Virus record (IMG/VR): IMGVR_UViG_3300007513_000001
Coordinates: 1-64,000 of that record
Strand: one strand, 5' to 3'
DNA: 64,000 nt
Part shown: positions 1-64,000 of the stretch, piece by piece
How the letters are laid out: every line of letters starts with the position of its first letter
How positions within the stretch are numbered: the stretch's first letter is position 1
Notes under the pieces: model-generated
The model's database searches: none
The model's input: the letters and a program-made list of their open reading frames with translations, nothing else
Told to the model about the DNA's origin: nothing
Translations under genes and position numbers: made by a program

Positions 1-999
1 CAAACGAAACACACGAAACCCGACGGCATTCCGAAAGATGTCTATTACGATATGTACCAGCCAGAAGTTGTTGAAGAGTTCACAGCGGAAAAAGCTCTGA
101 TGAAGTGCATGTGGGAAGGCGGCGAGGGTCCATGGAATGATGACCTATACGCCCAGATGCAAGATCGCGATGCATGGATGAAAGAGTCTCGGGTACGTGA
201 GTATGTAAGGGCTTTACTTAAAGAAGATCCAATGGGATTTGTACATGATCTTGCCGCTGCATCGAGCGAATTCGGCGAAGAAGGTGAAACTTTTTTCGGC
301 GGTGATCCTGGAAAAGGTGGTGGAAAAGCGATTAAGCGCGCATTTAGCGCAAATGCAGACCATCAATGGCTTTCTACTCTAGACACCGTTCACTGGACTG
401 GTGAGATCTATGACATGGAAGCGCTGGCTGGTAAAGGAAAAGATGAACTTTCTACTACTATGACACTTTCAGGAGAAAACTTTGATGGCTTGATGGACTA
501 TGGCTTGTGGGTAAAGGGCCGGATTACTCTGGCAACTAATGACATGGACCAGCTTTATAGTGGTCACTGGGAGGATTATATCCCGGGTTTGACGAGTACC
601 GTGTCAGAAAAAGAATATGAACAACGGAAGAAGTCTTCTGGAATCAACAAGTTACCGACAACGTCAAAAGATTATAGTCGCTATGGAAAACTTAAGCGTG
701 GTAGTGAGTTTGGCGAAAAAATGGCGAGGAATATTCCTTATGTTTTAGATCAATCCACATGGGATAATAACGTGCCAGGTACAAACGAAGCTTTAGTTGA
801 TAACTGGAGCCCGGTTGGTATTATTCTCACCCGCGGTGATGAGATAAACGCGATATCAGGCCTGGATTATATTGAGGGAACAAAAGAAGACATTGAAGAG
901 TTTGCTCTTGGCGTGACCAAGCAGATAATGTTGACAGCTCTTGCATTCGGCGTTCCTATATACGATGAAGAGCGTGAAGTGTTATGGAGTCCGGAATGA
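1..999 (+). CDS. C-terminal part of a large acidic protein (5'-truncated), with internal leader-like motif RVREYVRALLKE
   Basis: Frame is open from base 1; internal motif resembles MNLLREYIRELL. Confidence 0.6.
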   Translation, partial: QTKHTKPDGIPKDVYYDMYQPEVVEEFTAEKALMKCMWEGGEGPWNDDLYAQMQDRDAWMKESRVREYVRALLKEDPMGFVHDLAAASSEFGEEGETFFGGDPGKGGGKAIKRAFSANADHQWLSTLDTVHWTGEIYDMEALAGKGKDELSTTMTLSGENFDGLMDYGLWVKGRITLATNDMDQLYSGHWEDYIPGLTSTVSEKEYEQRKKSSGINKLPTTSKDYSRYGKLKRGSEFGEKMARNIPYVLDQSTWDNNVPGTNEALVDNWSPVGIILTRGDEINAISGLDYIEGTKEDIEEFALGVTKQIMLTALAFGVPIYDEEREVLWSPE

Positions 1000-1343
1000 G
1001 TTCAGGTGGCGATTGCTATGAAGCAGCAGGCAAGTTCATAATGGAAGAATGTATGCTTGGGGGTGTGGATGACTGTCAATATATTCTTGTCCATGGTGAA
1101 GTTATGGGTCAAGGTCCCATCGCTGGAATACCGTTTGGACATGCTTGGGTGCTCGATGGTTCGACTGTCATTGACAGATCAAACGGAAGAGACATCTCAA
1201 TGCCAGCGCAGCTTTATTACGCGATCGGGCAGATTGATAGAATCGATAATGTTATTGAGTATCCGTGGGAAGAAGCCCGCACAAAGATATTGGATTACGG
1301 TCATTGGGGCCCGTGGGATCTTGAAACAGAAAGTGGATTATGA
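996..1343 (+). CDS. transglutaminase-like/papain-fold protein
   Basis: GDCYE...GHAWV...VID gives a Cys-His-Asp triad order. Confidence 0.5.
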   Translation: MSSGGDCYEAAGKFIMEECMLGGVDDCQYILVHGEVMGQGPIAGIPFGHAWVLDGSTVIDRSNGRDISMPAQLYYAIGQIDRIDNVIEYPWEEARTKILDYGHWGPWDLETESGL

Positions 1344-1954
1344 AAAAAAAGCCAGAAATCTTTACGCAATTCAACGCGCAGAACGTTCCTGTAAGCGCTG
1401 ACATTCTTGATACGCTAGAACAAGAAGTCGTGAATGAGTCTGCTCTTCGTAAATACATAAGAGAATTATTGATTGAGAAAGACAATTCTGCCGGACCAGG
1501 TGAACGTTATATCTATCGCGGTATGAAGATTGACTTGGGCTCTGCAGGCCTGGCATCTCAAATTAGAAAAGTGGCGCAAAAGAAACCTGCAGGAATATCT
1601 GATCAAGAAGCCGGCCGTTTTATTATGGGGAAACTGCAAAACGAAGAGATTGGTGAGTCTTGGACTACAAGCATGGACGTTGCGGCCAGTTTTGCAGACG
1701 TTTGGGAAGCTACAAATCGAGGCAGCACTCTTCACGTGATGTTTACTGGTAAGATTCCAAATGAGTTTGGTTATGATCCCACAACAACAGGTGAAGAACC
1801 ACCGATGTTCGAAGATGAGAGTGAAGTCCGGATACCGAAAGGTGAAGAAATTTTCATTTCAAATGTTGCAGTTTTTATTGCCGATAAAAAAGGTGGCAAG
1901 AACTGGATGAAATTCAAACCTGTTGCTTTTAGTCTTGGGAGTGTGAAAGCATGA
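1340..1954 (+). CDS. putative R-S-E class ADP-ribosyltransferase with LRKYIRELLIE leader motif
   Basis: YIYRG, GESWTTS and EDESEV motifs in ART order. Confidence 0.65.
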   Translation: MKKKPEIFTQFNAQNVPVSADILDTLEQEVVNESALRKYIRELLIEKDNSAGPGERYIYRGMKIDLGSAGLASQIRKVAQKKPAGISDQEAGRFIMGKLQNEEIGESWTTSMDVAASFADVWEATNRGSTLHVMFTGKIPNEFGYDPTTTGEEPPMFEDESEVRIPKGEEIFISNVAVFIADKKGGKNWMKFKPVAFSLGSVKA

Positions 1955-2493
1955 ACCTGCTCCGTGAATACATAAGAGAGTTGTTATCAGAAAGGTCTAC
2001 ATTTATGAACAAGGGATCTTCTGATTGGTTCCGTGTTGAACTACCCGGTATTGGATATGCTGAAGGAAGCCAACATTTACGCTTCAAAGAGTGTCAATCA
2101 GACGTTGATGCTATCATGAAAACTCCTGAATATTTAGCTGCAGAAAAGAAGCATCAAGAAACAGCGAAGCCAAGCACTGATATCGTTCGTAACGAAGAAA
2201 CAGGCGAGTGGGAAGAAGTCGAAGTCGGACCAGCAGCGTTTAGGCCGAGATTTTATGATGTTGAGAACGCTTGGATCTCCAACCCAGAAAACAGAGGTAA
2301 GGGGCACGGCAAAGAAATCTACAAGGCTTTTATCAATCAAGCTGTTGAATACTCAAAGAGTTACGGCGGCGTTTTCGTTGGCGCTCATCGATGTGTAATG
2401 GGGTCTGGGTCGTCTGAAGATGCCCAGCGTGTTTGGAAATCATTAGGAAGAGAATACACATCTTCTGGCATGGTTATCTTTATAGGGTTATGA
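1951..2493 (+). CDS. GNAT acetyltransferase with MNLLREYIRELLSE leader
   Basis: ENRGKGHGKEIY acetyl-CoA motif; SEDAQRVWKSL. Confidence 0.6.
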   Translation: MNLLREYIRELLSERSTFMNKGSSDWFRVELPGIGYAEGSQHLRFKECQSDVDAIMKTPEYLAAEKKHQETAKPSTDIVRNEETGEWEEVEVGPAAFRPRFYDVENAWISNPENRGKGHGKEIYKAFINQAVEYSKSYGGVFVGAHRCVMGSGSSEDAQRVWKSLGREYTSSGMVIFIGL

Positions 2494-2494
2494 A

Positions 2495-3184
2495 ATGAAC
2501 CTACTCCGCGAATACATAAGAGAGCTTTTGGCAGAAGCAGCAAAGGGCTTATCTGAATTTGAAGAGCGTGGAATGCATATTGCCATAGAAGATTCGGGTG
2601 ATGCATTTGAGATAAAGCTATATGATTTCGATCCGACATACCGCGAGCCGGGGACACCTGACGTGGCAAGCCCAGCTCCCAGTTCTAATTTTCCAGATGG
2701 CGCTCTTGGCATAATTTCAGCTATGAAAGAAGCAAGTACAGACAATGGTCCGTGTTTGGACGGATTTACTATTACGTGGGTAAGTGCAGAAGGCGGCTGG
2801 GGTCCGCTACTTTACGATTTGGCAATGGAGCTAGCTACGTCCAAAGGCTCCGGCTTAACGCCAGATCGAGAAAGTGTTTCATATGAAGCCAACAGGGTAT
2901 GGGATTATTACCTTGCTAATCGCAGCGATGTTGAAATGGTCCAGATGGATGATTTATCGAACCGCCTTACGCCCGGCACAAAAGAAGATAACTGCGCGAT
3001 GACACTAGCATACGAAAGAGGACTTGAGGGCGGAACGTTTTGGGATGAAGACAATCAAGAGACCCCATGGGATCCGTATGGCAAAGACGTGCTGCAACGA
3101 AGTCCTCTCTCGAAGATGGGTGTATGGAAAGGCGCTTCTAATATTGGTGCCATCAAGGCCATGGATAGATGGACAGAAATATGA
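2495..3184 (+). CDS. GNAT-like protein with MNLLREYIRELLAE leader
   Basis: GWGPLLYDLAM...VSYEANRVWDYY parallels the neighbouring GNAT. Confidence 0.45.
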   Translation: MNLLREYIRELLAEAAKGLSEFEERGMHIAIEDSGDAFEIKLYDFDPTYREPGTPDVASPAPSSNFPDGALGIISAMKEASTDNGPCLDGFTITWVSAEGGWGPLLYDLAMELATSKGSGLTPDRESVSYEANRVWDYYLANRSDVEMVQMDDLSNRLTPGTKEDNCAMTLAYERGLEGGTFWDEDNQETPWDPYGKDVLQRSPLSKMGVWKGASNIGAIKAMDRWTEI

Positions 3185-3792
3185 ACCTGCTACGTGAATA
3201 CATAAGAGAGCTAATATCTGAAAAAAGATATGATCCGCCAATAGAACAGGATGTCGTCCATGGATTGAGCTTTGACGAGATGCGAGCTCATCTTTCCAGA
3301 CATTTTGGTAAAGCAAAGATAACCTTAACGAATTCTCCGCTCATGCTAGAACAATCTCACAACCCAGGTCAAGGTTTGAAGCCAGAAGGGATTTGGTATG
3401 CGTGCGGAACTGATTGGTTAGATTTTCTGCAGACAGAAATGGGAGGACCATCCGCTGAAGAATATCAGGTTTGGGCTCTCAAAATTGATATGTCGAAAGT
3501 CAAATCTTTAACAACTTCAAAAGAGATCTCACGATTCTCTTGGAAATATAGAAACACTGATGAATATTTGAAAAACCCTGTAGTTAAAATTGTAGATTGG
3601 TCACTTGCGTCTAAAGAATTTGCTGGCGTAGAGTTTTGCCCCTATCCGGTTGGCGGTATGGATATTTCTGTTAAAAATGTTTGGTACGCCGGTATCGATG
3701 TCCCCTCAGGCTGTGTTTGGAACCCTTCAGCTATTACTAACTCTACTTTAGTAGCTGAGCTTAAAGACGACGGTTGGGAGGTATACGTATGA
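3181..3792 (+). CDS. hypothetical protein with MNLLREYIRELISE leader
   Basis: Leader repeat; Trp-rich body (KPEGIWY, VDW, SGCVWN). Confidence 0.6.
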   Translation: MNLLREYIRELISEKRYDPPIEQDVVHGLSFDEMRAHLSRHFGKAKITLTNSPLMLEQSHNPGQGLKPEGIWYACGTDWLDFLQTEMGGPSAEEYQVWALKIDMSKVKSLTTSKEISRFSWKYRNTDEYLKNPVVKIVDWSLASKEFAGVEFCPYPVGGMDISVKNVWYAGIDVPSGCVWNPSAITNSTLVAELKDDGWEVYV

Positions 3793-4313
3793 AAATTTTA
3801 CGAGAATATATAAGAGAGCTATTGAGTGAAGGTGTTGAGTTTCGCGAAGTTGATTCCCCGCTGAAATACAGTCGCTCTTCAAACGTCAAACGAATTGCGT
3901 ATTGCGATTCTGGTGTGACCGAGCTTCCTGGTAAACATGACACGTATTTTGATGAGATTGAAAGGTGGCGAAAGCGTACGAGTAGAGGTAAACTACTCAA
4001 AAAGCCAAAGCTTGAAGAAATCATCCCAGGCGTTAGCGACGCATGTATTATTGGGTTTTTAGACTACCACGTTCAGGGCCAGACCATAGATGGGAAAAAT
4101 ACCATGTGGTATATCGATTACATGAAAACTCGCACCGACTCTCGGGGCGCTGGCGTTGCTAGCAAGTTGGTTGACAACTTTTATGAAACCGTTGTAAAGC
4201 CGGGTGATCATGTCCATTTTGGTAAAATGATGCATCCGGGAATTGGCCACCTTAAAGATAAGATGGTAAAAAAATACCCGGATGTCAAAACAATCGGAGC
4301 GGTAAATTACTAA
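3789..4313 (+). CDS. GNAT acetyltransferase with MKILREYIRELLSE leader
   Basis: YIDYMKTRTDSRGAGVASKLV motif. Confidence 0.6.
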   Translation: MKILREYIRELLSEGVEFREVDSPLKYSRSSNVKRIAYCDSGVTELPGKHDTYFDEIERWRKRTSRGKLLKKPKLEEIIPGVSDACIIGFLDYHVQGQTIDGKNTMWYIDYMKTRTDSRGAGVASKLVDNFYETVVKPGDHVHFGKMMHPGIGHLKDKMVKKYPDVKTIGAVNY

Positions 4314-5182
4314 TGAACTTAGATGAATATAAGCAGCTATGCGGTAAAACGCCGCTTATCAAAATTAGCGATAAGATCTATGGAAAGCTAGAGACTTATA
4401 ATCCAACAGGTTCAGTTAAAGATCGAATGATTTCGTACGTTGTTGATCAAGCTATTTGCGGAGGTTTAATAACTGACGAAACGATTCTTTGCGAAGCGAC
4501 TAGCGGGAACACTGGCATTGCATTAAGCTCAGTGGCTGCTAACCTCGGATTAGAGTGCCGTATTTTTATGCCCGGCAATATGTCTATAGAGAGAAAACAA
4601 ATGATGTCAGCTTTTGGAGCGACATTTGTTGACGCTCCTGCTGATGATTTTGAGCGAGCAATTGAGATGAGAGATGAATTCATGTCAAAAAATCCCAATG
4701 CTTGGTCGCCAATGCAGTTTAGTAATCCAGCAAATGTGGAGTGCCACAAGCAGACTACAGCTTTAGAAATACTCAAGCAAGTTAACAGCATTGGATTAAA
4801 GTGGTCGGTATTCGTTCATGGTTCGGGGACTGGAGGGACTATTGAAGGCGTACGTCAGTTTTGCGCTGAAAATTTACCACGCACTAAAATAGTGATGGCT
4901 GTGCCCGCTGAGTCGCCCCACGGAATACAGGGAATCGGAGACGGTCGAGATTTCCTCGCTGATCCAGATGTTATGGACGATGTAGTCGTTATAAAAACTC
5001 AAGATGCGATCGAAAGAGCAAAGAATTTTGCTGAAGAAACTGGTTTATTTGTGGGCATAAGTTCCGGCGCGAATATTCTAGCTTCAGAAAGATTTGCTGC
5101 AGATAATGAAATTGCTGGCATAATTATAACGATGCTTTGCGATCGCGGAGAAAGATATTTATCTGTGTATGGTGAAAAATGA
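4313..5182 (+). CDS. cysK: cysteine synthase (PLP-dependent, CysK/CysM family)
   Basis: GKTPL, KLETYNPTGSVKDR, EATSGNTGIAL, GSGTGGT, GISSGAN. Confidence 0.9.
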   Translation: MNLDEYKQLCGKTPLIKISDKIYGKLETYNPTGSVKDRMISYVVDQAICGGLITDETILCEATSGNTGIALSSVAANLGLECRIFMPGNMSIERKQMMSAFGATFVDAPADDFERAIEMRDEFMSKNPNAWSPMQFSNPANVECHKQTTALEILKQVNSIGLKWSVFVHGSGTGGTIEGVRQFCAENLPRTKIVMAVPAESPHGIQGIGDGRDFLADPDVMDDVVVIKTQDAIERAKNFAEETGLFVGISSGANILASERFAADNEIAGIIITMLCDRGERYLSVYGEK

Positions 5183-5541
5183 CGTTAGCGCTTTCAAGAC
5201 CAATCTTTATTGAAAACAGTAGGATCCCAGTGTGGCTTTCTCATTTTTCTCCTATTACTATAAACGCTATTACTCTCGGACCATTCGTTTTATCGAGGGG
5301 GAAAATATCCGAAATCACAAGAGCTCACGAGACTATACATTGGCAACAATACATTGACCTCGCGATTCTCGGATTCCCTATTTTATACTTTGCTTATTGG
5401 ATAGCTGGTTTAATTAAATATAGAGACGGCAATAAAGCGTATTATCAGATTCCTTTTGAGCAAGAAGCTTATAAAAACGAAGACAACCCCTATTATTTTA
5501 TTGCTAGAAAGAGATGGGCGTGGAGAAAATTAAAAATATGA
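5179..5541 (+). CDS. HExxH-motif hypothetical protein
   Basis: AITLGPF...AHETIHWQQ...IPFEQEAY. Confidence 0.5.
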   Translation: MTLALSRPIFIENSRIPVWLSHFSPITINAITLGPFVLSRGKISEITRAHETIHWQQYIDLAILGFPILYFAYWIAGLIKYRDGNKAYYQIPFEQEAYKNEDNPYYFIARKRWAWRKLKI

Positions 5542-5678
5542 AAAAGATAATAGAGAAGCTTAAGTGGCGAGGAATTACTTTTAAAGATATAGTTTATTCT
5601 GTTTTTTGTTTGGGTTTAATAATTGCAGTGACTGGCGTAATGGCTTATAGTTTGGTGTTTTCTCTAGCTTCTCAGTAA
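5538..5678 (+). CDS. small membrane peptide (46 aa)
   Basis: ATGA overlap with upstream gene; one hydrophobic stretch. Confidence 0.45.
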   Translation: MKKIIEKLKWRGITFKDIVYSVFCLGLIIAVTGVMAYSLVFSLASQ

Positions 5679-5783
5679 ATTTTATTCGCAAAAATGCTAA
5701 TTTAGCAACTTAGCTGTTGAATAACGTCTTCTTAATTTATACTTTATAATATAGGGCGAAAGCTTTTTTTATTGGTCGTTGAG

Positions 5784-6266
5784 ATGCGTATTAGAGTGGC
5801 TTTTTTTAAGGGCAAAGGTAATTTTTGGAACTGGGTAGTGAGGTGGTGGACTGAAAGTCCATATAGCCACGCTGAATTAGTTATGCCCAATGAAACCACT
5901 TGGATAAGCATTAGTCCATTTCTCGCTTCTAAAGTAGCAGCAAGAGAGAAAAAAGAGTGGGATGAAAATCAGTGGGATTTTATTGATTTTTTCATCTCTG
6001 AAAAAGAATATCATGAACTAGAAGACTTTTACGACGCTACGAAAGGCTTGAAATATGACTGGGTTGGAATGATAGGATCTCAGTTGATGCCTTTTAGCTG
6101 GAGAATTAAAAGCACTAAAAAATGGTATTGTAGTGAGTGGATAGCTCACGCTTTAAGAGCTGCAGATATTATTCCGTGGAAAAAGCTTAAAATATATGAG
6201 AAAAAAGATATCAGTCCAGGAACCCTTTACAGCTTAATCTCAAATTCTTTAGACAACAATTTATAA
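5784..6266 (+). CDS. permuted papain-like amidase (NlpC/P60, YiiX/YaeF-like)
   Basis: YSHAELV precedes KYDW and WYCSEWIA (His before Cys). Confidence 0.65.
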   Translation: MRIRVAFFKGKGNFWNWVVRWWTESPYSHAELVMPNETTWISISPFLASKVAAREKKEWDENQWDFIDFFISEKEYHELEDFYDATKGLKYDWVGMIGSQLMPFSWRIKSTKKWYCSEWIAHALRAADIIPWKKLKIYEKKDISPGTLYSLISNSLDNNL

Positions 6267-6314
6267 ATCTTCTTGCTTAGTAATATAATCTATTTAACGA
6301 TGGAGATTAACTAC

Positions 6315-7325
6315 ATGAAGAAGACGATTTCTTTTGAAGACGTTCTATTAACACCTCAATATTCTGATATTATGTCGAGGAAAGAAATAGATCTCAGTGT
6401 TGCTTTAACTAAAGAGATTAATTTAAAAATTCCAATTATTTCTTCTCCGATGGACACAGTCACAGAAGACCAAATGGCTGTAGCTATGTCGAATCGTGGT
6501 GGACTTGGTATCATTCACCGATATAATTCTCCAAAAGAACAGCGAAAAGTGGTGGAAGATTCTCTAAAGGAAAGTTTTTACGTGGCGGCAGCAGTAGGTG
6601 TTACTGGCGATTATCTTGAAAGAGCACGAATGCTAGTAAAATCGGGCGTGTCAGTTCTTTGTTTGGACATTGCGCATGGCCACCATGCACTAATGAGGCA
6701 TGCTTTAAAAGTATTAAGAAACACGTTTGGTCAAGATATTCACTTGATGGCTGGCAATGTTGCGACGCTAGATGGATTTAATGATCTTTCAGACTGGGGC
6801 GCAGATTCAATCCGTGTAGGAATAGGGGGCGGCTCGATTTGTTCTACAAGAATTCAGACGGGCCACGGAGTTCCAACACTTCAATCTATTATTGACTGTT
6901 CTTATTCTGATCGTAATGCTCTTCTTATTGCCGATGGCGGAATTAGAAACTCTGGAGATATTGTTAAAGCTCTTGCAGCCGGAGCTGACGCGGTAATGAT
7001 TGGATCTCTTTTGGCTGGTTCAAATGAATCCCCGGGAGAAATGTTCCATAAAAACGGAGAAAGGTATAAGGTTTATCGTGGCATGGCTAGTAAAGAAGCA
7101 CAAATCCAGTGGCGCGGCCATTTTGCTTCTGTTGAGGGTGTATCCTCAGCAGTTCCGTGTAGAGGAAGCGCAGAAGATGTGTTAAGAGAGCTTGAAACTG
7201 GAATCCGCTCTGGTCTATCTTACACTGGAGCAAAAAATATTTTAGAGCTTCAAAGCAAGTCTACGTTTATAGAGCAAACATCAGCTGGACAGCTGGAAAG
7301 CTCAACTCATATTAACAAGAATTAA
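6315..7325 (+). CDS. guaB: IMP dehydrogenase / GMP reductase family, no CBS domains
   Basis: [40 protein letters not shown]. Confidence 0.88.
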
Positions 7326-7335
7326 TTTTAGATTC

Positions 7336-7365
7336 TGTAAAAAAAGCACCCCAATGTGTTATAAT
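7336..7365 (+). promoter_or_regulatory. early-type promoter TGTAAA-N18-TATAAT
   Basis: Matches the 10-copy motif. Confidence 0.75.
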
Positions 7366-7386
7366 AAGACAGTAAAGGAAGGATTG

Positions 7387-7599
7387 ATGGAAACTCAACT
7401 TACAACTTCTGGATCTCAACTTAGCAAACTTACTCCATTTGAAGAAGCTGCTTTGAGAGCGTTTCATTTCGGGCTTGCGTTAGATAATTGCGTACAGCTT
7501 CAAGCTTATATCGACACTAGTGAAGCCAGCTCTTCGAAAGAATCAACTTGGCTAGACAAAGTGTACATTGCTGAAATTATGGATTCTGAATTTAATTAA
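7387..7599 (+). CDS. hypothetical protein
   Basis: GGAAGG RBS downstream of the promoter. Confidence 0.6.
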   Translation: METQLTTSGSQLSKLTPFEEAALRAFHFGLALDNCVQLQAYIDTSEASSSKESTWLDKVYIAEIMDSEFN

Positions 7600-7606
7600 A
7601 TTTTTT

Positions 7607-7692
7607 GGCTGAGTGGTGGAATCGGTATACACAGGAGACTTAAAATCTCCCGGCCACAGGCCTTGCGGGTTCGAGTCCCGCCTCAGCTACCA
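7607..7692 (+). tRNA. tRNA-Leu(TAA)
   Basis: Cloverleaf, GGAGA-CTTAAAA-TCTCC anticodon arm, long variable arm, GTTCGA, CCA. Confidence 0.95.
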
Positions 7693-8128
7693 TTTCTTGG
7701 ATCATCAAGAATATACTGCGTTGTAGAATATAGTGCGCAGTATTTTAAGTTAAGCTAAGTGAACGAGAGATGAATCCTCTTTAGTAACAACTCTATTACA
7801 ATCTTTGAAATTTTATATTGAGGCCTTGGATTTAGCGGTCCGAGGAGCCGGTGGGGATACCGGTCGTAGTGACCAAAAAACTGACGGTGAGCGACGCATT
7901 GGTGGTCGCAAGAAGTCCGCAGGGAATGAGAGGTATGTACACCAACTGCATACTTCGTACCGTACGACGGATCCCCACCCCCTCTACCTTTTATGTGGGA
8001 GACACAGGCCAGAGTAGATGGTGGGTAAGTCTTACGAGCAGTAAGCCATCTCGTGGTTGCGTAAGCGTGGTCGAAGTACTGACTTTACAGGCTGTGTCTA
8101 GATAGAGAAGCTGGGAACTCTATCATAC
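7693..8128 (+). ncRNA. putative large structured ncRNA between tRNAs
   Basis: Nested helices e.g. 7850-7858/7971-7979, 8000-8007/8092-8099, 8016-8021/8046-8051, 8101-8107/8118-8124. Confidence 0.6.
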
Positions 8129-8204
8129 GGGACCGTAGCTCAGTTGGCAGAGCACCGGCCTTTTAAGCCGAGAGTCGTGGGTTCGAGCCCCACCGGTCCC
8201 ACCA
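8129..8204 (+). tRNA. tRNA-Lys(TTT)
   Basis: Cloverleaf, CTTTTAA loop, GTTCGA, CCA. Confidence 0.93.
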
Positions 8205-8211
8205 TTTTTTT

Positions 8212-8287
8212 GCCGAGATAGCTCAGCTGGCAGAGCTTCTGATTTGTAATCAGATGGTCGCAGGTTCGACTCCTGTTCTCGGCTCCA
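8212..8287 (+). tRNA. tRNA-Thr(TGT)
   Basis: Cloverleaf, TCTGA-TTTGTAA-TCAGA, GTTCGA, CCA. Confidence 0.95.
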
Positions 8288-8317
8288 TTTAAATTTTATT
8301 CTCGTATATGTATTTTT

Positions 8318-8572
8318 ATGCAGTACGAGTTTTCTTATTACAAATGTCCACTTTGCAAAGGATCGATTAATTGGTCTTTGAATAGCTCGGTTCCGGGAGC
8401 TTCATCACAAGCGTGGTGTTCAAACAGTCTTACATCTTCTAGAGCTAATTGGGATCGAAAATTATCTAAAGTTTGTTTTTGGAAAGGTAAAGTAGAAAGA
8501 AAGAAAAATGGAGAAGTACGATTATTAGACGCTAGCGGCCGTCTTCTAAATCCAGTTTTGTACAAGAAATAA
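8318..8572 (+). CDS. small Cys-containing hypothetical protein
   Basis: CPLC plus two further Cys. Confidence 0.5.
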   Translation: MQYEFSYYKCPLCKGSINWSLNSSVPGASSQAWCSNSLTSSRANWDRKLSKVCFWKGKVERKKNGEVRLLDASGRLLNPVLYKK

Positions 8573-8592
8573 ATTTGAAATAAAATATAGAT

Positions 8593-9792
8593 ATGAAAAT
8601 TAAATCTATTATTTTAGGATTAGCTTTAGCAGGAAATGCATCAGCCCAAGAGCTTAGTTCTAGTGAAACATCTTATACCGGTGCGACTATTTTAGAGGGA
8701 GACTGGGATGTAACTTTCCAGGAAAGCGTTGCAATTGCTGACAGTGATGATACGTTTCCATATGCTTTCTTTGAAGGCAACACGCTCTATGTTGGTAATT
8801 CCGATATTTATGAGAATACAGTTGATGCCATCGTGGAGTTTTTCTGGTTCCAATCTTCGATTGATAGAGGTACAGATTTTTATGTTGCCGTCATCAAGAC
8901 ACGCGCCACTCCAGGACACGACTGTTACTATGCGCCCTGGGATTGGGCACGTGGAGCACAGTGCAAACTTTGGGCAGATGAGTGGTCAGATTGGGGTGAG
9001 TATCCGGTTCTAAGCGTCGAAGCTATGACTGACGTAGAGCGCGAGCAAGGCGCTTTTCGATGGGACTGGTCAGTACCATTTGAAAGTTATGGTATTGATG
9101 CTTATGGGCAAGTAACATTTCAAAGCATATATGGAATTGGTTCTACTTCTGAGGGTGCTGCCATGGCTCATGGCGAATACCAAATGAACGAAGATGGTGA
9201 AATGAAAGCCGAAGGAAGCGTGCAAGTAAAAGGATATCACTCCTCAGAATACAGTGTACAAACCCAATACGAAGTGACACTATATGAATGGGATGTTTTT
9301 GTAGACGGAAGAGCTGATTTGATGGCTTGGGATATGTATCTTAACCTTGGAGCTAGAGAAACGCAATCTGCTTATCACGAATATTTTTTAGCGGTGCAAG
9401 TAGAATCAGGCCAACCATTCACTATAGATCAATTTAACTTTATAAGTAATTTTGATACTGGTTGGTATGATCCATTTCGACACGAGCTTGGAATTTCATT
9501 AGAGGGGATGACAATTAGCCAGCCTTATTATGAGCCAGTGGCTGATACAGAAGATCCGGATTCTAATGAAGAAGATACGGGATCCTCCGCGGGATATCAA
9601 GACACCGGAGTAGAGCAAAACTCTGACAAAGATACGGCATCATCGTTTGAGTTCGGAGATAGCTCGCAAGAGCCGGGGAGCAAATCATCTAGTGGGTGTT
9701 CTTGTTCTACCAGCTCAACTAATAGAGCTGGTCTCTTATTTGGATTATTAGCTTTATTTTCTCGTAGAAAAGAAAATCATGTCGGGGCGTAG
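8593..9792 (+). CDS. secreted/surface protein with MYXO-CTERM-like C-terminal sorting signal
   Basis: Signal peptide; acidic linker; GCSCS...[13 protein letters not shown] tail. Confidence 0.7.
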
Positions 9793-9859
9793 CGCAGTCT
9801 GGCAGCGCATCTGCTTTGGGAGCAGAGGGTCGTAGGTTCGAATCCTGCCGCCCCGACCA
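9783..9859 (+). tRNA. tRNA-Pro(TGG)
   Basis: CGGGGCG/CGCCCCG acceptor, TCTGC-TTTGGGA-GCAGA, CCA. Confidence 0.95.
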
Positions 9860-9889
9860 CTTATAAAATTAAAGTTCGCAGCTATAACC

Positions 9890-10615
9890 ATGTTGATTTC
9901 TCCTAACCATAAATTTATCTTTTTTAAACCAATGAAATGCGCTGGTTCTTCAGTGGAGTTTGCGCTTTATCAGAATTGTGGTGAAGAAGCTTTGTGCACT
10001 GGTGGAATCGATGATGAAACAGACCGCGGCTTTGTTCAACGAAATAACGTTTTTTATGAAGGCGAAGAATTAAAATATAGATTTCATTCACACACCTGGC
10101 CAGCTTTATTTTATGAAAGAATTGCTGATCAGTCTATTTGGGAAGAATATAAGAAAATTACTATAGTAAGAAACCCATGGGACATGCTAGTGTCTTATTA
10201 TTGGCACTTTAGACATCAACGCGCAAACTGTAATCAATGGCTAGATATAAAAGAAGATGATTCTCCCGACCAGATAAAGTGGAAGTTCGAAAGTTTTTTG
10301 ACATTATTATCTAAAATGGACAGCATATTTCCAGGAGCAGTATACACTAATGATTCGCCAATAAATTACGCATCAACAATAAGCGAAGCCTTTATAGATG
10401 ATAATATAGATTTTTATTTATCGTTTGAAAACATTCAAGAAGACTATATCGAGCTTTGTGATAAACTCTCTATTCCAACTACAAAATTGCCACGATTCAA
10501 AACGCGATATAGAAAAATAGAGATGTCCTACAAAAACTATTACAACAAAACAACTCAAGAAGCAGTATACATGAGATTTCCTAAAACAATAGAAAAGTTC
10601 GGTTATAAGTTCTAA
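9890..10615 (+). CDS. sulfotransferase family 2 protein
   Basis: FIFFKPMKCAGSS and TIVRNPWDMLVSYY PAPS-binding motifs. Confidence 0.8.
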   Translation: MLISPNHKFIFFKPMKCAGSSVEFALYQNCGEEALCTGGIDDETDRGFVQRNNVFYEGEELKYRFHSHTWPALFYERIADQSIWEEYKKITIVRNPWDMLVSYYWHFRHQRANCNQWLDIKEDDSPDQIKWKFESFLTLLSKMDSIFPGAVYTNDSPINYASTISEAFIDDNIDFYLSFENIQEDYIELCDKLSIPTTKLPRFKTRYRKIEMSYKNYYNKTTQEAVYMRFPKTIEKFGYKF

Positions 10616-10631
10616 CGTTATACTTATTTTT

Positions 10632-10814
10632 GTGGAATCCATAGAAGAGTGTATAGAATTATCAATAGTTTCAATGTTGGCAGGAGCATTGTTTTCTCTT
10701 TTTTTTATGAAAAAATGTTTAGTGCCTGAAGATGTAAATTTGTTTTTATTACATGAGCAACTTTCTTATGAAGAATTAAATCTAGAAGATTTAAAATCAG
10801 AATCAGTTGATTAA
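10632..10814 (+). CDS. small membrane protein
   Basis: ORF with hydrophobic segment. Confidence 0.4.
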   Translation: MESIEECIELSIVSMLAGALFSLFFMKKCLVPEDVNLFLLHEQLSYEELNLEDLKSESVD

Positions 10815-10834
10815 ATTTAATCAATGGAGGCCAA

Positions 10835-11182
10835 ATGGGAGAATTAGTAGATTTAGAAGAATATCGTCTTAAAAAAGAAGCTGAAGAAAAAATTAAAACT
10901 GAAGAAGAAATTGAGCTCTTGCGCGAAGAACTCGAAGAAATAATGGCACGCCTCAGTCTTTCTCCGAATCTTGATTCTTGTCCAGTTTATCCAGAAGATT
11001 ATTACAGTTCAATATCTTCTGAAGGTTTTTACTTTTCTACAGTTTGGCCTCCGTATAGCGAATATCGAAAAGATATTCAAGATGAAGAAGATTTATACAG
11101 TCTTGCTTGGACGCCGGATATTCCTAAGTGGTGCATAGATTTGAAAATTTACGATGAGGAACACACCCCGCGTGAAGATTAA
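10835..11182 (+). CDS. hypothetical protein
   Basis: GGAGG RBS. Confidence 0.6.
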   Translation: MGELVDLEEYRLKKEAEEKIKTEEEIELLREELEEIMARLSLSPNLDSCPVYPEDYYSSISSEGFYFSTVWPPYSEYRKDIQDEEDLYSLAWTPDIPKWCIDLKIYDEEHTPRED

Positions 11183-11372
11183 ATTTATTAAACTCTAGTT
11201 TGGATTCGACCCACCTACTTTTTAAAAGAGAGAAAACAATGAAAAAAAATATATTCTTTCAGGCCGGAGGCCGTTCGACCCACCTGGTTTTTAATTTAAG
11301 CGATGTGATAGTCGTAAACCACGATGGTGGTTTCCTCCATCCCACGGCTCCGTCAACACAGGGGGCCCAGAT

Positions 11373-11711
11373 ATGACCCGTATTATACCGATAATAGTGG
11401 TATTATGTTCCATAGGTTGTGCCAAGCACCGAACAACTCAGGCCCTAGAGATGCATCCTTCCGCGTGGTGGCAGTCTACTGGATCGCCATGTACCGATGC
11501 GTTACAGATTAATACTGTCGCCGAGGGATGCAGCACAGTGAACACTTCAATAATCAATAACACGTGGCTCGAGCTTCGATGCGAAGACGAAATAGAGGGT
11601 CCATGGTCTCAATCATGGTGGCTCTTCACCCCCGCCGGAATCGAACCCCTGCCGGGGTATACGCCAGTATGCGTCGATCCGTCTGGAACGCTAAGTATTC
11701 GTGACCAATAA
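11373..11711 (+). CDS. putative lipoprotein
   Basis: Signal ending SIGC; Cys-rich mature part. Confidence 0.55.
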   Translation: MTRIIPIIVVLCSIGCAKHRTTQALEMHPSAWWQSTGSPCTDALQINTVAEGCSTVNTSIINNTWLELRCEDEIEGPWSQSWWLFTPAGIEPLPGYTPVCVDPSGTLSIRDQ

Positions 11712-11768
11712 TAATTTTTTTTAGAGATCTGTGACGGATCATGCGCTGGGTGCATATGTAATTAATGA

Positions 11769-11990
11769 GTGTACCCAATGCGCCCCTCTCTCCGTCCTCA
11801 TGTCTCGATTCCCCTGCTCCTCGCCAGTGCTGCGCTGGCGGGGTGCTTCGGAAAAAATCAACGCGTGGAAGATCCCGCCTCGCTCGTTCACGAGCGATAC
11901 AGCGTAGAATTCCTCGAAGATGATGAATTCGAATTAGACGACCTGCCAGAAGCAGGCGACACCGGAGCTGAGGGAGAGGACATCGAGTAG
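11769..11990 (+). CDS. putative small lipoprotein
   Basis: LAGC lipobox; acidic tail with DTG. Confidence 0.55.
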   Translation: MYPMRPSLRPHVSIPLLLASAALAGCFGKNQRVEDPASLVHERYSVEFLEDDEFELDDLPEAGDTGAEGEDIE

Positions 11991-11993
11991 ATT

Positions 11994-12629
11994 ATGCGCC
12001 AGTGCGTTCGCTGGATATGCATGTCCGCGATAGCGCTGCTATGCATGGCAAATGGACCGGTCCCTGCGCCCATGATTTACGACGCTGAAGATCTAGTGTC
12101 GATGCACCCAGATACTCAAGAGGCGATCCGGTTTCGTAGGCGGCCAATTTTATCTGCGTGGTGGGCCGAAACACCCGCGGTGCGGGTGTGCGCATCGAGT
12201 GGAGTCTCTGAAGCCAGGATGAATCGCGCCCTGGATTATTGGCGCCGGCTTGGATATAATCTAGATCGAGTGTGGTACGACGATGGATCGGCGCTCTGCA
12301 CTGGACCAGGCGTGAGCGGCGAAATTACGATTGCGATCGTCAACTCGGACGTGCCGGTTGGGAACAACCTGGCCGTGACGCAGAATTTCCACAACCGGCA
12401 TACGCATGAGATGATTCGAGCAAGAATCTGGGTCTTTCCTGCGACTGTCGGAAAAGAATTACTGCTTGAGCACGAGCTGGGGCATGCCCTGGGGTGGGCC
12501 CACTATAACAGGTACTTACACGTTATGAATGCCGACTATGCTGAGATTGGACACGACTCCACCGGGCTTCGGTCAAGAGAGTACCAGGCTGAAAAACAGC
12601 GGATTCAAGAGAGTATACGCAAGGATTAA
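11994..12629 (+). CDS. matrixin-like zinc metalloprotease (metzincin)
   Basis: HELGHALGWAH plus Met-turn VMN; signal peptide. Confidence 0.8.
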   Translation: MRQCVRWICMSAIALLCMANGPVPAPMIYDAEDLVSMHPDTQEAIRFRRRPILSAWWAETPAVRVCASSGVSEARMNRALDYWRRLGYNLDRVWYDDGSALCTGPGVSGEITIAIVNSDVPVGNNLAVTQNFHNRHTHEMIRARIWVFPATVGKELLLEHELGHALGWAHYNRYLHVMNADYAEIGHDSTGLRSREYQAEKQRIQESIRKD

Positions 12630-12698
12630 CAGTGACTTGTAAAATTTATGTAACAAAAAAACGTAACAGAGTTGCGCTCAAGCGCCAGTTGGGCCGAA

Positions 12699-12968
12699 AT
12701 GCACAAAATTAATCCTCCGGCCGAAGAATTTGCTACTGGAGATCTAGTGAGCTGGACGGGAGAATGTTACCTGATGTCTGGTCGACTATCTGGAGAGATG
12801 GGAGCCCATGAGCTGACACAAGTGACTTATAGAGAGACTCGTACTGGACTGGTTATTAATAGGGTCGGCGATCATATTGAAGTGATGCACGGTAAACGAT
12901 TTTATATCTTGCAGCTAATGCTTCCGATAGAAAAATTGGTAGTGTGGAAGGAGGAGATGTGGTCTTAG
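12699..12968 (+). CDS. SH3/KOW-like protein (MKVGDLV family)
   Basis: FATGDLVSW...LVVW. Confidence 0.5.
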   Translation: MHKINPPAEEFATGDLVSWTGECYLMSGRLSGEMGAHELTQVTYRETRTGLVINRVGDHIEVMHGKRFYILQLMLPIEKLVVWKEEMWS

Positions 12969-13405
12969 CAATGGGATTATTGATGGGGTGTTTTCAGAGC
13001 GCCGCACCAGAAGAGACGCTCCCTGGTTCGTGGAGCACTTGGGTAAATCAAGAGATTACAGGCTTGATCGATGTGAACACTCAGATCCACACGCAGCTCT
13101 GGCTTGAAGACGATGAAATTGTGGGTTGGCTCTATCATACCAAGGGAACGTGGGAGCTACAAGACCAATATATTACGCCTCCCTGTGACCCAGAGTGGGT
13201 TCACGGCACCTACCGTGAAGATACTTGGGGTTACCATATATCTTGCATGTACGTAGGTGATAAGTGTCTTTCTACTCGGGTGCACCCAGAGAGCGTAGAA
13301 GTAGACTTGGGAGATCTATCTTACGGAATGCTGGGCTGGATTAAGCTAGAAGATCGAATCGATCCTCCTGAAAATGGTAAAGAAGAATTCGAGTGCCAAA
13401 AATAA
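12944..13405 (+). CDS. putative lipoprotein
   Basis: LLMGC lipobox. Confidence 0.5.
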   Translation: MEGGDVVLAMGLLMGCFQSAAPEETLPGSWSTWVNQEITGLIDVNTQIHTQLWLEDDEIVGWLYHTKGTWELQDQYITPPCDPEWVHGTYREDTWGYHISCMYVGDKCLSTRVHPESVEVDLGDLSYGMLGWIKLEDRIDPPENGKEEFECQK

Positions 13406-13426
13406 CTTAAGTTTTTTGGTTCGTTC

Positions 13427-13456
13427 TGTAAAAAAAGGCCTCAGATTTGGTATAAT
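13427..13456 (+). promoter_or_regulatory. early-type promoter TGTAAA-N18-TATAAT
   Basis: Motif match, TGG extended -10. Confidence 0.8.
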
Positions 13457-13495
13457 ACTAATATAAGGAAGGAACCTCTCAATCCAGGAGAACAC

Positions 13496-14344
13496 ATGCC
13501 TCGCAAGTCAGCTAAACTTCGACTCTCTCAAGCTGAAGAGCTCTACAAGAGTTATAGCGATGAGGGAATGACCGAATCCAAAGGTGGTCGCTTCATTCGT
13601 GACATGATTGCTCGTCTCTCTCGAGGCCGTGGTCTCTCTAAGGGACAGCGAAACTGGCTTGATAGCCTCATCGAAGAAGGAGTCCCCCAGCCCAAGGGTG
13701 ACCAGGTGCTGCTCGCCAAAATCGACCAAGCGATTGAAACTCCGGGAATGGAGCGTCGACGCGACATCCTCTCCGATTTCCGTCGGAAGGTGTTCAATGG
13801 TTGGAATCTCTCTCCCAAGCAGACTCAGTGGCTCAGTTCGATGATTGCTGATGCTGAGACTCTCCGAATCGAAGGTCCATGGACTCCGAACGAAGAGCAG
13901 CTCCAAGACATGCGCGATATCGCCGCACTGTCTCGTGGATACAATTCGGTATACTGGTCTACGCATGGCGGCACTTGGCGAGCTGTGGAGAAGATTCGAG
14001 CTTACCTCGAGGTCCTGGATAAAGGAACCCTAGAAGCCCGGGTTGAATTGGCCCCCATTGCACTCGATGAGTGGTGCATCAACAAGGCGAAGAAGGCTAT
14101 GGCTGGCCGGATTCGCGAACTCCGCGAGAAGCCGTACGTTGTTATGGGCGACCTGGTCTGGACCCGGTATCGCGACCCAGGAGCGCTCTGGAATGAACCG
14201 TACCAGTGGTTCCGCGCTCCAGTCTGCGGAAGCCCTGAAATCTCTGAAAAGGGAGAGGTCGTCTATCCGGTGCTCAACCCAGTTCTCGGGCTCATTATGG
14301 TCACAAACCAACAGATTGCCAAGCGCAAGCCGAAAGGAGCATAA
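13496..14344 (+). CDS. hypothetical early protein with two LSxxQ helical modules
   Basis: GGAG RBS after promoter; GC-rich codons. Confidence 0.7.
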   Translation: MPRKSAKLRLSQAEELYKSYSDEGMTESKGGRFIRDMIARLSRGRGLSKGQRNWLDSLIEEGVPQPKGDQVLLAKIDQAIETPGMERRRDILSDFRRKVFNGWNLSPKQTQWLSSMIADAETLRIEGPWTPNEEQLQDMRDIAALSRGYNSVYWSTHGGTWRAVEKIRAYLEVLDKGTLEARVELAPIALDEWCINKAKKAMAGRIRELREKPYVVMGDLVWTRYRDPGALWNEPYQWFRAPVCGSPEISEKGEVVYPVLNPVLGLIMVTNQQIAKRKPKGA

Positions 14345-14584
14345 ATGAAAAGTGTAGCAGAAGTAGTAATGAACTACAAGATGATGGAGCGCTTCGGCGG
14401 CTCTATGCTTCGCGAAGTGAAGTGGCAATATGCTGAAATGGCCGAAGGGCGTGACGGCGGTTCACTTGGCTTTGTTCCGGATGACTGGCCAGGTGACAAC
14501 CAGCCAACTTGCCGAGAATACAACTACCCTGGTTATTCAGATAGCTTCTTTCAGGAAGTACGTGATCTCATGGGATGGAAATAA
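14345..14584 (+). CDS. hypothetical protein
   Basis: GGAG RBS. Confidence 0.6.
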   Translation: MKSVAEVVMNYKMMERFGGSMLREVKWQYAEMAEGRDGGSLGFVPDDWPGDNQPTCREYNYPGYSDSFFQEVRDLMGWK

Positions 14585-14585
14585 T

Positions 14586-14897
14586 ATGCGCCGCAAGAAA
14601 GTTAGGTCTGGAGAGAATATCTCTTTCATCGCTAAATATCTGTTTGATAATCCTGGCGCGAGGCAAGGGGAAATCCGGCAGGCGCTTTGCCAGCAAAACG
14701 GCGTAGAGTGGACTACCCCCACTGAAATGAGAGGGCAATATACAACATATTTTTGCAGTGGCTGGATTGGAGGTTCATCTTGGCCGCGTAATCCGTGCGG
14801 CAGATACTGGACTCGAATGATACGTCCGGACGGAAAGACGGGATACATGCTGACCATAGAGGGAATCTCAAAAGTTAACTTGGAGGAAACACAATGA
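14586..14897 (+). CDS. hypothetical protein
   Basis: ATG directly after upstream stop. Confidence 0.55.
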   Translation: MRRKKVRSGENISFIAKYLFDNPGARQGEIRQALCQQNGVEWTTPTEMRGQYTTYFCSGWIGGSSWPRNPCGRYWTRMIRPDGKTGYMLTIEGISKVNLEETQ

Positions 14898-15238
14898 ACA
14901 ACACACGAAATCTTATGGAGCAACTCCGTAACCACGACTGGTATTACGCGTATAGCGATGATCATCGAGTCTGGACACGCGGAGAACAAGAAAATAAACG
15001 CCTTCGAGCGCTACTGGCAGATTTTCAATGTCCTTACGAGATGAGTAAGCTGCGAATGGCAGTACACAACATGGTCGTTGAAGATTACGTAGAAGAAAAA
15101 CCAGGTCGGTGGTTTCGTCAAGGAAATAAGTATCCAAATATCGCCCCCACGAAACGCTCAGAGTTGATGCATCGAGCAGACCAAGTTCAAATCTTGGCTT
15201 GGATTGAAGCTCAAGATAGGAAGTGGAATAATGTTTGA
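14894..15238 (+). CDS. hypothetical phage protein
   Basis: GGAGG RBS; HDWYYAYSDD motif. Confidence 0.65.
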   Translation: MNNTRNLMEQLRNHDWYYAYSDDHRVWTRGEQENKRLRALLADFQCPYEMSKLRMAVHNMVVEDYVEEKPGRWFRQGNKYPNIAPTKRSELMHRADQVQILAWIEAQDRKWNNV

Positions 15239-15376
15239 TTTTTTAATTGAATTGCAACCGGGAGCTGCGGTAATAGCAGCTTTGGCTGGACTCTTTGTTG
15301 CTGGCCACGTTCTCAATTACTTGCTTGAAACTGCCTATTGGGCTTTTATTGACTGGAAAAACAAGGAGAAAAAATA

Positions 15377-15598
15377 ATGCAACCTGGTGAAGTGAAGATG
15401 TGGCTGGATCAAGGGCCAGCAGTACTGCTAGAAGAATGTGAAGTCGAAGACCCAATTTCTATTGTTGATGCTGCTCTAGATGACACTGTCCCAGTAACAG
15501 AAACTGGTTGGATTATTCATTTGCTAGCTACTGGAGAAATCTTGAGCGTACACGAAGGCACACTACATAACAACCTTGATGGAGACGTCGACGAGTAA
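15377..15598 (+). CDS. hypothetical protein, possibly SH3-like
   Basis: AGGAG RBS; MQPGEV start. Confidence 0.55.
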   Translation: MQPGEVKMWLDQGPAVLLEECEVEDPISIVDAALDDTVPVTETGWIIHLLATGEILSVHEGTLHNNLDGDVDE

Positions 15599-15610
15599 AG
15601 CAGCTTATAG

Positions 15611-15889
15611 TTGATCATTTGCAGTCTAAGTTGCTATTTATTAGCTGTGATGAAGCTAAAAGACGTTGCAGAAATAATCAGGTGTGATATTCCAGACTTG
15701 ACCGAAGGACCCTTCGACGTCGAGATAGAATCTGACGATGGCGGAAGTCATATCGTCGTTAGAATAGAAGATCACGAAGATGGTAAAAGAATCTTGAAAC
15801 ACTTAACTACAGAATATTCAGGGACCCGATCATTAGTCATGCTAGTACCAGAAGGCTGGATTCAAGTTCACAATAATTTCAATAAATAA
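15611..15889 (+). CDS. hypothetical protein
   Basis: ORF; start uncertain. Confidence 0.45.
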   Translation: MIICSLSCYLLAVMKLKDVAEIIRCDIPDLTEGPFDVEIESDDGGSHIVVRIEDHEDGKRILKHLTTEYSGTRSLVMLVPEGWIQVHNNFNK

Positions 15890-15900
15890 TTTGTCGATTC

Positions 15901-15930
15901 TGTAAAAAAAGCCTCTCTGTATGGTATAAT
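15901..15930 (+). promoter_or_regulatory. early-type promoter TGTAAA-N18-TATAAT
   Basis: Motif match. Confidence 0.8.
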
Positions 15931-15958
15931 AGTACTATAAACAAGGAAAGGAGATTCC

Positions 15959-16339
15959 ATGCGAAAGAACGATCTAGTCAAGCTCAACGTTGCAAAGTGT
16001 TTCACGATGAAGTACGGGGGCAAGCGAACTTTCCCGCTCACGAATGGATTTAACGACGAAGAAGGTACTGTCGAGGGTTTCTTCAAGCTGACTCAAGAAG
16101 ACCGGGCTCGACTCCGGGCATCGGGTCGATATGACGGAATCGACAGCGGCGGAGAGTCAAAGCTCGTCCCTAGCGAGGGGCTTGCTAAGCTGAAGAGAGA
16201 TTATGTTTACCAAGTCCTTCGAGCTCGGACCGCTGCGGTTCGCAACTACCGACGCGAGGGTGGTCTTGCCCTGGTTCTCTGCACCAACACTGGACGAAAC
16301 ATTTACATTAAACGCGAACTTTTGGAGGTTGTGAGCTAA
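15959..16339 (+). CDS. SH3-like protein with insertion (MKVGDLV family)
   Basis: MRKNDLVK...LLEVVS; AGGAG RBS. Confidence 0.6.
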   Translation: MRKNDLVKLNVAKCFTMKYGGKRTFPLTNGFNDEEGTVEGFFKLTQEDRARLRASGRYDGIDSGGESKLVPSEGLAKLKRDYVYQVLRARTAAVRNYRREGGLALVLCTNTGRNIYIKRELLEVVS

Positions 16340-16472
16340 TGTTGCACGATTGGCAAATTGCACTACTGGACCAGGGTCTGTGGCTTTTGCCGACCCTTGG
16401 CGTTCTCGCTCTGGCTGTCTTCCCTTGGAAGCACTGGAACTCTCTCTTTGACGAAATTTTTGAGGTGGCAGA

Positions 16473-16682
16473 ATGAAAGTCGGTGACTATATCTATGATT
16501 GGGCTCTCGGTAGAAATGGCGTCATAGTCGGTGGCCCATGGGTTGAGCCAGCGGGCTCAGACTCCGAAGCGGCTCATGATTCGCATCGCGACATTGCGTG
16601 GGAATGGGCTATTCTCCAAGATGGTGGCGAGATCCTTGGCGCTGATACAAAAGATTTGAAGGTGATTGATGAATGTAGGTGA
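16473..16682 (+). CDS. SH3/KOW-like miniprotein (MKVGDLV family)
   Basis: MKVGDYIY...LKVIDECR. Confidence 0.65.
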   Translation: MKVGDYIYDWALGRNGVIVGGPWVEPAGSDSEAAHDSHRDIAWEWAILQDGGEILGADTKDLKVIDECR

Positions 16683-16866
16683 TGCAGTTAGGTTGAAACG
16701 TACCAACGAGGTTGGTATCGTTGTCAAAAAATACCGTAAGTCTATTCCTGACGGTAACCCTAATGGTGATTTCACGCTTGAATATCGTTGGAATGTACTT
16801 TTTGGTACTGAAACAAGAACGATTAACAATCGCTGGATGTGCGAGGTAGTTAGTGAAAGTCGGTGA
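16669..16866 (+). CDS. SH3/KOW-like miniprotein (MKVGDLV family)
   Basis: MNVGDAVR...EVVSESR; 14-nt overlap. Confidence 0.65.
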   Translation: MNVGDAVRLKRTNEVGIVVKKYRKSIPDGNPNGDFTLEYRWNVLFGTETRTINNRWMCEVVSESR

Positions 16867-17113
16867 CTTCATCGAAGTTTATCATCATCTTCCTCGTTAT
16901 GAAGCGGGAAATATTCCGCTTGGTCCGATGGGAAAAGGAATAGTGGTAGATGTAAAGAAGGACGAACCGCCGAGTCCCGTCTTCGATACGATCACTGCTG
17001 TTTCATATCTTACGACTAACGGCGAATTAAAGACAGACTGGATTAATAAAGAATACGGCGGAATTGTTGTGACTGTTAAGATTCTGCAAGAGGCAATTGA
17101 TGATTCTATCTAG
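16853..17113 (+). CDS. SH3/KOW-like miniprotein (MKVGDLV family)
   Basis: GTG start, MKVGDFIE; 14-nt overlap. Confidence 0.65.
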   Translation: MKVGDFIEVYHHLPRYEAGNIPLGPMGKGIVVDVKKDEPPSPVFDTITAVSYLTTNGELKTDWINKEYGGIVVTVKILQEAIDDSI

Positions 17114-17345
17114 GGTTAAGTGGGAAGTGCTCGACTTCATCGGATATGTTTTTTGCGAGGCGTCGTTTCGTTGGTGGAGTATAATGGATGACGGATCTGA
17201 TCTCGAGCAAAAAGTTTATGAGCCTACTTGGAAAGACCGGGTAGTATATTGGATCGGTGTTCCATCTTATAGAATTGGGTGCTTTTTCTACAACCTACAA
17301 GAACCGGACTCCGATCTCCCAAGTTCAACTCTAAAGAGGGATTGA
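17097..17345 (+). CDS. hypothetical protein
   Basis: ORF within the operon. Confidence 0.45.
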   Translation: MMILSRVKWEVLDFIGYVFCEASFRWWSIMDDGSDLEQKVYEPTWKDRVVYWIGVPSYRIGCFFYNLQEPDSDLPSSTLKRD

Positions 17346-17656
17346 TGAAACTAGTAAGAGACCATATACCTGAAATAATAGATGCGGCTGGAAACTGGTG
17401 TCTAACGAGACACGTCCATGGTGTAGACGAACATATAATCATGCTCAGAGAAAAGATAATAGAAGAAACTGACGAGTTTATTAAAGAGCCATCTTATGAA
17501 GAGGCTGCAGATATGTTAGAGGTTTTGCGCGCATTTTTTCACCTTCACGAACTTGATTTTAACATAGTTATTGATGCTGCTGATAAAAAACGAAAAGATA
17601 GAGGCGGTTTTCTAAAAGGTATTATTCTAAAAGAGGTAGGAACAAATGGAAACTAA
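17345..17656 (+). CDS. MazG-like nucleoside triphosphate pyrophosphohydrolase
   Basis: KLVRDHIPEII...KIIEETDEF...EEAADMLEV...RGGF. Confidence 0.8.
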   Translation: MKLVRDHIPEIIDAAGNWCLTRHVHGVDEHIIMLREKIIEETDEFIKEPSYEEAADMLEVLRAFFHLHELDFNIVIDAADKKRKDRGGFLKGIILKEVGTNGN

Positions 17657-17873
17657 CCAAGAAATTTTTGAGCTCGCTGGACTCACTCCAGAAGAAGTCA
17701 GTCTTATGCCGGCTTACATAGAAGAAGAAGTCGACTTTTATGGAACTTCAGCATACGAAAAGCTCTATGCGTATTTTGTGATGGAAACAGGTGAAATGCC
17801 GTACCTTACTGCAAAAGCTCGAGACGGAGATCCTGACTTCTGGATTATTGACTGGCTAGCATCGAACGTATGA
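17646..17873 (+). CDS. hypothetical protein
   Basis: GAGG RBS. Confidence 0.55.
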   Translation: METNQEIFELAGLTPEEVSLMPAYIEEEVDFYGTSAYEKLYAYFVMETGEMPYLTAKARDGDPDFWIIDWLASNV

Positions 17874-18079
17874 AGATTGGCGACTTAGTAAAGCTCAGGT
17901 CACCGTGGAAAGTCGGTGGAGCCAGCCCTTCTTGGAAGGAGACAGAAGAAGGAAGTTGGGTTGGGATCGTTATAGACTATCAACGAGGAGAGCCTGTGGT
18001 GTACTGGAATGAAAAATTTCCAAAAGAAATTGAGTACAAAGAGCAGCTCACAGTAGTTGAAGATTATTTTGCAAACTGA
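17870..18079 (+). CDS. SH3/KOW-like miniprotein (MKVGDLV family)
   Basis: MKIGDLVK...GIVI...VYW...LTVV. Confidence 0.65.
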   Translation: MKIGDLVKLRSPWKVGGASPSWKETEEGSWVGIVIDYQRGEPVVYWNEKFPKEIEYKEQLTVVEDYFAN

Positions 18080-18127
18080 AATACAATCTTAATATCAAGA
18101 TTATGATTTTAATATAGGGAGATTTAA

Positions 18128-18322
18128 ATGGGGTCAAAACTTCAAAGACAAAACCAGCATGTTAAGCGACTAGAATCTAAGATTCGTCGATGGAAGAAAA
18201 AGAATAAGAATACTGACGGTTTAGAAAAAGAGCTTGATTACTGTACGGGCGGTACAGATCGTCCAGAATTTGCCACTGGCAGAGACTGCGATCCAAGACT
18301 AAAGAAACACTATAAAAAGTAG
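18128..18322 (+). CDS. small basic hypothetical protein
   Basis: GGGAG RBS. Confidence 0.6.
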   Translation: MGSKLQRQNQHVKRLESKIRRWKKKNKNTDGLEKELDYCTGGTDRPEFATGRDCDPRLKKHYKK

Positions 18323-18331
18323 GAGATTATT

Positions 18332-18508
18332 TTGGAACACAAGATTGGAGATAAGGTAACTCATGTTGATTATCCAAATAAGCCTGGAGTCGTAGTAGCG
18401 AAGACCAGCAGGTGGCAAGCTTCTTTGCCATTTTTTCTTGTTAGGTGGGAAGAATCTATGCACTGCTCTCGACATATTTCTCACGCTTTGAAAAAAGTCA
18501 AGAAATAA
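18332..18508 (+). CDS. SH3/KOW-like miniprotein (MKVGDLV family)
   Basis: TTG start after AGGAG; HKIGDKV...GVVV...VRW. Confidence 0.6.
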   Translation: MEHKIGDKVTHVDYPNKPGVVVAKTSRWQASLPFFLVRWEESMHCSRHISHALKKVKK

Positions 18509-18510
18509 TT

Positions 18511-18714
18511 TTGAAATCTGGAGATTTAGTCAGGTTTCGCGCGCCACACTGGTTGGGCGGAGCAGGCCTCCAAGAAGAAGAACGTCCGTGGCTTGTTGGA
18601 CTACTTGTCGAGTATCATAAGTGGGAAAAGATAGCTACGATTTTATATAACGATGAGATTTTAAGATTAGCAGCACGCAACGTGCAGAAATACGGAAGGA
18701 GATATTTAGCATGA
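18511..18714 (+). CDS. SH3/KOW-like miniprotein (MKVGDLV family)
   Basis: TTG start, KSGDLVRF. Confidence 0.6.
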   Translation: MKSGDLVRFRAPHWLGGAGLQEEERPWLVGLLVEYHKWEKIATILYNDEILRLAARNVQKYGRRYLA

Positions 18715-18941
18715 CCCCATTAGAAACTTTTGTATTGGTGGGAATTATCATGTCTCACGACACTCTTTTCTCTACTGTTGAGTTTAATCTTAACCCTCAG
18801 ACTAATGGAGGGCCATCTATCGCGGTGTTGCCAAATTCTGCTATTCCTTGTGCAGTAGAAATAGGCAAAACTATTTACGTAATAAAAGAAGAGAACCAAG
18901 ATTTTCCGATTATCTCTTGCGAGAGAGAAGATGGAAAATAG
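18711..18941 (+). CDS. hypothetical protein
   Basis: AGGAG RBS. Confidence 0.5.
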   Translation: MTPLETFVLVGIIMSHDTLFSTVEFNLNPQTNGGPSIAVLPNSAIPCAVEIGKTIYVIKEENQDFPIISCEREDGK

Positions 18942-19033
18942 AAAGTGTTCTTCATGTGGCTGTGATTTACCTCCAGGAGATTCGAGCCAAATTTATTGTT
19001 CTTTAAAATGTCAGGTAAAAAAGGATCCGATCG

Positions 19034-19315
19034 ATGAAGCTAAATGATTTAGTAAAGATTAAAGACAATGATTCTGACAAAATGGAAAGAACAACGGGAA
19101 TCGTACTCAAATTAGATTGGCACCACCCAGATAGCAGCGATTCTAGAATGAGAATCGCGGAAGTACTCTGGGACACCGGTCCGGAATGGATAGACGCGTC
19201 TCGTATTGAACTCGTAGATCGCGAACTGAGCATGGATCAACTAGAAAATGTTATAGGGGGGATGAGTTCTGAGAGGTTTGAGATGTGGAAAGTTAATGCA
19301 ATAAATAATGGTTGA
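19034..19315 (+). CDS. SH3/KOW-like miniprotein (MKVGDLV family)
   Basis: MKLNDLVK...GIVL...VLW...IELV. Confidence 0.65.
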   Translation: MKLNDLVKIKDNDSDKMERTTGIVLKLDWHHPDSSDSRMRIAEVLWDTGPEWIDASRIELVDRELSMDQLENVIGGMSSERFEMWKVNAINNG

Positions 19316-19318
19316 TTC

Positions 19319-19348
19319 TGTAAAAAACCTTGCGTAATATGGTATAAT
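19319..19348 (+). promoter_or_regulatory. early-type promoter TGTAAA-N18-TATAAT
   Basis: Motif match; identical to the copy at 29569. Confidence 0.8.
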
Positions 19349-19368
19349 ACTACTATAAGGTAAGGAGG

Positions 19369-19644
19369 ATGATTATGGAAATCGTCATTGGCACTAAGGT
19401 TCGTTCTTTTGACTTTCACTACATGCGCGACCTTGAAGGTCCCCGCAGCTGCTACATGGAGGGTATCGTCACCGGAATCGAAAAGATTCGAGGATGCGAT
19501 CGTTACATCATCGCAGTTGACCGCTGCGTATCTGGCGGTAAGGAACTGCCGGCTCAAGAATATCCACCAACCATTATTCCTCCGGTTAATGGAACCCGCA
19601 CTACGATGGGTCGGGTCACAGACGGTGTCGAGGTGATTGCATAA
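19369..19644 (+). CDS. SH3-like hypothetical protein
   Basis: IVIGTKVR...EGIV...VEVI; AGGAGG RBS. Confidence 0.6.
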   Translation: MIMEIVIGTKVRSFDFHYMRDLEGPRSCYMEGIVTGIEKIRGCDRYIIAVDRCVSGGKELPAQEYPPTIIPPVNGTRTTMGRVTDGVEVIA

Positions 19645-19808
19645 TGAAAGTCGGCGATTTGGTAAAAGTACAAACAAAGTTTTATGGCACAAAAATCGGC
19701 TTGGTTGTCAAGCACGGAATGGATGGATATTTTATCCAGCCATCTGACCACCCTCGGATGATTATTGCTGGGGCAGAAGATTGTGAGGTGATCAATGAAA
19801 ATCGGTGA
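19644..19808 (+). CDS. SH3/KOW-like miniprotein (54 aa, not in ORF track)
   Basis: MKVGDLVKV...EVINENR. Confidence 0.65.
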   Translation: MKVGDLVKVQTKFYGTKIGLVVKHGMDGYFIQPSDHPRMIIAGAEDCEVINENR

Positions 19809-19989
19809 TTTGGTAAAGTGGACTAACGAGTTCAATCCAGACTATTATTCGCATAGTGGAGATGGGCTTGTCATGGACGTCACTCATTATAACGATTCTG
19901 TTGGCACTATTGTAGTCGATGTTTTGGTGAAAGGTAACATACTCCGCTGGAACAGCAAAAGCTGCGAGGTGGTCAATGAAAGTCGGTGA
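19795..19989 (+). CDS. SH3/KOW-like miniprotein (MKVGDLV family)
   Basis: MKIGDLVKW...EVVNESR. Confidence 0.65.
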   Translation: MKIGDLVKWTNEFNPDYYSHSGDGLVMDVTHYNDSVGTIVVDVLVKGNILRWNSKSCEVVNESR

Positions 19990-20209
19990 TATAGTCAGAC
20001 TTGCGGTGCCGGTGTCTGGGCAAACAGGCCCGATAAACACTGGAGTCGTTTTGAAAACGTTTAAAAAGAAGTGCTGGCGCACTTCCGAGTACGGCCGAAA
20101 GATTGATTGGAATATAATTGAACCTGAGCTGCATGCAGAAGTTTTGATCAACGAAAACATTTTGTCGGTTCCAGCGGTAGAGCTTGAGGTGGTCAATGAA
20201 AGTCGGTGA
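19976..20209 (+). CDS. SH3/KOW-like miniprotein (MKVGDLV family)
   Basis: MKVGDIVR...LEVVNESR. Confidence 0.65.
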   Translation: MKVGDIVRLAVPVSGQTGPINTGVVLKTFKKKCWRTSEYGRKIDWNIIEPELHAEVLINENILSVPAVELEVVNESR

Positions 20210-20372
20210 TTTGGTGAAACATCTATATTCAGAACGCGGCATGACGGGGGTCATTGTAGAAATCGTGTCATGGAAGCATACTGAAAGCAAAACACCCTTT
20301 GTCTTGTGGGATGATGGTAGAATAGCAAAGGTCCAATGGGGACTTATCGAGGCAGTCAATGAAAGTCGGTGA
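20196..20372 (+). CDS. SH3/KOW-like miniprotein (MKVGDLV family)
   Basis: MKVGDLVKH...EAVNESR. Confidence 0.65.
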   Translation: MKVGDLVKHLYSERGMTGVIVEIVSWKHTESKTPFVLWDDGRIAKVQWGLIEAVNESR

Positions 20373-20541
20373 TTTGGTAAAGTTTACTGCCGGGGCCGCA
20401 TCTGTTGTGAATGCTGGCGTTGTTGTGAATGTTTGGACTATAGCTCATAAGAACAGAGTTCAGTCAGTTGATATTTTATGGGAAGGTAAAATTATCCCAA
20501 GGCTAGTCAACGCAGTTGAGGTGATCAATGAAAGTCGGTGA
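20359..20541 (+). CDS. SH3/KOW-like miniprotein (MKVGDLV family)
   Basis: MKVGDLVKF...EVINESR. Confidence 0.65.
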   Translation: MKVGDLVKFTAGAASVVNAGVVVNVWTIAHKNRVQSVDILWEGKIIPRLVNAVEVINESR

Positions 20542-20716
20542 TAAATGCAAATACAGAGATTACGATAGCAATGAATGGAAGAACGGAATCATATTGGATA
20601 TTCGCGGTCCGTTTAGTGCAAAAACATATGTTATCACTGGGACCGGTCACTTTACTGGTGAACTAGAAACAAGAACAAGCCACTATGTTACGAGAGCAAA
20701 AAATGAAAGTCGGTGA
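20528..20716 (+). CDS. SH3/KOW-like miniprotein (MKVGDLV family)
   Basis: MKVGDKCKY...NESR. Confidence 0.65.
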   Translation: MKVGDKCKYRDYDSNEWKNGIILDIRGPFSAKTYVITGTGHFTGELETRTSHYVTRAKNESR

Positions 20717-20939
20717 CCTGATTCGGTATAACGCTGCCGATTCTCGTAATAAAACTCTTGGGCTTGTTATCGAGCTGAAGCCTGGATGGCTATTTAATGA
20801 ACCCACGGCTACGATTCAGTGGCTACGAGTAGCGCGATATATGCCTAGAGCGTGTTCAAGAGGCTGGGATGCATCAAAACCAACCCCGGGTGACATATGT
20901 TCTCATCCACAAGGCAGCTGGTTTGAGGTGGTTTCGTGA
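20703..20939 (+). CDS. SH3/KOW-like miniprotein (MKVGDLV family)
   Basis: MKVGDLIRY...FEVVS. Confidence 0.65.
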   Translation: MKVGDLIRYNAADSRNKTLGLVIELKPGWLFNEPTATIQWLRVARYMPRACSRGWDASKPTPGDICSHPQGSWFEVVS

Positions 20940-21133
20940 AAATCGGTGATTTAGTAATATACCAGTGGGGAGCTGCGCACGAGCCAAAACACCCAGATGT
21001 AGTTGGGACTGTTTTGAGCTTTCCAGCAGCTTCTCACCCTAAAGAATTTCAAAAAATTGAAGTGTTAACAGAGCATGGAGTGATAGAAAAGTGGGTCATG
21101 CAGTTTTGTAAGGTGATTAATGAATCCAGGTGA
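20936..21133 (+). CDS. SH3/KOW-like miniprotein (MKVGDLV family)
   Basis: MKIGDLVIY...KVINESR. Confidence 0.65.
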   Translation: MKIGDLVIYQWGAAHEPKHPDVVGTVLSFPAASHPKEFQKIEVLTEHGVIEKWVMQFCKVINESR

Positions 21134-21323
21134 TCTTGTAAGAAATAAAAACTCTGAAGGCGGAGAACTTGGGATCTTCATAGGCATGCGTACGTTTAAA
21201 CACAACGCTCCCTCAAATCCAGGCGCAGAAGACTACACTTGCGCTGAAGTTTATTGGCCAGAGCGTTCTGGAAAATACGCCGTCGGGACAATCCAAACTA
21301 ATTTGATTGAGGTGGTTTCGTGA
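21120..21323 (+). CDS. SH3/KOW-like miniprotein (MKVGDLV family)
   Basis: MNPGDLVRN...IEVVS. Confidence 0.65.
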   Translation: MNPGDLVRNKNSEGGELGIFIGMRTFKHNAPSNPGAEDYTCAEVYWPERSGKYAVGTIQTNLIEVVS

Positions 21324-21550
21324 AAATCGGTGATTTGGTGCAAGTTTCTGATTGTGGAAACGAAAAAACAAGAGATCTTGATTGGGACTGTAATTGTTTC
21401 TTTTGCAAGGGAAACTCAAACCGCATAGGATGTGTTCTTGACGTTGCGACTCGAAATGGTTGGGTGGTTATGTTCGACATCGGAGACTGTAGGCTTGATG
21501 CCTTTGACGAAGCTAACGGAAGAGTGAGGGTGATTAATGAAAGTAGGTGA
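21320..21550 (+). CDS. SH3/KOW-like miniprotein with CxCxxC insert
   Basis: MKIGDLVQV...CNCFFC...RVINESR. Confidence 0.65.
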   Translation: MKIGDLVQVSDCGNEKTRDLDWDCNCFFCKGNSNRIGCVLDVATRNGWVVMFDIGDCRLDAFDEANGRVRVINESR

Positions 21551-21737
21551 CTTGGTTCGCAACAGTTGTGACAGTGGGTATCCACCACAAGAGACTGGTA
21601 TTATTACCAAGTATGTCGAATGGAAAGATGGCGAGACGAGAGATCACCCATATGTTCTATTTGAAGTGCTTTGGGATTCTGGTATTATTAAAAAATGTTC
21701 CGAAAATCAACTTGAGGTCGCCAATGAAGGTCGGTGA
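21537..21737 (+). CDS. SH3/KOW-like miniprotein (MKVGDLV family)
   Basis: MKVGDLVRN...LEVANEGR. Confidence 0.65.
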   Translation: MKVGDLVRNSCDSGYPPQETGIITKYVEWKDGETRDHPYVLFEVLWDSGIIKKCSENQLEVANEGR

Positions 21738-21912
21738 TTTGGTAAAAGTTACGCTCCCAAGCAACAGCTTTTTAGATGGAAAAATCGGAACAGTTGTATT
21801 ATCTGAAAAATATCAAGATCCCATATATGGTATTTGTATTTTAATCGATGAAAAAGTGTACGGGTTTAAAGAAAATGAAATAAAGACAATCAATGAAAAG
21901 GAGTTAAAATGA
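21724..21912 (+). CDS. SH3/KOW-like miniprotein (MKVGDLV family)
   Basis: MKVGDLVKV...IKTINEKELK. Confidence 0.65.
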   Translation: MKVGDLVKVTLPSNSFLDGKIGTVVLSEKYQDPIYGICILIDEKVYGFKENEIKTINEKELK

Positions 21913-22352
21913 AATATTGTATTGAGTCTGTGGCTGACAAGCCCGAACTTTGGAAAGATGGAGACCCAGTTCGCCCAGAGCTCAACGTCATATATAAAAC
22001 TAAGCCGGGTCGTTATGTCTATGGTTTGAAGGACGAAAACGGAGAATACGTTTCCTTTTGTTGCGTTGCACGAACAAAGGGGATACCTCAAGACATTATG
22101 TCTCTCAGCAATTTAACTTCAGTAGAAGGTACAATCTATGTACCTTATACAGTTTGGAGCTTACGAAAAGGAGCTGGAAAGGCGATTATCAATGCGCTGC
22201 TCGGTTTAGCGCGTGAAGAAAATTCTGGAATCGAAAGAGTGGTGACACTATCTCCTAGAACCGAAATGGCTAGAAACTTTCATTTGAGAAATGGAGCTAT
22301 TGAACTGGCAGTAAACGTTGTTTCTATGAATTTTGAATATAAGGTCTATTAA
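21909..22352 (+). CDS. GNAT-like phage protein
   Basis: YTVWSLRKGAGKAII...VTLSP...FHLRNGA. Confidence 0.55.
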   Translation: MKYCIESVADKPELWKDGDPVRPELNVIYKTKPGRYVYGLKDENGEYVSFCCVARTKGIPQDIMSLSNLTSVEGTIYVPYTVWSLRKGAGKAIINALLGLAREENSGIERVVTLSPRTEMARNFHLRNGAIELAVNVVSMNFEYKVY

Positions 22353-22354
22353 TC

Positions 22355-22555
22355 ATGAAAACCGGAGATCTAGTTCAGCACCACCCTTTCGGCAGTAAAG
22401 ATGAACACATCAAAGCTATTTACGAAGAGCACGATGCAGACTTTAGAATCGGGCTAATCATAAAAGAGCGAGAATCATTTCGTTTAGTCTCTCCCGAGAA
22501 AGGAAAACCCGCGTGGTATCAAGTAGAAGAACTAAAAATAATTAGTAAATCTTAA
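22355..22555 (+). CDS. SH3/KOW-like miniprotein (MKVGDLV family)
   Basis: MKTGDLVQH...LKII. Confidence 0.6.
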   Translation: MKTGDLVQHHPFGSKDEHIKAIYEEHDADFRIGLIIKERESFRLVSPEKGKPAWYQVEELKIISKS

Positions 22556-22664
22556 ATTTAACCATGTACACCTGGGCATTCGTGATTATCTTTTAATAGC
22601 TGGAAGAATTGCCTAATGGGATTCTAACAGCGCAGTTACTCGCTTACAAAAAAAGGAGGAAAGC

Positions 22665-23099
22665 ATGACTACTGCAATTACACGCGTTGGCCCGGGACTT
22701 TTGGGCAGCAACGTTTTTGATACAATTTTTGACAGCTTCGTCACTGACATGCCACAATATGTACGGCAGTCTACCCAAGGTTACCCTGTTGCTGACATCT
22801 ATACTAATGAAGATGGGATGACAGTAATGGAATTTGCCTTGGCTGGATTCTCGCGGAGCGAACTTAACGTAGAAGTTAAACCAGAAGTTCGCAGCATTAC
22901 TATTTCAGCGCAAGCCGAAGGTGATAGCTCGAGTCCGTCTGGTCGGCGCATCGCTCGTCGATCTTTCACGAAAACTTTTGTGAATTATGATGATGATCTA
23001 GATCTCACGAGCGCTGAAGCTACGTTTGAAAACGGGTTGCTGTCGATCGTTGTTCCCCGTAGACCCGAAACGCAACCGGTTAAAATTAAGATTTTTTAG
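22665..23099 (+). CDS. small heat shock protein (Hsp20)
   Basis: YPVADI...EFALAGF...RSFTKTF...ATFENGLLSI. Confidence 0.9.
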   Translation: MTTAITRVGPGLLGSNVFDTIFDSFVTDMPQYVRQSTQGYPVADIYTNEDGMTVMEFALAGFSRSELNVEVKPEVRSITISAQAEGDSSSPSGRRIARRSFTKTFVNYDDDLDLTSAEATFENGLLSIVVPRRPETQPVKIKIF

Positions 23100-23123
23100 T
23101 AATCTTTTCTCTGGTTTAAATTG

Positions 23124-23152
23124 CAAGCGGGTTTAAAAAGCCCGCTTGTTTT
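23124..23152 (+). terminator. intrinsic terminator
   Basis: CAAGCGGG/CCCGCTTG stem followed by T run. Confidence 0.75.
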
Positions 23153-23220
23153 GTATATAATGATTATGACCGTGGCGAATGCCTCAAAGACATTGATATG
23201 CGTTTAATAAAGGAGAGTGA

Positions 23221-23532
23221 ATGTCTAGAAAAAATATCCACCGTGCTGGACCGTATAAGAGAGAAGAAGTTATTGTTGGTTTTAGAAAAGAAGAAGATGA
23301 AACTTTTACAAAGATAACAAAAATCATGTCTCGTGATTGGAAAACTGGGGGGATTAAAAACCAGAAAAAGAAAAAGCCAGTCGAAGAGGGTCCATATGAA
23401 CTAGCGACCGTTGAAGATTATGATGAGAAAATGAACTATCAAGACATAGACGGCACTGAGCTATCGATATATTTTAAAAAGGTTGGCGATTTTAAAAGAG
23501 TAGAGATTGATGAGCCAGAGGAAGATGAGTGA
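23221..23532 (+). CDS. hypothetical protein
   Basis: AGGAG RBS. Confidence 0.65.
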   Translation: MSRKNIHRAGPYKREEVIVGFRKEEDETFTKITKIMSRDWKTGGIKNQKKKKPVEEGPYELATVEDYDEKMNYQDIDGTELSIYFKKVGDFKRVEIDEPEEDE

Positions 23533-23786
23533 AAGTAGGAGATTTAGTTAAATACAGAGGCTGGTCTCATAATGCTAGTTTCGAGCATGTTTCACGAAGT
23601 CGCGACCCTTTGGCAATAGTGGTCCAGACTCGTGCAGAAGATTCAGAATATCATAAAAGAATTAGGGTTATGTGGGTGGGAGAAGAAATCCCGATTCAAG
23701 CTCAAGTAGTTTCTACAAACGGAAATAGGTTTAGTAGCTGGTGCTCCCCTAAATATTTCCACGTTGTTAGTAAAAAAGGAGATTAA
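23529..23786 (+). CDS. SH3/KOW-like miniprotein (MKVGDLV family)
   Basis: MKVGDLVKY...VMW...FHVV. Confidence 0.65.
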   Translation: MKVGDLVKYRGWSHNASFEHVSRSRDPLAIVVQTRAEDSEYHKRIRVMWVGEEIPIQAQVVSTNGNRFSSWCSPKYFHVVSKKGD

Positions 23787-23945
23787 AATGAGAGATTTTA
23801 TTTATTCTAAGCACTTTAGTGCTGGTTTAGCTTTGCTAAATGGTTATTTTTGCATTCAATCTCTAAACCATAGCCAGTGGGGTTGGGCTTTTTTAAGCGG
23901 CGCGTTCTGTTGGCTGTGCATAGACAATTGGCGGCGGTCGGGATA

Positions 23946-24248
23946 ATGTTTAAGTGGATTAAACATCGACTAATGCATAAGTTGCAGCATGTGAGCTGGT
24001 CATCAATTAAGAAAACTTTTAAAGAGCATGGATTGGCTCTTGTTGTCATCATAGTTGGGTGGGAAATTATTGAAGATGTTGGATTTCCACTGCTTTTTAT
24101 ATTTCTTGGAAACCACGTTCACCCTGTTTTTTATACTGGCGCGCCGGCAGCATGGCTACTCTGCCTTCATTGGTTGATGGTGCCCTTAACGTGGAAATGG
24201 TGGATTAAAATCAGCGGTGAAAAAAATGAATCTAGGCGACTTAGTTAA
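23946..24248 (+). CDS. membrane protein
   Basis: Two hydrophobic helices. Confidence 0.55.
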   Translation: MFKWIKHRLMHKLQHVSWSSIKKTFKEHGLALVVIIVGWEIIEDVGFPLLFIFLGNHVHPVFYTGAPAAWLLCLHWLMVPLTWKWWIKISGEKNESRRLS

Positions 24249-24426
24249 TCTTTACGCTTATTCTCCTCACGACGCAGAATTAGCTAATACAGTGCTACAC
24301 ACTGGCATCCTCGTCGACTGGGAATACGAAGAGCCCGATGGCGGGTGGAAAGTTTTAGTTGATGGAAAAATAGAGACTTTTACTAAGATGTGGTGGGTTT
24401 GTAGAGCCACGAGAGAAAATCAATGA
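24226..24426 (+). CDS. SH3/KOW-like miniprotein (MKVGDLV family)
   Basis: MNLGDLVNL...GILV. Confidence 0.6.
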   Translation: MNLGDLVNLYAYSPHDAELANTVLHTGILVDWEYEEPDGGWKVLVDGKIETFTKMWWVCRATRENQ

Positions 24427-24635
24427 ATGCGATAATCGACCTTCACGGAATAAAGCACGAAGATGTTACAAGCGTTATGATTGATGCGTGTTCTAAGTAC
24501 GATATTCCTTTTGTGGTGATAACAGGACAATCCTCTAGAATGAAAAGGATTGTTCGTTTCGCAGTGGCAAAGTTCAATCTTTCGGCGAGAGACGCTATTG
24601 ACAATCCAGGCAGGTTGATAGTGGAGGATCGATGA
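24423..24635 (+). CDS. stand-alone Smr domain protein
   Basis: IIDLHG...VVITG motifs. Confidence 0.7.
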   Translation: MNAIIDLHGIKHEDVTSVMIDACSKYDIPFVVITGQSSRMKRIVRFAVAKFNLSARDAIDNPGRLIVEDR

Positions 24636-24868
24636 AGACCGGCGATTATGTTCAAGTCCGCGAAGGAGTCCATGATGATCAAATGCCCAATAAGCGCCGA
24701 GATGGGCTAATTGTAGAAATGGTAGGTCAATATGGGTGGAATAGAGATCCAGATCAAGTGATGGTTATGTTCTCCAATGGAGCTTTTCTTAAATTTCACG
24801 TTTCACAAATCGAAGTGATTAGCGAAGGTCAGCAACAACTACCAAAGAACAAAAAAAGAGAAGATTGA
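24632..24868 (+). CDS. SH3/KOW-like miniprotein (MKVGDLV family)
   Basis: MKTGDYVQV...IEVISE. Confidence 0.65.
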   Translation: MKTGDYVQVREGVHDDQMPNKRRDGLIVEMVGQYGWNRDPDQVMVMFSNGAFLKFHVSQIEVISEGQQQLPKNKKRED

Positions 24869-24876
24869 GTTAATTC

Positions 24877-24906
24877 TGTAAAAAAGTGCTTCCGATATGG
24901 TATAAT
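24877..24906 (+). promoter_or_regulatory. early-type promoter TGTAAA-N18-TATAAT
   Basis: Motif match. Confidence 0.8.
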
Positions 24907-24930
24907 AATAATATAATCAAGGAAGAAACA

Positions 24931-25098
24931 ATGGAAGAAAAAGAATGGGGATCAATCGAATACCCAATCATTCTAGGCTATACCAAGCCTAATGGTGAGA
25001 AGTATAAAGTGGTAATTCATAACTCAGATCAGTCCGAATATGAATATGATAAGATGTTTGAGTTGTGTGGTGAAGATGTACCATTCAGTGTAGATTAA
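24931..25098 (+). CDS. hypothetical protein
   Basis: AAGGA RBS after promoter. Confidence 0.55.
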   Translation: MEEKEWGSIEYPIILGYTKPNGEKYKVVIHNSDQSEYEYDKMFELCGEDVPFSVD

Positions 25099-25106
25099 GG
25101 TGATCA

Positions 25107-25286
25107 ATGAAAATCGGTGATTTGGTTCGCACCCCGGAGGGTAAGCTTGGCATTATTGACAAGTACTACCCAAACTGGGATGACTCTAGCAAAGCCAGTT
25201 ACCCATGGTATGTGAGTATCATGCCTGACTGGAGTGTTGAATACTTCAGAACAGGACAACTCGAGGTGATCAATGAAAATCGGTGA
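25107..25286 (+). CDS. SH3/KOW-like miniprotein (59 aa, not in ORF track)
   Basis: MKIGDLVRT...LEVINENR. Confidence 0.65.
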   Translation: MKIGDLVRTPEGKLGIIDKYYPNWDDSSKASYPWYVSIMPDWSVEYFRTGQLEVINENR

Positions 25287-25428
25287 CATGGTTAGGTTTA
25301 AGGACCTGGAGAAAAGAACTGGCGTATTACTCGAATACGGCGCGTTTTCTGATGGTTGGTGGTCTATTCTGGATTCTGATGGACAGATGGTTGTCTGGCC
25401 AGAATCCCAACTTGAGGTTATCATATGA
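25273..25428 (+). CDS. SH3/KOW-like miniprotein (51 aa, not in ORF track)
   Basis: MKIGDMVRF...LEVII. Confidence 0.65.
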   Translation: MKIGDMVRFKDLEKRTGVLLEYGAFSDGWWSILDSDGQMVVWPESQLEVII

Positions 25429-25637
25429 GACTCGGTGATGCAGTAAAAATAACAAAGCCAAAGCTTTATCAGCAGAATCTGATAGACGTGGTCGGAATTA
25501 TCGTAGAGCATTTCCCTCAAAGAGATCCACCTTACCCTCCTGGAAAAGCTATTTGTAGAGTCTTTTGGCCAGATGGAAGCGTCGATAAAACTTGGCGCCT
25601 GTGTAAAGAGCTGGAGGTAATCAATGAAAGTCGGTGA
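25425..25637 (+). CDS. SH3/KOW-like miniprotein (MKVGDLV family)
   Basis: MRLGDAVK...LEVINESR. Confidence 0.65.
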   Translation: MRLGDAVKITKPKLYQQNLIDVVGIIVEHFPQRDPPYPPGKAICRVFWPDGSVDKTWRLCKELEVINESR

Positions 25638-25848
25638 TCTAGTCATAATGCCAGGAGAAACACTTGCAAAGGTTTCCGGAAAACATAGCATAGGGCTTGT
25701 TGTTGCTGATGATTATGACAAAGTTGCGCCTAGTCGCGTTGCTGGTCGAAAGAAGTCAAGAATCGGTATCATGTGGACAGACGGCAGTGGACGTGTGGAT
25801 TATGAGCCCAGAGATTGGCTGGAGGTGATTAGTGAAGAAAAACTATAA
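25624..25848 (+). CDS. SH3/KOW-like miniprotein (MKVGDLV family)
   Basis: MKVGDLVIM...LEVISE. Confidence 0.65.
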   Translation: MKVGDLVIMPGETLAKVSGKHSIGLVVADDYDKVAPSRVAGRKKSRIGIMWTDGSGRVDYEPRDWLEVISEEKL

Positions 25849-26161
25849 ATTTGTAGAATTTAAATCTGGTTTTGGAGTTAGCATTCAAGCTAACTCTAGT
25901 AACTATTGCGAGCCTCGAAACGACGAGGGTCCCTACACCGCGGTGGAGCTCGGTTTTCCAAGCGCTGAGGACTCTTTAATTATCAAATATGCTGAAAATA
26001 AAAGTGAGCCGACAGAAACAGTTTATGGCTGGGTGCCTGTTGGTGTAGTGAAAGCGCTCATGATTAAACACGGCGAAGTTATAGCAGGCACGATGCCGCC
26101 ATTTAACATGAACATAGAGCAATCAGCAATTTTGGCGGAGGCTTTACTAGATGAAAATTAG
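25832..26161 (+). CDS. hypothetical phage protein
   Basis: GFGVSIQA...YCEPR...VELGFPS...VYGWVP. Confidence 0.6.
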   Translation: MKKNYKFVEFKSGFGVSIQANSSNYCEPRNDEGPYTAVELGFPSAEDSLIIKYAENKSEPTETVYGWVPVGVVKALMIKHGEVIAGTMPPFNMNIEQSAILAEALLDEN

Positions 26162-26489
26162 AAACTCTATTTTAGATAATCAGACTATCGTTGTTGAAAT
26201 TGAAAATGGAGACACGGGAGAAGCAGTAGATTTGTTGAATATTAAAAAGAATGGCTATGCAGTTTTTGGCGACAACGTAGAGTTGCCGATAGCAGTAATT
26301 GATGGAAGACTTCGAAACGAAGATTGGTTTACCGATAATCACCTCTTAGCAATCGAAGCTCATGAGCTCGGACATATTCTTACAAATTCAGAAAAAGAAC
26401 CCGTGGCTGAACGAAAAGGTATTCGCTTGCTTGACTCCGCGGGTTATATTATTGCTGCAAACATTTTACGCGATAGAGGCATTGCATGA
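26151..26489 (+). CDS. HExxH metallopeptidase-like protein
   Basis: AHELGHIL followed by E..AE. Confidence 0.55.
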   Translation: MKIRNSILDNQTIVVEIENGDTGEAVDLLNIKKNGYAVFGDNVELPIAVIDGRLRNEDWFTDNHLLAIEAHELGHILTNSEKEPVAERKGIRLLDSAGYIIAANILRDRGIA

Positions 26490-26665
26490 AGGTGGGTGAT
26501 TTGGTTACTGATAATCGCATCGCGCCATTTACGGTTGGTTTGATCGTTGGGTGGTATGATACACCCAAAGGCGTAGTGAATGTCGCTTGGTGGCAGCGTG
26601 GAAAGCTAATTTCTACCGCCCCGTGTCATATATCTAAATTAGAGGTGTTGAGTGAAAGTCGGTGA
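26486..26665 (+). CDS. SH3/KOW-like miniprotein (59 aa, not in ORF track)
   Basis: MKVGDLVTD...LEVLSESR. Confidence 0.65.
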   Translation: MKVGDLVTDNRIAPFTVGLIVGWYDTPKGVVNVAWWQRGKLISTAPCHISKLEVLSESR

Positions 26666-26828
26666 CCGAGTAAAAATAGCTCCTATGTGGAAGTACGAAG
26701 AAGCTCGGGGGAATATTATTAAGATAACGAAAGAATACACTGTGGTTTCTTGGGACGGGGTGAATGGTGAATGGCATTATACGAAGAAGCAAGCGGATAA
26801 AATCCAGGTGATTAATGAGCACGCTTAA
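26652..26828 (+). CDS. SH3/KOW-like miniprotein (58 aa, not in ORF track)
   Basis: GTG start, KVGDRVK...IQVINEHA. Confidence 0.65.
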   Translation: MKVGDRVKIAPMWKYEEARGNIIKITKEYTVVSWDGVNGEWHYTKKQADKIQVINEHA

Positions 26829-27135
26829 TAAAATCTGGGCTTGGATGAACGAGCACAAATATTTTTCAGTTTTTGGATCTGGAGTCATCATTGACTTTTG
26901 GGCAAACTGGTATTCCTATGCTATTGTTCACGATTGGATAGTGCTACAAGCGGTGTTGGGGTTTTTCTTGCCAATTATGAATTTTCCATTTATTCACTGG
27001 TTTATTGATGAAAAGGATATTGCGGAAAGGTTTAAATTGTGCCTTTGCAGCGCATTTGCAATGGTTCTTGGTTCGACATTGATGTTGCTGATGATTAGAG
27101 AAGGGATTGGATTGGGCACGGATGCAATTCCATGA
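26815..27135 (+). CDS. multi-pass membrane protein
   Basis: Three hydrophobic segments. Confidence 0.55.
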   Translation: MSTLNKIWAWMNEHKYFSVFGSGVIIDFWANWYSYAIVHDWIVLQAVLGFFLPIMNFPFIHWFIDEKDIAERFKLCLCSAFAMVLGSTLMLLMIREGIGLGTDAIP

Positions 27136-27326
27136 AAGTCGGCGATCTAGTAGTTAGAAAAAAATGGGATACTATAGAACACAATCCAACAAAGACAGAC
27201 GGTGAGATTGGTATCGTCATCGAATCTGGCGTTTACGTTGGAAGGAAAGATGTCAAGGTGGCATGGTCAACAGAGATCAGTACAGAAAAAAGCCACAAGC
27301 TAGAGGTGGTCAATGAAGTGCGGTGA
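27132..27326 (+). CDS. SH3/KOW-like miniprotein (MKVGDLV family)
   Basis: MKVGDLVVR...LEVVNEVR. Confidence 0.65.
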   Translation: MKVGDLVVRKKWDTIEHNPTKTDGEIGIVIESGVYVGRKDVKVAWSTEISTEKSHKLEVVNEVR

Positions 27327-27504
27327 TATGATAATGATTCGAGGAGAAAATATTTGGCGTGAAGTTTGTGGAGAAATATATAAGCCAATCTATTGCATAG
27401 GGTTTTATCCTGGCCCGAATCATCTGGCCGCTATAGAGGTTTATGATGGCGCCACAGCTAGAGAAGTTAACGTTGAAGAAATAATTAAATTGGAGAAAAA
27501 ATAA
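27313..27504 (+). CDS. SH3/KOW-like miniprotein (MKVGDLV family)
   Basis: MKCGDMIM; 14-nt overlap. Confidence 0.6.
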   Translation: MKCGDMIMIRGENIWREVCGEIYKPIYCIGFYPGPNHLAAIEVYDGATAREVNVEEIIKLEKK

Positions 27505-27701
27505 TGAAAGCGGGAGATCTTGTAATGTTTATTGACGAGGGCACATATGCTAAGTGGTTCTTTGGGAAGATGGCTATCGTTGAAAAAGCTACGCCAGGAA
27601 AAAGAAGTTGCCGTGTTCGGTGGCTTGAGCCTGTGAAATATTTTGATAGATATACCACCATATCAGATTTCGGGTGGGATAGCTTTGAGGTGTGCGATTG
27701 A
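27504..27701 (+). CDS. SH3/KOW-like miniprotein (MKVGDLV family)
   Basis: MKAGDLVMF...VRW...FEV. Confidence 0.65.
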   Translation: MKAGDLVMFIDEGTYAKWFFGKMAIVEKATPGKRSCRVRWLEPVKYFDRYTTISDFGWDSFEVCD

Positions 27702-27882
27702 ACTTCTTCTTAAGGTGGTAGTTTGGAGATTAATCTCTATTTTGATCACTCTAGCTGTGATGTTTGGACTAACTGGCGATATTAAATCTGCTACGGGTTT
27801 CACTATATTTTTGCATATTTTACTAACTGGGGCTAACTATGGATTTGAAAAATATTGGCAACGAAGATTTGAGGGTCGGTGA
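27643..27882 (+). CDS. DUF2061-like small membrane protein (start uncertain)
   Basis: KVVVWR...T...LTG...EKYW pattern. Confidence 0.4.
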   Translation: MIDIPPYQISGGIALRCAIELLLKVVVWRLISILITLAVMFGLTGDIKSATGFTIFLHILLTGANYGFEKYWQRRFEGR

Positions 27883-28072
27883 CCTGGTAATGTATACACC
27901 TGAAGCGGCCTATAACCTTGATAGGAGTGGCGAGACTGCTTTGGTTGTAGAGACTAATATAGATATGTGGGGAGAAGAGATGATTCCCTCTGGAGTAAAG
28001 CTGCTATGGTCCGATGGAGAGTTTGAGACAGCATATTCAGATGAAGTTTTTTCTGTGAACGATTCTCAATAA
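27869..28072 (+). CDS. SH3/KOW-like miniprotein (MKVGDLV family)
   Basis: TTG start, RVGDLVMY; 14-nt overlap. Confidence 0.6.
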   Translation: MRVGDLVMYTPEAAYNLDRSGETALVVETNIDMWGEEMIPSGVKLLWSDGEFETAYSDEVFSVNDSQ

Positions 28073-28101
28073 ACGTTATATGTAATTTATAGTGGTCTCT
28101 T

Positions 28102-28314
28102 TTGTCCCCCGGGAGGCGCCTTATGGATCTCATAACCGTAGCCATTGTTTTGTCTTTAGTGTATTTCTCGATATCTGCAGTCATGTGGGTAGCGTCAAAG
28201 AAAGAACTAAAAGAACTAGAAAGAAAAAAAGATGCAGAACTGCAGCATTTAAATAAAAAGCTCAAGCGTCTAGCAGATAAAGCTCGAAGAAGAAGAACTG
28301 GACGAAATCGATGA
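28102..28314 (+). CDS. small membrane-anchored coiled-coil protein
   Basis: N-terminal TM helix, basic tail. Confidence 0.5.
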   Translation: MSPGRRLMDLITVAIVLSLVYFSISAVMWVASKKELKELERKKDAELQHLNKKLKRLADKARRRRTGRNR

Positions 28315-29159
28315 GCAGAGAAATCCAACTACTACTCGACAGACTTTTTGAAGAATATGAAGAATTAAACCGAGATGCTTTGCAAGTCATATTAGATGGA
28401 CCATGTAAAATCAGTGAAAAAACCCTTAAAAGAGATTTAGTTATAGGTTCAAAAAAATACGGACTCGGAAGAATGCAAGAAGTTTCTCTCATTACTTCTG
28501 CATGCTCCAACCCCAAGTGGACTAGTGTATTAGAGGTTGGCGTTGGGTATGGTATTTCTACTGTTTCGTTTGCTGGCGCTTTAAAACGTAGAGAGTCTGC
28601 TCATGAAAACCCCAGTGCGCCGAAAATAGTATTTCAAACAGTCGATTTTGCGCGCTGTTTAATACCAGGGTCAAGGGGCCAGGCACCATCTCGACAAACC
28701 AACATAAAAAATCTTCAAAAGCGTATCAAACTAAAAAACTGGAATCATTCAGACGTTGGCTCAAATCAGTGGTTTAGAGAAAAACTATTAAATAAAAAAT
28801 CAGCCCAAAAATTTAATGTTGCTTTCATCGATGGAGATCATTCTTATGAACAAACACGCAAAGACTGGAATAACTTAGAAAAGCTACTAGAAGAAGATTT
28901 CATAGTATTCTTTCATGATCTCATGTGGCGAACCCAAGGCTTAAGATACCCCAACACAGCTCGGAAAGCTTTTGAAGAAATTTCAATAGAAAAATATAAC
29001 AAGCTAATTTTGAATACGCCATTTAGGGTAGGAGTCGTTTATCCAAAAAGCAACTCCAGCACAGAAGAATGGCTAACTAATATTCTAGAAGATTTACACA
29101 TATCGATTAGAGAAACTAATCCAATAAATTGCTCGGAAGCTGAGAAACACGGGTGGTAA
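28311..29159 (+). CDS. class I SAM-dependent methyltransferase (Methyltransf_24-like)
   Basis: VLEVGVGYGIST; FIDGDHSYE; VFFHD. Confidence 0.8.
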   Translation: MSREIQLLLDRLFEEYEELNRDALQVILDGPCKISEKTLKRDLVIGSKKYGLGRMQEVSLITSACSNPKWTSVLEVGVGYGISTVSFAGALKRRESAHENPSAPKIVFQTVDFARCLIPGSRGQAPSRQTNIKNLQKRIKLKNWNHSDVGSNQWFREKLLNKKSAQKFNVAFIDGDHSYEQTRKDWNNLEKLLEEDFIVFFHDLMWRTQGLRYPNTARKAFEEISIEKYNKLILNTPFRVGVVYPKSNSSTEEWLTNILEDLHISIRETNPINCSEAEKHGW

Positions 29160-29162
29160 CTA

Positions 29163-29354
29163 TTGACATATCTTCTTTTCGTTAATGGTAAGTTTTTTGA
29201 TTCTACGAGAAATTGTGATTTAGCATTTGCTTGGTGGAAAGATTGGCTAGATTTAGGACACCGAGCTGGACTGCGATTCGTAGGAGATGATGACAAAGAA
29301 GCTTTGAGGTGGTTAGTTCCTGCAGGGTGCTTGAGAACAGAGACACTGAGATGA
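29163..29354 (+). CDS. hypothetical protein
   Basis: ORF within the operon. Confidence 0.4.
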   Translation: MTYLLFVNGKFFDSTRNCDLAFAWWKDWLDLGHRAGLRFVGDDDKEALRWLVPAGCLRTETLR

Positions 29355-29530
29355 AAAAAGGCGCAAGAGTTAAGATTTTAAATACTTTCGAAAGAGGAAC
29401 TGTGGAACATGTTCATTATATTAGCTCTGCCGGTAGCTGCTCTGTGTATATATCTCATATTGTCGTTTTACTAGACGATGGTAAAAAAATTCATATTGTT
29501 GACTCTAGACTTTTAGAAGTTCTTGAATAG
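29351..29530 (+). CDS. SH3/KOW-like miniprotein (MKVGDLV family)
   Basis: MKKGARVK...LEVLE. Confidence 0.6.
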   Translation: MKKGARVKILNTFERGTVEHVHYISSAGSCSVYISHIVVLLDDGKKIHIVDSRLLEVLE

Positions 29531-29568
29531 ACTAAAAGCCCTGTTATTCAAATAAAAATAATTTATTC

Positions 29569-29598
29569 TGTAAAAAACCTTGCGTAATATGGTATAAT
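29569..29598 (+). promoter_or_regulatory. early-type promoter TGTAAA-N18-TATAAT
   Basis: Motif match. Confidence 0.8.
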
Positions 29599-29624
29599 AC
29601 TACTATAAGGTAAGGAAAGAATCA

Positions 29625-29981
29625 ATGGCGCGCAAACGACGCAACGACAGAAATCACGTCATCTACCTCCTCACCGGTCCCACCGGTCAGAGATACGTGG
29701 GAGTTACCTTCGCACGAGGACGAGCTTGGAAACGATCTGCTAAGATTCGATGGGAAGCCCACGTTCGAAATGCTCTCGATTACGATCGTCAAAATCTCTT
29801 GAGCGTTGCAATCCGTGAGCATGGTGCTTCGAACTTCTCACGTGAAGTTTTAGAAATTGTTCGAGGAAAGCAGAACGCTCACAATCGAGAGAGGGAGCTC
29901 CTCCAACTCATCCAACCCGAGCTTAACATGGAAGGGATGGGACGTAAAGTTAACAGCGCACAGCGCGAGGCGGTAGCATGA
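29625..29981 (+). CDS. GIY-YIG domain protein
   Basis: VIYLL...RYVGVT...RWEAH...RE. Confidence 0.7.
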   Translation: MARKRRNDRNHVIYLLTGPTGQRYVGVTFARGRAWKRSAKIRWEAHVRNALDYDRQNLLSVAIREHGASNFSREVLEIVRGKQNAHNRERELLQLIQPELNMEGMGRKVNSAQREAVA

Positions 29982-30085
29982 AAGTCGGTGATTTGGCTCC
30001 TTGTTTGTCTCATTGCAGAAATACTACTCTGGTCTCTGGTTTTTGGCGGAATATTCGCCGCGGCTCTTCTCTTCTAGGAAAAAAA

Positions 30086-30475
30086 ATGGCTCTTCAATTT
30101 TCTGATCAATCTTTTCTCGCAGACGTTTCTTCTCCAGCAGCTACCTCTCAAGGTGATGGCGCTGTTCTGGTTCCTCTCTCGGTTTTTGGAGACTCTCCTC
30201 CAGATTCGGTTTCAGTTGTAGATTTTGCTGGTCGAGAAGTTTCGTTTGTTCTTTGTGGTCGTACGTATTTTACGGATTCGGCCGCAGGTACTGAGGTTTT
30301 CGCTGGTTGGTCTTATTGGGAAGATGAAGCCTCGGATTATCCTGGCTCTCCAGCCGTTCAGTTGTTTGTTCTTTCTCCTGATTTCGCGGAAGCTGATTAT
30401 CGTGAGGTTTATGATGGCTGGGAAGAAGCTAAAGAGTTTGAGGTCGTCGAACCCGCGGGAGAGGTAGCGTCATGA
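30086..30475 (+). CDS. hypothetical protein in an A-depleted insert
   Basis: AGGA RBS then ATG; lacks Asn, Ile and His. Confidence 0.5.
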   Translation: MALQFSDQSFLADVSSPAATSQGDGAVLVPLSVFGDSPPDSVSVVDFAGREVSFVLCGRTYFTDSAAGTEVFAGWSYWEDEASDYPGSPAVQLFVLSPDFAEADYREVYDGWEEAKEFEVVEPAGEVAS

Positions 30476-30660
30476 AAGTCGGAGATTTGGTAAAGTTCAG
30501 ATGCAACAAGGCGCATTTTGACCGTGCGTACCTGATAATAGAAATCGAAGTTCTTCCCGAAAGAGGAACATTTGTTCGCCTTGTCGGTGATGGACCATCG
30601 GCTTCCGCGCCGATGCCAGTTCAACAATTTCCCTCTTGGCGCTTGGAGCGTGTAGCATGA
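30472..30660 (+). CDS. SH3/KOW-like miniprotein (MKVGDLV family)
   Basis: MKVGDLVKF...LERVA. Confidence 0.65.
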   Translation: MKVGDLVKFRCNKAHFDRAYLIIEIEVLPERGTFVRLVGDGPSASAPMPVQQFPSWRLERVA

Positions 30661-30857
30661 CAGCCGCCGATTGGATCAAGGCAATTAACGAAGCAGAGGG
30701 CAACGAGGTTCTGCGCTTGTGGAATGAATGCCTTAATAGATGTTGTGACAATGAAGCCGACGAGATTACACTCGCGGTTCACAAGGCTTGCGTTGATAAA
30801 GTCTTGAATACAATTGGATTTCCAAGAGACGCGGAGGCTATCAATGAAAGTCGGTGA
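30657..30857 (+). CDS. hypothetical helical protein ending in the junction peptide
   Basis: MTAADW...EAINESR. Confidence 0.55.
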   Translation: MTAADWIKAINEAEGNEVLRLWNECLNRCCDNEADEITLAVHKACVDKVLNTIGFPRDAEAINESR

Positions 30858-31020
30858 TGTAGTCAGACTCTGCTCAAACAATTATCCTCAATACAAGGAT
30901 AAAATCGCTATGCTTATGTGGACACACACTCCGCAGGCGTGGGTGGTGCTAGTAAACCAGAAGCTCCATCCTTACGTTGTTCATGAAGATGACATGCGAG
31001 GACTCAATGAAAGTCGGTGA
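30844..31020 (+). CDS. SH3/KOW-like miniprotein (MKVGDLV family)
   Basis: MKVGDVVRL...LNESR. Confidence 0.65.
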   Translation: MKVGDVVRLCSNNYPQYKDKIAMLMWTHTPQAWVVLVNQKLHPYVVHEDDMRGLNESR

Positions 31021-31228
31021 TTTGGTAATTGTTAATGTGCCTATCGACTGGAACACCGTCCACCCAGAGTCATGTCACGGCGTGATTGTAGACAAGAAAG
31101 TCGTCCGCGAGAACGACGGTATCGACGTAAAAAATCGGACTTGGTTTTATGTCTTGCGTAGTGATACGGGAACTATTGAAAATTTTCACGAAGACTGGCT
31201 GGAGGCAGGAAAAAATGAAAGTTGGTGA
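31007..31228 (+). CDS. SH3/KOW-like miniprotein (MKVGDLV family)
   Basis: MKVGDLVIV...NESW. Confidence 0.65.
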   Translation: MKVGDLVIVNVPIDWNTVHPESCHGVIVDKKVVRENDGIDVKNRTWFYVLRSDTGTIENFHEDWLEAGKNESW

Positions 31229-31403
31229 TATGATTAAGATGGCAACATCCTACCGAAATGACCTGAACCGTCTTGGACTGCTAGTTAGAATCGGTAGACG
31301 ACATAATAACCGACGCGTTGGCACGGTCTTGACAGCCACCGGTATTGAAACGTGGCCACTAGATTCTCATTACGAATACGAGGTGATTAGTGAAAAAAGG
31401 TGA
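31215..31403 (+). CDS. SH3/KOW-like miniprotein (MKVGDLV family)
   Basis: MKVGDMIK...EVISEKR. Confidence 0.65.
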   Translation: MKVGDMIKMATSYRNDLNRLGLLVRIGRRHNNRRVGTVLTATGIETWPLDSHYEYEVISEKR

Positions 31404-31692
31404 TCTGATATCTCAGACCCGGCGACCGGGTGGCTTTTGTACCTTAGTAGAGATATTCAAATCGGAAGAAAGCTACGACGAATCAGACCATGGTTGGACA
31501 GAATATTGTTGGCCAATCTTCCGAGTTGTTCACCCAGCTGAAGGTTTGATCGATGACCCCTCTTATTATTACTGCACTTTAGAAGAACAAGAAGCTTTTG
31601 AAAGGAGACACTTGAAATATTTGTTGCAAAAAGAAGGAGCTGCAGTTCCTGATTGGCTAGAAGAGGAGATTGAAAACGATGCAAATCGGTGA
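31390..31692 (+). CDS. SH3/KOW-like protein with C-terminal extension
   Basis: GTG start, KKGDLI; 14-nt overlap. Confidence 0.6.
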   Translation: MKKGDLISQTRRPGGFCTLVEIFKSEESYDESDHGWTEYCWPIFRVVHPAEGLIDDPSYYYCTLEEQEAFERRHLKYLLQKEGAAVPDWLEEEIENDANR

Positions 31693-31837
31693 TTTGGTAA
31701 AATTTAGAGCGTCCGGACAAACCGTCCTCTACCTTGGATTAATAGACGAGATGTACACATTTTATCATGCTAAGTTCGGCCTTGTGGAACTCTGGGAGCA
31801 GAGGTTTGATATTAGCAAAGTAGAGACAGTAAAATGA
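31679..31837 (+). CDS. SH3/KOW-like miniprotein (52 aa, not in ORF track)
   Basis: MQIGDLVKF. Confidence 0.6.
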   Translation: MQIGDLVKFRASGQTVLYLGLIDEMYTFYHAKFGLVELWEQRFDISKVETVK

Positions 31838-32007
31838 AAGTCGGTGATCTAGTCCAAATAGTCAAAACTAGCAAACTAGAAATGGGCGTTCTCATTGAAA
31901 GATATATTCTACACGCTGAATATCGATTTGATGTTTTGCTAGAAAGTGGAAAGATAGCTAAAGGGTTGCCTATAACTTACATAAAGGTAATCAATGAAAG
32001 TCGGTGA
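31834..32007 (+). CDS. SH3/KOW-like miniprotein (57 aa, not in ORF track)
   Basis: MKVGDLVQI...IKVINESR. Confidence 0.65.
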   Translation: MKVGDLVQIVKTSKLEMGVLIERYILHAEYRFDVLLESGKIAKGLPITYIKVINESR

Positions 32008-32254
32008 TTTGGTAAAAATGAAAAAAGGGCACTCTCCGCCAGGCGTCATCGTAAAAATCGATAAAGATTTCTACGGCGCTCGACAAGCATTTAAAGTTTC
32101 AAAAGTAGATCGTGGCAAGTGTATTCGACCAAACATGGTTAATATTATTGCGCCGACAAAAGATGGGATTCGACATCGTCTTTTAATCTGCTGGCCAGAC
32201 GTCGGATTTTCTTATGAATATAGCTCCGATGTAGATGTGATAAATGTTCAATAA
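31994..32254 (+). CDS. SH3/KOW-like miniprotein (MKVGDLV family)
   Basis: MKVGDLVKM...VDVIN. Confidence 0.65.
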   Translation: MKVGDLVKMKKGHSPPGVIVKIDKDFYGARQAFKVSKVDRGKCIRPNMVNIIAPTKDGIRHRLLICWPDVGFSYEYSSDVDVINVQ

Positions 32255-32268
32255 AAAAGTGTTGTTTT

Positions 32269-32298
32269 TGTAAAAAACCTTGCGTATTATGGTATAAT
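32269..32298 (+). promoter_or_regulatory. early-type promoter TGTAAA-N18-TATAAT
   Basis: Motif match. Confidence 0.8.
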
Positions 32299-32343
32299 AC
32301 TATTATAAGGAACAAGGAATAACCCTCACACCTCGGAGCTCTA

Positions 32344-32805
32344 ATGACTCTCACCACTCGCGAACAGGCCCTCCTCACCAACACTGACGTCCTGGGTTAC
32401 ATCCAGGCGGAGAACGCCAAGCGCGACGCGCAGGCGAAGGCTGAGGGCTGGCAGTTCTGGACCCTCATGGCTGAGAGCCTGGCGGATGAGCACGCCAACG
32501 TCTACGAGCTAGAGCACCGGCTTGCGTGGGGAACTTACAGCGACGTGTACAAGGATGCATATTTCATGCGCCCTCACATTGACCTTAGCGACTGGACCCT
32601 TAGCGAAATCGAGGCTAAGATTGAAGAGATTTGTGAAAGCGAAGCTCGTGCTGCAGAGCTAGAAGCTGAATGGCTCGCTGAGCAGAAGCAGATGGAGCGT
32701 GACCAGATCGCGCTTGGCCTGACGGACACAATGTCGTGCGGCGAAGAGGTAGAGCTGGAGGAATGGGAAATCTACGAGGCGAGAGCCGAAGCAATGGGAT
32801 ACTAA
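32344..32805 (+). CDS. hypothetical early protein
   Basis: GGAG RBS; GC-rich codons. Confidence 0.7.
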   Translation: MTLTTREQALLTNTDVLGYIQAENAKRDAQAKAEGWQFWTLMAESLADEHANVYELEHRLAWGTYSDVYKDAYFMRPHIDLSDWTLSEIEAKIEEICESEARAAELEAEWLAEQKQMERDQIALGLTDTMSCGEEVELEEWEIYEARAEAMGY

Positions 32806-32894
32806 GATGAAATACGACTTCATTATCTGGACCGACTATAGCGGAAAGCTTAAGGGTGAATCCGTTCCACGCAAACGCAAGAGGCAAAAATAAT

Positions 32895-33269
32895 ATGGCA
32901 TACGTAAAGCCTGAAGACATAGTACTTATTAACGAGATGCATTTTCAAAACTTTATGGATTATCGAGAGAAGAAAAACCTCGCAACTCATTGGGATTGGA
33001 TGCATTTGCCTCTAGGTACTATGATGGAAGTCGAAGAACTCATCTTCCGAACCACATCTCGGTGGAAGAGCCGAAAGAAAACTGACGAAGATGGAGAAGA
33101 ATATTCCAAGCGCTCTAAGGGTCGGTCGTGTTGGGTAAAGTGCAAAGTTGTTACTCCTCTTCACTTATCTGGTACGTCGCATACAATTCCCTCTTGGCTA
33201 CTGAAAAAAGCAGTGGTCTCTCATATTATAGCAGAAAGAAACGATGAAAAAGAAGTCCAAGCAAAGTAA
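32895..33269 (+). CDS. hypothetical protein
   Basis: GAGG RBS. Confidence 0.55.
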   Translation: MAYVKPEDIVLINEMHFQNFMDYREKKNLATHWDWMHLPLGTMMEVEELIFRTTSRWKSRKKTDEDGEEYSKRSKGRSCWVKCKVVTPLHLSGTSHTIPSWLLKKAVVSHIIAERNDEKEVQAK

Positions 33270-33435
33270 ACGCGAACAGCAGATTTGGAATCAAATCAAA
33301 GCAGATCGCGCGATTGCTCGTAAAGAATATTTCGAAAAGGGTGGAGAAGCGTGCCGCTGGAATGGTGGCTTGCATTTGGTCACTCGAGTTAGAACATATT
33401 ATAAGCGTAAAAACAAGTGGGGCGATCGATACTGA
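33244..33435 (+). CDS. small basic hypothetical protein
   Basis: ORF within the operon. Confidence 0.5.
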   Translation: MKKKSKQSKREQQIWNQIKADRAIARKEYFEKGGEACRWNGGLHLVTRVRTYYKRKNKWGDRY

Positions 33436-33845
33436 TGAATGTAATTTCTATTTCACAAATAGTGATGAGAAAGATTGAGAATCATCTTGATTCGCCAAGC
33501 CCGGGCAAAATCGCAGCTATTAAGCTTTTGCGAGCAGAAGCACGCCTTGGACTTAAAGAAGCTAAATGGGCAATTGAAAAGCTTCAACACGAAAAGTTTG
33601 GCGCTAACTATCCCCAACAGGCCAGGGAGGGTATGACTATTATCGTCGGCCCGCGCATTAAAAAGCTTGTAGTTAATATGGGAGAAGGCGATGTTGAACT
33701 GGATTTAGAAGAAATGCAAATGAAAGTCTTGTCGAAACTTCAGCTCATCGGCCTCGATGCGTGCGGAGAGCTTTTGGATTTGGTACAAGCCCTCAAGGCT
33801 TTTTCTGACGGAAAGAAGATTGGAGTAATCGAAAATGATACTTGA
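33435..33845 (+). CDS. ribosomal protein bL12 C-terminal-domain-like protein
   Basis: KIAAIKLLRAEARLGLKEAKWAIE resembles KIxVIKxVRxxTGLGLKEAK. Confidence 0.6.
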   Translation: MNVISISQIVMRKIENHLDSPSPGKIAAIKLLRAEARLGLKEAKWAIEKLQHEKFGANYPQQAREGMTIIVGPRIKKLVVNMGEGDVELDLEEMQMKVLSKLQLIGLDACGELLDLVQALKAFSDGKKIGVIENDT

Positions 33846-34065
33846 CACTGACCACATTGTTATTGTAAAGAAACTTGTAAAAGACGAACTAATTCGCGAG
33901 CAAACTCAGGGAGATCGTAAAAACACACGTTCACGAGTCAAAAAGCTCGAAGCAATCTTAGAGTCGATTCGCATTCATGAAGAATGGCAAGAGAAGAAGA
34001 AGACTCTAAACACACGCCACATGACCGTCCGGCCCGGGCTATCAACCGATCCTGTGGATTGGTGA
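33835..34065 (+). CDS. hypothetical protein
   Basis: ORF within the operon. Confidence 0.5.
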   Translation: MILDTDHIVIVKKLVKDELIREQTQGDRKNTRSRVKKLEAILESIRIHEEWQEKKKTLNTRHMTVRPGLSTDPVDW

Positions 34066-34066
34066 T

Positions 34067-34498
34067 TTATTTTTTGAGAGACCCGCAAAGAAAATCAGCA
34101 ACTGGAGAAACAACGCCCCAATTTTCATTGGGGTTTTCCATGTGGTGATTCCAGTGCCACCACATATATTTTTTAGTGAAGGTAGGGTTTCGATGTTGAA
34201 GATTGTGTATTAATAAAAACAGCGCCCCGTAAAAACAAATTGCAACATAAGAAGCGACTGAAACTTTGAGAAGAGGGAGATGAAGAATTGCGAGAAATAA
34301 AATACCAAACTTTTCTCTAGCAGTAGTTCGAGGATCAGAAAAATTTTCTCTTTTTGCCGCTACGTGGTGGTCTCTTAAGTGAAAAGCAAAAACGCTGTTT
34401 TTCTTTTTCCCCAGCTTGTGAAACAAGTATTTATGAACTAACAATTCAACAAAGTTTGCGTATAATAAAGACCCAAGGACGATCGCGACAGTAAGCAT
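34067..34498 (-). CDS. fatty acid hydroxylase/sterol desaturase family
   Basis: His boxes HKYLFH, HLRDHH, HNLQH, HWNHH; NWGV; TM helices. Confidence 0.8.
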   Translation of the reverse strand: MLTVAIVLGSLLYANFVELLVHKYLFHKLGKKKNSVFAFHLRDHHVAAKRENFSDPRTTAREKFGILFLAILHLPLLKVSVASYVAICFYGALFLLIHNLQHRNPTFTKKYMWWHWNHHMENPNENWGVVSPVADFLCGSLKK

Positions 34499-34585
34499 AA
34501 TTTGTTCCCTATTAATAGATATACGAATTTAACTTTTGCTTGTAAATTTCTTATCATAAAAATATAGTTTATTAGGAGGAAACTT

Positions 34586-34777
34586 ATGGAAACCCCAACA
34601 AGAACTACGCGTTTAGACATTTTAAAAGAGCGCCACCAATCGCTGGATGATGAAGCAGATGCATTGTCATCTCAAAACTATCTTTCTGCTACTGAAAAAA
34701 TGAAGCTTAAGAGTCTAAAGGTTTTGCGCCTCAGAGTAAAAGACGCAATAACACAACTTGAAAGCGAGAATGAATGA
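34586..34777 (+). CDS. DUF465/YdcH-like protein
   Basis: LKERHQSLD...LKSLKVLRLRVKDAI; AGGAGG RBS. Confidence 0.7.
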   Translation: METPTRTTRLDILKERHQSLDDEADALSSQNYLSATEKMKLKSLKVLRLRVKDAITQLESENE

Positions 34778-34982
34778 AGGAGATGCTGTACTTTATCCTC
34801 GGGCTTCTTGGATAACAGCAACAAAATCATTTGAAACAATCCCCATGGAACCTAGTGAAGTTGGAGTAATAATCAGAAAACTATCCTCTGACAAGAGTGG
34901 AGAAGTTATCTTTTCTGTTTTGTGCAAAAACGGAGAGATTAAAGATTATTATGATTTTGAACTAAAGCATTTAGACGAGTAA
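34770..34982 (+). CDS. SH3/KOW-like miniprotein (MKVGDLV family)
   Basis: MNEGDAVL...GVII...LKHL. Confidence 0.55.
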   Translation: MNEGDAVLYPRASWITATKSFETIPMEPSEVGVIIRKLSSDKSGEVIFSVLCKNGEIKDYYDFELKHLDE

Positions 34983-34984
34983 CA

Positions 34985-35344
34985 ATGAACGAATATTATC
35001 AAACAAAAGCATCGCTTCCAAGGCAGGTAAAACATTCTGTTACTTTGACAGAAGCTTTGGAAAACTGGAGAGATCACAGACTTTTGCATGTTGCTAGTCT
35101 GTGCTCAGAATTAAACGATCCATTTAGGACAGAGTTTGGAAAAGTTCACTTAGAGTTTGCCCAAGCAGTAAATCTTATTTTGGAAGATGAAAGAAACATC
35201 CCCGCTGCAATTTTTAATTGGTTTACTGAATTGAAGACACACTTTAATAGCACCCAAGCTTTCAACAAGGGCGGAGGCCGGAGAGGTGGATTGGGTATTT
35301 GCGGTGCAGAACTAGAACAAATAATCAATCTTGGTTTGCAGTGA
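34985..35344 (+). CDS. hypothetical protein
   Basis: ORF. Confidence 0.55.
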   Translation: MNEYYQTKASLPRQVKHSVTLTEALENWRDHRLLHVASLCSELNDPFRTEFGKVHLEFAQAVNLILEDERNIPAAIFNWFTELKTHFNSTQAFNKGGGRRGGLGICGAELEQIINLGLQ

Positions 35345-35529
35345 TGGATTTTACTAATCTTTGGCTAAAAGTCATAAAAGAAAACAGTCTTTTACCTGTT
35401 GGAGAAGTAGTCTACTGCATTGTAGACGAAGGTTTTCAATTTAGAGTTAAGACGAGCGGAGATTTCCACGGAGTACGCGAGTTTATATTTGCGGAAGAAC
35501 ATAAAGAAAAATTTGGAATTTTAAATTGA
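35344..35529 (+). CDS. hypothetical protein
   Basis: TGATG overlap. Confidence 0.5.
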   Translation: MDFTNLWLKVIKENSLLPVGEVVYCIVDEGFQFRVKTSGDFHGVREFIFAEEHKEKFGILN

Positions 35530-35535
35530 GGGAAA

Positions 35536-35877
35536 ATGGACAACATTATTAAAATTGTAGAAATCAAGGGCGAAGATCCTATTCTTCGCAAGGGAAATTT
35601 GGTAAGGCTCGTAATAGCAGAACCTAACGATGACCCCGATTATAATCTAGACCTAGCCGAACACTGCTTAGGCTATTGCGGTTTCGTAACAGAGGTTCAT
35701 CAACGCTATGGCGAAGATTCTGTAGCTCCGAATCAAGCCATGATATTTTCAGTCGCGTTCCCTTTTGAAGAGGGTTGGGAAGAGTTAGCGAACATTGAGC
35801 TCCCAGCTATTCATCGAATCTTAGGCCAAGATTTAGAAGCGGGTTATGGCGCGGAAGAAGCTCATGGAAATGAATAA
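35536..35877 (+). CDS. hypothetical protein (SH3-like core)
   Basis: LRKGNLVR...GFVT; GAGG RBS. Confidence 0.55.
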   Translation: MDNIIKIVEIKGEDPILRKGNLVRLVIAEPNDDPDYNLDLAEHCLGYCGFVTEVHQRYGEDSVAPNQAMIFSVAFPFEEGWEELANIELPAIHRILGQDLEAGYGAEEAHGNE

Positions 35878-36097
35878 AGAAAAATATAGCACCCTTTTAA
35901 AGCGATTTGCACTTGAAATATCTGAGGTGGGTGTAAGCGATGAATTAGTTTCGCTTGTGAGAGACAAGACTAATACGCACCCAAACACAAGCGCAGCAGC
36001 TGGAGAAGAAACTACTGATCGTTTTGAATACAGGTACCAAGGTTATTCAATCACGGCTGTTCGAACCGTAAAGCTGAGCGTACAAAAGGTAAAATAG
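35870..36097 (+). CDS. hypothetical protein
   Basis: ORF. Confidence 0.5.
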   Translation: MNKEKYSTLLKRFALEISEVGVSDELVSLVRDKTNTHPNTSAAAGEETTDRFEYRYQGYSITAVRTVKLSVQKVK

Positions 36098-36292
36098 ATG
36101 TCTAAGAAAAGATTAGAGTGGGAAGTAAGAAAAATCAAAGAAGGCGCCGATAAAGGAAAATGGGGCGTATTTCTTTGCGAAAAGTATTGGAAATATAAAG
36201 ACAAGCCCGTTTGTTATGGCGCAGCTGTTACAAAAAAGGGAGCGCAAGCAGCCGTCGACAGAATGAACGATCCCGACTACTACATGGAATGA
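36098..36292 (+). CDS. hypothetical protein
   Basis: ORF. Confidence 0.55.
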   Translation: MSKKRLEWEVRKIKEGADKGKWGVFLCEKYWKYKDKPVCYGAAVTKKGAQAAVDRMNDPDYYME

Positions 36293-36561
36293 CGAATAAA
36301 TGGAGACATTATGTTTTAAAGTGCTCTGATGGATCTTTCTACTCAGGGTCCACTACAGACATAATCAGAAGAGTTTATGAGCACAACCAAGGAAAAGGAG
36401 CAAAATACACGAGGGCTCGTTTACCAGTGAGCATTGTGTATATTGAAAGCTATCCGGACCGGTCTGCTGCTCAGAAAGCTGAAGCTGCATTTAAAAAATT
36501 AAGCAGAAAACAAAAGGAAGAATTTCTAGAAAAATGGGGAAATAATGAAACCCGTAAATAG
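36289..36561 (+). CDS. GIY-YIG nuclease, UPF0213/YhbQ-like
   Basis: YVLKCSDGSFYSGSTTD..RRVYEHNQGKGAKYTRARLP. Confidence 0.85.
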   Translation: MTNKWRHYVLKCSDGSFYSGSTTDIIRRVYEHNQGKGAKYTRARLPVSIVYIESYPDRSAAQKAEAAFKKLSRKQKEEFLEKWGNNETRK

Positions 36562-36763
36562 AGATGAGTTTGGTACGGGGGATCTGGTAAGAGTGATCAA
36601 TAATATTGGCGAGCCAGGTCTTCCAGAAAACAGAACTGGCATAATCGTAGAAATGCTGATAAACCCCAGTCAAAACGTTGCAGACTGCGCCAATGTTTTA
36701 TTTCACAACCAAGAAATACTGAAGTTTCATGTGTGCCATTTAAGAAAAGTTGATTATTGTTAA
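36545..36763 (+). CDS. SH3/KOW-like miniprotein (MKVGDLV family)
   Basis: FGTGDLVRV...GIIV...LRKV. Confidence 0.6.
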   Translation: MKPVNRDEFGTGDLVRVINNIGEPGLPENRTGIIVEMLINPSQNVADCANVLFHNQEILKFHVCHLRKVDYC

Positions 36764-36822
36764 TTTTTTTTTATAAACTATACGCACAGGGTATAATATT
36801 AAACATCTTTAAAGGAGAAGAT

Positions 36823-37296
36823 ATGTCAATTTTGAAAAAATTAAACAGCTTAAATCTTCCACCAGAAACTATGGTGTCTCTTTCTTTCGAAGAGGGTTGT
36901 GATGTTTTCGTGCACAACGAATCCGAAGTAGAGACCGCTCTGTCTCAAACTGACGTAGTGGCTACTTTAGCTAGCTTGCTTTCTACGCCAGGAGTCAAAG
37001 TGTATTCTAATTGGGGATCCGAGCTTTTAGAAGAGATGAGAAGCCAAGACTTGCTTGAGGATTACGAAAGAGGGAGTTTTGGTTTTGAAGAATATCTTGC
37101 TGAGACGATTACTGATAATTTTTACGATCTAGAAATGGTAGATTATTCAATCGAAAAGTACGACTACAAGCGAGGATTTTGTACTTTGTCTGCTAGAGTT
37201 CAAATTCCATTGGCGAATCTTTTAGAACACGCTCCCTACATTGGCTGCTGGACAACCAAAGTATCCACTGAAAACGGTACACTAACTCTAGATTAA
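36823..37296 (+). CDS. hypothetical acidic protein
   Basis: AGGAG RBS; TATAAT upstream. Confidence 0.65.
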   Translation: MSILKKLNSLNLPPETMVSLSFEEGCDVFVHNESEVETALSQTDVVATLASLLSTPGVKVYSNWGSELLEEMRSQDLLEDYERGSFGFEEYLAETITDNFYDLEMVDYSIEKYDYKRGFCTLSARVQIPLANLLEHAPYIGCWTTKVSTENGTLTLD

Positions 37297-37299
37297 ATT

Positions 37300-37527
37300 A
37301 TGGAAGTTGGAGATTTGGTTTGCGATCCAGATATTAAGAAGTCTAAATATTCTTGGTGTGTAGATCGCAACCTCGGTCTTATTATTGGCGATGAAAACAC
37401 TGAAAACATGAGAGTTCCACCTTCATATTGTGATTGTTATAACGAAAAATTTGTCGTTTGGTGGATAAAAGCTAACATAGTTTTTGAACAGTGCGAATGT
37501 GAGCTGGAGGTTATAAACTGTGCTTGA
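37300..37527 (+). CDS. SH3/KOW-like miniprotein (MKVGDLV family)
   Basis: MEVGDLVCD...LEVIN. Confidence 0.65.
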   Translation: MEVGDLVCDPDIKKSKYSWCVDRNLGLIIGDENTENMRVPPSYCDCYNEKFVVWWIKANIVFEQCECELEVINCA

Positions 37528-37822
37528 ATATATCCCAGACGGGTTCACGTTTGGCGCTGTGGATAACGGTATCGTACTTGTTGGTATGTATATGGGGGTC
37601 GACATCGAAGGGTGGGTAGCTAAAAAGATGGGCAAGAAATCTAATCCTCTGCTTGGAGCAGTGATAGGAGCAACTGGATTTAACGCTATTTCTGATGGAG
37701 CCGCGGCTGCGATCGACCCTTCGATGCACGGAATGACTTTTGGGGTGATGCTGGGGTGCGTGGTAGTTATGTTTGCTATTCCGTTGATCGAAAAATTCCG
37801 AGGGCGTAAAAATGAAGATTAG
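37520..37822 (+). CDS. membrane protein
   Basis: Three hydrophobic segments. Confidence 0.6.
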   Translation: MLEYIPDGFTFGAVDNGIVLVGMYMGVDIEGWVAKKMGKKSNPLLGAVIGATGFNAISDGAAAAIDPSMHGMTFGVMLGCVVVMFAIPLIEKFRGRKNED

Positions 37823-38048
37823 CAGAGACGATGTTTTTGCTGATGGACGAAAAAGCAAAATCCGCGATGCAGTAAAAACGGCTCCAGAGCCTGGAAGCTT
37901 AGTTAACTATCTCGATGGGAAAGCTCTAGTAATGTCTGCTCCACGTTATGAAAATTTTATTGGAGCTTTAGTGGAGATTTGGGTAGATAGCAGAAGAATT
38001 AAAGTTCCCCTTGGGTTAATTTCTGTTATTAAGGAGAATGAAGAATGA
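37812..38048 (+). CDS. hypothetical protein (SH3-like core)
   Basis: PGSLVNY...ISVI. Confidence 0.5.
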   Translation: MKISRDDVFADGRKSKIRDAVKTAPEPGSLVNYLDGKALVMSAPRYENFIGALVEIWVDSRRIKVPLGLISVIKENEE

Positions 38049-38269
38049 AAATGATGTTTAGAGACCAAAAAAGAGTTTATGAAGTCGAAGTAAAAGAAAA
38101 CGAAGTTATAATTTGCGATAAATTTGAAGGTGAGAAAATATCAATGAGTCGATATGGATTTCGCAGATTCCTAGAATGGATGTCAGAAGAAACTCGACCA
38201 TGGCAAAGAGCAAGCTCAGAATCGCAGACAGTAGACGTTTGGGATTTATCGGCCACAGACAAAAAATAG
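38045..38269 (+). CDS. hypothetical protein
   Basis: AGGAG RBS. Confidence 0.55.
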   Translation: MKMMFRDQKRVYEVEVKENEVIICDKFEGEKISMSRYGFRRFLEWMSEETRPWQRASSESQTVDVWDLSATDKK

Positions 38270-38308
38270 ATGTACAAAATGTTGGGTGATATATAATAGC
38301 CTAACGAT

Positions 38309-38340
38309 AAGAGGTACCTTGAAGGGTACCTCTTGTTTTT
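38309..38340 (+). terminator. hairpin with T tail (terminator-like)
   Basis: AAGAGGTACC/GGTACCTCTT stem followed by GTTTTT. Confidence 0.45.
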
Positions 38341-38370
38341 AAGTTGAACAATTTAAAGGGAGGAGATAAA

Positions 38371-38490
38371 ATGAAGTATCTCATTACAATTATTGCGTGC
38401 GGTTTTCTTGCTGCATGTGGTGATAAAGATGATGCTGATACTGGTGCCGATACCGCAGAGGTTGTCGATACCAGCGAATCAGTCGAGTAG
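38371..38490 (+). CDS. 39-aa lipoprotein (not in ORF track)
   Basis: GGAGGAG RBS; MKYLITIIACGFLAAC lipobox; DTGADT tail. Confidence 0.7.
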   Translation: MKYLITIIACGFLAACGDKDDADTGADTAEVVDTSESVE

Positions 38491-38494
38491 TCGA

Positions 38495-38530
38495 AATCCG
38501 CAGGGAGGCATGGGATTATAGATGCCTCAC
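38495..38530 (+). repeat. intergenic hairpin repeat, copy 1
   Basis: AATCCGCAGGGAGGCAT...ATGCCTCAC. Confidence 0.7.
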
Positions 38531-38561
38531 ACTCAACACACACACATAAAGGAGATAAAAA

Positions 38562-38816
38562 ATGAGTGATTCAAAAAGAAGCGGGTATGCCATCCGCGCA
38601 GACATTCTTGGAATGGCAATTGGCATATTGGAAAGTCGTAATTCGCGGCAATTCGATAACGAAATGTTGAAAGAAGAAGTTGATCGTGAAGCGGTCACCC
38701 CCTACGCAACTGAAGATGTTATTCATGTAGCTGAAAAGCTTTATGCTTTTGTAGAGAATGGGTCTTCAAAACATAACCTTCGGAATCGTGTTGTCTTTAC
38801 GGGCGAAGAAGGCTGA
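38562..38816 (+). CDS. hypothetical phage protein
   Basis: AGGAG RBS; GYAIRADIL...EDVIHVAEKLYAFV. Confidence 0.7.
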   Translation: MSDSKRSGYAIRADILGMAIGILESRNSRQFDNEMLKEEVDREAVTPYATEDVIHVAEKLYAFVENGSSKHNLRNRVVFTGEEG

Positions 38817-38820
38817 TCCG

Positions 38821-38856
38821 AATCCGCAGGGAGGCACGGGGTTACAGGTGCCTCAC
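38821..38856 (+). repeat. intergenic hairpin repeat, copy 2
   Basis: AATCCGCAGGGAGGCAC...GTGCCTCAC. Confidence 0.7.
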
Positions 38857-39035
38857 ATTATAAGGGAACATACAATGGTAGAATTCATGGCAGCAGGAGT
38901 CCTCGTCGGGCTTTGGACAGTCGCTGGAGTTGCAATGGCAAATGCTTTGGTGCGTGGATAAAATGAAAATAATTGATTACGTTGAAGTAATTTCTTTAGT
39001 CGGAGCTGGTTTCGCGATCGGAGAAGTCTGCAGAA

Positions 39036-39677
39036 TTATTTGGTGTCTATAATCGGTAATATCTGAACTGTGTCTTGAACGACTTTTACGCGAGCTCGGC
39101 CTTTTACATCACGGACTTCTTTCACTAGCTCACCAATGGTGGGATAATCTCTAGTGCCCATTGATCTTGCGTCATCGATAATAATTGCATGTACCATCGA
39201 TTCGCCATCTCCAGAAGCTGGAATATTTGATGGGTGTCGAAGAATCATCTGAAGCTCTTGGAAAGCTACACAGTCTCGGTATGGCAGCCGAGTAGTGTCT
39301 CCTTTTGAATAGTGGGCATCTAACCAAAACACGCAAGGACCTTCAAGGGAGTTTAAAAAACTTGGAAGGACATCCAAACTATTTCCACATACCAGCTCGA
39401 CTTCAGCAGGCAGCTTACCCTGGAGTCTTCCAAAACCATTTTGTCTGTCAATTCGAACTCTTGCTACTTCTAAACATTTTTCAGACAACTCTACAGACAT
39501 GATGCGATCAAACTCTCGGATCATCATTTCTACAGTAGCTCCATCGTAAGTACCGGTTTCGATGAATTCTCTAGCTCCGATCATATCGCGGCAAGTCTTT
39601 AAGATTCCTCGCACTTCTTTTCGACGAGTTGTCATCAATTCGGGTCGGCTAAACTTTTCCACACTCTTACTACTCAT
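39036..39677 (-). CDS. class I SAM-dependent methyltransferase-like protein
   Basis: FIETGTYDG; SVEL; GNSLDVL; FWLDAH; IIIDD. Confidence 0.7.
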   Translation of the reverse strand: MSSKSVEKFSRPELMTTRRKEVRGILKTCRDMIGAREFIETGTYDGATVEMMIREFDRIMSVELSEKCLEVARVRIDRQNGFGRLQGKLPAEVELVCGNSLDVLPSFLNSLEGPCVFWLDAHYSKGDTTRLPYRDCVAFQELQMILRHPSNIPASGDGESMVHAIIIDDARSMGTRDYPTIGELVKEVRDVKGRARVKVVQDTVQILPIIDTK

Positions 39678-39764
39678 GTCATATCTCCACTACACTAAAT
39701 ATATTCAGAGACTCAGATCTTGAACGAATTTCAAACCACATTCGAGTGCAACACAAATCTAAAA

Positions 39765-39938
39765 CTATAGAATCCCCACCCACCACCACATCGCCAAGAT
39801 CGTTGTAGAACAGAAGATCAGCTGAAAGAGCAAGTAACTCACAATCGCCTTAGTGTCATCGTGCAACTCTTTAAAGTACGGAGTCGTAGACCACAGCCAA
39901 TCTATCAAGCGGTATAGCGGGTCGTCATGGTACAACAT
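39765..39938 (-). CDS. 57-aa membrane peptide (not in ORF track)
   Basis: MLYHDD...WWWVGIL; ATACTTA just upstream. Confidence 0.45.
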   Translation of the reverse strand: MLYHDDPLYRLIDWLWSTTPYFKELHDDTKAIVSYLLFQLIFCSTTILAMWWWVGIL

Positions 39939-40175
39939 TAACCTATAAGTATCTCATCTCTCGGTCCCTGTTCTCGATTTTTCTTTTTTGCTGGGTTCTT
40001 TTTATCTGTCGGTTCGCGAGTGAGGTCAAAATGTATATGGCAGACGGTGCAGCAGAGGCACAATGCCCAGCCGATCGACGTCCTGGAATCCTATCGTTTC
40101 TTTTTTCAGGGGCAAAACCGAGCAAAATCTAAAAGTACTCTGCCTTAGCCTACCCACGCGTAGGAGTACCCTATC

Positions 40176-40297
40176 TGTAACTGTATTTATTATTCTGCTG
40201 TGTTACTGTAACATATTAATGTATCATTTGTATCATTTAATTAATTGTAACACTGTAACACTATTTGTATCACGTTGTGTAACATATAAATGTATCA
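40176..40297. repeat. AT-rich array of TGTAAC (x5) and TGTATCA (x4)
   Basis: Counted directly; non-coding. Confidence 0.65.
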
Positions 40298-40305
40298 TCA
40301 GCTTC

Positions 40306-40611
40306 GCTGAGATTCAGTTTCACGTGGGCTGGAGTGAATTTTTTTCTATACATCCGACCCGGCAAGTTTAGATTTTAAATAGGAGGTGAAAACTTTGGAA
40401 CACATTCAAGTCGGGCTATTAACAGCCCGTGAGACCCTAGAGGTAAAATACGACGACGCACTGGTGCAGTTGAGTGAAGCACTAAAAGCCGACGATTCTT
40501 CGATGATTAACACATGGGAAGCTTACATTCGCGATATCGAGACACAGATGCGCCACTTGGAAAATATCCCAGCTGAAAGCTGAGATTTAGTTTCGCGTGG
40601 GCTGGAGTGAA
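40306..40611 (+). repeat. 33-bp direct repeats flanking a small ORF
   Basis: 40306-40338 and 40579-40611, 2 mismatches. Confidence 0.8.
40386..40583 (+). CDS. small helical hypothetical protein
   Basis: AGGAGG RBS, GTG start. Confidence 0.65.
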   Translation: MKTLEHIQVGLLTARETLEVKYDDALVQLSEALKADDSSMINTWEAYIRDIETQMRHLENIPAES

Positions 40612-40711
40612 AAATAGTTTATAAACGCTTGAACACCCTATGGTTCGGGTATATTATTCTATCAGGTTGCAGGAAATGCAGCCAATTGCTTTCAAAACAG
40701 GAGAAAAAAGC

Positions 40712-40951
40712 ATGCCATACTCTAACACTAAGTCCACCAAGCGCTTCAGCTTCGGTATCAGCCGCAACGACACCAGCCACAAGGCCGGCGCAAACAGTCT
40801 CACCATCGCCACTCTTCCTTACGAGGACAGCCAGTACAGCGTTGGCCAGACCCAGCTCCGCATGACGGTCCGTGAAGCACGCGCTCTTCAGAGCTTCCTC
40901 AACACTGAGCTAGCTAGCGTAGATATTTCGGATGACTCCGGCGTTATCTAG
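40712..40951 (+). CDS. hypothetical early protein
   Basis: AGGAG RBS; TTGAAC-N17-TATTAT upstream; GC-rich codons. Confidence 0.65.
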   Translation: MPYSNTKSTKRFSFGISRNDTSHKAGANSLTIATLPYEDSQYSVGQTQLRMTVREARALQSFLNTELASVDISDDSGVI

Positions 40952-40974
40952 TCCTGGTGGATTAGATTAGAAAT

Positions 40975-41020
40975 GAAGCCGGGTTGACAGGGGTTGGCCC
41001 GGTTTCTTTTTTGTTTTTTT
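40975..41020 (+). terminator. intrinsic terminator
   Basis: GAAGCCGGGTT/GGCCCGGTTTC stem plus long T run. Confidence 0.8.
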
Positions 41021-41029
41021 TGCGCAATC

Positions 41030-41059
41030 TGTAAAAAAAGGCCTCAGATTTGGTATAAT
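41030..41059 (+). promoter_or_regulatory. early-type promoter TGTAAA-N18-TATAAT
   Basis: Motif match; 36 bp identical to the 13425 copy. Confidence 0.8.
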
Positions 41060-41108
41060 ACTACTATAAGGACAGCAAATTAATCAACTCCCGCCCGGAG
41101 AAAAACAT

Positions 41109-41846
41109 ATGGCCCGTCGCCCGAAACTCATTACACTTGAAGCGGTTTCCGACACTACGCACAAAGATCACAAGCGACACACTGAGCACTTGATGATCGA
41201 CTTGCTCCGCAAATATCCACGCGGCGCAAATTGTAAGCTTACTCTAAGCGATTATCGTAGTCACTACTCTGGACATCCGCGGCTCGTCGACGAAGAAGTC
41301 CGTAATCACGGAAGCCACGAAGAAAACTGTGGCTATAATGATTTGCTTATCTATCGCTGGTGCTGCGCACTGAATATCGACGCTAGTGAATGGGATTGGC
41401 GACATGTCGTCCGGAAGTACTGGCCCGAACTTGGAAAGAACGGTGTTACTCGTCGGTCACGGCGACTCTCCGCACGGACTGAGGGAGCGTATCGTCGAAT
41501 TATGCGGGCAGGACGCCCCGGTATTTACAGCGTCAACTTCGGTCATGGATACAACTCTCGCAACAACGAGATGAAGGTCTACGCTGAAAATTCTGATATG
41601 GCGGTGATGACTGCTAAGATTAATCTTGGCGCCACCTTCGAAAACAAGGACGAAGCCAACGCAACCTTCGAACGTGAGGGTTGCCCTTCCGAGCTGATGG
41701 GATTGAACCACAGCCGCTGCGCGCAATTTGAACGGGCAGCCGCTCAGAAGAAAACGCAGATCGAATCACTCAAAAGAGAAATCGAACTGTTGGAGCTCCG
41801 ATCAGTTATGCTTAAGACTTACTCTATCGCAGCGGTGGCAGGATGA
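41109..41846 (+). CDS. hypothetical early protein
   Basis: GGAG RBS after promoter. Confidence 0.7.
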   Translation: MARRPKLITLEAVSDTTHKDHKRHTEHLMIDLLRKYPRGANCKLTLSDYRSHYSGHPRLVDEEVRNHGSHEENCGYNDLLIYRWCCALNIDASEWDWRHVVRKYWPELGKNGVTRRSRRLSARTEGAYRRIMRAGRPGIYSVNFGHGYNSRNNEMKVYAENSDMAVMTAKINLGATFENKDEANATFEREGCPSELMGLNHSRCAQFERAAAQKKTQIESLKREIELLELRSVMLKTYSIAAVAG

Positions 41847-42142
41847 GCGTTGAACTCTGTAAAACTCTAGCATCGACTATGTCTGATAGCGATCTTGCGC
41901 GAGGCTGGCGTATTCTTTACGAAGAGCACAAGAAGCGTGAGGAAGGAATCGCTATTAAGAACAAATATGCTCTCATTAGCGGCATGCGCGTTGAATGGCT
42001 TGGTCGTGGTGGAATCGTCATGACTGGTACTATCGATAGAGTTAAGCGAAAGAAAGCGCTTGTCTGGGCAGACCTCAATGGTCGACCCGATAAATCACAA
42101 CGGTGGGATATTCCGCTAGGTATGCTTACAAAGATTTCCTAA
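41843..42142 (+). CDS. hypothetical protein (SH3-like C-terminal part)
   Basis: SGMRVEW...GTIDRV...LTKI. Confidence 0.6.
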   Translation: MSVELCKTLASTMSDSDLARGWRILYEEHKKREEGIAIKNKYALISGMRVEWLGRGGIVMTGTIDRVKRKKALVWADLNGRPDKSQRWDIPLGMLTKIS

Positions 42143-42294
42143 GGAGGGAAAATGAGCAAGAAGACGTCATCCGTTCACTATAACGAAAATGTTAAGAATG
42201 CGACAATTGAATTGTTTCTAGCCGGCAGGTCGCACGATCAGATTGAGAGCGCTATCAGGAAGATGATCCGGGCCCACAAGACGCGTGGAGGTAA

Positions 42295-42483
42295 GTGATG
42301 TACATTTACAAGATTATTATTACGTACAGCGGCGGTGGAGTAAAGACTGAATGGCTTTGCCCCAATAAGGGAGAATCGCTGTCAGACTGCGAAACTCGGA
42401 TGAAGGGATATATTGACGATCTCGAAGCCAATGTTGATATCGTGCACGTAAAGTGTACACGGCGAACGATGCCAGGAATTTAA
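42295..42483 (+). CDS. hypothetical protein
   Basis: GGAGG RBS. Confidence 0.5.
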   Translation: MMYIYKIIITYSGGGVKTEWLCPNKGESLSDCETRMKGYIDDLEANVDIVHVKCTRRTMPGI

Positions 42484-42511
42484 AAAAAAAGATAAAAAAA
42501 GATGGGAGTTC

Positions 42512-42541
42512 TGTAAAAAATCCACCTATTTATGGTATAAT
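42512..42541 (+). promoter_or_regulatory. early-type promoter TGTAAA-N18-TATAAT
   Basis: Motif match. Confidence 0.8.
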
Positions 42542-42614
42542 ATTACTATAAGGTGGAAGGAACAAGGAACCCCACTTTTCAATCTCAAACCCCCAACTCC
42601 CCGGAGTCTCTCAC

Positions 42615-43694
42615 ATGGACATCAAAACTTTCAACTCCATCGCCCCCAATCTTCCTGCAGAGATCGCCATCCTGATGCGCGGTCCCACCGGAGTTGGTAA
42701 GTCCCATGTCGCCCGAGGTCTGGCTAAGAAGCTCGAACTCCCCTATATCGACGTCCGCGGTTCGACCATGGATGAGTCGGATATGGGTATCCCTGATATG
42801 GCGAAGTCTGCTGAGGTAGGCGCTTACACCAAGATGGTTCCCACCTGGTACCTCCGGGCTTGCCAAGAGCCGGTTGTCCTCATGCTGGACGAATTGAACC
42901 GCTCGATGCCGCAGGTTATGCAGAGCTTCTTCCAGATCGTTCTGGACCGTGAGCTTGGTAACCTCGCAGACGGTGAGGCACTCCGCCTTCACCCCGAAAC
43001 CCGCGTTATCGCGGCTGTCAACTGGGGCGCTGAGTACGATGTAAACGATATGGATCCCGCACTCCTCCGTCGGTTCTTCGTTGCTGACCTTGCTCCTTCT
43101 GCTGAAGATTGGATTGAGTGGGCTTCGACCGAAGGCTTGGATGAGATTCTGATCGACTTCATCCGTCAGAACTCTGCCCACTGGCGAGTTGATCCTTCGG
43201 CTGTCGAGCCGGGAACGGTTACTCCGACTCCCGCATCCTGGCACCGTCTGGATACTTCTCTCTCCCACATGGGTTGGGGACCTTCGAAGTTCGCTGGTAA
43301 GGACACCCCTGCCGGTTTCTACGGTACCCTGCTCGGCTTCGTTGGAGTCGAGGCTGCCATCGCCTTCAAGGGCTTCATCAAGGATTACGAGCGGCAGATC
43401 TCTGCAGAGGACATCGTCGAAGGACGCATTCACCCCTCTGAGTTCATGGACCTCCCTGCTGGTACGAAGAACTCGGTAATCGATAAGGTTTCCGACCACT
43501 GCAAGAACAACGAGTGGAGCATGGAGCAGGCTGATAACGTTGCTGCCTTTGGTAAGAACATCGGCGGTGAGAACACCGTTCAGCTCTGGAACAAGATTTC
43601 CAGCTCTAACAACCTCCCCAACATTCAGAAGCTCCACAAGCTGATGGGTGCCGAGGTGGTGCAGATCGTCCAAGCTTCTCGCAACCTTAAGTAA
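42615..43694 (+). CDS. MoxR-like AAA+ ATPase
   Basis: GPTGVGKS; MLDELNR; VIAAVN; DPALLRRF. Confidence 0.9.
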   Translation: MDIKTFNSIAPNLPAEIAILMRGPTGVGKSHVARGLAKKLELPYIDVRGSTMDESDMGIPDMAKSAEVGAYTKMVPTWYLRACQEPVVLMLDELNRSMPQVMQSFFQIVLDRELGNLADGEALRLHPETRVIAAVNWGAEYDVNDMDPALLRRFFVADLAPSAEDWIEWASTEGLDEILIDFIRQNSAHWRVDPSAVEPGTVTPTPASWHRLDTSLSHMGWGPSKFAGKDTPAGFYGTLLGFVGVEAAIAFKGFIKDYERQISAEDIVEGRIHPSEFMDLPAGTKNSVIDKVSDHCKNNEWSMEQADNVAAFGKNIGGENTVQLWNKISSSNNLPNIQKLHKLMGAEVVQIVQASRNLK

Positions 43695-43950
43695 TCCCAA
43701 CTGGGGAGAACACTGTTCGCGCTGTTAACACAGCCGTCTGGAGCCGAAGGGCTAGGTTCTCCCCAAAACCAATCAACGGAGTCCCACATGGTTTGGACAG
43801 CAATTTGTGCAAATGAACTAGTATTGTCTTTTAACACTTCGGCCAACTGCATTCGTGAAGCTACAGATCACGCTCGCGAAGAAGCCAGGATGGCTGGATC
43901 TTGGCTGATCTGCCTCGTCAAGGGAAAGGTTGAAAATAACGTATATTTCG

Positions 43951-43980
43951 TTTAAACATCGTCTATATCATTACTATAAT
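43951..43980 (+). promoter_or_regulatory. variant promoter TTTAAA-N18-TATAAT
   Basis: Same 18-bp spacing, one mismatch. Confidence 0.5.
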
Positions 43981-44143
43981 AGTATTATCGATTTCGCCGA
44001 GGGATAGGGGAGAAAAACTGCCGCGCCGAACATTATGAGAGACATGAGACGGGGAGCGCTGAGTAGTGATAATCGCTCGCTGGGACCAACACATTAACGA
44101 TTCTCTTCTCTATCCCTCGGCCTTTTCTTTAATGGAAACAAAC

Positions 44144-44338
44144 ATGAACATCGATCCTAATTTTGTCCCGCAAGAACAAACCCTCCGTGAGAGGGAATCC
44201 ATGTACAGGGCAGTTAACTACAAGTATACTAAGCTCGATTACGCCAAGGATGCACTCGCAGCACTGTTTCTTACAAGCGCAGTTATCACTATGGTGTACT
44301 TCGCGTTTGCTCTAGACGCAATTTTTGCCAGTATGTAA
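44144..44338 (+). CDS. small membrane protein
   Basis: C-terminal TM helix. Confidence 0.5.
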   Translation: MNIDPNFVPQEQTLRERESMYRAVNYKYTKLDYAKDALAALFLTSAVITMVYFAFALDAIFASM

Positions 44339-44356
44339 AAAAATAATTGTTGATTC

Positions 44357-44386
44357 TGTAAAATTTCACCCTATTTATGGTATAAT
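44357..44386 (+). promoter_or_regulatory. early-type promoter TGTAAA-N18-TATAAT
   Basis: Motif match. Confidence 0.8.
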
Positions 44387-44412
44387 AGTACTATAAGGTA
44401 AGGAGCAGTTCA

Positions 44413-45831
44413 ATGGCCGCGAAAGCAAAAAACACCACTTCCGCAGACGTCCCCACCAACGAGCGCTATAGCGCGACTCAAGCTGAGGCTGATGCATTCG
44501 ACATGGACCGATACATGGTCCGCCTGATGTGGGACGAGCCGTTCTACGCCAAGGTTCTTCGAGGTATCAATAAGAAGCGTTCAATGGAGATCCCCACTGC
44601 AGGAGTCGGCGTCCAGGACGGACGTACTTACTACTACTGGAATCCCCGCTTCGTTGCCAGCTTGGAGAAGGACGAAGGCCCTGAGAAGATTATCGGCCTC
44701 GGGATTCACGAATGCCTCCACCTTGCATACGGTCACTGCACCACGCGGCGCTACAAGGACCATCCTCGGATTAGCAACTACGCTGCTGACCTGGCGATTA
44801 ACTGCCAGATCCCAGTGGAAAAGCTTCCTTCCTGCGGCATCTGGCCTGGCAAGACTTTCGAACCGGTGTCGGATGAGATTCGAGAGAAGATCGGTGACAA
44901 GCGCGCAGACAAGTTTGATAAGCTGTCGAAGTTCATCGAAGATCTTCCCCTCTTTCTCTCCATGGAAGAATATTATTCTCTCCTCATGCAGGACAAGGAC
45001 CTCCAGGATGCTATTGAAGGCGAGCCTGGGGAAGGACAAGGCGGAACCGGTCGTCCCGGTGAAGGTGCTCCTGGTGATGGTTCTGGTGATGATGGATTCG
45101 GTTCCGGAATGCCCGGTGGAATGGATGACCACGACGCTTGGGGCGACATGTCTGAAGAGGACCGCGCAGTAGCAGAAGCGGAAGTCAAGCAGGCCATGGC
45201 TGATGCAGCTAAGGAATGCGATCAAAAGGGTTCCTGGGGTTCGGTCCCTGCAGAGACCCGCGCTGAAATCCGTCGGATGATTGCCAACGAGATTCCATGG
45301 CAGTCGGTCCTTAAGAAGTTCGTCGGAATGAGCCGCCGTTCGGTTCGCCGGACATCCTGGAGCAAGATTAATAAAAAGAATCCTATGCTGACACCAGGAA
45401 GTAAGCGTTCGATGACCGCTTCAATCGCAGTCTACATCGATCAGTCGGGTTCGGTTGGTAACGATGAGTTGGAGATGCTGTTCGCTGAATTGGGTGGGCT
45501 GGCTAAGAAGACTGAGTTTACCACCTTCCACTTCGATACCTCTATCGATACAGATAGCGAGACAGTATGGAAGAAGGGTCGCACTCCCCAGGCACACCGG
45601 ACACGGTGCGGCGGAACCTGCTTCAACGCAGTAGTTAAGCATGCCAACAAGAACAAGCACCGCTTCGACGGTATCCTCATCCTTACCGATGGTTACGCTC
45701 CGGCACCGAAGCCCTGCCGCCTGAAGGTTGGTTGGGTTATCACTCCCAGCGGAACTACCGAGCCCTGGATGCAGGGTACCCGGAACTTCGTCATTCCGAT
45801 GAAGGAGCCCAAGGTTTCGCGGGCGGCATAA
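44413..45831 (+). CDS. DUF2201-type metallopeptidase-like + VWA domain protein (MoxR partner)
   Basis: IHECLH; Gly/Asp linker; IDQSGS MIDAS; GGT; ILTDG. Confidence 0.85.
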   Translation: MAAKAKNTTSADVPTNERYSATQAEADAFDMDRYMVRLMWDEPFYAKVLRGINKKRSMEIPTAGVGVQDGRTYYYWNPRFVASLEKDEGPEKIIGLGIHECLHLAYGHCTTRRYKDHPRISNYAADLAINCQIPVEKLPSCGIWPGKTFEPVSDEIREKIGDKRADKFDKLSKFIEDLPLFLSMEEYYSLLMQDKDLQDAIEGEPGEGQGGTGRPGEGAPGDGSGDDGFGSGMPGGMDDHDAWGDMSEEDRAVAEAEVKQAMADAAKECDQKGSWGSVPAETRAEIRRMIANEIPWQSVLKKFVGMSRRSVRRTSWSKINKKNPMLTPGSKRSMTASIAVYIDQSGSVGNDELEMLFAELGGLAKKTEFTTFHFDTSIDTDSETVWKKGRTPQAHRTRCGGTCFNAVVKHANKNKHRFDGILILTDGYAPAPKPCRLKVGWVITPSGTTEPWMQGTRNFVIPMKEPKVSRAA

Positions 45832-45908
45832 AATAGAAATAACTCCGTTAGCTGCATACTTATAACTGTCTAATACAGACATGACATAACAGCTTTCGGA
45901 GGTAACCC

Positions 45909-46085
45909 ATGCACCTATATCAAGAAGGGCAAGTCTGGAGAAACAGACTCAGACCAGAACAATGGTTTTTAGTAGTAGATACGGAGGGCGAACACGTACA
46001 GATCAGTGAAGCTAATAAGCAGACTAAATGGCTACATCATTCCCTGCTCGGGAACTGCTATGAGTTATTAAAGGAAGCTGAATAG
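45909..46085 (+). CDS. 58-aa hypothetical protein (not in ORF track)
   Basis: GGAGG RBS; EGQVW...LVVD. Confidence 0.55.
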   Translation: MHLYQEGQVWRNRLRPEQWFLVVDTEGEHVQISEANKQTKWLHHSLLGNCYELLKEAE

Positions 46086-46087
46086 AG

Positions 46088-46300
46088 GTTACTGTTACTT
46101 AATACAGACTATTCTGTTACTGTTACTTTATTATTTTATTTAATGTAACACTATAAATGTATCAGATGGGGGCCCATATATGGGGGCCTCATTTCACCCC
46201 TGCTGGGGCCCCATCGAAGGCCCCCATTTTTGCTTCTGAGGGCCCCATCTGAGGCCCCTCTGCGGCTCAATCGGGCTTCTCCGCCGGGCGGTTGCCTAAG
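46088..46300. repeat. non-coding AT-rich repeats followed by six GGCC-core elements
   Basis: CTGTTAC repeats, TGTAACACTAT, then GGGGGCCC/GGCCCC clusters. Confidence 0.6.
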
Positions 46301-46643
46301 GTCGTGTATTTTTTTTTCTAGAAATTTTTTGAAACCAAACGCCTTTTTTCTCAGCGCAGTTAAAAATAGAAAGTACCCCCAAGTGAAAAAAACTTCCCGA
46401 GAAAATCTGAGAACTAAACCGGTTTGTGAGCGCGGTTAATATTTAAAAAGAGTAAGGACGTTAATGAATGCTCAATAAACTCAAGAAACGAATCAAGGAA
46501 AGGGTAAAAGCTAAGGGCAGTGCCATTGTCAGCAAAGTCGGTACCGAACTCCTACAGAACCCTACGGTCATAACCGCATACCTCATGTGGATCGAGTGGA
46601 CACAGGGTGTACACAGTACAAGTAAAGAATAGGATTAACAAGG

Positions 46644-46979
46644 ATGAGAGTAACGGTTAAGCAATTACAGGAATTGGTGGCGGATGCTCGGAGCGAACTT
46701 TCCGAGGCGCAAGCACAATCCCTCAATCCAGTCGGAGACCCTGTCTCCGACGTGCTGCTTGGCGAGTTTCTAGAAGACGTGGCTATCGAGTTAATGCATG
46801 TATACGACGAAGACCCCACCGTGCCAAAGAGGTTAGGAGGCCTAGATTCATATGAAGCCCAAGTGGCCGAGGTACTCGGCTTGGTAGAGGCTTATGTACG
46901 TAATCGCCTATTAGACCTTTGGGCAGGTGAGTATGCGGGTACTGTACCCTTTAATGAGGCTGATTATGTCGGTGAATAG
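46644..46979 (+). CDS. MKITKRQL-leader family protein (divergent leader)
   Basis: MRVTVKQLQELVAD; ends LWAGEY. Confidence 0.6.
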   Translation: MRVTVKQLQELVADARSELSEAQAQSLNPVGDPVSDVLLGEFLEDVAIELMHVYDEDPTVPKRLGGLDSYEAQVAEVLGLVEAYVRNRLLDLWAGEYAGTVPFNEADYVGE

Positions 46980-47273
46980 TGTATCTCGTTATAACTCTTA
47001 TCGAGTTCATCCCGTTAGTCACTCCGATGGTTCACCAACGAGAGACGACCGTTATCCGCGACATACACCGTTAAAAGAATATAAGACTGAACGGCAATTA
47101 ACTAATTCTGAAAATAAAGTGACTCAGCCATCGATGGTCGGTGTATTCTTAGATCGGTGGGCCTAACGCGGTTTTCTTCCGTATTCATTTTAATTTATTG
47201 TGCTCGCGAGTATAGTTATTGGTACTATCGACGATATACATATCTATAGTTTTGTCTAGGGAGGAGAATAGCA

Positions 47274-47585
47274 ATGCCTTTTATAATTCGCACATTACGC
47301 GCGTGGGCTTCTGTTATATCACACCGAGCGGCTTATATGTTCTATCATATAGTAGACCAAAGTACCATGAGAGATTACGGATTGATCGCTGTTAAAGGAA
47401 ATCGGGCCTGGAATCATTATTTAGTGGACCGGGATGATAGTCGCGATCCGCGACCGGAAGACCGGTCGCATTTTTTTAATTTTGGGGGCCTGTTTTTTCC
47501 GAACGAGGCGGGCCGAAACTGCCTCCCGGCAGTTTCTTGGACCGCTCATAAAAACCAATTGGTCCGGATAAAGCAAAAATATTAA
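47274..47585 (+). CDS. hypothetical protein
   Basis: GGAGGAG RBS. Confidence 0.5.
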   Translation: MPFIIRTLRAWASVISHRAAYMFYHIVDQSTMRDYGLIAVKGNRAWNHYLVDRDDSRDPRPEDRSHFFNFGGLFFPNEAGRNCLPAVSWTAHKNQLVRIKQKY

Positions 47586-47603
47586 TCGAAAAACGAGGTT
47601 ATT

Positions 47604-47936
47604 GTGAAAGTTACAAAGAGACAATTAAAAAGAATTATTGAACAAGCCACGGCGCTGCAGGAGCCAATGACTCCTAAATACGTTCATAATTCGCTGATGG
47701 GCAAGAGCGTTCTTAGCGGGGTCGCCTTTATGGATATCGCCATGAATGCAATTAGCGCCGGTGATTTTGTGGCGGCTGCTGATGCAGTTATGGATTCGCT
47801 AATGATAGACGACACCGCGCCAGGAGACGAAGAAGAACTAGCTGATTTACTTTCTACAGCCCAAACCGCAGAAGATGTCGCTATGATAGGTGCAGACTGG
47901 GGCACAAGAAAATTTAGAACGCATTTTGCAGGATAA
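47604..47936 (+). CDS. MKITKRQL-leader family protein
   Basis: MKVTKRQLKRIIEQ. Confidence 0.75.
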   Translation: MKVTKRQLKRIIEQATALQEPMTPKYVHNSLMGKSVLSGVAFMDIAMNAISAGDFVAAADAVMDSLMIDDTAPGDEEELADLLSTAQTAEDVAMIGADWGTRKFRTHFAG

Positions 47937-47939
47937 AAA

Positions 47940-48191
47940 ATGAGAGTTACGAAAAGACAACTTCGAAGCATTATTAAAGAGCAAATCCTCCAAGAGAAGA
48001 TGGGCACCGATGTTTATAAAGTCGTCATGCGAACTCTCAGCAAACAAGGTCCGAAGACTCATCAAGAATTATTGGCTACACTACTTAGCGATTACCCAGG
48101 CGCTTCTGATGAAGAATTAGATAGATATATTGACAGCTTTGAAGAGAGTGGTGATATTATTTACGATAGAAGAAGTCAAAAATATAGATAG
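47940..48191 (+). CDS. MKITKRQL-leader family protein (winged-helix-like body)
   Basis: MRVTKRQLRSIIKEQILQE. Confidence 0.75.
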   Translation: MRVTKRQLRSIIKEQILQEKMGTDVYKVVMRTLSKQGPKTHQELLATLLSDYPGASDEELDRYIDSFEESGDIIYDRRSQKYR

Positions 48192-48200
48192 GTAAACAAT

Positions 48201-48437
48201 ATGAAAATCACGAAACGACAGTTAAAGAGAATTATCAAAGAAGAGAAGGCAAAATCGATTAAAGAGTCGAGATATATGAGCTCTCATGAAGAAAAAGCTC
48301 TCCCCAGCCAAAATGCTGACAGCATCCTCCTTGATCTCGAGTCGCTTCTTGACATGAATTATCACATTTTTACAGACGCTGAAAGTAATATACTTGAACA
48401 GGCACTAGAGATCATGAATAAGCTTCGAGGCCAATAA
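48201..48437 (+). CDS. MKITKRQL-leader family protein
   Basis: MKITKRQLKRIIKEE. Confidence 0.75.
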   Translation: MKITKRQLKRIIKEEKAKSIKESRYMSSHEEKALPSQNADSILLDLESLLDMNYHIFTDAESNILEQALEIMNKLRGQ

Positions 48438-48781
48438 TGAAGATCCCAAGACGACAACTTAGAAGAATCATTCGAGAATCAATTGATGATTGGGGCATGG
48501 GTCCGGATGTTGTCGGAAGATCAGGTCGTTCTTACGGCGCTGACTCTAAAGACGACGGCAGTCATTTCAGGGATGTGATTGTCATGAGCCCTAATGGAGA
48601 TTCAGTTTTGGTTGACGGAAAAGAAACCTACATTCAAGATGTCCCAATGCAATTGGAGCTAATGGGTTTTCCAATGAGCGATATAGATGCAGATAATTTA
48701 ATATTCGCACTAGAAGAATCAATGGCCGATGGCTATGTAGAGCTTGAAGTTAAGTATGAAAATGGAGTATGGAGCTGGTAA
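48437..48781 (+). CDS. MKITKRQL-leader family protein
   Basis: MKIPRRQLRRIIRES. Confidence 0.75.
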   Translation: MKIPRRQLRRIIRESIDDWGMGPDVVGRSGRSYGADSKDDGSHFRDVIVMSPNGDSVLVDGKETYIQDVPMQLELMGFPMSDIDADNLIFALEESMADGYVELEVKYENGVWSW

Positions 48782-49104
48782 TGAAAATCACGAAACGACA
48801 ACTTAGAAAGATTATTAAAGAAGAGAAACTCATGCTTATTACTGAGCAGAGCGTTCCGCAAGGGTTAATAGAGAATCTAAATAATGCCATGATTGCTATT
48901 TTAGACCATTTAGAAAACAATGCGGATCAGCGCGTAGATCCTGAAGATATTCCTCTTCAAGCACTAGAGATAATAGAAGAAGAAGTTGCTGGGTTTAAAG
49001 AGTATTTGGGCTCCGGATATGATGCTGGTGGATGGGATGAAGCCGATCAGGATTATGCCGATCAACAGTATGCCGAACAACATGGCAACCCTTGGGATGA
49101 ATAA
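48781..49104 (+). CDS. MKITKRQL-leader family protein
   Basis: MKITKRQLRKIIKEE. Confidence 0.75.
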   Translation: MKITKRQLRKIIKEEKLMLITEQSVPQGLIENLNNAMIAILDHLENNADQRVDPEDIPLQALEIIEEEVAGFKEYLGSGYDAGGWDEADQDYADQQYAEQHGNPWDE

Positions 49105-49105
49105 A

Positions 49106-49897
49106 ATGAAAATTACAAAGAGACAGCTTAGAAGAATTATTCGAGAAGCCGGCCGGACCGAACACGACGCCGAAGCTCGTGGTATGGCGGCTGCATATCG
49201 CCAAGGTTACAATGATGCCTATCGTGGGCCCGGGTTTAAACGCCGCGGCGGCGGCGCTGAGTATCGTAGAGGATACGAAAAGGGAGTTGCTGATGTAGAA
49301 GAAGGTAAGCCCCCACCCGACGACTTTCGCCCAGCACGGCGCATTCGAGAAGCCGAAGGCTCTACCAAGAAATATGACGATGACTCTGCTCTGAAGGGCG
49401 GCCAAAGTAAGTTACCTGATGGACTTCAAAAGGGTATTATTGATAAGACTGTTGAAGACCGAGAGCAGCGCGAAGAAGAAGAGAGAAAAGAGAAGAACGA
49501 ATCTATCAGAATCACAAGAAGTCAGCTTAGAAGAATTATTAAAGAAGAGAAGCAAAAAATGCTTAATGAGTGGGGATCACGTCCTGAAACGGGCCTTCCA
49601 CTAATTGATTTTGCAAATGCTTATGCTGGCCTGGGAGATGCTGTACAATCACAAGTAGATGCTGTTGTTGCAGCCTACGTTAATGGGGGCGGTCCTGATA
49701 GTGAAAACTTTCGAGAGACTGTATATGAACAAAACCCAAACGCCATTGACATGGCAATGGAAAGGATTGGGCGTTTATACCTTGACGATTCAGATGATTA
49801 CCAACAAATCGTTGAAGCATTGGAATATGCTCAAAGTATTTATGAAGAAGGCGATGCAGAAGTTGAAGCTGATGCTATGGCGGCTGGAGATAGATAG
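49106..49897 (+). CDS. MKITKRQL-leader family protein with internal second leader
   Basis: MKITKRQLRRIIREA; internal IRITRSQLRRIIKEE. Confidence 0.75.
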   Translation: MKITKRQLRRIIREAGRTEHDAEARGMAAAYRQGYNDAYRGPGFKRRGGGAEYRRGYEKGVADVEEGKPPPDDFRPARRIREAEGSTKKYDDDSALKGGQSKLPDGLQKGIIDKTVEDREQREEEERKEKNESIRITRSQLRRIIKEEKQKMLNEWGSRPETGLPLIDFANAYAGLGDAVQSQVDAVVAAYVNGGGPDSENFRETVYEQNPNAIDMAMERIGRLYLDDSDDYQQIVEALEYAQSIYEEGDAEVEADAMAAGDR

Positions 49898-50371
49898 ATG
49901 AAAATCACAAGACGCCAACTCTGCAAAATCATTAAAGAAGCAACAAATTTAACGAGTGGGTTGTTTGCTAAGCCCATGGCGTATGGCGGCATGTATGTGG
50001 AGACATCAGATGGGGAACATATTGGTATAGGAGAAATGTTATTACATCTTGTTGACGCTGGTGACACCGCATTTTTTGATACTGATGATGGGCTCGACCC
50101 GGAAAATCTCGAGAAGATCCTGTCTCGAGACAACGAAGGAGTTCAGGGAGGCGCACGAAAGTGGGACTCGGATGTATTCGAGCAGTATTATGGCGTAAAT
50201 CTCGTCAAGCTCGTTAATCGTTATGCTTACAATAAAAAGCTCCGGCCCGTGCATTGGCTCGGCGAAGATGGTGAGATGCCATCAGACGTTGCTTGGCGGG
50301 AACAAAACAACCCTCCAGAGCCTGAGTACGAAGATGATGGCACAAACAAATTTGAGGAACAGTATTCATGA
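49898..50371 (+). CDS. MKITKRQL-leader family protein
   Basis: MKITRRQLCKIIKEA. Confidence 0.75.
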   Translation: MKITRRQLCKIIKEATNLTSGLFAKPMAYGGMYVETSDGEHIGIGEMLLHLVDAGDTAFFDTDDGLDPENLEKILSRDNEGVQGGARKWDSDVFEQYYGVNLVKLVNRYAYNKKLRPVHWLGEDGEMPSDVAWREQNNPPEPEYEDDGTNKFEEQYS

Positions 50372-50655
50372 AAATCACCAAACGTCAGCTTAGAAACATT
50401 ATTACCGAGCTTGGTATCGATCGCATGACGAGTGGTGATAATGATCCGCGTCTTGATGACCCCGATGATATGACCCTTAGCATTGAGCTTTGGGAAAAGA
50501 TTGTTGAGCACCTTCAAGCAATAAATGATATTTTTGATAGTGACGCGGGACGACAACTCATCGTTACCGGTGGAGACGATGCGTTACAAAAAGGCGCAAT
50601 CCAAGATGCATTACCCTGGGCCCAAGACTGGCTTCAGTACATGAAGGAAGAATAA
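50368..50655 (+). CDS. MKITKRQL-leader family protein
   Basis: MKITKRQLRNIITEL. Confidence 0.75.
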   Translation: MKITKRQLRNIITELGIDRMTSGDNDPRLDDPDDMTLSIELWEKIVEHLQAINDIFDSDAGRQLIVTGGDDALQKGAIQDALPWAQDWLQYMKEE

Positions 50656-50656
50656 A

Positions 50657-50977
50657 ATGAAAATCACAAAAAGACAACTTAGAAAAATCATTAAAGAATC
50701 TGTGACAGATACAATTCCCTACGAAGCCGCGGCAGAACAGTCGGCAGCTAAAGTAGCCGATCTTTTCTATAAAGATATGATGGCACTATTCGAAGAGACT
50801 CCCGAAGCTTTCGAGGGTCGTACGAATAGACTGGAGTGGGAAGAACAAGTCGTTTATGCTATACAAGAAATTGAGACCGGCATAACCGCAGCAATCGAAG
50901 AAGTTATACAAAGAATCGAAACTCAACTTCACGACGGTGAATATGATACCGGCGGTGAAACTGGAGCATACGGGTGA
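50657..50977 (+). CDS. MKITKRQL-leader family protein
   Basis: MKITKRQLRKIIKES; ends LHDGEY. Confidence 0.75.
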   Translation: MKITKRQLRKIIKESVTDTIPYEAAAEQSAAKVADLFYKDMMALFEETPEAFEGRTNRLEWEEQVVYAIQEIETGITAAIEEVIQRIETQLHDGEYDTGGETGAYG

Positions 50978-50980
50978 ATT

Positions 50981-51760
50981 ATGAAAATTAATAAAAACAA
51001 ATTAAAGCAAATAATCAAAGAAGTTCGAATGGTACATGCTCGTCCTTCGCCAATGAAATCTAGAGCTAACTCAGAAACTATAGAAGCTATAAAAAATCAG
51101 CGCTTAGTAGAATATGAACAGTATGTCGATGAAGATGGCAATGTCTACGATGACGAGGGCAATGTAAGTCGTCGAGGCCGGAGCTTTGGAAGACAATATG
51201 GTGGTCAAACATACACTGGAACTCGACCTCCATGGAGCGGAAGAAGCAAATATAAGTCTACAAGAAAAACTTCGTATGTTGGCGCTGATTCTAACGCAGA
51301 TCAAATTGCAGCTGTAGAAGCTGCTATAGCTGTTAAGCCAAACAATTTTCTAACTTCTATATTAAAACAACTCAAAAAAGGCCGAGGTTTGAGTGCAAAG
51401 CAAAAATCAATTGTAAAGAAAATTATTGTTAAAAATGACGCAGAAGCAGCAAAGCTTTTCGAAGGTCGTAGAATGAAAATCACCAAACGCCAACTTAGAA
51501 GAATTATTAAAGAAGAGAGGCAGACACTCCTTAAAGAATATTCTGACTATCCTTCGTGGCTAGATTTATCAGACCAAGTAGACGATATTTCGGAGATGTT
51601 AGACATGGCTGCTGACAAGTATGTTACAAGTGCCTGGTTGTTTAGTGGTGAGAACGAAGGAAATGCTATTGCTGATGGTGTAGCCGAAAAATTAGAGCAG
51701 CTTTATAGAGATGCTGAAGCTTTAGGCGGATTGATTCGTGGAAGCGGAGCAATTAAATAA
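50981..51760 (+). CDS. MKITKRQL-leader family fusion of two cassettes
   Basis: MKINKNKLKQIIKEV; in-frame MKITKRQLRRIIKEE at 51473. Confidence 0.75.
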   Translation: MKINKNKLKQIIKEVRMVHARPSPMKSRANSETIEAIKNQRLVEYEQYVDEDGNVYDDEGNVSRRGRSFGRQYGGQTYTGTRPPWSGRSKYKSTRKTSYVGADSNADQIAAVEAAIAVKPNNFLTSILKQLKKGRGLSAKQKSIVKKIIVKNDAEAAKLFEGRRMKITKRQLRRIIKEERQTLLKEYSDYPSWLDLSDQVDDISEMLDMAADKYVTSAWLFSGENEGNAIADGVAEKLEQLYRDAEALGGLIRGSGAIK

Positions 51761-52281
51761 TGAAAATCACAAAAAGACAACTTAAACAGATTATCAAGGA
51801 AGGTATTGATATCTTGAACTCCGAGACCGGCGAGCTTCTGGTATTTGAAGATGACTGGCAGGATGGCAGTGCTGACGCACCAGAGGCTGCTGCTAGAGAC
51901 ATAATGAAGCGCTTGAATATAACCGAGCTTCCATCGAACTGGGGCCGGGAGGATGGGGTTGAGACAATCGAGGTTACTCCCGATGACTGGGCGCTGATAG
52001 ATGTGGAGCTGCGCGGCAAACGACGCTATCGCAAAAATAAGAGAGAGCAGGAACGTTTGGATATTGATAATCTTCTTGCAAGAGCAGACCAGTGGGCAAT
52101 GGATGCTAGTGGTGATTATGGAGCCGACAACCCAGAAGTAGATATGCAAGATATAGCTTGGGATCTTGCTGCAGGCGCCAAGTATGAATTTAGAGAAGAT
52201 GAGTGGGATGAACTTATTTGGCACTTTGATAACAGCGAAGACGAGCTTCTAACTTTTATTGCGGACAGGATTGCAGGATAA
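51760..52281 (+). CDS. MKITKRQL-leader family protein
   Basis: MKITKRQLKQIIKEG. Confidence 0.75.
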   Translation: MKITKRQLKQIIKEGIDILNSETGELLVFEDDWQDGSADAPEAAARDIMKRLNITELPSNWGREDGVETIEVTPDDWALIDVELRGKRRYRKNKREQERLDIDNLLARADQWAMDASGDYGADNPEVDMQDIAWDLAAGAKYEFREDEWDELIWHFDNSEDELLTFIADRIAG

Positions 52282-52385
52282 CAATGAAATATTTAGATTT
52301 AATATTAGAAGACTTGGAATATGCTCTTGTAGTAGAACTCGAAGACTTATATGATATTTGGTCATGGCATCCAGGGATGGGATAA

Positions 52386-52715
52386 ATGAGAATCACAAAG
52401 AGACAGCTTAGAAGAATCGTTCATGAAGCCATGGTGACCAAAGGGACACCATATTCCAGAAATCCGAGTTTTAAACTCCCTTATCGAGGAACTGGATATG
52501 GCGGGCGAAGAATAATCTCTCGAGATAGAGCGTGGCTTGAATTTGTCCCTCGGGGGTCAGATCCCCTAACGCCAGAAGACATGTTTAGATCAGTGACACT
52601 TTTAGAAATCGATGATCCAGAAATTTTAAAAGCTCTCCAGTCAGGCGCACCAAAATCGATGGGGCCACTAGACAGCTATGATGTTTATAGCGTATACGCA
52701 ACTACTGCGGGGTAA
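52386..52715 (+). CDS. MKITKRQL-leader family protein
   Basis: MRITKRQLRRIVHEA. Confidence 0.75.
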   Translation: MRITKRQLRRIVHEAMVTKGTPYSRNPSFKLPYRGTGYGGRRIISRDRAWLEFVPRGSDPLTPEDMFRSVTLLEIDDPEILKALQSGAPKSMGPLDSYDVYSVYATTAG

Positions 52716-52717
52716 AA

Positions 52718-53074
52718 ATGAGAATCACAAGACGACAGCTTAAAAGAATTATCAAGGAATATGGAAGCGGCTATTCAAGTAATAGTCCACCCTCAAAACA
52801 ATCTAACTGGCGCGGGTTTGCAGATGCGTTGGATATCGGTGTACTCGATCTAGATGAAATTGCTTACGACTTAGGGTTTCAAGATTTCAGAGATATGGAT
52901 GCCAGTATAACCCCTGATCGTTTATCTAAGCGTGACCCGGGCTCATTCCTTGCCGCTGTTCGTAATTTTGCATTGTCCGTCGATGGACTAGATGACCGCG
53001 AGATTCTGCAGGTTGCAGGAACGCCATCCGATCTTTTAGATCGTGACTCACTTGTTAGAAGAACCACTTATTAG
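52718..53074 (+). CDS. MKITKRQL-leader family protein
   Basis: MRITRRQLKRIIKEY. Confidence 0.75.
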   Translation: MRITRRQLKRIIKEYGSGYSSNSPPSKQSNWRGFADALDIGVLDLDEIAYDLGFQDFRDMDASITPDRLSKRDPGSFLAAVRNFALSVDGLDDREILQVAGTPSDLLDRDSLVRRTTY

Positions 53075-53083
53075 GATATTCTC

Positions 53084-53602
53084 GTGAAAATAACTAAAAA
53101 ACAAATAAAAAGAATCATAAGAGAATTTTATTCAGTTGATGTTGAAAATTATCTTCGCGCTAACGCAGCAGAATATCATAAAGATCCTTCACTAGATTTT
53201 GCATCTATAAAAATGCTTTTAATGGACGATTTCATGGACAATGTTGGATACAGCGAAGATCCTTCTCAATATGAACAACTTATTAATCAACTTGCAGCTG
53301 GAGAAGATATTAGAGAATCTCTTTTAAAAGAAACACCTGTCGGCGCTTTTGAGAATTGGGAAGCTATAAGAGATTCCATCGCACACCAGCTCTGGGAACT
53401 TGGTACAATATCTGGAATGGAGTTAGTTTCTGCAGTTCAAGGAGGGTATAATTGGGCTTCACCCCCAGCACAAAATGACATATTTTCTGTATTAGACCAA
53501 ATGCTAGAAGAAGATGAAGTTGATTTTGATGTAGAAGAAGACGAATGGAGCCTAAGTGATCGTGGCAATTACTATGATTACATGAAAGGATTTAAGTCAT
53601 GA
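53084..53602 (+). CDS. MKITKRQL-leader family protein
   Basis: MKITKKQIKRIIREF; internal IRESLLKE. Confidence 0.75.
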   Translation: MKITKKQIKRIIREFYSVDVENYLRANAAEYHKDPSLDFASIKMLLMDDFMDNVGYSEDPSQYEQLINQLAAGEDIRESLLKETPVGAFENWEAIRDSIAHQLWELGTISGMELVSAVQGGYNWASPPAQNDIFSVLDQMLEEDEVDFDVEEDEWSLSDRGNYYDYMKGFKS

Positions 53603-54252
53603 AAATTACAAAATGCCAGCTTAGAAATATTATTAGAGAATCTCTTCTTACCGAAGGCGAAATGCAAGATATTATCGTCAACTCGTACGAAGATGTAGAG
53701 ATATACAACATTCTTGCAAATTATGCTCTCGTCAATGATATTCAAGGCGCGCTTGCCGACCCTGAAATAAAACCTTATGTTGAAAAGAATGAAGTGGGGT
53801 GGATATCTGATGAAGCCGGTGGGTGGTTCGAAAACGTTGGAGAGTACGATGAGATGCCGGCACCAGAAGGTTGGGACAGCCAAAAGGCGTACAAGTTCTT
53901 AAGAGATCTGGAGGATGCAGCTTGGAAAGTATACAACAAGCAGGCGAAGGCAGCCATTGCTGGTGATCCAGACAAGGAGTTCTTGGAATTCTTAGGTAAC
54001 GAGTGGACTAGCATGATCGAACCCAATGACTTGTCAGACATCAAGTGGAAAGAGTACAAAAAGTACATTCGACTTAAGCCGCCCCGTTCTATATCTCATG
54101 GTGTTGGAGAGATCAATGTTTCAAAAGAAAATATTAATGCTCTATATCCAGGTGCTTACGATGACTTTATAGACTTTTTAACTACACGTACAGGTGGACA
54201 GCTCGGAAGGCGCAAGCCATACAAGAGATCACCGGCGCCATACTACGATTGA
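53599..54252 (+). CDS. MKITKRQL-leader family protein
   Basis: MKITKCQLRNIIRESLLTE. Confidence 0.75.
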   Translation: MKITKCQLRNIIRESLLTEGEMQDIIVNSYEDVEIYNILANYALVNDIQGALADPEIKPYVEKNEVGWISDEAGGWFENVGEYDEMPAPEGWDSQKAYKFLRDLEDAAWKVYNKQAKAAIAGDPDKEFLEFLGNEWTSMIEPNDLSDIKWKEYKKYIRLKPPRSISHGVGEINVSKENINALYPGAYDDFIDFLTTRTGGQLGRRKPYKRSPAPYYD

Positions 54253-54259
54253 GATACAG

Positions 54260-54709
54260 ATGAAAATTACTAAAAGACAGCTTCGAGGAATCGTCAGAAA
54301 AACCTTATTAGAAAATGCTACAGCTGATGAGCTTCGAAAAATTGAACTGCTTTGGTGGAGTGATGAAGCTGGAGGGTATTCTAACAGAGATCAAGCCAGG
54401 ATGATTATCAACACCCTGGGTGTCAACCCTAGACTTTTAAAGATTTGGACTATAATACTTCCTTGGGGAGAGATTTATGAGCCATGGACATTTTACGGTG
54501 GACCAGAAGAGGGTGAAGCTGGATTTAGAGTAGATGATGTCAACAGAATTCTTGACTACTTTAATTCTGAAAACGAGATTCAATTAACTGCTACATTTCA
54601 CAACAAGACAGGTCATGTAGAGTTAGATACTCCATCCCATTTAGACCAGGGCACCAGCTATGATATTTCTGATGGGATAGAAAAAGCCGCTTTTGAGACT
54701 GCAGAATAA
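54260..54709 (+). CDS. MKITKRQL-leader family protein
   Basis: MKITKRQLRGIVRKTLLE. Confidence 0.75.
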   Translation: MKITKRQLRGIVRKTLLENATADELRKIELLWWSDEAGGYSNRDQARMIINTLGVNPRLLKIWTIILPWGEIYEPWTFYGGPEEGEAGFRVDDVNRILDYFNSENEIQLTATFHNKTGHVELDTPSHLDQGTSYDISDGIEKAAFETAE

Positions 54710-54950
54710 AGCCGTCAGAAGCTACTCGATATATTCTTTATTTTAATTGATGAGACTTACATTTATAATAGCGGAGAACAACGAAAGACATTCTGTTAAA
54801 CTATAAGGATATTCTGTGGATAGTTCCGCTAAAAAAGTATATTTATAAAAACGATATCTAGAATATCGCATTGTTCTAAATCGGTGTTCAATTTAAACTA
54901 AAAAAATAATAACGATAAAGAGACTTGATATATAGTCTCAGAGGTGTTAA

Positions 54951-55409
54951 ATGAAACTTTCTAAAAGACAATTAAGAAAATTAATTAAAGAAGCTTGCGG
55001 CGATGTTGTCGACGCAGCTACAGAGCCAGTTGCTTTAGATTTAGCCCTAGAGCCAACTCCAGCCGTAGTAGAATCTACAGCTCCAGAACAAGACTTAATG
55101 GTCGAGATGGAAGTCGCGCAAAGAGCGCTAGAGCAAGTTGTAGAATCTGTTCAAAATGCTGCTCACTTGTGCCATGATTGTGTTCCTGAAGTCGCAGCTC
55201 AAGCGCCGCTAATGGAAGCAATGGTTGCACAAGCTGTAGCGCTTCAAGAAACTCTTGAGGCACAGACACTAGTTGTTGCAGAGTCTGCTGAAGATACCCC
55301 TCTTTTGGACGCTGTTGGAGATGCTGCTGAAATTGTGGCAGATGCAATGGAAGAGACTCCAAGGAGAGCTGGCGTTACGCTTGGGTTCAACGGTCCAGGG
55401 TTTATGTAA
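54951..55409 (+). CDS. MKITKRQL-leader family protein
   Basis: MKLSKRQLRKLIKEA; very acidic, CHDC. Confidence 0.75.
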   Translation: MKLSKRQLRKLIKEACGDVVDAATEPVALDLALEPTPAVVESTAPEQDLMVEMEVAQRALEQVVESVQNAAHLCHDCVPEVAAQAPLMEAMVAQAVALQETLEAQTLVVAESAEDTPLLDAVGDAAEIVADAMEETPRRAGVTLGFNGPGFM

Positions 55410-55413
55410 AACA

Positions 55414-55629
55414 ATGAAAATTTCAAAGAGACAGCTTAAAAGAATTATTAGAGAAGAGAAAGCTCGCTTAAGCGAACTTGGTATTGACCGTCAGTCTGGT
55501 CAAGAACTGTATGCTGATCTAACCGACGCGCAACAGTTGGCATTAATTAATTTGCGGCGTGCAGTAGACGAATGTGTTGCCGTCGGAGTTTCTGAGGCTG
55601 ATATGATAGACACATTTAAATCGAGGTAG
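55414..55629 (+). CDS. MKITKRQL-leader family protein
   Basis: MKISKRQLKRIIREE. Confidence 0.75.
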   Translation: MKISKRQLKRIIREEKARLSELGIDRQSGQELYADLTDAQQLALINLRRAVDECVAVGVSEADMIDTFKSR

Positions 55630-55633
55630 TGTT

Positions 55634-56239
55634 GTGAAAATCACAAAAAGACAATTAAGAAGAATTATTAGAGAAGAATCACACGAGTTTGGCGGTGGAG
55701 CTCACGAATATAAGCGGGATGATGGTCACCGCACGGGAGATGTAGCTGGCCACTATAAAGATTATGAGGGCGACTGGGGCGGTGATGCAGGCGATGATTC
55801 AAAAACAGACCCTGGCCATAAAGATTATGACGATGTACACCACAAAGCAAAAGCCGCAGTTGCAGCGATTCAAGACCTGGCCGCATCGGCTGGAGTAAGC
55901 ATGGATATGGATGTTGACGGTAAAGATTTAGATCCCGCAGCTTCTGATGGCGACCTAGCGCTGGCTTTAGAACGACGCATTCGCACTCGTAGACTCGCAC
56001 GAAAGATGATTAGAGAAGAAAAGAGAAAGCTTAGAAGAAGACTCTATGAAGACAGCATAGATGATGAATTAGATAATCTTCATAAAAACATTGGAAATGA
56101 TATCGATCACATCAAAGATCTTAAAGATGATATCAAAGATGAAAAAGAAGAAGAGCACAGGGCTGAATTAGAAAAAGAACGCAAAGATGAATCGTTAAGA
56201 CGTTTTATTAGAAAAGAAGTAAAACGCATTAGAGGATAA
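55634..56239 (+). CDS. MKITKRQL-leader family protein with internal leader-like motifs
   Basis: MKITKRQLRRIIREE; LARKMIREE; LRRFIRKE. Confidence 0.75.
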   Translation: MKITKRQLRRIIREESHEFGGGAHEYKRDDGHRTGDVAGHYKDYEGDWGGDAGDDSKTDPGHKDYDDVHHKAKAAVAAIQDLAASAGVSMDMDVDGKDLDPAASDGDLALALERRIRTRRLARKMIREEKRKLRRRLYEDSIDDELDNLHKNIGNDIDHIKDLKDDIKDEKEEEHRAELEKERKDESLRRFIRKEVKRIRG

Positions 56240-56240
56240 T

Positions 56241-56582
56241 ATGTTCACCCAAAAAGACTTAGTTCGCATTATTCGTGAAGAGCTTGAAGCTGATCGTAAG
56301 ACTATTCCATCTGGTGAAATAGATGAAGAGGGCCCAGGATCGATTGAAGATGTCGAAGCGAGAGAAAATGTTTGGTCTGGCGGGGATAATCTTTCTATTG
56401 ATGTAGATCAGTCTGAAGCTTCCGGATCTGAGCCGACCACTAAAGAACCAGAAACTATGAAAATTTCTGAGGGTTTAAATAAAGTAGTAAAACAGCTAGA
56501 AATAGCCCAGAGAAAAGGAATCCCACCACAGCCAACGACTCTATTAGAGCTTTATAGACTGCAGGATAAGTTGAAAAAATGA
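56241..56582 (+). CDS. MKITKRQL-leader family protein (divergent leader)
   Basis: MFTQKDLVRIIREE. Confidence 0.7.
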   Translation: MFTQKDLVRIIREELEADRKTIPSGEIDEEGPGSIEDVEARENVWSGGDNLSIDVDQSEASGSEPTTKEPETMKISEGLNKVVKQLEIAQRKGIPPQPTTLLELYRLQDKLKK

Positions 56583-56953
56583 AAATCACAAGAAAACAAC
56601 TGAGAAGAATTATTCGAGAAAGTAAAATCTTGAAAGAGCAGCCCATATCGGGAGAACAAGCTGCTGAAATGCAGGCAGCGCAAGAGAGACATTGGCCAAG
56701 GGTGGAATGGAACGATGCTGCTGATTTAGCAGATAAATGGGCTGACATGGAAGAAAAGTCTTTTGATAAAGGTGACCCTTCGATGACAAAAAACGGAGAG
56801 TTGACAGCCGCTGAAGCTAAAGAGTGGTGGAATTCTCAAGTAGAAAACGCCATGATAGACATGGAGGCTGCGTTAACAGATAGAGTTCGTAAAATAGCTT
56901 TAGAAACTATGCAAGAATATAGCTTGATGTTAGATAATGGAGATTTTGCGTAA
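56579..56953 (+). CDS. MKITKRQL-leader family protein
   Basis: MKITRKQLRRIIRES; ends LDNGDF. Confidence 0.75.
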   Translation: MKITRKQLRRIIRESKILKEQPISGEQAAEMQAAQERHWPRVEWNDAADLADKWADMEEKSFDKGDPSMTKNGELTAAEAKEWWNSQVENAMIDMEAALTDRVRKIALETMQEYSLMLDNGDFA

Positions 56954-56990
56954 AGTTTAAAATTCATATTCTTGTATTATAATTGCAATT

Positions 56991-57491
56991 ATGAAGATTT
57001 TTACTGAAAAATTATCCCGTAAAAGCTACTATATGGGTCCAATTGAAATCAAAACCAGCACTATTGAAGGTGCTGGTTTTGGTGTTTTTGCTAAAGAAAA
57101 AATAAAAAAACGCCAACTTATTGAAAGGTGTCCGGTAATACTATTTGATAGATGGATTTTTCAGCTTTATGAACAAAGTAGAGAACACGGCCATATTTTA
57201 AGTGAATATATTTTTAGATGGCCCGGTGGAAGAAATGTAGCTTTGGCAATGGGGTATGGCGGAATGTTTAATCATTCCGAAGAGGCCAACGCTAAATGGA
57301 CATACACTGTAACAGAAGGAAAATTAGTTAAGGACGGCATATCAGAACTCGGGCCGTTTAACTGCTTGAATTTTTATACAAGAAAAGATATTGAAGCTGG
57401 CGAAGAATTATTCATAGATTATGGCATAAAAAGTGAGTTCGGCTTAAACGATAATATTAATCATGATTCTATAAGAAGAACTATATTTTAG
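56991..57491 (+). CDS. SET-domain protein (lysine methyltransferase-like)
   Basis: GAGFGVFA; MFNHS; GEELFIDYG. Confidence 0.85.
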   Translation: MKIFTEKLSRKSYYMGPIEIKTSTIEGAGFGVFAKEKIKKRQLIERCPVILFDRWIFQLYEQSREHGHILSEYIFRWPGGRNVALAMGYGGMFNHSEEANAKWTYTVTEGKLVKDGISELGPFNCLNFYTRKDIEAGEELFIDYGIKSEFGLNDNINHDSIRRTIF

Positions 57492-57536
57492 CATGTTGAG
57501 CCGCTGTATACTTAGTTACGGTACAGCGGTGAAAAT

Positions 57537-57761
57537 ATGTCTCTCAACAAAGCCCTTCAAGTGGGCGATTTAGTGTATGTGAAAAGTCAAGAAAATAGTG
57601 CTATAGCACCACTTTTACCTAATAAAGAAGGTGGATTTGGAATTGTAGTTAATATTAAACCGACTAGAATTTTTCCGTCTGAAAAGAAATCAGAGCTATA
57701 TGGAATTTTTATTAAAGGAAAAATTCAAGACTTACTAAGCGAAAGTATAAATAAAGTTTAA
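57537..57761 (+). CDS. SH3/KOW-like miniprotein (MKVGDLV family)
   Basis: LQVGDLVYV...GIVV. Confidence 0.6.
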   Translation: MSLNKALQVGDLVYVKSQENSAIAPLLPNKEGGFGIVVNIKPTRIFPSEKKSELYGIFIKGKIQDLLSESINKV

Positions 57762-57803
57762 CATAGATATTTAATAAAGAAGAACCACACGGAGTTTTAT
57801 TCT

Positions 57804-58076
57804 ATGCTTATCAAAAAGAAAAAATTAAAGAAAATAATTCGAGAATCAATGCAGTTTATAAAAGAATCTCATGAAGCTCCGTGCCCTATAGCCACCGCAA
57901 ACCAATTACATGCGGCTGGGTATAGCCAAGAAGAAGTAAATCAGTTTGTTAATTCTCTATTAAATCAATATCAATCTAATAAACAAAAAGATTTTGAACC
58001 AACCAGAAGTAAAGGTTATGTTTCTAGTCCCAACAGGGGCGGAATTATTGGCGGACTCGGGTTTGGGGGATTTTAA
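57804..58076 (+). CDS. MKITKRQL-leader family protein (divergent leader)
   Basis: MLIKKKKLKKIIRES...IKES. Confidence 0.7.
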   Translation: MLIKKKKLKKIIRESMQFIKESHEAPCPIATANQLHAAGYSQEEVNQFVNSLLNQYQSNKQKDFEPTRSKGYVSSPNRGGIIGGLGFGGF

Positions 58077-58077
58077 A

Positions 58078-58320
58078 ATGGCGGTGTTTTGGAGATCTAA
58101 ACTTATACCAGCGCAATATAGAAGTTGGATAGACCAGCAATTTACAAAAACCCTCAGCACTAAACCTGGAGTTGGTAATGGCACCGATGCAAAAGCAGCT
58201 ATTGAAGACATGGTAAAAGATTTTAAGAAAACTCATGCTATAGAAAACAACAAAGAAGTCGAAGAAGTCGAAGAAGTCGAAGAAGTCGAAGAAGTCGAAG
58301 AAGTCGAAGATAAAGAATAA
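58078..58320 (+). CDS. hypothetical protein with EVE tandem repeat
   Basis: ATG after upstream stop. Confidence 0.55.
   Translation: MAVFWRSKLIPAQYRSWIDQQFTKTLSTKPGVGNGTDAKAAIEDMVKDFKKTHAIENNKEVEEVEEVEEVEEVEEVEDKE
58255..58308 (+). repeat. 9-bp tandem repeat GAAGTCGAA x6
   Basis: Directly visible; encodes (EVE)6. Confidence 0.9.
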
Positions 58321-58641
58321 ATGTCTAACTCTTTATTATTGGTGAGAGATTATATTTCTTTTATTTTAAAAGAAGTTATCGGGCCCGAGCAGGAAGTCGG
58401 GTTTGGAAAAAACTACCACACTTTAGATCCAAAACCTATCACTTGGGAAAATTATCCTGGGCTAAATTTCGATATATCTGCAGATCCGGATGGCACTTAT
58501 TGGGCTTCTGTAAGCGTTGAAAAAAGACCAGAGCTATCGACACCCACTAGAAACTTTGCTGATGAGACCACAGCTATGGCTTGGATAAGAGGTCAATATG
58601 ACCAATTGCATCGAGTTTTAATGAACTCTGAAGCCAAATAG
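58321..58641 (+). CDS. protein with MNLLREYI-type leader
   Basis: LLVRDYISFILKEV. Confidence 0.6.
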   Translation: MSNSLLLVRDYISFILKEVIGPEQEVGFGKNYHTLDPKPITWENYPGLNFDISADPDGTYWASVSVEKRPELSTPTRNFADETTAMAWIRGQYDQLHRVLMNSEAK

Positions 58642-59370
58642 AACTTCCCAGCCGTATAAGAATTCAGCAACCTCTTCATGCGTAGTTGCTATCCCGATAT
58701 TGTCGTTTCCATAGACGGCTGAATGAATCAACCCTATTATTTCAAAGTTTTCATTAAGAATAGCTGCGCCCGATGACCCACTTTGAGTTGGAATTGTGTA
58801 TATATCATCTCTATCTAAAACATCGTTAATCTTTCCAGAATATACACCTTCAAAAATAGGAACCATCCCAGGAGAAAAGAATCCACCGGGTGCAGCTAAA
58901 GAATAAGCTCGGTCTCCAATTTCTGGAGGAGTTGACGAGATCTCTACTGGAGAAGTCCAAGAACCCTCAACTTTTAAAATACACAAATCTTTAGCTGGGT
59001 CGTTATAAATCATGTCAGCAGCCCTAGTTTCTCCAAAGTAGTCTATTATTGAATTTACTAATAGAGTTTCATCTCCATAAAGCTGTATTACGCTGTCGTA
59101 AAAAGGTGGTATACAAACATGATTAGCGGTTAACACATAAGTATAAGAGTTGTCGACATGAAACACTATTCCTGAACCCACAGCTCCAATAGTGTTGGAG
59201 TTGTTTTCTGCAAATAATAAAACTTCTGTTTCTACTTGCGCAAAAGCATCTACTGGCAGATAAGCAGCATCTAGTTTTTTTAAACTTCTAAGTTGTTTTC
59301 CGTGCATCCATATAATGCCGGTCATCATAAAAATCGTAGTCAGCCATAAGATGCGTGTAAGAGACTTCAT
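58618..59370 (-). CDS. trypsin-like serine protease
   Basis: LTANHV, DLCILKV, GSSG catalytic triad; N-terminal TM. Confidence 0.85.
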   Translation of the reverse strand: MKSLTRILWLTTIFMMTGIIWMHGKQLRSLKKLDAAYLPVDAFAQVETEVLLFAENNSNTIGAVGSGIVFHVDNSYTYVLTANHVCIPPFYDSVIQLYGDETLLVNSIIDYFGETRAADMIYNDPAKDLCILKVEGSWTSPVEISSTPPEIGDRAYSLAAPGGFFSPGMVPIFEGVYSGKINDVLDRDDIYTIPTQSGSSGAAILNENFEIIGLIHSAVYGNDNIGIATTHEEVAEFLYGWEVLFGFRVH

Positions 59371-59425
59371 AAAATTAAATATCAACTTAGATGCTTAAGG
59401 AGCAAAATTTTGTTTTTAGCGCATA

Positions 59426-60457
59426 TTAAAATGGTTTAACCTTATTATACTCGATAGACAAAAGCTGTCTATCGGCATCATGAGCGCTAGTCCAGCTTGT
59501 GCCGAGGTTCGAAGTATATGAAATTCCTGAATCTTTTCCACACACTACTGCTATAGTTCCATCTGTGGCAATACCCATTACTTGCCCTACGCCTGTGGGT
59601 CTTGTAACTTTTGACCATGAAGCACAGTTGTCTGTAGATTTCCAAACGTCAGACGCTCTTGAAAGTAACCAGTCGTTTCCAGACACGTGGCAAACTGCCC
59701 ACGTCGACTGGTTGCTGATAGTAATAGAGTTCCACGTATCTAGAGTATCGCTGTCTGAGATAGAGGTAGCATAATGGGGGTGGGTGCCATTGTTAGTTTT
59801 TAACCAGACACCGTTATTATATTCGATTCTATTCCCTCTCTCTTCATGGGAGACATACCACGTAAGTCCGTCGTCATGGGATTTTATAGTTTTAGAAGCG
59901 CCACCGATTAACCACAGGCCGGCGCCGTCCGTAGCTACGCTTAGGTTAACGCCAACGCCAGTTAGCCCAGTACTTATTTCAGTCCAAGTTACACCCCCAT
60001 TAGTTGATCTCTGAACTGTGCCACTTGGGTTTTTGTTTCTTGACGCTATCCATGTTCCATTAGCTCCGTATTCTGTGGCTCGAGTTTTATGCGTAGTAGT
60101 AAAATTAACTGCTGACCAGTCATCTGCATCGGTAGTGGGATCAGACGCAACATACAGCTCCGGATCAGCAATGCCTGTTGATATTACCCACATATCATCG
60201 TTGTTACCGTCCTTTCCGAATGATAGATCCCAATAATCTACTGACGTGCCAACTGGTACACGATACTCGCTCCAACTAACAGCATCTGTTGAGTGACAAA
60301 CAGTGCCATCTCTACCGATAGCAACCCAAAGTGGATCATGAGCTGGTCCCGCTTCGAGAGTTATGCTGTCAACCTTGGCTATATCTTCCTTGTTTTTACC
60401 GGTGAGCTTGACAATATCTGTAAGAGCTTTACCATTTCGCTTATCAATAATAGCCAT
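59426..60457 (-). CDS. BNR/Asp-box beta-propeller protein (likely virion)
   Basis: STNGGVTW, SHDDGLTW, STDNCASW, TSNLGTSW. Confidence 0.7.
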   Translation of the reverse strand: MAIIDKRNGKALTDIVKLTGKNKEDIAKVDSITLEAGPAHDPLWVAIGRDGTVCHSTDAVSWSEYRVPVGTSVDYWDLSFGKDGNNDDMWVISTGIADPELYVASDPTTDADDWSAVNFTTTHKTRATEYGANGTWIASRNKNPSGTVQRSTNGGVTWTEISTGLTGVGVNLSVATDGAGLWLIGGASKTIKSHDDGLTWYVSHEERGNRIEYNNGVWLKTNNGTHPHYATSISDSDTLDTWNSITISNQSTWAVCHVSGNDWLLSRASDVWKSTDNCASWSKVTRPTGVGQVMGIATDGTIAVVCGKDSGISYTSNLGTSWTSAHDADRQLLSIEYNKVKPF

Positions 60458-61701
60458 TATGCTAATTCAATCCAGTTGTTGCTTGGATTAAAATAGATAA
60501 CATTCGCGGTGTCTGTACAGTATCCCACAATACGAACAACTGCTCCAGCCGTGGTGGGAGCGACTGTTGTCATTGATGCCGCCGTTTCACTCATATAAAC
60601 AGCTTTACCTCCAGAAAAAGAGGATAAGTAAGTTGTTGCGTCAAAAAATCCACGAATTAGTATACCGTCTGCTGAGCTTGTACCTAGTGCAATGCCGACC
60701 ATTTGATCGGCACCGGTAGCAGGAGCTGATGCATCAATTTCTGCCCAAGCTGTTCCATTAAGGTAGTATAACTTACCAGCCACTGTTGTGCCCGTACCGA
60801 ATGTAACACATTCTCCGCCACCAGAATCATCGCCTAAAGAAGTAGGGTCGTGATGTACATCTAGACCAGTTTTTGGACTATCTGTCCAGATACCGACTGT
60901 TGATGCAGAACCATCTACTCTTAAAGCGTTAGTTGATCCAACTCTTAGGCATAAATCGTTACTTGCATTTTCTTGTCGAATAAATAAGTGCTCAGCAGAA
61001 TTTAGATAAATACTTGCCGCATCTACTCCTTCATTTTCAAGAACAATTTCTCTTGAATCTCCGTCAGCCTTAGCAATTCTCAGCACCTCTGTTCCAGCAG
61101 AACTAGACAAGTGGGTTGTACCAGCAACGTGAAAAGTGCTGTCAGGTGCAGTTGTTCCAATTCCTACATTCCCATTATTGTCTATGTGCATTCGATCGGC
61201 ACCATTTACGTAAAACCGCAAGTCAGATGTATTACCAGGTTGCCATACATATGCAGAAGCTTCGGTACCGGATTTAAGCTTAAGAGCTGCTTCATACCCA
61301 GCTTCACTTGCAATTTTTATATGTGTGGTACCCGCGCTTTCAACATGGAGGGTGTTGTCTGGCTGGGACGTTCCGATTCCGACTCTATTGTTAACATCAT
61401 CCCAATAAAAATTAGCAGCACCACCGGTGGCACCCCCGTTGTTATACTGAATTTGGGCATCGGAGCCAGCGGGGGCAGCTGTAATTCCTAAATTTCCGAT
61501 TGATACCTGTTTAAGCGCAGAGTCGGTAGCATCCCAAATAAGAAGTCTATCGTTGGTAGTATCGGTTGTCGTTATTGTTGCCTGGCCAGACACAGCTTGA
61601 GCATTAAGCTCTCCAGCTCTAATAGAGCCTGAAGCTATATCTACTGAATCTACTGATTCGTCTCTGATTCCATCTCCAGTAATGGATGTTTTTCTAGGCA
61701 T
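60457..61701 (-). CDS. tail fibre-like protein
   Basis: Repeated VGIGTxxPDxTxHV segments; Gly/Ala/Thr-rich. Confidence 0.7.
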   Translation of the reverse strand: MPRKTSITGDGIRDESVDSVDIASGSIRAGELNAQAVSGQATITTTDTTNDRLLIWDATDSALKQVSIGNLGITAAPAGSDAQIQYNNGGATGGAANFYWDDVNNRVGIGTSQPDNTLHVESAGTTHIKIASEAGYEAALKLKSGTEASAYVWQPGNTSDLRFYVNGADRMHIDNNGNVGIGTTAPDSTFHVAGTTHLSSSAGTEVLRIAKADGDSREIVLENEGVDAASIYLNSAEHLFIRQENASNDLCLRVGSTNALRVDGSASTVGIWTDSPKTGLDVHHDPTSLGDDSGGGECVTFGTGTTVAGKLYYLNGTAWAEIDASAPATGADQMVGIALGTSSADGILIRGFFDATTYLSSFSGGKAVYMSETAASMTTVAPTTAGAVVRIVGYCTDTANVIYFNPSNNWIELA

Positions 61702-61764
61702 TTTTGCTCCTATTGACTATTAAGTATTTGTGAAAAAATCAAATTATATAGTTAAAATATTCAT

Positions 61765-63384
61765 ATGAAAACTGAACAATTAAAAAAGTATTTTCCTCAT
61801 CCAGAAGTTAGAGAATCTCAGCAGCAAGCGATTGATTTTGCTATTTCTTCATTTGCCGCTGGAAAGAAATATGTTATACTCGAAGCTGGAACAGGAGTGG
61901 GCAAGAGTGCAATCGGAATTGCGATTGCAAGATACTTAGCCAATGAAGTTGCTGTTGAAGATTCTTATAAGTGCGGCGGGCTATTTTTAACCACTCAAAA
62001 AATTCTGCAAGATCAATACATTAAAGACTATTCTGCAGCCAAGGGCTTGATGGAGACAATTAAGTCATCTGCAAATTATTCATGCCGTCACCTCCGCGGG
62101 AGTTCGTGTGCAGAAGGTTTGAGAGCACTTAAGGCTGCTGATAAAAAATCTCAGTTTTTTAAAACTTGTGCTTTCCGGTGCACATATAAAAAAGCAAAAG
62201 AAAAATTTGTTGGAAGCAGTTATGGAATTACTAATTTTTCTTATTTTTTAGCAGAGACTCAATATGTCGGAAAAATTAAACCGCACCAACTCTTAGTTGT
62301 CGATGAAGCTCATAATTCAGAATTAGAATTAAGTAAATTTATTGAAATTGGAATCTCTAAAAGATTTTGTGTTAGAGTGCTTAAGCTTACAATGCCAGAT
62401 TTTTCTAGCCAAAAACAAGCTATAAACTGGGTAGAGCAAGTTTATGAACCAAGGTTGTCTTCGCACGTAAAGCATATCGAAAATATGCTAGAGAAATATG
62501 TTGGATTAAAAGAAAAGATTAAAGAATTTGCTAATATAGCTAATAAATTTGAGATGTTAGATAAACATGCATGCAAACTTAGAAGATTTCTATCTCACTA
62601 CTCTGAAGAAAATTGGGTCTTTAATTACGAAAAAGAGGGAGACAGCGCAAGACTAGAGTTTAAACCTGTGGATATATCTAAGTTTGCTCAAGAATATCTT
62701 CTCAAATATGGCAAACAAGTTTTGATGATGTCTGCAACAATATTAAATAAAGATGCATTCTGCGAGCTGATGGGGATAAAAAAAGAAGAAGCTGCTTTTA
62801 TTTCTATTCCATCTCCATTCCCAAAAGACAATCGCCCTATTATAGTCAGCCCTATTGGAAAAATGAGTTCGTCTTCTATTGATCAAACTCTGCCAAAGTT
62901 GGCCATTGCTATCAAAGAAATTATTGATAACCATGAAGATGAAAAGGGGATTATTCATTGCCACTCTTACAAAATAGCAAATTATTTGAAAAAAAATATT
63001 AAATCTAACAGGTTTTTAATTCACGATTCTTCAAATAGGGATATGATTCTTGAAAAACATATGAAATCAAAAAAACCAACCATACTACTAAGCCCATCTA
63101 TGACGGAAGGAGTAGATTTAAAAGGCGATATGAGTAGATTCCAAATTTTGTGTAAGGTGCCTTATCCGTATCTTGGAGATAAGCTAATCAAAAAGAAAAT
63201 GAATAAATGGAATTGGTGGTATCCAATGCAAACAGCTAAGACTATAGTTCAATCTGTTGGTAGAAGCATAAGAAATAAAGAAGATTATGCCGCAACTTAT
63301 ATCTTAGATTCGGATTGGAATTATTTTTATAAAAGAAATTCTGCATACTTACCTACAGATTTTTCTTCTTGCATTCTTCAATAG
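61765..63384 (+). CDS. DinG/XPD-family SF2 helicase
   Basis: AGTGVGKS; four Cys (Fe-S-like); VDEAH; EGVD...KVPYP; QSVGR. Confidence 0.88.
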   Translation: MKTEQLKKYFPHPEVRESQQQAIDFAISSFAAGKKYVILEAGTGVGKSAIGIAIARYLANEVAVEDSYKCGGLFLTTQKILQDQYIKDYSAAKGLMETIKSSANYSCRHLRGSSCAEGLRALKAADKKSQFFKTCAFRCTYKKAKEKFVGSSYGITNFSYFLAETQYVGKIKPHQLLVVDEAHNSELELSKFIEIGISKRFCVRVLKLTMPDFSSQKQAINWVEQVYEPRLSSHVKHIENMLEKYVGLKEKIKEFANIANKFEMLDKHACKLRRFLSHYSEENWVFNYEKEGDSARLEFKPVDISKFAQEYLLKYGKQVLMMSATILNKDAFCELMGIKKEEAAFISIPSPFPKDNRPIIVSPIGKMSSSSIDQTLPKLAIAIKEIIDNHEDEKGIIHCHSYKIANYLKKNIKSNRFLIHDSSNRDMILEKHMKSKKPTILLSPSMTEGVDLKGDMSRFQILCKVPYPYLGDKLIKKKMNKWNWWYPMQTAKTIVQSVGRSIRNKEDYAATYILDSDWNYFYKRNSAYLPTDFSSCILQ

Positions 63385-63393
63385 GACATAACG

Positions 63394-63930
63394 ATGCCAG
63401 GCTTAGTTTACAAAAATATACACGAGCTCAAGAAAGAGTTAGATAACTGGGGATATTCTATCTTTACAATATCTGGTGGTTTTGATCCTATTCACGTGGG
63501 TCATATTAGATATATAACTTCCGCAGCAGAGGCTGCTCAAGTAGGATCTCCCGATACTGGTTTCTGGAACCCGGGGGTGTTGGTGGTTATTGTTAATAGC
63601 GATGGTTTTCTAAAGAGAAAGAAAGGATATTCGTTTATGCCCTTAGAAGAAAGAATGGAAATAATCTCCTCTATTGAAGGCGTCGATTTTGTTACTTGCT
63701 GGGATGATGGCACTCAAACAGTAATAGGCGCATTAGAAATACTGAAACCTCAATTCTTTTTAAAGGGCGGCGACAGATGCGATCCAGAGAGTGTACCAGA
63801 ATTCTCGACATGCGATAAAATTGGTTGCGAAGTGCTTTTTGACATAGGGGGAAAAGAAAAGGTTCAAAGCTCTTCAGAGCTGGTGCGGCAATATGAAAAC
63901 ATTAGACTCAAAAAAGATAAAAAGAAATAA
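63394..63930 (+). CDS. cytidylyltransferase-like (RfaE/TagD-type HxGH)
   Basis: SGGFDPIHVGH; ERMEII; LKP...KGGD; QSSS. Confidence 0.85.
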   Translation: MPGLVYKNIHELKKELDNWGYSIFTISGGFDPIHVGHIRYITSAAEAAQVGSPDTGFWNPGVLVVIVNSDGFLKRKKGYSFMPLEERMEIISSIEGVDFVTCWDDGTQTVIGALEILKPQFFLKGGDRCDPESVPEFSTCDKIGCEVLFDIGGKEKVQSSSELVRQYENIRLKKDKKK

Positions 63931-64000
63931 AAAAACGACTGATATTCTAAGAGAATATATTAGATTCATACAAGAAGATGTAGGAGGAATCGACTCTGTT

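Follow-up and report, generated by a model that had tools for sequence, protein, structure and literature searches.

In Myxococcus xanthus the surface protein TraA is cleaved by the myxosortase MrtX in a cysteine-dependent manner, is probably lipidated, and reaches the cell surface via type II secretion (PMC11980579; 10.1101/2023.06.07.544157). The protein described here, encoded by a marine jumbo phage, resembles such MYXO-CTERM proteins in combining a signal peptide with a tripartite C-terminal tail, namely an invariant cysteine (usually within a G-C dipeptide), a helix and a cluster of Arg/Lys residues. As in the MYXO-CTERM systems, the genomes of its cellular homologues hold one myxosortase core together with several MYXO-CTERM proteins. 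In contrast, the phage encodes a single protein of this kind and lacks a myxosortase; the presence of the enzyme in the same genome is a defining feature of these systems, absent here because the genome is that of a phage. Titles and abstracts found with the terms ‘MYXO-CTERM’ and ‘phage’ describe no phage-encoded case.

A second comparison is with the alpha-hemolysin/leukocidin toxins (PF07968), comprising Staphylococcus aureus Hla, LukF/LukS-PV and gamma-hemolysin and Clostridium perfringens delta-toxin and NetB/NetF, with Bacillus cereus CytK and Vibrio cholerae cytolysin as further members of the class. The likeness is in predicted fold only, with no detectable sequence similarity. The phage protein also differs from these toxins in having a Trp-rich loop with two cysteines, in being C-terminally tethered (as predicted) instead of released, and in its source, which is Gram-negative Myxococcota and their phage, and its pore formation is a prediction only. 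Leukocidins carried by phages are already known, but these are released, two-component and Gram-positive. The PVL genes lukS-PV/lukF-PV of the temperate staphylococcal phage phiSLT (NC_002661) are, like the present gene, phage-borne cargo of the same structural class, and in both cases the cargo is dispensable for virion assembly. They adjoin the lysis module and attachment site of a Gram-positive pathogen's 43-kb phage, whereas here a single protein, predicted to be anchored, is carried by a 293-kb marine phage and has an orthologue in the host.

The window analysed here comprises 64,000 nucleotides, the first 64 kb of IMG/VR record IMGVR_UViG_3300007513_000001. The complete record has 293,409 bp with direct terminal repeats, a completeness rating of 100% and a GC content of 39.4%. 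It is a marine, myovirus-like tailed jumbo phage, in which genes for a large terminase of the T4 type, a portal protein, a baseplate wedge protein and a helicase were identified. The gene lies between tRNA genes (Table 1), and its TAG stop is inside tRNA-Pro since the first 10 bases of this tRNA overlap the end of the ORF. Metabolic neighbours are a GMP-reductase/IMPDH-family gene, a PLP-dependent enzyme and a sulfotransferase.

Table 1. Features of the gene, its predicted protein and the adjoining tRNAs, in window coordinates.
Feature	Residues	Position	Strand	Remarks
tRNA-Leu (TAA)		7607-7692	+	Upstream tRNA cluster (cluster span 7607..8287)
tRNA-Lys (TTT)		8129-8204	+	Upstream tRNA cluster
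tRNA-Thr (TGT)		8212-8287	+	Upstream tRNA cluster
Complete ORF P0001	399 aa	8593..9792	+	ATG start, TAG stop, intact
Sec signal peptide	1-18	8593..8646	+	Predicted cleavage after ASA; read from sequence
Predicted alpha-hemolysin/leukocidin-fold domain	19-312 (294 aa)	8647..9528	+	Trp/Tyr-rich
Trp-rich loop	107-139	8911..9009	+	C111 and C124, the only two Cys of the domain
Candidate pore-forming stem, amphipathic beta-hairpin	164-229 (66 aa)	9082..9279	+	Period-2 amphipathicity
Acidic disordered linker	313-364 (52 aa)	9529..9684	+	DTG motifs; from composition and pLDDT
MYXO-CTERM-type sorting signal	365-393	9685..9771	+	TIGR03901 match 9691-9768, 22.4 bits
tRNA-Pro (TGG)		9783..9859	+	Directly downstream, overlapping ORF end

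Searches with the protein gave 551 homologues at E ≤ 0.001, on contigs as long as 302 kb and in part from Tara Oceans. The best 120 of them share 68-87% identity and are of marine metagenomic origin. No match was found in Pfam or PHROGs, nor by tblastn against 50,697 phage records.

The putative signal peptide has the layout MKIK, hydrophobic core and an AxA cleavage site between ASA and QE, as read by eye, and an N-terminal signal is present in all of the best 120 of the 551 homologues, in a lipobox-like form in 9 of these 120. The domain that follows contains 12 Trp and 21 Tyr, or 11.2% W+Y compared to 4.9% in the phage proteome. The linker is 29% Asp+Glu and 35% S+T+G with two DTG motifs, and its pLDDT below 50 predicts disorder. 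The C-terminal tail (residues 365-399) consists of G368-C369-S-C371, a polar Ser/Thr spacer, the helix LLFGLLALF and RRK. An earlier, sequence-only reading of this DNA had described the same anatomy of signal peptide, Trp/Tyr-rich domain of about 290 residues, acidic DTG linker and tail, and our analysis agrees with it throughout.

Sequence methods give no indication of what the head domain might be. The phage protein matched no Pfam model at E ≤ 10 and none of 46 relatives matched one at E ≤ 0.1, comparison with LukF-PV and LukS-PV (from phiSLT) by hhalign gave probabilities below 1%, and a profile search of PDB sequences returned only noise (E ≥ 0.5). We therefore turn to the predicted structure for the fold. 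The AlphaFold2 model from a 38-sequence alignment has a mean pLDDT of 66.6, with values above 90 in the sandwich core and below 50 for residues 167-222. In a Foldseek search of the PDB the top 40 matches belong exclusively to the alpha-hemolysin/leukocidin family (E values of 6e-5 to 1.6e-3, probability mostly 0.9-1.0) and include delta-toxin, NetF, LukAB, LukE, PVL, alpha-hemolysin and V. cholerae cytolysin. The TM-scores of these matches are merely 0.2-0.38, for a predicted model in which the hairpin is poorly modelled. The structural alignment covers 170-190 residues across the whole toxin chain, beyond the sandwich alone, and both the cap beta-sandwich and the rim of this fold are seen in the predicted model. 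Among AlphaFold DB clusters all matches had TM < 0.4, and most were unnamed proteins, with a single leukocidin-like entry from S. aureus. Every match of a fold search of the ESM Atlas likewise had TM < 0.4, and the Atlas feature search was uninformative.

These predicted structures argue that the head has the alpha-hemolysin/leukocidin pore-forming-toxin fold. Since sequence methods find nothing, the protein belongs to an unannotated family whose relation to the leukocidins lies in predicted fold only, and because the head has no sequence match to PF07968 we leave it outside that family.

No other stretch of period-2 amphipathicity in the protein is as long as that of residues 164-229. The two faces of its second strand (strand B) have mean Kyte-Doolittle values of +1.21 and -2.57, one face reading GMAGVVGHSYVTYV and its opposite DEKESQKYSESQQE. 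Between the phage protein and cellular homologues with identities down to 31% this amphipathic hairpin is conserved, its loop in the latter being rich in Gly, Ala and Asn. It has low pLDDT in model 1 and is partly strand in model 2, and from our reading of the strand order it would occupy the position of the toxin stem. The stem hairpin of alpha-hemolysin is around 40 residues, compared to around 66 for the candidate here. The Trp-rich loop could possibly be a rim-like membrane-contact loop containing a disulfide.

An alpha-hemolysin-type fold indicates membrane insertion instead of masking of a receptor, and, to judge from the predicted structure, infected cells may display a protein that attacks membranes. 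We favour a role in trans, on neighbouring cells. A role in cis, with the tethered barrel in the outer membrane of the producing cell serving either as a nutrient porin (with MspA-like logic) or as a lysis aid, appears unlikely: in structure comparisons MspA scores 3-4 Z units below the toxin family, the phage gene lies among tRNAs and the metabolic genes named above, and cellular genomes carry it as a normal single-copy chromosomal gene. Superinfection exclusion or receptor masking was the suggestion of the sequence-only reading. In such a role a displayed protein that forms no pore would coat or replace a host surface structure and so block later phages; this is in our view quite improbable, because the model matches the whole alpha-hemolysin architecture and not just a sandwich, and the 66-residue amphipathic hairpin, with its conservation down to 31% identity, would be left unexplained. 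In a variant of the masking idea, the structure replaced might be the host's own orthologue, if this were the phage receptor. As judged from the predicted fold, a surface-tethered, membrane-inserting protein is a better fit to the anatomy than masking or exclusion.

The assignment of the C-terminal tail was examined with the MYXO-CTERM model TIGR03901, which has a curated cut-off of 20 bits. The full-length protein scores 17.7 bits, just below this value, and the last 70 residues (330-399) score 22.3 bits. In a six-frame scan of the 293-kb phage genome this tail was the sole match, at 22.4 bits, and none of 14 control genomes contained a match above the cut-off. The only NCBIfam matches at E ≤ 10 were TIGR03901 itself and three myxosortase-dependent families, these latter at their C-terminal ends. 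JDVT-CTERM, Synerg-CTERM and CGP-CTERM were considered as rival signals and dropped, as no such model matched even at E ≤ 10. Only one of the 379 ORFs in the genome has a Cys/helix/basic tail of this kind.

The tail is also conserved. Among the best 120 of the 551 homologues, all have a Cys within the last 50 residues, 105 retain the G-C dipeptide, and all have the helix and basic cluster, the layout being recognised by regular expression in 116 and by eye in 4. C369 is invariant in 38 sequences of the family with identities down to 31%, and conservation is at least 90% at G368 and R391 in the same set. Conservation across homologues shows that the tail is important to the protein, and together with the single such ORF and the single TIGR03901 match in the genome it argues against a chance occurrence.

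Only 8 of the 38 family members match TIGR03901 at E ≤ 0.01. The orthologue from low-GC Myxococcota scores 22.3 bits, the same as the phage tail, so that the marginal score of the phage protein appears normal for the lineage. The score lies at the threshold because the tail has a low-GC composition, being Ser/Thr-rich with RRK instead of RRRR. Hence the tail is, judging by its sequence, very probably a MYXO-CTERM-type signal. This is what the sequence-only reading had proposed, and the NCBIfam matches, the uniqueness of the tail in the genome and the invariant Cys all support it; in the model search the tail itself lies above the cut-off of 20 bits (22.3-22.4) and the full-length protein below it (17.7). 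The phage genome contains no match to NF040914 (myxosortase core) or PF02517 (CPBP protease) and any processing of the tail must consequently be carried out by the host.

When 1.8 billion representative proteins were scanned without a profile, more distant full-length relatives with 30-45% identity came to light, most of which end in classical MYXO-CTERM tails. One of them is annotated by JGI as a MYXO-CTERM protein. Two could be placed on cellular contigs with a GC content of 65-72%, with EF-Tu, threonine synthase, Ser/Thr kinases and MglA/MglB-like genes among the neighbours, and the 8.2-Mb genome of one of these relatives contains a myxosortase core scoring 127 bits. A homologue was present in 26 of 401 genomes sampled from the phylum of that genome, and in 32 of 151 sampled from the order of the nearest homologue. 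In the 23 homologues extracted from the phylum the Cys is found in all 23 and the full Cys/helix/Arg tail in 22.

The best cellular homologues share 49-56% identity with the phage protein and come from genomes of 3.6-5.5 Mb in which the loci have 41-49% GC. Their neighbourhoods are cellular and syntenic, with RecJ, an SMC-like ATPase, an SprA-related protein and choice-of-anchor-D proteins, and neighbours on one low-GC contig are labelled ‘Myxococcota bacterium’ by NCBI. All six of the genomes with cellular homologues that were examined have one myxosortase core above the cut-off (111-127 bits); the five nearest have exactly one each, alongside 4-31 MYXO-CTERM matches.

In a maximum likelihood tree (LG+C20 PMSF) the 26 phage sequences form one clade (support 100/97) nested among Myxococcota cellular sequences. 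This clade is sister to the pair G260/P0124 (100/95), with G390 as the next branch outside (98/92); both of these cellular groups are low-GC, and the low GC common to the phage and sister sequences could inflate their grouping. The gene thus has the properties of host-derived cargo, with phage hallmarks and terminal repeats in its genome and a phylogeny nested within a cellular lineage. The simplest reading of the sequences is that it was probably captured once, from a low-GC marine Myxococcota lineage.

Al-Shayeb et al. in 2020 reportedly treated the tmRNA genes of huge phages as host indicators. The present phage is likewise a jumbo phage with its own tmRNA, located at genome positions 72354-72761, outside the window (ARAGORN; Rfam RF00023, 107 bits). 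As a host marker independent of the gene discussed here, its tag is similar to the tags of the lineage proposed as host. The phage tag is ANNNYHFEADRLAA, beginning ANNNYHF, and those of the low-GC MAGs are ANNNAHFAVAA or ANNNKHFALAA. Tags of the form ANNNxHF occur in 22 of 33 genomes of the order to which these MAGs belong, and two genomes of the order have the tag ANNNNHFAARMAA, which resembles the longer phage tag. The difference from the huge-phage cases is that the match to the host-order consensus is confined to the first seven positions, the end of the phage tag being longer and different. No ANNNxHF tag was found in 30 genomes labelled Latescibacterota and 30 labelled Gemmatimonadetes, the two phyla having been chosen as the home of two MAGs that hold phage-like contigs.

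These two MAGs gave the only relatives in a scan of genome collections, each on a short contig, and neither MAG has a myxosortase core above the cut-off. We read these relatives as mis-binned phage contigs. Two weaker observations fit a host among the low-GC Myxococcota. The GC content of the phage, at 39%, is close to the 41-49% of the nearest cellular loci, and Shine-Dalgarno sites precede 45% of the phage ORFs compared to a background of 9%; such frequent Shine-Dalgarno use speaks against Bacteroidota as host. The terminases of cultured phages closest to its own are from Flavobacterium and Microcystis phages, with only 41% identity. Terminase similarity and GC had suggested a Bacteroidota or cyanobacterial host, which we set aside on account of the Shine-Dalgarno use, the tmRNA tag and the requirement for a myxosortase.

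From these sequence comparisons the host is likely to be a low-GC (41-49%) marine member of the Myxococcota. The sequence-only reading had pointed to a myxobacterial-type host: its Myxococcota part is retained in view of the tree, in which the phage clade is nested among Myxococcota genes, the myxosortase-bearing nearest genomes and the ANNNxHF tag, but the host would not be one of the classical high-GC myxobacteria. Very improbable is the alternative that the tail is a generic membrane anchor in a non-myxobacterial host, its MYXO-CTERM likeness and the Myxococcota homologues stemming from an ancient gene transfer and a myxosortase playing no part in processing; the marginal full-length TIGR03901 score, the contigs binned with Latescibacterota and Gemmatimonadetes, the terminases nearest to Flavobacterium and cyanobacterial phages and a GC content far from that of classical myxobacteria are in its favour, but a plain anchor needs neither the Cys (120/120) nor the G-C (105/120) of the best homologues, the low-GC Myxococcota orthologue equals the phage tail in score, neither of the two MAGs has the myxosortase core, ANNNxHF tags are found in 0 of 60 genomes of their phyla, and frequent Shine-Dalgarno use speaks against Bacteroidota.

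A direct link between phage and host was sought through Cas1, phage-like gene copies and nucleotide comparison, and none was found. Cas1 is absent from the five nearest low-GC MAGs, which therefore offer no CRISPR link, and no phage-like copy of the gene (>56% identity) was present in the 401 and 151 sampled Myxococcota genomes. A nucleotide search with window positions 1-20000 against the five nearest MAGs gave patches of the gene itself at 66-79% and a short GMP-reductase patch, and beyond these only tRNA matches (tRNA-Pro at 87-89%). Such matches are too unspecific to serve as host evidence.

Returning to the reading that we prefer, we consider it reasonably likely that the gene encodes a host-derived surface protein, made in infected low-GC marine Myxococcota by this myovirus-like jumbo phage. 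As read from the sequence, the protein would be exported by Sec and its signal peptide removed after residue 18. By analogy with the TraA/MrtX pathway of M. xanthus (PMC11980579), the C-terminal helix would then retain it in the inner membrane with RRK on the cytoplasmic side, and the host myxosortase, a CPBP-family intramembrane protease, would recognise G-C-S-C and remove the tail. On the same analogy (PMC11980579) the cysteine would probably be lipidated, and the protein would be passed to the cell surface through type II secretion.

At the surface, the acidic linker of around 50 residues would tether a head that, according to the predicted structure, has the alpha-hemolysin/leukocidin fold. 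With its aromatic-rich surface and the 66-residue amphipathic hairpin at the putative stem position, the head would most likely bind a membrane, form a ring and insert a beta-barrel, and so act as a tethered, contact-dependent pore-former. Tethering would suit dilute seawater because a free toxin would be lost there. In our preferred role the phage would maintain or boost the membrane-attacking function of a predatory host, in trans on neighbouring cells (possibly prey, competitors or grazers), with nutrients for replication of the 293-kb genome as the benefit. The full proposal, that cosmopolitan marine jumbo phages arm low-GC Myxococcota virocells with a myxosortase-processed tethered toxin that kills neighbours for the benefit of phage replication, is doubtful and we offer it tentatively.

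The phage group is widespread, as seen from the 551 homologues of this gene alone on contigs of up to 302 kb. A lineage-restricted sorting signal together with a matching tmRNA tag points to a concrete, testable host, the low-GC marine Myxococcota, and the practical value of the gene would be as a host marker for this widespread group of marine jumbo phages. If confirmed, the findings would mean that the myxosortase pathway reaches viruses, and that a phage exploits a host-specific route of surface anchoring. Our analysis also reveals an unannotated family in Myxococcota and their phages, without a Pfam model, in which a predicted alpha-hemolysin fold is joined to a surface anchor. We know of no such surface-anchored arrangement in the alpha-hemolysin toxin class, and an anchored toxin fold would be a plausible contact-dependent killing tool of predatory bacteria in dilute seawater. 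Should the arming of infected cells prove true, the gene would be a predation-boosting auxiliary gene, and in its product the alpha-hemolysin structural class would have its first anchored member.

A scan for promoters and terminators around the gene gave nothing above the shuffled expectation. The gene is kept in a diverged 280-kb relative of the phage, where its neighbourhood is different, and in related phages too tRNAs adjoin the gene.

The phage encodes its own tmRNA, the tag of which is ANNNYHFEADRLAA. Residues 1-7 of this tag agree with ANNNxHF, a signature characteristic of the order of Myxococcota in which the closest cellular homologues occur. Copies of the main gene, 74-75% identical, were also found on two contigs (DUCW01000115.1 and JAYYVF010000042.1) deposited under MAGs that bear the labels Gemmatimonadetes and Candidatus Latescibacterota, respectively. 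In these two MAGs no myxosortase core (NF040914) scored above cut-off, and the tmRNA tags in these phyla are different; the two contigs probably come from phages and were wrongly binned.

Two low-GC Myxococcota MAGs share a gene block around the cellular orthologue, which encodes a SprA-related protein, the hemolysin-like protein itself, a 329-338-aa protein (a PAS-domain protein by its NCBI name) and a choice-of-anchor-D/HYDIN-like Ig protein. Longer paralogues of 450-1282 aa in high-GC Myxococcota (P0135, P0136, P0146-P0164 and P0183) share the N-terminal hemolysin-like domain, for which there is no Pfam model. Downstream of it come Cys-rich or MopE-like metal-binding modules, cadherin-like domains or Ig domains, and most of these proteins end in a MYXO-CTERM tail. 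Among the 120 phage homologues listed (the best of 551), nine, including P0016, P0056, P0064, P0066, P0071, P0093 and P0100, have a lipobox-like N-terminus (e.g. LLTGCPV) in place of the plain signal peptide. Such variants might carry a lipid anchor at each end.

Locations of the features associated with the main gene, its cellular orthologue and the phage cargo
Feature	Location	Remarks
tmRNA, full-length	L021 (same phage genome) 8354-8761; genome 72354-72761	outside the window; Rfam 107 bits
Block around cellular orthologue	L063:8353-13269; L064:21-5021	two low-GC Myxococcota MAGs
tRNA cluster Leu, Lys, Thr, Pro	window 7607-9859	near main gene
tRNA cluster Met, Asn, Gly, Arg	L031 (same phage genome) 10609-15563; genome about 274.6-279.6 kb	near the genome's other end
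Main ORF/tRNA-Pro overlap	window 9783-9792	three final sense codons and TAG stop inside tRNA
73-aa ORF	within window 11769-12629	lipoprotein-type signal (LAGC), acidic stretch containing DTG
211-aa ORF	within window 11769-12629	HExxH matrixin-like motif, Pfam E 0.0025
Second high-GC island	window 42615-45831	about 51% GC
Metabolic cargo genes around main gene	window 4313-7325 and 9890-10615; L023 (same phage genome) 2621-4258	

The metabolic cargo around the main gene comprises a PALP (PLP-dependent enzyme), a GMP reductase/IMPDH-family protein and a sulfotransferase, with the gene for a Nol-like carbamoyltransferase further along the genome. The region holding the 73-aa and 211-aa ORFs has a GC content of 50%, compared with 39% genome-wide. 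The 73-aa ORF comes first and the 211-aa ORF continues in its frame after one stop codon; they could represent either two genes or a single interrupted gene. Within the second island, a MoxR-like AAA_5 ATPase gene adjoins that of a DUF2201 metallopeptidase/VWA-like protein.

Eight tRNA genes are present in the phage, in two clusters, and in diverged relatives (L019 and L020) the homologous gene is immediately preceded by a tRNA-Gly. The overlap of the main ORF with tRNA-Pro appears, from the predicted protein ends, to be conserved among the closest homologues, because these also terminate in ...NGA or ...NGV. Should the ORF and tRNA share a transcript, maturation of the tRNA 5' end would strip the mRNA of its stop codon, a possible outcome that is curious given that the phage has a tmRNA of its own.

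What the first reader, a model, noticed from the sequence alone, without database searches (positions are those of the whole stretch)
29997..30430. Strongly A-depleted, T-rich insert captured inside an MKVGDL cassette
Seen: right after ATGAAAGTCGGTGATTTGG (29978) composition switches abruptly. By hand count A is 67/420 (16%) over 30001-30420, against 18/60 (30%) at 30481-30540. The insert has its own RBS and ATG (30086), and the 129-aa product has no Asn, Ile or His and a single Lys. It ends by rejoining a normal junction at 30472. Inference: a recent foreign acquisition (for example from a T-rich ssDNA or rolling-circle element), or the product of adenine-directed mutagenesis.
Basis: partly seen in the sequence, partly recalled or inferred. 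Interest (0 to 1): 0.6.

Follow-up and report, generated by a model that had tools for sequence, protein, structure and literature searches.

The report
Conserved A-poor phage gene, not mutagenesis
The adenine-poor, thymine-rich stretch is real. It is an ordinary conserved gene for a small acidic protein of uncultured marine jumbo phages, plus a remnant of its membrane-peptide partner gene, and related phages show the same base bias, so it is neither recent foreign DNA nor adenine-directed mutagenesis.

Summary
Positions 30001-30420 hold 67 A in 420 bases. This is the most A-poor and most T-skewed stretch of the window and of the whole 293-kb phage genome.

- The complete genome has no reverse transcriptase and no template copy.
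- A is kept at codon position 2 and in GAA/CAA codons.
- The protein is under purifying selection (dN/dS 0.1-0.4).
- The same junctions occur on contigs from at least three samples, so it is not an assembly chimera.

The segment has two coding parts.
- 29988-30077 is a 29-codon hydrophobic mini-ORF, T-rich at codon position 2. It is probably the 3' remnant of a 50-aa membrane-protein gene that precedes the orthologue in a relative.
- 30086-30418 is the 111-codon core of a small acidic, lysine-free orphan protein. It is T-rich at position 3 and has 4.5% A at position 1.

Orthologues down to 46-52% identity, in phages of different GC content, share the bias while their neighbours do not, even at dS up to 1.4. 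A 31%-identity relative has normal composition. The bias is therefore a maintained clade trait: about two thirds comes from amino-acid make-up and one third from U-ending codons.

The abrupt left edge is a recombination joint behind a mobile GIY-YIG endonuclease gene. The protein's function and the reason for the bias remain open.

The parts
29565..29615 (+). Promoter-like cassette with an extended -10 (TGgTATAAT). It is one of three near-identical copies in the genome (19318, 29568, 32268) and heads the transcription unit that holds the finding.
   Evidence: The same cassette stands upstream of the membrane-peptide gene and upstream of the endonuclease gene in L035.
29625..29981 (+). Free-standing gene for a GIY-YIG-type homing endonuclease (118 aa). 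Its stop codon overlaps the cassette ATG at 29978.
   Evidence: PHROG 5123 E 6e-6; Pfam GIY-YIG E 0.0065, below the curated cut-off. Relatives of 39-71% identity lie in varied phage contexts. There is 86% aa identity to L035:5511-5843, and that homology ends near 29956.
29978..29996 (+). Stub of a mini-gene cassette: the 19-nt start that encodes MKVGDL. This is the left copy of the direct repeat.
   Evidence: There are 25 matches with up to 3 mismatches in the window, against 0.04 expected. Normal cassettes continue with GTAAA, whereas this one switches to unrelated sequence.
29988..30077 (+). A 29-codon hydrophobic, single-helix mini-ORF (GTG start, TAG stop 8 nt before the next ATG). It is probably the 3' remnant of a 50-aa two-helix membrane-protein gene and accounts for the T-rich leader.
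   Evidence: T peaks at codon position 2 of this frame (15 of 29). It resembles the C-terminal helix of L011:371-520 and L035:4001-4153 (BLASTP E 0.004; composition-matched shuffles P 0.006-0.009), with the same stop-to-start spacing.
30086..30418 (+). Conserved 111-codon core of the acidic, lysine-free orphan protein. A is 14.7% and T 38.4%; A at position 1 is 4.5% and T at position 3 is 59%.
   Evidence: The blastn homology block to relatives is exactly 30077-30419 at 79-88% identity. The AlphaFold2 model has pLDDT 91.6.
30419..30475 (+). Read-through tail of 18 codons plus the stop codon, with normal composition. TGG at 30419 stands where relatives have TAA. The stop overlaps the next cassette's ATG.
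   Evidence: The tail is absent from all 16 homologues. It may overlie the degenerate 5' end of the gene that follows the orthologue in L002 and L012, but the similarity was not significant.
30472..30660 (+). Intact mini-gene of the MKVGDL type (62 aa). Its start is the right copy of the 19-nt direct repeat.
29985..30419 (+). Full extent of the T-over-A compositional anomaly (maximal-scoring segment).

Best explanation
The anomaly is ordinary coding sequence with an extreme but inherited composition.

Two coding parts. The stretch holds the remains of a two-gene unit found in related uncultured marine jumbo phages. The first part is the last helix of a small membrane-protein gene, which is T-rich because hydrophobic codons carry T in the middle. 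The second part is a gene for a roughly 110-aa, very acidic, beta-rich, lysine-free protein of unknown function.

Source of the A deficit. About two thirds comes from the protein's make-up. Amino acids whose codons start with A (Ile, Met, Thr, Asn, Lys, AGY-Ser, AGR-Arg) are nearly absent, while Val, Ala, Asp, Ser, Phe and Pro are raised. About one third comes from a preference for U-ending synonymous codons.

Why it is selected. Orthologues that have diverged to saturation at synonymous sites, in phages of different GC content, keep the same bias while their neighbours do not. Selection therefore maintains it (inferred). It is not left over from a recent transfer and was not made by a mutator.

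The abrupt left edge (inferred from comparison with relatives). It is a recombination joint. A mobile GIY-YIG homing-endonuclease gene, with its own promoter cassette and a stub of the neighbouring mini-gene, replaced the promoter and the 5' half of the membrane-protein gene. On the right, the ancestral stop was lost and the gene now reads through 18 codons into the next cassette junction.

Most likely reason for the bias (inference, low confidence). The gene is promoter-proximal, probably early and strongly expressed. It may be selected to be translated without the A-rich codons that the phage otherwise serves with its own eight tRNAs.
For: Composition
- Counts and rank.
- Split into amino-acid and synonymous parts: genome-average composition predicts about 127 A. 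The amino-acid sequence with genome codon usage predicts 84. The observed count is 64 (z -4.2).
- At four-fold sites T is 0.60 and A 0.14, against 0.42 and 0.31 in the genome. In Y-ending two-fold codons T is 0.85 against 0.67. In R-ending two-fold codons A is 0.70 against 0.72.
- The same pattern holds against the gene's own neighbours in L002, L006, L009 and L022.

Family
- 16 homologues of 57-92% identity; 22 clusters among 1.84 billion representatives.
- Orthologue genes have A 0.15-0.20 and T 0.30-0.39 with normal flanks. The 31%-identity L021 member is normal.
- dN/dS is 0.1-0.4 and dS 0.35-1.4.
- The gene is single-copy in this genome.

Leader as a membrane-gene remnant.

Joint, endonuclease gene and promoter cassette.

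Coarse gene order shared with L002.

Independent assemblies.

Promoter-proximal position in relatives.

tRNAs
- The phage encodes Leu-UAA, Lys-UUU, Thr-UGU, Pro-UGG, Met-CAU, Asn-GUU, Gly-UCC and Arg-UCU.
- Their cognate codons make up 4 of 110 core codons (3.6%) against 22.9% genome-wide.
- Other A-containing codons make up 31.8% against 41.1%.
Against: - The selective reason is not shown. Avoidance of the phage-tRNA codons is largely what any A-poor gene would show: the regression residual is only z -1.2, and the excess over a uniform A-depletion model is modest (expected 10.1%, observed 3.6%, P about 0.01).
- U-ending codons in Phe, Tyr and Asp are not the usual signature of translational selection.
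- The homology of the leader to the membrane gene rests on a short hydrophobic match (P 0.004-0.009) plus position.
- The direction of the rearrangement is inferred from a few relatives. No empty site was found.
- The high nucleotide identity of the gene relative to its flanks could also mean lateral exchange.
Confidence: 0.72

Rival explanations
1. A mutational strand bias, not selection. The gene is always promoter-proximal and heavily transcribed, so its non-template strand collects transcription-associated changes that enrich T and G.
For: - The gene sits behind strong promoter-like cassettes in the window, L002/L012, L022 and L035.
- The coding strand is 62% G+T.
- T is raised over C in two-fold codons.
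- The adjacent non-homologous leader is also T-rich.
Against: - At four-fold sites the shift is from A to T, a transversion. G and C stay about equal (0.13 each), and A is not lowered against G in GAR/CAR codons.
- A is 24% at codon position 2 but 4.5% at position 1, which no position-blind process gives.
- The endonuclease gene nearer the same promoter, and the mini-genes behind, have normal composition.
- The leader's T lies at codon position 2 of a hydrophobic ORF.
Confidence: 0.1
2. A frequently exchanged mobile module. The gene hops between phages often enough that it never drifts to any host genome's composition, and it reached this phage recently.
For: - The blastn block to relatives is sharply bounded (30077-30419) and 79-88% identical, while the flanks are unrelated or 68-73% identical.
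- Both neighbouring genes look truncated.
- A homing endonuclease gene lies next to it.
- Direct repeats bracket the stretch.
Against: - Coarse order is shared with L002: the membrane-protein gene 3 kb upstream, and a homologue of the gene that follows the orthologue in L002.
- The endonuclease gene is 86% identical to its L035 copy, but the T-rich genes of the same two phages are only 62% identical. The endonuclease gene is therefore the recent mover.
- No sampled background has the composition of a donor.
- dN/dS of 0.11 alone explains the higher conservation.
Confidence: 0.1
3. Adenine-directed mutagenesis by a diversity-generating retroelement, or a capture from a T-rich ssDNA or rolling-circle element.
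For: Only the raw A depletion and T richness.
Against: - No RVT_1 match at E up to 1 in a genome rated 100% complete, while the control genomes gave matches.
- No template copy and no second copy of the segment.
- A is retained at position 2 and in R-ending codons.
- The protein sequence is conserved.
- Every family member examined lies among small dsDNA-phage genes.
- No match in 50,697 phage records by DNA or protein.
Confidence: 0.02
4. An assembly chimera or sequencing artefact.
For: None found. Read support could not be checked.
Against: - The exact 165-aa ORF lies on four contigs. Three places from different samples and assemblers (JGI 3300009370, ENA ERZ23498664, ENA ERZ23498697) were read, and both edges are identical apart from a few SNPs.
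- The orthologues are real genes under selection.
Confidence: 0.01

Closest known systems
Free-standing homing endonuclease genes of T4-like phages (Seg and Mob types) and the mosaic joints they leave (from general knowledge)
   Same: A small GIY-YIG gene sits between other genes. It occurs in many unrelated neighbourhoods. It is far more similar between two phages (86%) than the genes around it (62%). It lies beside truncated neighbours and a repeat-bracketed joint.
   Different: Cleavage activity and target site are untested. The Pfam score is below the curated cut-off. The T-rich gene is not cargo that regularly travels with it, since other copies of the endonuclease gene lack it.
Mobile promoter cassettes that shuffle small early genes in T4-type phages (PeSL elements; recalled from memory, not checked in a paper here)
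   Same: A near-identical promoter-like cassette of about 55 nt recurs three times in this genome. The same cassette stands in front of different genes in another phage. The mini-gene junctions are also repeated about 28 times.
   Different: No stem-loop part was seen. Whether recombination really occurs at these repeats is inferred from one joint.
Diversity-generating retroelement variable regions
   Same: Only that adenine is the base affected.
   Different: There is no reverse transcriptase, no template repeat, no hypervariability and no position-blind loss of A.
Small acidic phage early proteins that mimic DNA or block host defences (Ocr- and ArdA-like; general knowledge)
   Same: About 110 aa, with 18 Asp+Glu against 3 Arg+Lys in the core. 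It is promoter-proximal among small early-type genes.
   Different: There is no sequence or fold similarity to any solved protein. The best Z is 3.8 for a model with pLDDT 91.6. No function has been tested.
Codon-usage partition between host-tRNA-dependent early genes and phage-tRNA-served late genes (PMC12482277 and the work it cites: PMC8826309, PMC10264068)
   Same: The phage carries eight tRNAs, mostly for A-rich codons, and this gene almost never uses those codons.
   Different: Here the avoidance reaches the amino-acid level (no Lys, Asn, Ile or internal Met). It is confined to one gene and is only weakly separable from plain A-poorness.

Membership tests
Diversity-generating retroelement (variable region) | A reverse transcriptase encoded nearby or elsewhere in the genome | tested here: not met
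   PF00078 gave no match at E up to 1 in the complete 293-kb genome, while control genomes gave matches.
Diversity-generating retroelement (variable region) | A template repeat that differs from the variable region only at its adenines | tested here: not met
   A both-strand scan with A as a wildcard found only A-rich chance matches (at most 53 of 60). No second copy was found by BLAST or profile search.
Diversity-generating retroelement (variable region) | Hypervariability between copies, concentrated at template-A positions | tested here: not met
   Orthologues are conserved, with dN/dS 0.1-0.4 and 25 invariant columns. A is retained at codon position 2 and in GAR/CAR codons.
GIY-YIG homing endonuclease (the neighbouring gene 29625-29981) | GIY-YIG catalytic domain | tested here: inconclusive
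   Pfam PF01541 scored E 0.0065 and 17.2 bits against a cut-off of 22.6. PHROG 5123, a GIY-YIG homing endonuclease family, scored E 6e-6.
GIY-YIG homing endonuclease (the neighbouring gene 29625-29981) | Patchy, context-independent distribution typical of a mobile gene | tested here: met
   There are 11 viral loci at 39-71% identity with different neighbours. Identity to L035 is 86%, against 62% for the adjacent gene family.
Nucleotidyltransferase-fold or RsfS-like proteins (for the acidic protein) | Fold match clearly above background | tested here: inconclusive
   Hits recur but are weak: GrpB, Atp25/MALSU1, Pol X, TUT1 and iojap-like chains at Z 2.6-3.8, and an Atlas NTP_transf_2 cluster at TM 0.57. 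The tool's own note says Z under 8 may reflect only a common arrangement.
Nucleotidyltransferase-fold or RsfS-like proteins (for the acidic protein) | G[SG] ... D-x-[DE] catalytic motif | tested here: not met
   Read by eye from alignments A1 and A5. A single conserved Asp (D46) is followed by Phe-Ala, with no second carboxylate. A profile search of PDB sequences found nothing at E up to 10.
Mini-gene cassette of the MKVGDL type | The 19-nt start followed by a 50-86-aa body that ends in the next overlapping junction | tested here: not met
   Only the 19-nt start is present at 29978. The body is unrelated, and the orthologues have no such start. The gene lies among the cassettes but is not one of them.

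The most novel reading that the evidence does not exclude
The gene may have evolved to be translatable without a whole class of tRNAs. It has almost no codons beginning with A (no Lys, Asn, Ile or internal Met; few Thr; no AGR or AGY) and favours U-ending codons. Its product could then still be made at the very start of infection, before the phage's own tRNAs (Lys, Asn, Met, Thr, Arg-AGA, Leu-UUA, Gly-GGA, Pro-CCA) accumulate. It could also be made when host anticodon nucleases have cut tRNA-Lys or its neighbours. That would fit an early counter-defence or takeover protein. Two observations agree with this reading. tRNA genes lie directly beside family members in three other phages. Lysine is absent from 12 of the 25 family members aligned.
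Probability: 0.12. Interest if true: 0.75.

Novelty: new member of a known kind. Interest (0 to 1): 0.35.

Why it matters
It removes a false lead: there is no retroelement mutagenesis and no captured ssDNA element here. It also shows how a sharp compositional edge in a phage genome can arise from an ordinary recombination joint next to a homing endonuclease gene.

What remains is a small orphan protein family of marine jumbo phages whose avoidance of A-initial codons and of lysine has been held across deep divergence. If that reflects independence from particular tRNAs, it would be a new way for a phage gene to escape tRNA-based limits or defences, and it could be tested by recoding the gene. 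Otherwise it is a compositional curiosity.

Tried and rejected
Searches and tests that gave nothing
- Overlapping or alternative-frame genes: stops occur in the other five frames of all nine orthologues, no fewer than in within-gene synonymous shuffles.
- Conserved RNA structure: the folding z-score is 0.05 for 30060-30480 and +1.26 for the leader. Rfam gave only a sub-threshold JUMPstart match at E 0.89.
- Pfam, PHROGs, PDB sequence profiles and ESM Atlas features gave nothing for the protein.
- Foldseek against PDB and BFVD: no match at E up to 0.001. The best viral hits are uncharacterised proteins.
- Phage GenBank records: no match by blastn or tblastn.
- IMG/VR scan with the family alignment: no confirmed locus.
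- Exact-match scans for two pieces of the leader: none.
- The leader as a partial duplicate of the gene itself: marginal (P about 0.04), so dropped.
- The read-through tail as a remnant of the downstream gene seen in L002 and L012: BLASTP found nothing, so this stays only a possibility.
- High expression judged from codon usage of structural genes: the large T3-rich genes could not be identified, so no reference set was available.
- The literature holds no mention of the cassette motif.

Not possible

Operators' notes
- No human-like contig, broken toxin gene or alternative genetic code came up.

Full report
SETTING
The window is the first 64 kb of a 293,409-bp IMG/VR virus record with direct terminal repeats, rated 100% complete. 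It is 39% G+C, and nearly all genes lie on the + strand. Its helicase is only 31-36% identical to those of cultured jumbo phages: Tunturiibacter phage Tunturi_5, XacN1, RsoM2USA and phage G. It is therefore an uncultured jumbo phage; contigs that carry homologues of the gene studied here include Tara Oceans metagenome samples.

Between about 16.4 and 32.3 kb lie some 27 mini-genes of 50-86 aa. Each begins with a 19-nt motif that encodes MKVGDL. In most of them the upstream gene ends inside that motif, so the start and the preceding stop overlap.

THE OBSERVATION
- The stretch is the extreme of the window and of the whole genome for low A, high T and AT skew.
- The maximal T-over-A segment is 29985-30419.
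- Of 323 crude genes, this ORF is first for low A, low A at codon position 1 and high T at position 3.

WHAT IS ENCODED
(a) Positions 30086-30418 are the conserved core of a protein family.
- A word search found 16 homologues of 57-92% identity and 97-121 aa, most starting at the equivalent ATG behind a ribosome-binding site.
- An exhaustive profile search of 1.84 billion representatives found only 22 clusters, all but one (632 aa) of 89-120 aa.
- The family is strongly acidic. The core has 18 Asp+Glu against 3 Arg and no Lys, and 12 of the 25 aligned members have no lysine.
- AlphaFold2 gives a confident beta-rich model (pLDDT 91.6, pTM 0.84).
- That model has no convincing match. The best VIA Z is 3.8, and Foldseek finds nothing at E up to 0.001. 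There are weak, recurring resemblances to nucleotidyltransferase-fold and RsfS-like chains. I treat these only as a lead, because the catalytic motif is not present.

(b) In this phage TGG replaces the TAA stop of the closest relatives. The ORF therefore runs 18 more codons, of normal composition, to the ATGA of the next cassette.

(c) The 89-nt leader is probably not non-coding.
- In the frame of 29997 it reads as a 29-codon single-helix hydrophobic ORF. It has a GTG start at 29988 inside the cassette stub and a TAG stop 8 nt before ATG 30086.
- Its T lies at codon position 2 (15 of 29), as expected for Leu, Ile, Val and Phe codons.
- In L011 and L035 the orthologue is preceded, at the same 8-nt spacing, by a 50-aa two-helix membrane-protein gene (A 0.12, T 0.39). 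The C-terminal helix of that protein resembles the mini-ORF (BLASTP E 0.004; composition-matched shuffles P 0.006-0.009).

The T-rich segment is therefore two coding pieces that are T-rich for different reasons.

IS THE BIAS RECENT, FOREIGN OR MUTATIONAL?
Orthologue genes in L002, L006, L009, L010, L011/L035, L012, L020 and L022 have A 0.15-0.20 and T 0.30-0.39. A at position 1 is 0.04-0.12 and T at position 3 is 0.38-0.61. The rest of each locus is normal. These loci range from about 42% to 50% G+C. The 31%-identity member L021, in a 32% G+C locus, has normal composition and normal Lys, Asn and Ile. The trait therefore belongs to a clade of the family.

Pairwise dS is 0.35-1.4 and dN/dS 0.1-0.4. 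Synonymous sites have turned over while the bias persisted.

Decomposition of the A deficit:
- genome-average composition predicts about 127 A;
- the amino-acid sequence with genome codon usage predicts 84;
- the observed count is 64.

At synonymous sites the signal is a preference for T:
- four-fold sites have T 0.60 against 0.42;
- Y-ending pairs have T 0.85 against 0.67;
- there is no avoidance of A against G (0.70 against 0.72).

By codon position, A is 4.5%, 24% and 15%, where a uniform depletion would give about 14-15% at each. Together with the absence of a reverse transcriptase and of any template copy, this excludes adenine-directed mutagenesis. It also argues against any position-blind mutational process.

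No overlapping frame, RNA structure or Rfam family explains the composition.

HOW THE JOINT AROSE (inference)
- A promoter-like cassette of about 55 nt with an extended -10 occurs three times in the genome, at 19318, 29568 and 32268.
- In L035 the same cassette precedes the membrane-peptide and acidic-protein pair. A second copy there precedes a GIY-YIG endonuclease gene that is 86% identical to the window's 29625-29981.
- The acidic proteins of the same two phages are only 62% identical, so the endonuclease gene is the recent mover.
- Homology of the endonuclease gene to its L035 copy ends near 29956. After that come a short tail, the 19-nt cassette start and, immediately, the middle of the membrane-peptide gene.
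- Coarse order is shared with L002. The membrane protein at 26815-27135 matches L002:1412-1723 at 77% aa identity. The gene that directly follows the orthologue in L002 and L012 has its homologue at 33244-33435 (51% identity, E 2e-18).

I read this as follows. The two-gene unit is resident. The endonuclease gene arrived with its promoter and a stub of a mini-gene and deleted the unit's promoter and the 5' half of the membrane gene. Mini-gene cassettes were inserted downstream. No empty site was found, so the direction of events is not proven.

The same joints occur on contigs from at least three independent samples. Reads themselves could not be examined.

WHY THE BIAS?
This is not settled.
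- The gene is promoter-proximal wherever the context is visible.
- The phage's eight tRNAs read A-rich codons, five of them A-initial.
- Those codons make up 3.6% of the core against 22.9% genome-wide, while other A-containing codons fall only from 41% to 32%.
- Most of this contrast follows from A-poorness itself: the regression residual is z -1.2, and P is about 0.01 against a uniform model.
- tRNA genes lie beside family members in L006, L021 and L022.

Published work holds that phage late genes lean on phage tRNAs, and that phage tRNAs can bypass tRNA-cutting defences (PMC12482277 and its references 19 and 20). On that basis I offer independence from those tRNAs as the most interesting reading, at low probability.

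VERDICT
The explanation is ordinary: a conserved gene with an inherited, selected composition, plus a hydrophobic ORF remnant, beside a homing-endonuclease joint. There is no DGR, no ssDNA capture and no chimera. The protein's function is unknown.

Noticed in passing
window 16473-32254: An array of about 27 mini-genes of 50-86 aa. Each starts with a near-identical 19-nt motif encoding MKVGDL. In most, the upstream gene ends (...NESR, stop) inside that motif, so a ribosome-binding site, a start and the previous stop form one repeated junction of about 30 nt. Pfam and PHROGs find nothing for six of them, and no paper mentions the motif.
   Followed up: partly
window 19318, 29568, 32268: Three near-identical copies of a promoter-like cassette of about 55 nt with an extended -10. 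These are the only copies in the 293-kb genome. The same cassette occurs twice in the unrelated contig L035, in front of different genes.
   Followed up: partly
L022:41-226: Upstream of the orthologue there is a strong sigma-70-type promoter (TTGACT, a 16-17 nt spacer, TATGAT with TG). It is followed by a tRNA with anticodon CTA, amber-suppressor-like, which ARAGORN labels Pyl. A second similar promoter follows the gene.
   Followed up: no
L021:225-298 and 748-822; L006:4345-4419: tRNA genes flank or lie near family members in other phages. In L021, Ile-TAT lies just upstream and Ala-TGC just downstream. In L006, Lys-CTT lies about 580 nt upstream.
   Followed up: partly
window 32300-32800: A G+C-rich island (0.59-0.61 against 0.39 for the genome) holds a 153-aa acidic ORF with no family match. 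It lies directly behind the third promoter cassette, and its use of the phage-tRNA codons is the second lowest among real genes.
   Followed up: no
window 42615-45831: An AAA_5 (MoxR-like) ATPase gene and a DUF2201 metallopeptidase/VWA gene. Their synonymous sites are strongly depleted in both A and T (z about -12), which suggests a G+C-richer origin. The first also has a 371-aa open frame on the opposite strand.
   Followed up: partly
window 7607-9859 and genome 274609-279563: Eight phage tRNA genes in two clusters: Leu-TAA, Lys-TTT, Thr-TGT and Pro-TGG in the first; Met-CAT, Asn-GTT, Gly-TCC and Arg-TCT in the second. Most read A-rich codons.
   Followed up: yes
window 5575-5807: The second-strongest T-over-A segment of the window. 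It covers most of a 54-aa hydrophobic ORF (5514-5678), the intergenic stretch after it and the start of the next ORF (5772-6266), and looks ordinary.
   Followed up: partly
L026:2795-2868: Between another copy of the GIY-YIG gene and the next mini-gene lies a 23-codon hydrophobic mini-ORF, reminiscent of the one at window 29988-30077. No clear sequence similarity is visible by eye.
   Followed up: no
window 28311-29159: A 282-aa Methyltransf_24-domain protein lies just upstream of the unit. Relatives carry Methyltransf_21 and sulfotransferase genes a few kb from the orthologue.
   Followed up: no

What the first reader, a model, noticed from the sequence alone, without database searches (positions are those of the whole stretch)
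46644..58076. About 23 unrelated proteins share an N-terminal MKITKRQLRRIIKE leader: candidate capsid-targeting and cleavage signal for an injected cargo array
Seen: nearly every + strand gene from 47604 to 56953, plus 46644 and 57804, starts with a basic ~14-aa motif M(K/R)ITKRQL(R/K)xII(K/R)E. The bodies that follow are mostly non-homologous and strongly acidic. Many have a second (L/I)xE a few residues later (LITE, LLKE, LLTE, ILKE, ILQE). Known: T4 internal head proteins carry a short N-terminal capsid-targeting sequence (IPIII MKTYQEFIAE) that the gp21 prohead protease removes after (I/L)-x-E. Inference: this is an analogous but much larger plug-and-play system, in which any gene that acquires the leader is packaged, processed and ejected with the DNA.
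Basis: partly seen in the sequence, partly recalled or inferred. Interest (0 to 1): 0.92.

Follow-up and report, generated by a model that had tools for sequence, protein, structure and literature searches.

The report
Shared head-targeting leader on phage proteins
An uncultured 293-kb marine phage related to T4 puts the same 14-residue N-terminal tag on about 29 otherwise unrelated small proteins, and comparative evidence suggests the tag loads them into the phage head and is then cut off, as in T4 but on a far larger scale; no experiment has tested this yet.

Summary
A leader model scores 22 sites in window 47,604-56,953 at 21-34.5 bits, all on the + strand. Background in all six frames is at most about 5 bits. 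Twenty sites are ORF N-termini and two are internal. Sites 56241 and 57804 are degenerate, and 46644 has lost the leader.

Conservation is at the peptide level. It stops sharply after residue 15, and 93% of family members have [I/L]-x-E at residues 12-14.

The family is large: 566 unique proteins in 264 body clusters from about 45 large marine viral contigs. Profile comparisons find no relationship between body clusters.

Three results link the tag to the head:
- The window's own contig encodes a T4-type head module with a gp21-family (Peptidase_S77-type) prohead protease. That family cuts after L/I-x-E.
- The only head-module proteins that match the leader model are two conserved small proteins next to that protease.
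- In related phages the leader arrays sit inside the late sheath-tube-baseplate operon.

AlphaFold models the leader as a detached helix followed by a flexible linker.

Best reading (about 0.6): a T4-like capsid-targeting propeptide, greatly expanded. Unlike T4 internal proteins, the cargo is acidic. Packaging, cleavage and ejection are all untested.

The parts
47604..47936 (+). leader gene (GTG start), 110 aa, acidic body
   Evidence: leader HMM 24.8 bits; translation
47940..48191 (+). leader gene, 83 aa
   Evidence: 28.0 bits
48201..48437 (+). leader gene, 78 aa
   Evidence: 30.9 bits
48437..48781 (+). leader gene, 114 aa
   Evidence: 29.2 bits; orthologues in L012, L022, L062, L078
48781..49104 (+). 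leader gene, 107 aa
   Evidence: 29.7 bits
49106..49897 (+). two-unit leader protein, 263 aa: N-terminal leader plus an internal leader at 49505 whose first codon is ATC, so it is not a start
   Evidence: 34.5 and 21.3 bits; codons
49898..50371 (+). leader gene, 157 aa
   Evidence: 31.4 bits; 9-member body cluster
50368..50655 (+). leader gene, 95 aa
   Evidence: 31.7 bits
50657..50977 (+). leader gene, 106 aa
   Evidence: 32.7 bits; homologues in 12 loci
50981..51760 (+). two-unit leader protein, 259 aa, with a basic first unit; internal leader at 51473 keeps an ATG
   Evidence: 22.1 and 29.4 bits
51760..52281 (+). leader gene, 173 aa; leader modelled as detached, C-terminal helical domain confident
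   Evidence: 29.1 bits; AlphaFold residues 1-13 pLDDT below 50, residues 100-173 above 90; 110 representative clusters in 1.84 billion proteins
52386..52715 (+). leader gene, 109 aa, basic body
   Evidence: 33.5 bits; pI
52718..53074 (+). leader gene, 118 aa
   Evidence: 31.8 bits
53084..53602 (+). leader gene (GTG start), 172 aa
   Evidence: 23.6 bits
53599..54252 (+). leader gene, 217 aa; helix 5-15, flexible linker 14-20, then a confident globular domain
   Evidence: 31.9 bits; AlphaFold mean pLDDT 83.7; no PDB fold match
54260..54709 (+). leader gene, 149 aa (Lys at position 14 instead of Glu; L-L-E follows at 17-19)
   Evidence: 26.3 bits; sequence
54951..55409 (+). leader gene, 152 aa
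   Evidence: 28.0 bits
55414..55629 (+). leader gene, 71 aa
   Evidence: 28.2 bits
55634..56239 (+). leader gene (GTG start), 201 aa, highly charged low-complexity body
   Evidence: 28.2 bits
56241..56582 (+). gene with a degenerate leader that keeps L-x-R-I-I-R-E-E, 113 aa
   Evidence: 5.1 bits; sequence
56579..56953 (+). leader gene, 124 aa
   Evidence: 27.3 bits; homologues in 5 loci
57804..58076 (+). gene with a degenerate leader (keeps K-K-I-I-R-E), 90 aa
   Evidence: 11.8 bits
46644..46979 (+). family member by body homology whose leader has decayed
   Evidence: 0.9 bits; body 36% identical over 96 aa to leader gene L013:10691
47450..47469 (+). terminator-like hairpin (8 pairs, 7 G-C, then a T run) about 135 nt upstream of the first leader gene; suggests the array is its own transcription unit
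56991..57491 (+). SET-domain gene without a leader, lying between leader genes (context only, not a member)
   Evidence: PF00856, E = 1.4e-15

Best explanation
The 14-residue leader, M-(K/R)-I-T-(K/R)-(R/K)-Q-L-(R/K)-x-I-I-(K/R)-E, is most likely a capsid-targeting propeptide. The proposed mechanism has four steps.

1. The leader forms a short basic amphipathic helix on a flexible tether. During head assembly it docks the protein onto the prohead core of this distant T4 relative.
2. The gp21-family prohead protease cuts after Glu14 (an I-x-E site). In about half the family there is a back-up site after a second L-x-E near residue 22. Cutting frees the body inside the head.
3. Internal leaders in multi-unit proteins would act as further cut sites, releasing several bodies from one polypeptide.
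4. The freed, mostly acidic bodies are then either ejected with the DNA as early anti-defence or takeover factors (the more likely fate, given their diversity) or expelled as core debris.

What is shown:
- the motif, its sharp boundary and its peptide-level conservation;
- that the bodies are not detectably related;
- the T4-type head genes and protease on the same contig;
- the specific resemblance to two proteins in the head module;
- the late-operon location of arrays in relatives.

What is inferred: docking, cleavage, packaging and ejection.
For: 1. The motif is far above chance and sharply bounded. The window has 22 sites at 21-34.5 bits against a background of at most about 5. In the first 25 loci (250 unique leaders), positions 1-14 carry 3-4 bits each and information collapses after position 15.
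2. Selection acts on the peptide, not the DNA. Synonymous codons vary, 30 nt upstream are 29% identical, and third codon positions are 62% identical.
3. Unrelated bodies share the leader. There are 566 unique proteins in 264 clusters, and 0 of 703 cluster pairs reach 90% HHalign probability. One homologous body lacks the leader and another has a 40-residue spacer.
4. The protease is present. The window's own contig (L332) has a protease 77% identical to L199's, which hits Peptidase_S77 at E = 1.3e-23. Alongside are a T4-type portal and a Gp23-type capsid protein.
5. The cut motif matches. gp21 cuts after L/I-X-E (PMC9026906). The KVP20 record places the mature capsid N-terminus after L-N-E, and T4 gp23 shows L-T-E65 followed by Ala. 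In the family, 93% of leaders have [IL]-x-E at 12-14, and 55% have a second site against 18% of controls.
6. Only head-core proteins resemble the leader. Among 1,785 ORFs in the 83 head-module loci, only the core143 family (32 of 75 at 8 bits or more, maximum 22.2) and weakly core110 match. None of 1,307 other ORFs does; their maximum is 4.8.
7. In related phages, 5-11 leader genes lie between the tail tube and baseplate hub, in the same late operon as the capsid gene.
8. AlphaFold gives the leader pLDDT below 50 (g51760), or a helix followed by a linker below 50 (g53599), ahead of confident domains.
9. There is precedent: T-even internal proteins share only a targeting sequence (PMC3012670; PMC9026906).
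Against: - There is no direct evidence of packaging, cleavage or ejection, and no cultured member carries an array.
- In the window the array lies about 115 kb from the head module, next to replication and metabolic genes. It follows a terminator, and no T4-type late promoter is evident: TATAAATA occurs twice against 3.6 expected.
- The cargo is acidic, whereas T4 internal proteins are basic with pI 8.9-9.5. Acidic proteins are an odd partner for packed DNA.
- The leader is not homologous to the T4 targeting sequence.
- The resemblance to core143 is a short motif. The family median is 5.9 bits, and the window phage's own copy scores 9.9.
- The roles of core143 and core110 are themselves inferred from gene position. 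They show no homology to T4 gp67, gp68 or gp22.
- No cargo body has a recognisable function.
Confidence: 0.6

Rival explanations
1. The leader does target proteins to the prohead, but these proteins are extra scaffold or core components of a very large head rather than delivered cargo. After assembly the protease degrades them and they are expelled or left as small acidic peptides, as happens to T4 gp22, gp67 and gp68.
For: The bodies are acidic and largely helical, like T4 gp22 and gp67 as read from the T4 record. The leader resembles proteins that lie between the protease and the scaffold-like gene. Some bodies are highly charged and low in complexity, for example 55634-56239.
Against: A scaffold role does not explain 264 unrelated body families with patchy presence and absence among relatives. 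Two bodies are modelled as compact globular domains at pLDDT around 90. A separate 562-aa scaffold-like protein is already conserved in the head module.
Confidence: 0.15
2. The leader has nothing to do with the capsid. It is a basic amphipathic docking helix that brings many different small acidic proteins to one common cytoplasmic partner, such as nucleic acid, RNA polymerase, a chaperone or a membrane. The array would then be a set of early host-takeover or anti-defence proteins.
For: In the window, the array lies among non-structural genes: a MoxR-type ATPase and VWA protein upstream, a helicase downstream, and a tRNA nucleotidyltransferase beside the second cluster. Arrays of small acidic co-oriented genes are typical of early phage regions (general knowledge). 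The consensus leader has a raised helical hydrophobic moment, 1.72 against a shuffle mean of 0.94, though 6% of shuffles reach it.
Against: This does not explain three things. Glu14 is 96% conserved with [IL] at position 12, and a second [IL]-x-E is enriched. The resemblance is confined to two head-module proteins out of 1,785 ORFs. In relatives the arrays sit inside the late sheath-tube-hub operon. Sigma-70-like promoters are not enriched in the array: 18 found against 26.9 expected.
Confidence: 0.13
3. The leader targets proteins to the tail, for example the tube lumen, tape-measure complex or baseplate, rather than to the head.
For: In L043, L114-116, L121 and L140 the arrays lie exactly between the tail tube gene and the baseplate hub and tape-measure genes. 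More distant sheath relatives have 1-5 genes with a degenerate leader just downstream of the sheath gene.
Against: The leader-like conserved proteins (core143, core110) lie in the head module beside the prohead protease, not in the tail module. The [IL]-x-E ending matches the head protease. A tail lumen has little room for tens of different 10-20 kDa proteins (inference).
Confidence: 0.05
4. There is one hyper-diverged multigene family in which only the N-terminus has stayed recognisable, or the conservation reflects an mRNA or translation-initiation element. In either case the leader is not a portable signal.
For: Five window units fall in one 73-member single-linkage cluster. Identical residues share the same codon more often than expected, 0.59 against 0.39, and codons are A-rich.
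Against: None of 703 body-cluster pairs reaches 90% HHalign probability. Two modelled bodies have different architectures. Internal leaders that cannot be starts (ATC at 49505; I or V in P0006 and P0010) keep the full motif. Upstream DNA is not conserved and third positions are 62% identical.
Confidence: 0.04

Closest known systems
[quoted passage not shown]
   Same: - A short N-terminal propeptide is shared by otherwise unrelated small proteins.
- It ends in [I/L]-x-E, the gp21 cut motif.
- The phage encodes a gp21-family protease, a T4-type portal and a Gp23-type capsid protein.
- The cargo genes vary between relatives.

   Different: - The leader has 14 residues and is strongly basic (+3 to +6). 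The first 10 residues of T4 IPII and IPIII, the length of the T4 sequence, carry net charge -1. The leader HMM does not hit the T4 proteins.
- This one phage has about 29 tagged genes (22 strong sites here plus 7 at 284.5-286.2 kb), and the clade has 264 body clusters. T4 has three internal proteins.
- The bodies are acidic rather than basic.
- Multi-unit proteins with internal leaders occur.
- Genes form long co-oriented arrays, in some phages inside the tail operon.
- Nothing has been tested experimentally.
Inner-body and ejection proteins of giant phages phiKZ, 201phi2-1 and SPN3US, processed by a diverged gp21-like protease
   Same: These are giant phages that package many different proteins with the DNA. 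Propeptides are removed after Glu by a gp21-related protease, and propeptides carry redundant cut sites (PMC9026906).
   Different: The cut motif there is S/A-X-E, not I/L-X-E. The literature read here describes no single shared leader for those proteins. The head module here is of the T4 type (Gp23, Portal_T4), with the nearest cultured capsid proteins only 33-47% identical.
Phage P1 Dar system (DarA and Hdf-dependent packaging of anti-restriction proteins into the head)
   Same: Defence-countering proteins are incorporated into a myovirus head during morphogenesis and delivered with the DNA. Only the abstracts of PMC12810830 and PMC9024508, as listed, were read.
   Different: No common short leader was identified for that system in what was read here. 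The gene count is smaller and the head-assembly lineage differs. No sequence comparison was made.
Encapsulin cargo-loading peptides
   Same: A short portable peptide addresses unrelated cargo to the interior of an HK97-fold shell (general knowledge, not tested here).
   Different: Those peptides are usually C-terminal and are not removed by a protease. They belong to cellular nanocompartments, not virions. This is an analogy only.

Membership tests
T4-type capsid-targeting propeptide system | A short N-terminal sequence shared by proteins whose mature parts are unrelated | tested here: met
   The window has 22 sites at 21-34.5 bits. The family has 566 proteins in 264 body clusters, and 0 of 703 cluster pairs reach 90% HHalign probability.
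T4-type capsid-targeting propeptide system | The propeptide ends in the gp21 cut motif L/I-x-E | tested here: met
   [IL]-x-E occurs at residues 12-14 in 93% of 537 proteins. Glu14 is 96% conserved among the first 250 unique leaders. A second site is present in 55% against 18% of controls. The motif definition comes from PMC9026906 and the KVP20 mature-peptide annotation.
T4-type capsid-targeting propeptide system | The same genome encodes a gp21-family (Peptidase_S77) prohead protease and T4-type head genes | tested here: met
   L332 is the window's own contig, positions 164,483-179,082. Its protease at 6992-7603 is 77% identical to the L199 protease, which hits PF03420 at E = 1.3e-23. L199 also hits Portal_T4 and Gp23.
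T4-type capsid-targeting propeptide system | Sequence homology of the leader to the T4 IPI, IPII or IPIII targeting sequence | tested here: not met
   The leader HMM scores T4 IPI at -3.6 bits and gives no hit for IPII or IPIII. In T4 the Glu of [IL]-x-E falls at position 10, 10 and 19. The first 10 residues carry net charge -1 or +1, against +3 to +6 here.
T4-type capsid-targeting propeptide system | Mature cargo is small and basic, as for T4 internal proteins | tested here: not met
   88% of bodies are net acidic and window body pI is mostly 4.05-5.5. T4 IPs have pI 8.9-9.5. PMC9026906 calls them 'basic proteins'.
T4-type capsid-targeting propeptide system | The proteins are in the virion with the propeptide removed and enter the host with the DNA | not testable with these tools
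   No cultured member carries an array, and no proteomic data are available. Needs virion mass spectrometry or N-terminomics.
T4-type capsid-targeting propeptide system | The leader alone is enough to package a foreign protein | not testable with these tools
   Needs leader-reporter fusions. The only indirect support is that leader and body are separable modules.
phiKZ-like inner-body propeptides | Cleavage at S/A-X-E by a phiKZ gp175-like protease | tested here: not met
   The residue two before the Glu is Ile in 95% of leaders. The head module is T4-type rather than phiKZ-type. The motif is from PMC9026906.
Any curated protein family for the leader proteins (Pfam, PHROGs) | A significant match to an existing model | tested here: not met
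   None of ten window proteins matched at E below 0.01 in Pfam or PHROGs. Of the 30 longest cargo proteins, only two gave weak Pfam hits. The string KITKRQL appears in no paper of the library.

The most novel reading that the evidence does not exclude
This clade of uncultured marine jumbo phages may use one portable 14-residue address tag, borrowed from its own prohead-core proteins, to load dozens of different and rapidly exchanged acidic proteins into each virion. Some would be loaded as multi-unit polyproteins that the head protease cuts apart. The phage would then inject them with its DNA as a pre-made anti-defence and takeover arsenal. That would be by far the largest virion-delivered effector repertoire known in a phage, and a natural 'tag it and it gets packaged' system.
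Probability: 0.35. Interest if true: 0.85.

Novelty: new variant of a known kind. Interest (0 to 1): 0.7.

Why it matters
If the leader works as proposed, a single motif search would list the injected-protein repertoire of a widespread group of marine jumbo phages. Here that gave 566 proteins and 264 body families from about 1 Mb of sequence. Almost all of these have no known function and no known fold, which makes them a rich pool of candidate anti-defence and host-takeover proteins.

It would also show that the capsid-targeting principle worked out in T4 is a general and evolvable mechanism. T4 researchers have already suggested that it could be a way for phages to incorporate various proteins.

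Two features would be new: acidic cargo and polyprotein cargo.

Finally, it would offer a second natural tag-and-protease pair for loading foreign proteins into phage heads.

Tried and rejected
- Megablast of 20 kb of the window and tblastn of one cargo protein against 50,697 phage records found nothing.
- The word-indexed protein search on residues 1-40 gave only 11 candidates. A 14-residue motif cannot reach significance against 5.8 billion sequences.
- A full-text search for the string KITKRQL found no paper.
- Pfam and PHROGs gave nothing for the leader proteins.
- Foldseek against the PDB gave no match for two confident models; the best E-values were 1.1 and 0.72.
- The 'one diverged family' idea was tested and rejected by profile-profile comparison.
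- The 'DNA repeat or promoter element' idea was rejected by codon and upstream-sequence analysis.
- T4 late-promoter TATAAATA is not enriched, and inspection of upstream regions showed no motif shared by the head module and the array. Expression timing stays open.
- Rfam found only the four tRNAs.
- HHalign of the head-module small proteins against T4 gp67, gp68 and gp22 found no homology, so their 'prohead core' role rests on position only.
- The neighbouring trypsin-like peptidase and the MoxR/VWA-metallopeptidase pair were considered as processing enzymes. Both are syntenic with arrays in some loci, but nothing else links them to the leader, and the gp21-family protease fits the motif.
- The cultured Flavobacterium phage immuto was scanned over about 142 kb. 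It has one gene with a leader-like start, gp080, and no array.

Full report
**Observation**

ORF listing shows the motif directly. A strict regular expression finds 22 matches. All are on the + strand between 47,610 and 57,810, and none occurs elsewhere in the six frames. A 16-column HMM built from the leaders scores 22 window sites at 21.3-34.5 bits, against a window background of at most about 5 bits.

Twenty sites begin an ORF at ATG or GTG, preceded by a Shine-Dalgarno-like purine run. Two are internal. Site 49505 has ATC as its first codon, so it cannot be a start. Site 51473 keeps an ATG.

Site 57804 scores 11.8 bits and 56241 scores 5.1. Site 46644 scores 0.9 and is not a leader. Its body, however, is 36% identical to a true leader gene elsewhere on the same contig, so it is a family member whose leader has decayed.

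**Peptide-level conservation, not DNA**

Within the 22 leaders, synonymous codons vary. Ile uses ATC, ATT and ATA. Thr uses all four codons. Arg uses AGA, CGA, CGC and CGT. Leu uses CTT, TTA, CTC and CTG.

Mean pairwise identity is 68% for amino acids and 62% for third codon positions. The 30 nt upstream are 29% identical. Identical residues share a codon somewhat more often than body codon usage predicts (0.59 against 0.39). That points to a preference for A-rich codons or some shared ancestry, not to a DNA repeat.

**Source and family**

The window is positions 1-64,000 of IMG/VR contig 3300007513_000001, which is 293,409 bp long. A second cluster of seven leader genes lies at about 284.5-286.2 kb, next to a tRNA nucleotidyltransferase gene.

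A degenerate DNA pattern for the consensus leader hits 83 stretches on about 45 viral contigs, many of them 100-290 kb long. Among 185,579 species-representative genomes it hits only five stretches, all on four MAG contigs. One of those contigs is 306 kb long, so these are probably mis-binned phage.

In 1.05 Mb of fetched loci there are 841 hits of at least 12 bits, making 566 unique proteins. No locus has leaders on both strands.

Among the first 250 unique leaders, positions 1-14 carry about 3-4 bits each: Q7 92%, L8 96%, I12 95%, E14 96%. Information collapses after position 15, apart from a weaker (K/R)-L-L-x-E at positions 18-22. Median length is 108 aa.

**Are the bodies unrelated?**

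Within the window, BLASTP links only one pair. Family-wide, 551 bodies form 264 clusters, 186 of them singletons. Five window units belong to one 73-member cluster, so some are distant paralogues.

Profile-profile comparison of 38 clusters gave 0 of 703 pairs at 90% probability or more, and only one pair above 50%. Many window bodies have orthologues at 35-65% identity in other contigs, so they are real, conserved genes.

In the family, 88% of bodies are net acidic, against 60% of neighbouring ORFs. Nothing matches Pfam, PHROGs or PDB folds.

**Structure**

AlphaFold with orthologue alignments gives two consistent pictures.
- For g51760, residues 1-13 have pLDDT below 50, while the C-terminal helical domain is above 90.
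- For g53599, there is a helix at residues 5-15 (about 64), a linker at 14-20 below 50, and then a domain at about 90.

The leader is therefore modelled as a tethered tag, not as part of the fold.

**Link to the head**

A sheath gene next to leader genes in small contigs led to L140. Its order is: Gp23-type capsid gene, adaptor, two sheath paralogues, tube, 11 leader genes, baseplate hub, tape measure. Sheath relatives at about 50% identity carry one to five genes with a degenerate leader (MKLTxxQLRxIIKE-like) just downstream of the sheath gene.

Using the capsid protein and then the protease as queries recovered head modules, including L332 from the window's own contig. Its order is: large terminase, T4-type portal, 283-aa protein, gp21-family protease, 151 aa, 143 aa ('core143'), 110 aa ('core110'), 174 aa, 194 aa, a 562-aa acidic scaffold-like protein, and a Gp23-type capsid protein. 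The near-identical module in L199 gives Pfam hits to Peptidase_S77 (1.3e-23), Portal_T4 (1e-75) and Gp23 (1.6e-76).

Core143 begins MAK(I/L)(T/S)(K/R)xxLKG(I/L)VKE-CLVE-ILxEGL. Core110 contains (K/R)KLTPSLL(R/K)(R/K)(L/M)V(L/M)(Q/E)E.

Among 1,785 ORFs in the 83 head-module loci, only two families reach 8 bits on the cargo-leader HMM:
- core143, with 32 of 75 members and a maximum of 22.2 bits;
- core110, with 3 of 73 members.

None of 1,307 other ORFs does; their maximum is 4.8. Six array-bearing contigs were each shown to carry this protease.

**Protease specificity**

PMC9026906 states that gp21 cuts after L/I-X-E. It also reports that the IPIII targeting sequence is 10 residues long, with targeting set by residues 4 and 7 and processing by residues 8 and 10. 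It adds that propeptides in related giant phages carry redundant cut sites.

The KVP20 GenBank record places the mature capsid N-terminus at residue 63, after G-L-N-E. T4 gp23 shows F-L-T-E65 followed by Ala. The capsid protein of this phage has a conserved V-L-R-E-A at residues 58-62; that this is the cut site is inference.

In the leader family, 93% have [IL]-x-E at residues 12-14. The next residue is Glu, Ala or Ser in most. A second [IL]-x-E lies within residues 15-30 in 55%, against 18% of control windows.

**Modularity**

A profile of the g51760 family finds 110 representative clusters among 1.84 billion proteins. Retrieved members include the following:
- proteins with two or three leader units, such as P0012;
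- internal leaders starting with Ile or Val (P0006, P0010);
- a leader separated from the body by a 40-residue acidic spacer (P0043);
- a 554-aa protein that carries the body domain with no leader (P0108).

**Comparison with T4**

T4 IPI, IPII and IPIII, read from NC_000866, have pI 8.9-9.5. The Glu of their [IL]-x-E falls at position 10, 10 and 19, and the leader HMM does not hit them. So the architecture and the enzyme family match T4, but the leader sequence, its charge, the cargo charge and the scale do not.

The nearest cultured capsid proteins are only 33-47% identical. Flavobacterium phage immuto has the same protease family and one gene, gp080, that starts MKKSQLRQIIKEA (17.1 bits).

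**Weaknesses**

- All evidence is comparative.
- In the window the array lies far from the head genes, follows a terminator-like hairpin at 47450-47469, and shows neither enriched sigma-70-like promoters nor T4-type late promoters. Expression timing is unknown.
- The head-core role of core143 and core110 rests on gene position. They have no homology to T4 gp67, gp68 or gp22.
- Acidic cargo fits scaffold-like debris as well as it fits injected DNA-mimic-type effectors.

**Verdict**

It is a new, much expanded variant of the known T4 capsid-targeting system, found in an uncultured distant-T4 lineage of marine jumbo phages.

Noticed in passing
window 46980-47603: A stretch of about 620 nt with no convincing ORF lies just upstream of the array. 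It contains G+C-rich hairpins and a strong terminator-like hairpin at 47450-47469 (+). Rfam finds nothing there.
   Followed up: partly
window 56991-57491 (+): A SET-domain protein (PF00856, E = 1.4e-15), a putative lysine methyltransferase, lies without a leader between leader genes. No orthologue was found in the first 25 related loci.
   Followed up: partly
window 58618-59385 (-): A trypsin-like peptidase (Trypsin_2) with an N-terminal hydrophobic segment. It is syntenic just downstream of leader arrays in six related loci. Nothing else links it to the leader.
   Followed up: partly
window 42615-45831 (+): A MoxR-type AAA+ ATPase is followed by a DUF2201 protein with a putative metallopeptidase domain and a VWA-like domain. 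The pair is syntenic upstream of arrays in L003 and L008. The segment is G+C-rich (0.47-0.51 against about 0.42) and carries a long mirror ORF on the opposite strand.
   Followed up: partly
window about 58,255-58,300, inside ORF 57994-58320: A perfect hexanucleotide repeat (GAAGTC)n encodes a run of Glu-Glu-Val at the C-terminus of a 108-aa ORF.
   Followed up: no
window 4313-9859: An auxiliary-gene cluster: a PLP-dependent enzyme (PALP, 4313-5182), an IMPDH/GMP-reductase-like gene (6273-7325) and four tRNA genes (Leu, Lys, Thr, Pro; 7607-9859).
   Followed up: no
L332:11787-13685 and 13779-14600 (window's own contig, about 176-179 kb): Two tandem Gp23-type capsid genes have an identical first 90 residues. 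This could be a gp23/gp24-like duplication or an assembly repeat. The second copy runs off the end of the locus.
   Followed up: no
L043:5671-11949 (-), L140:6754-13033 (+): Two adjacent tail-sheath paralogues of more than 1,000 aa each, 35-39% identical. This sheath type occurs in more than 500 IMG/VR contigs.
   Followed up: partly
L006:4949-6202; L022:13297-14949; proteins P0012, P0006, P0010: Single ORFs carry two or three full leader units. Some internal units start with Ile or Val rather than Met. These look like natural polyproteins of cargo units.
   Followed up: partly
L353:6287-7045 (Flavobacterium phage immuto NC_055915, gp080): A cultured, distantly related phage with the same protease family has one 252-aa hypothetical protein that starts MKKSQLRQIIKEA (17.1 bits on the leader HMM). 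It is a possible experimental entry point.
   Followed up: partly
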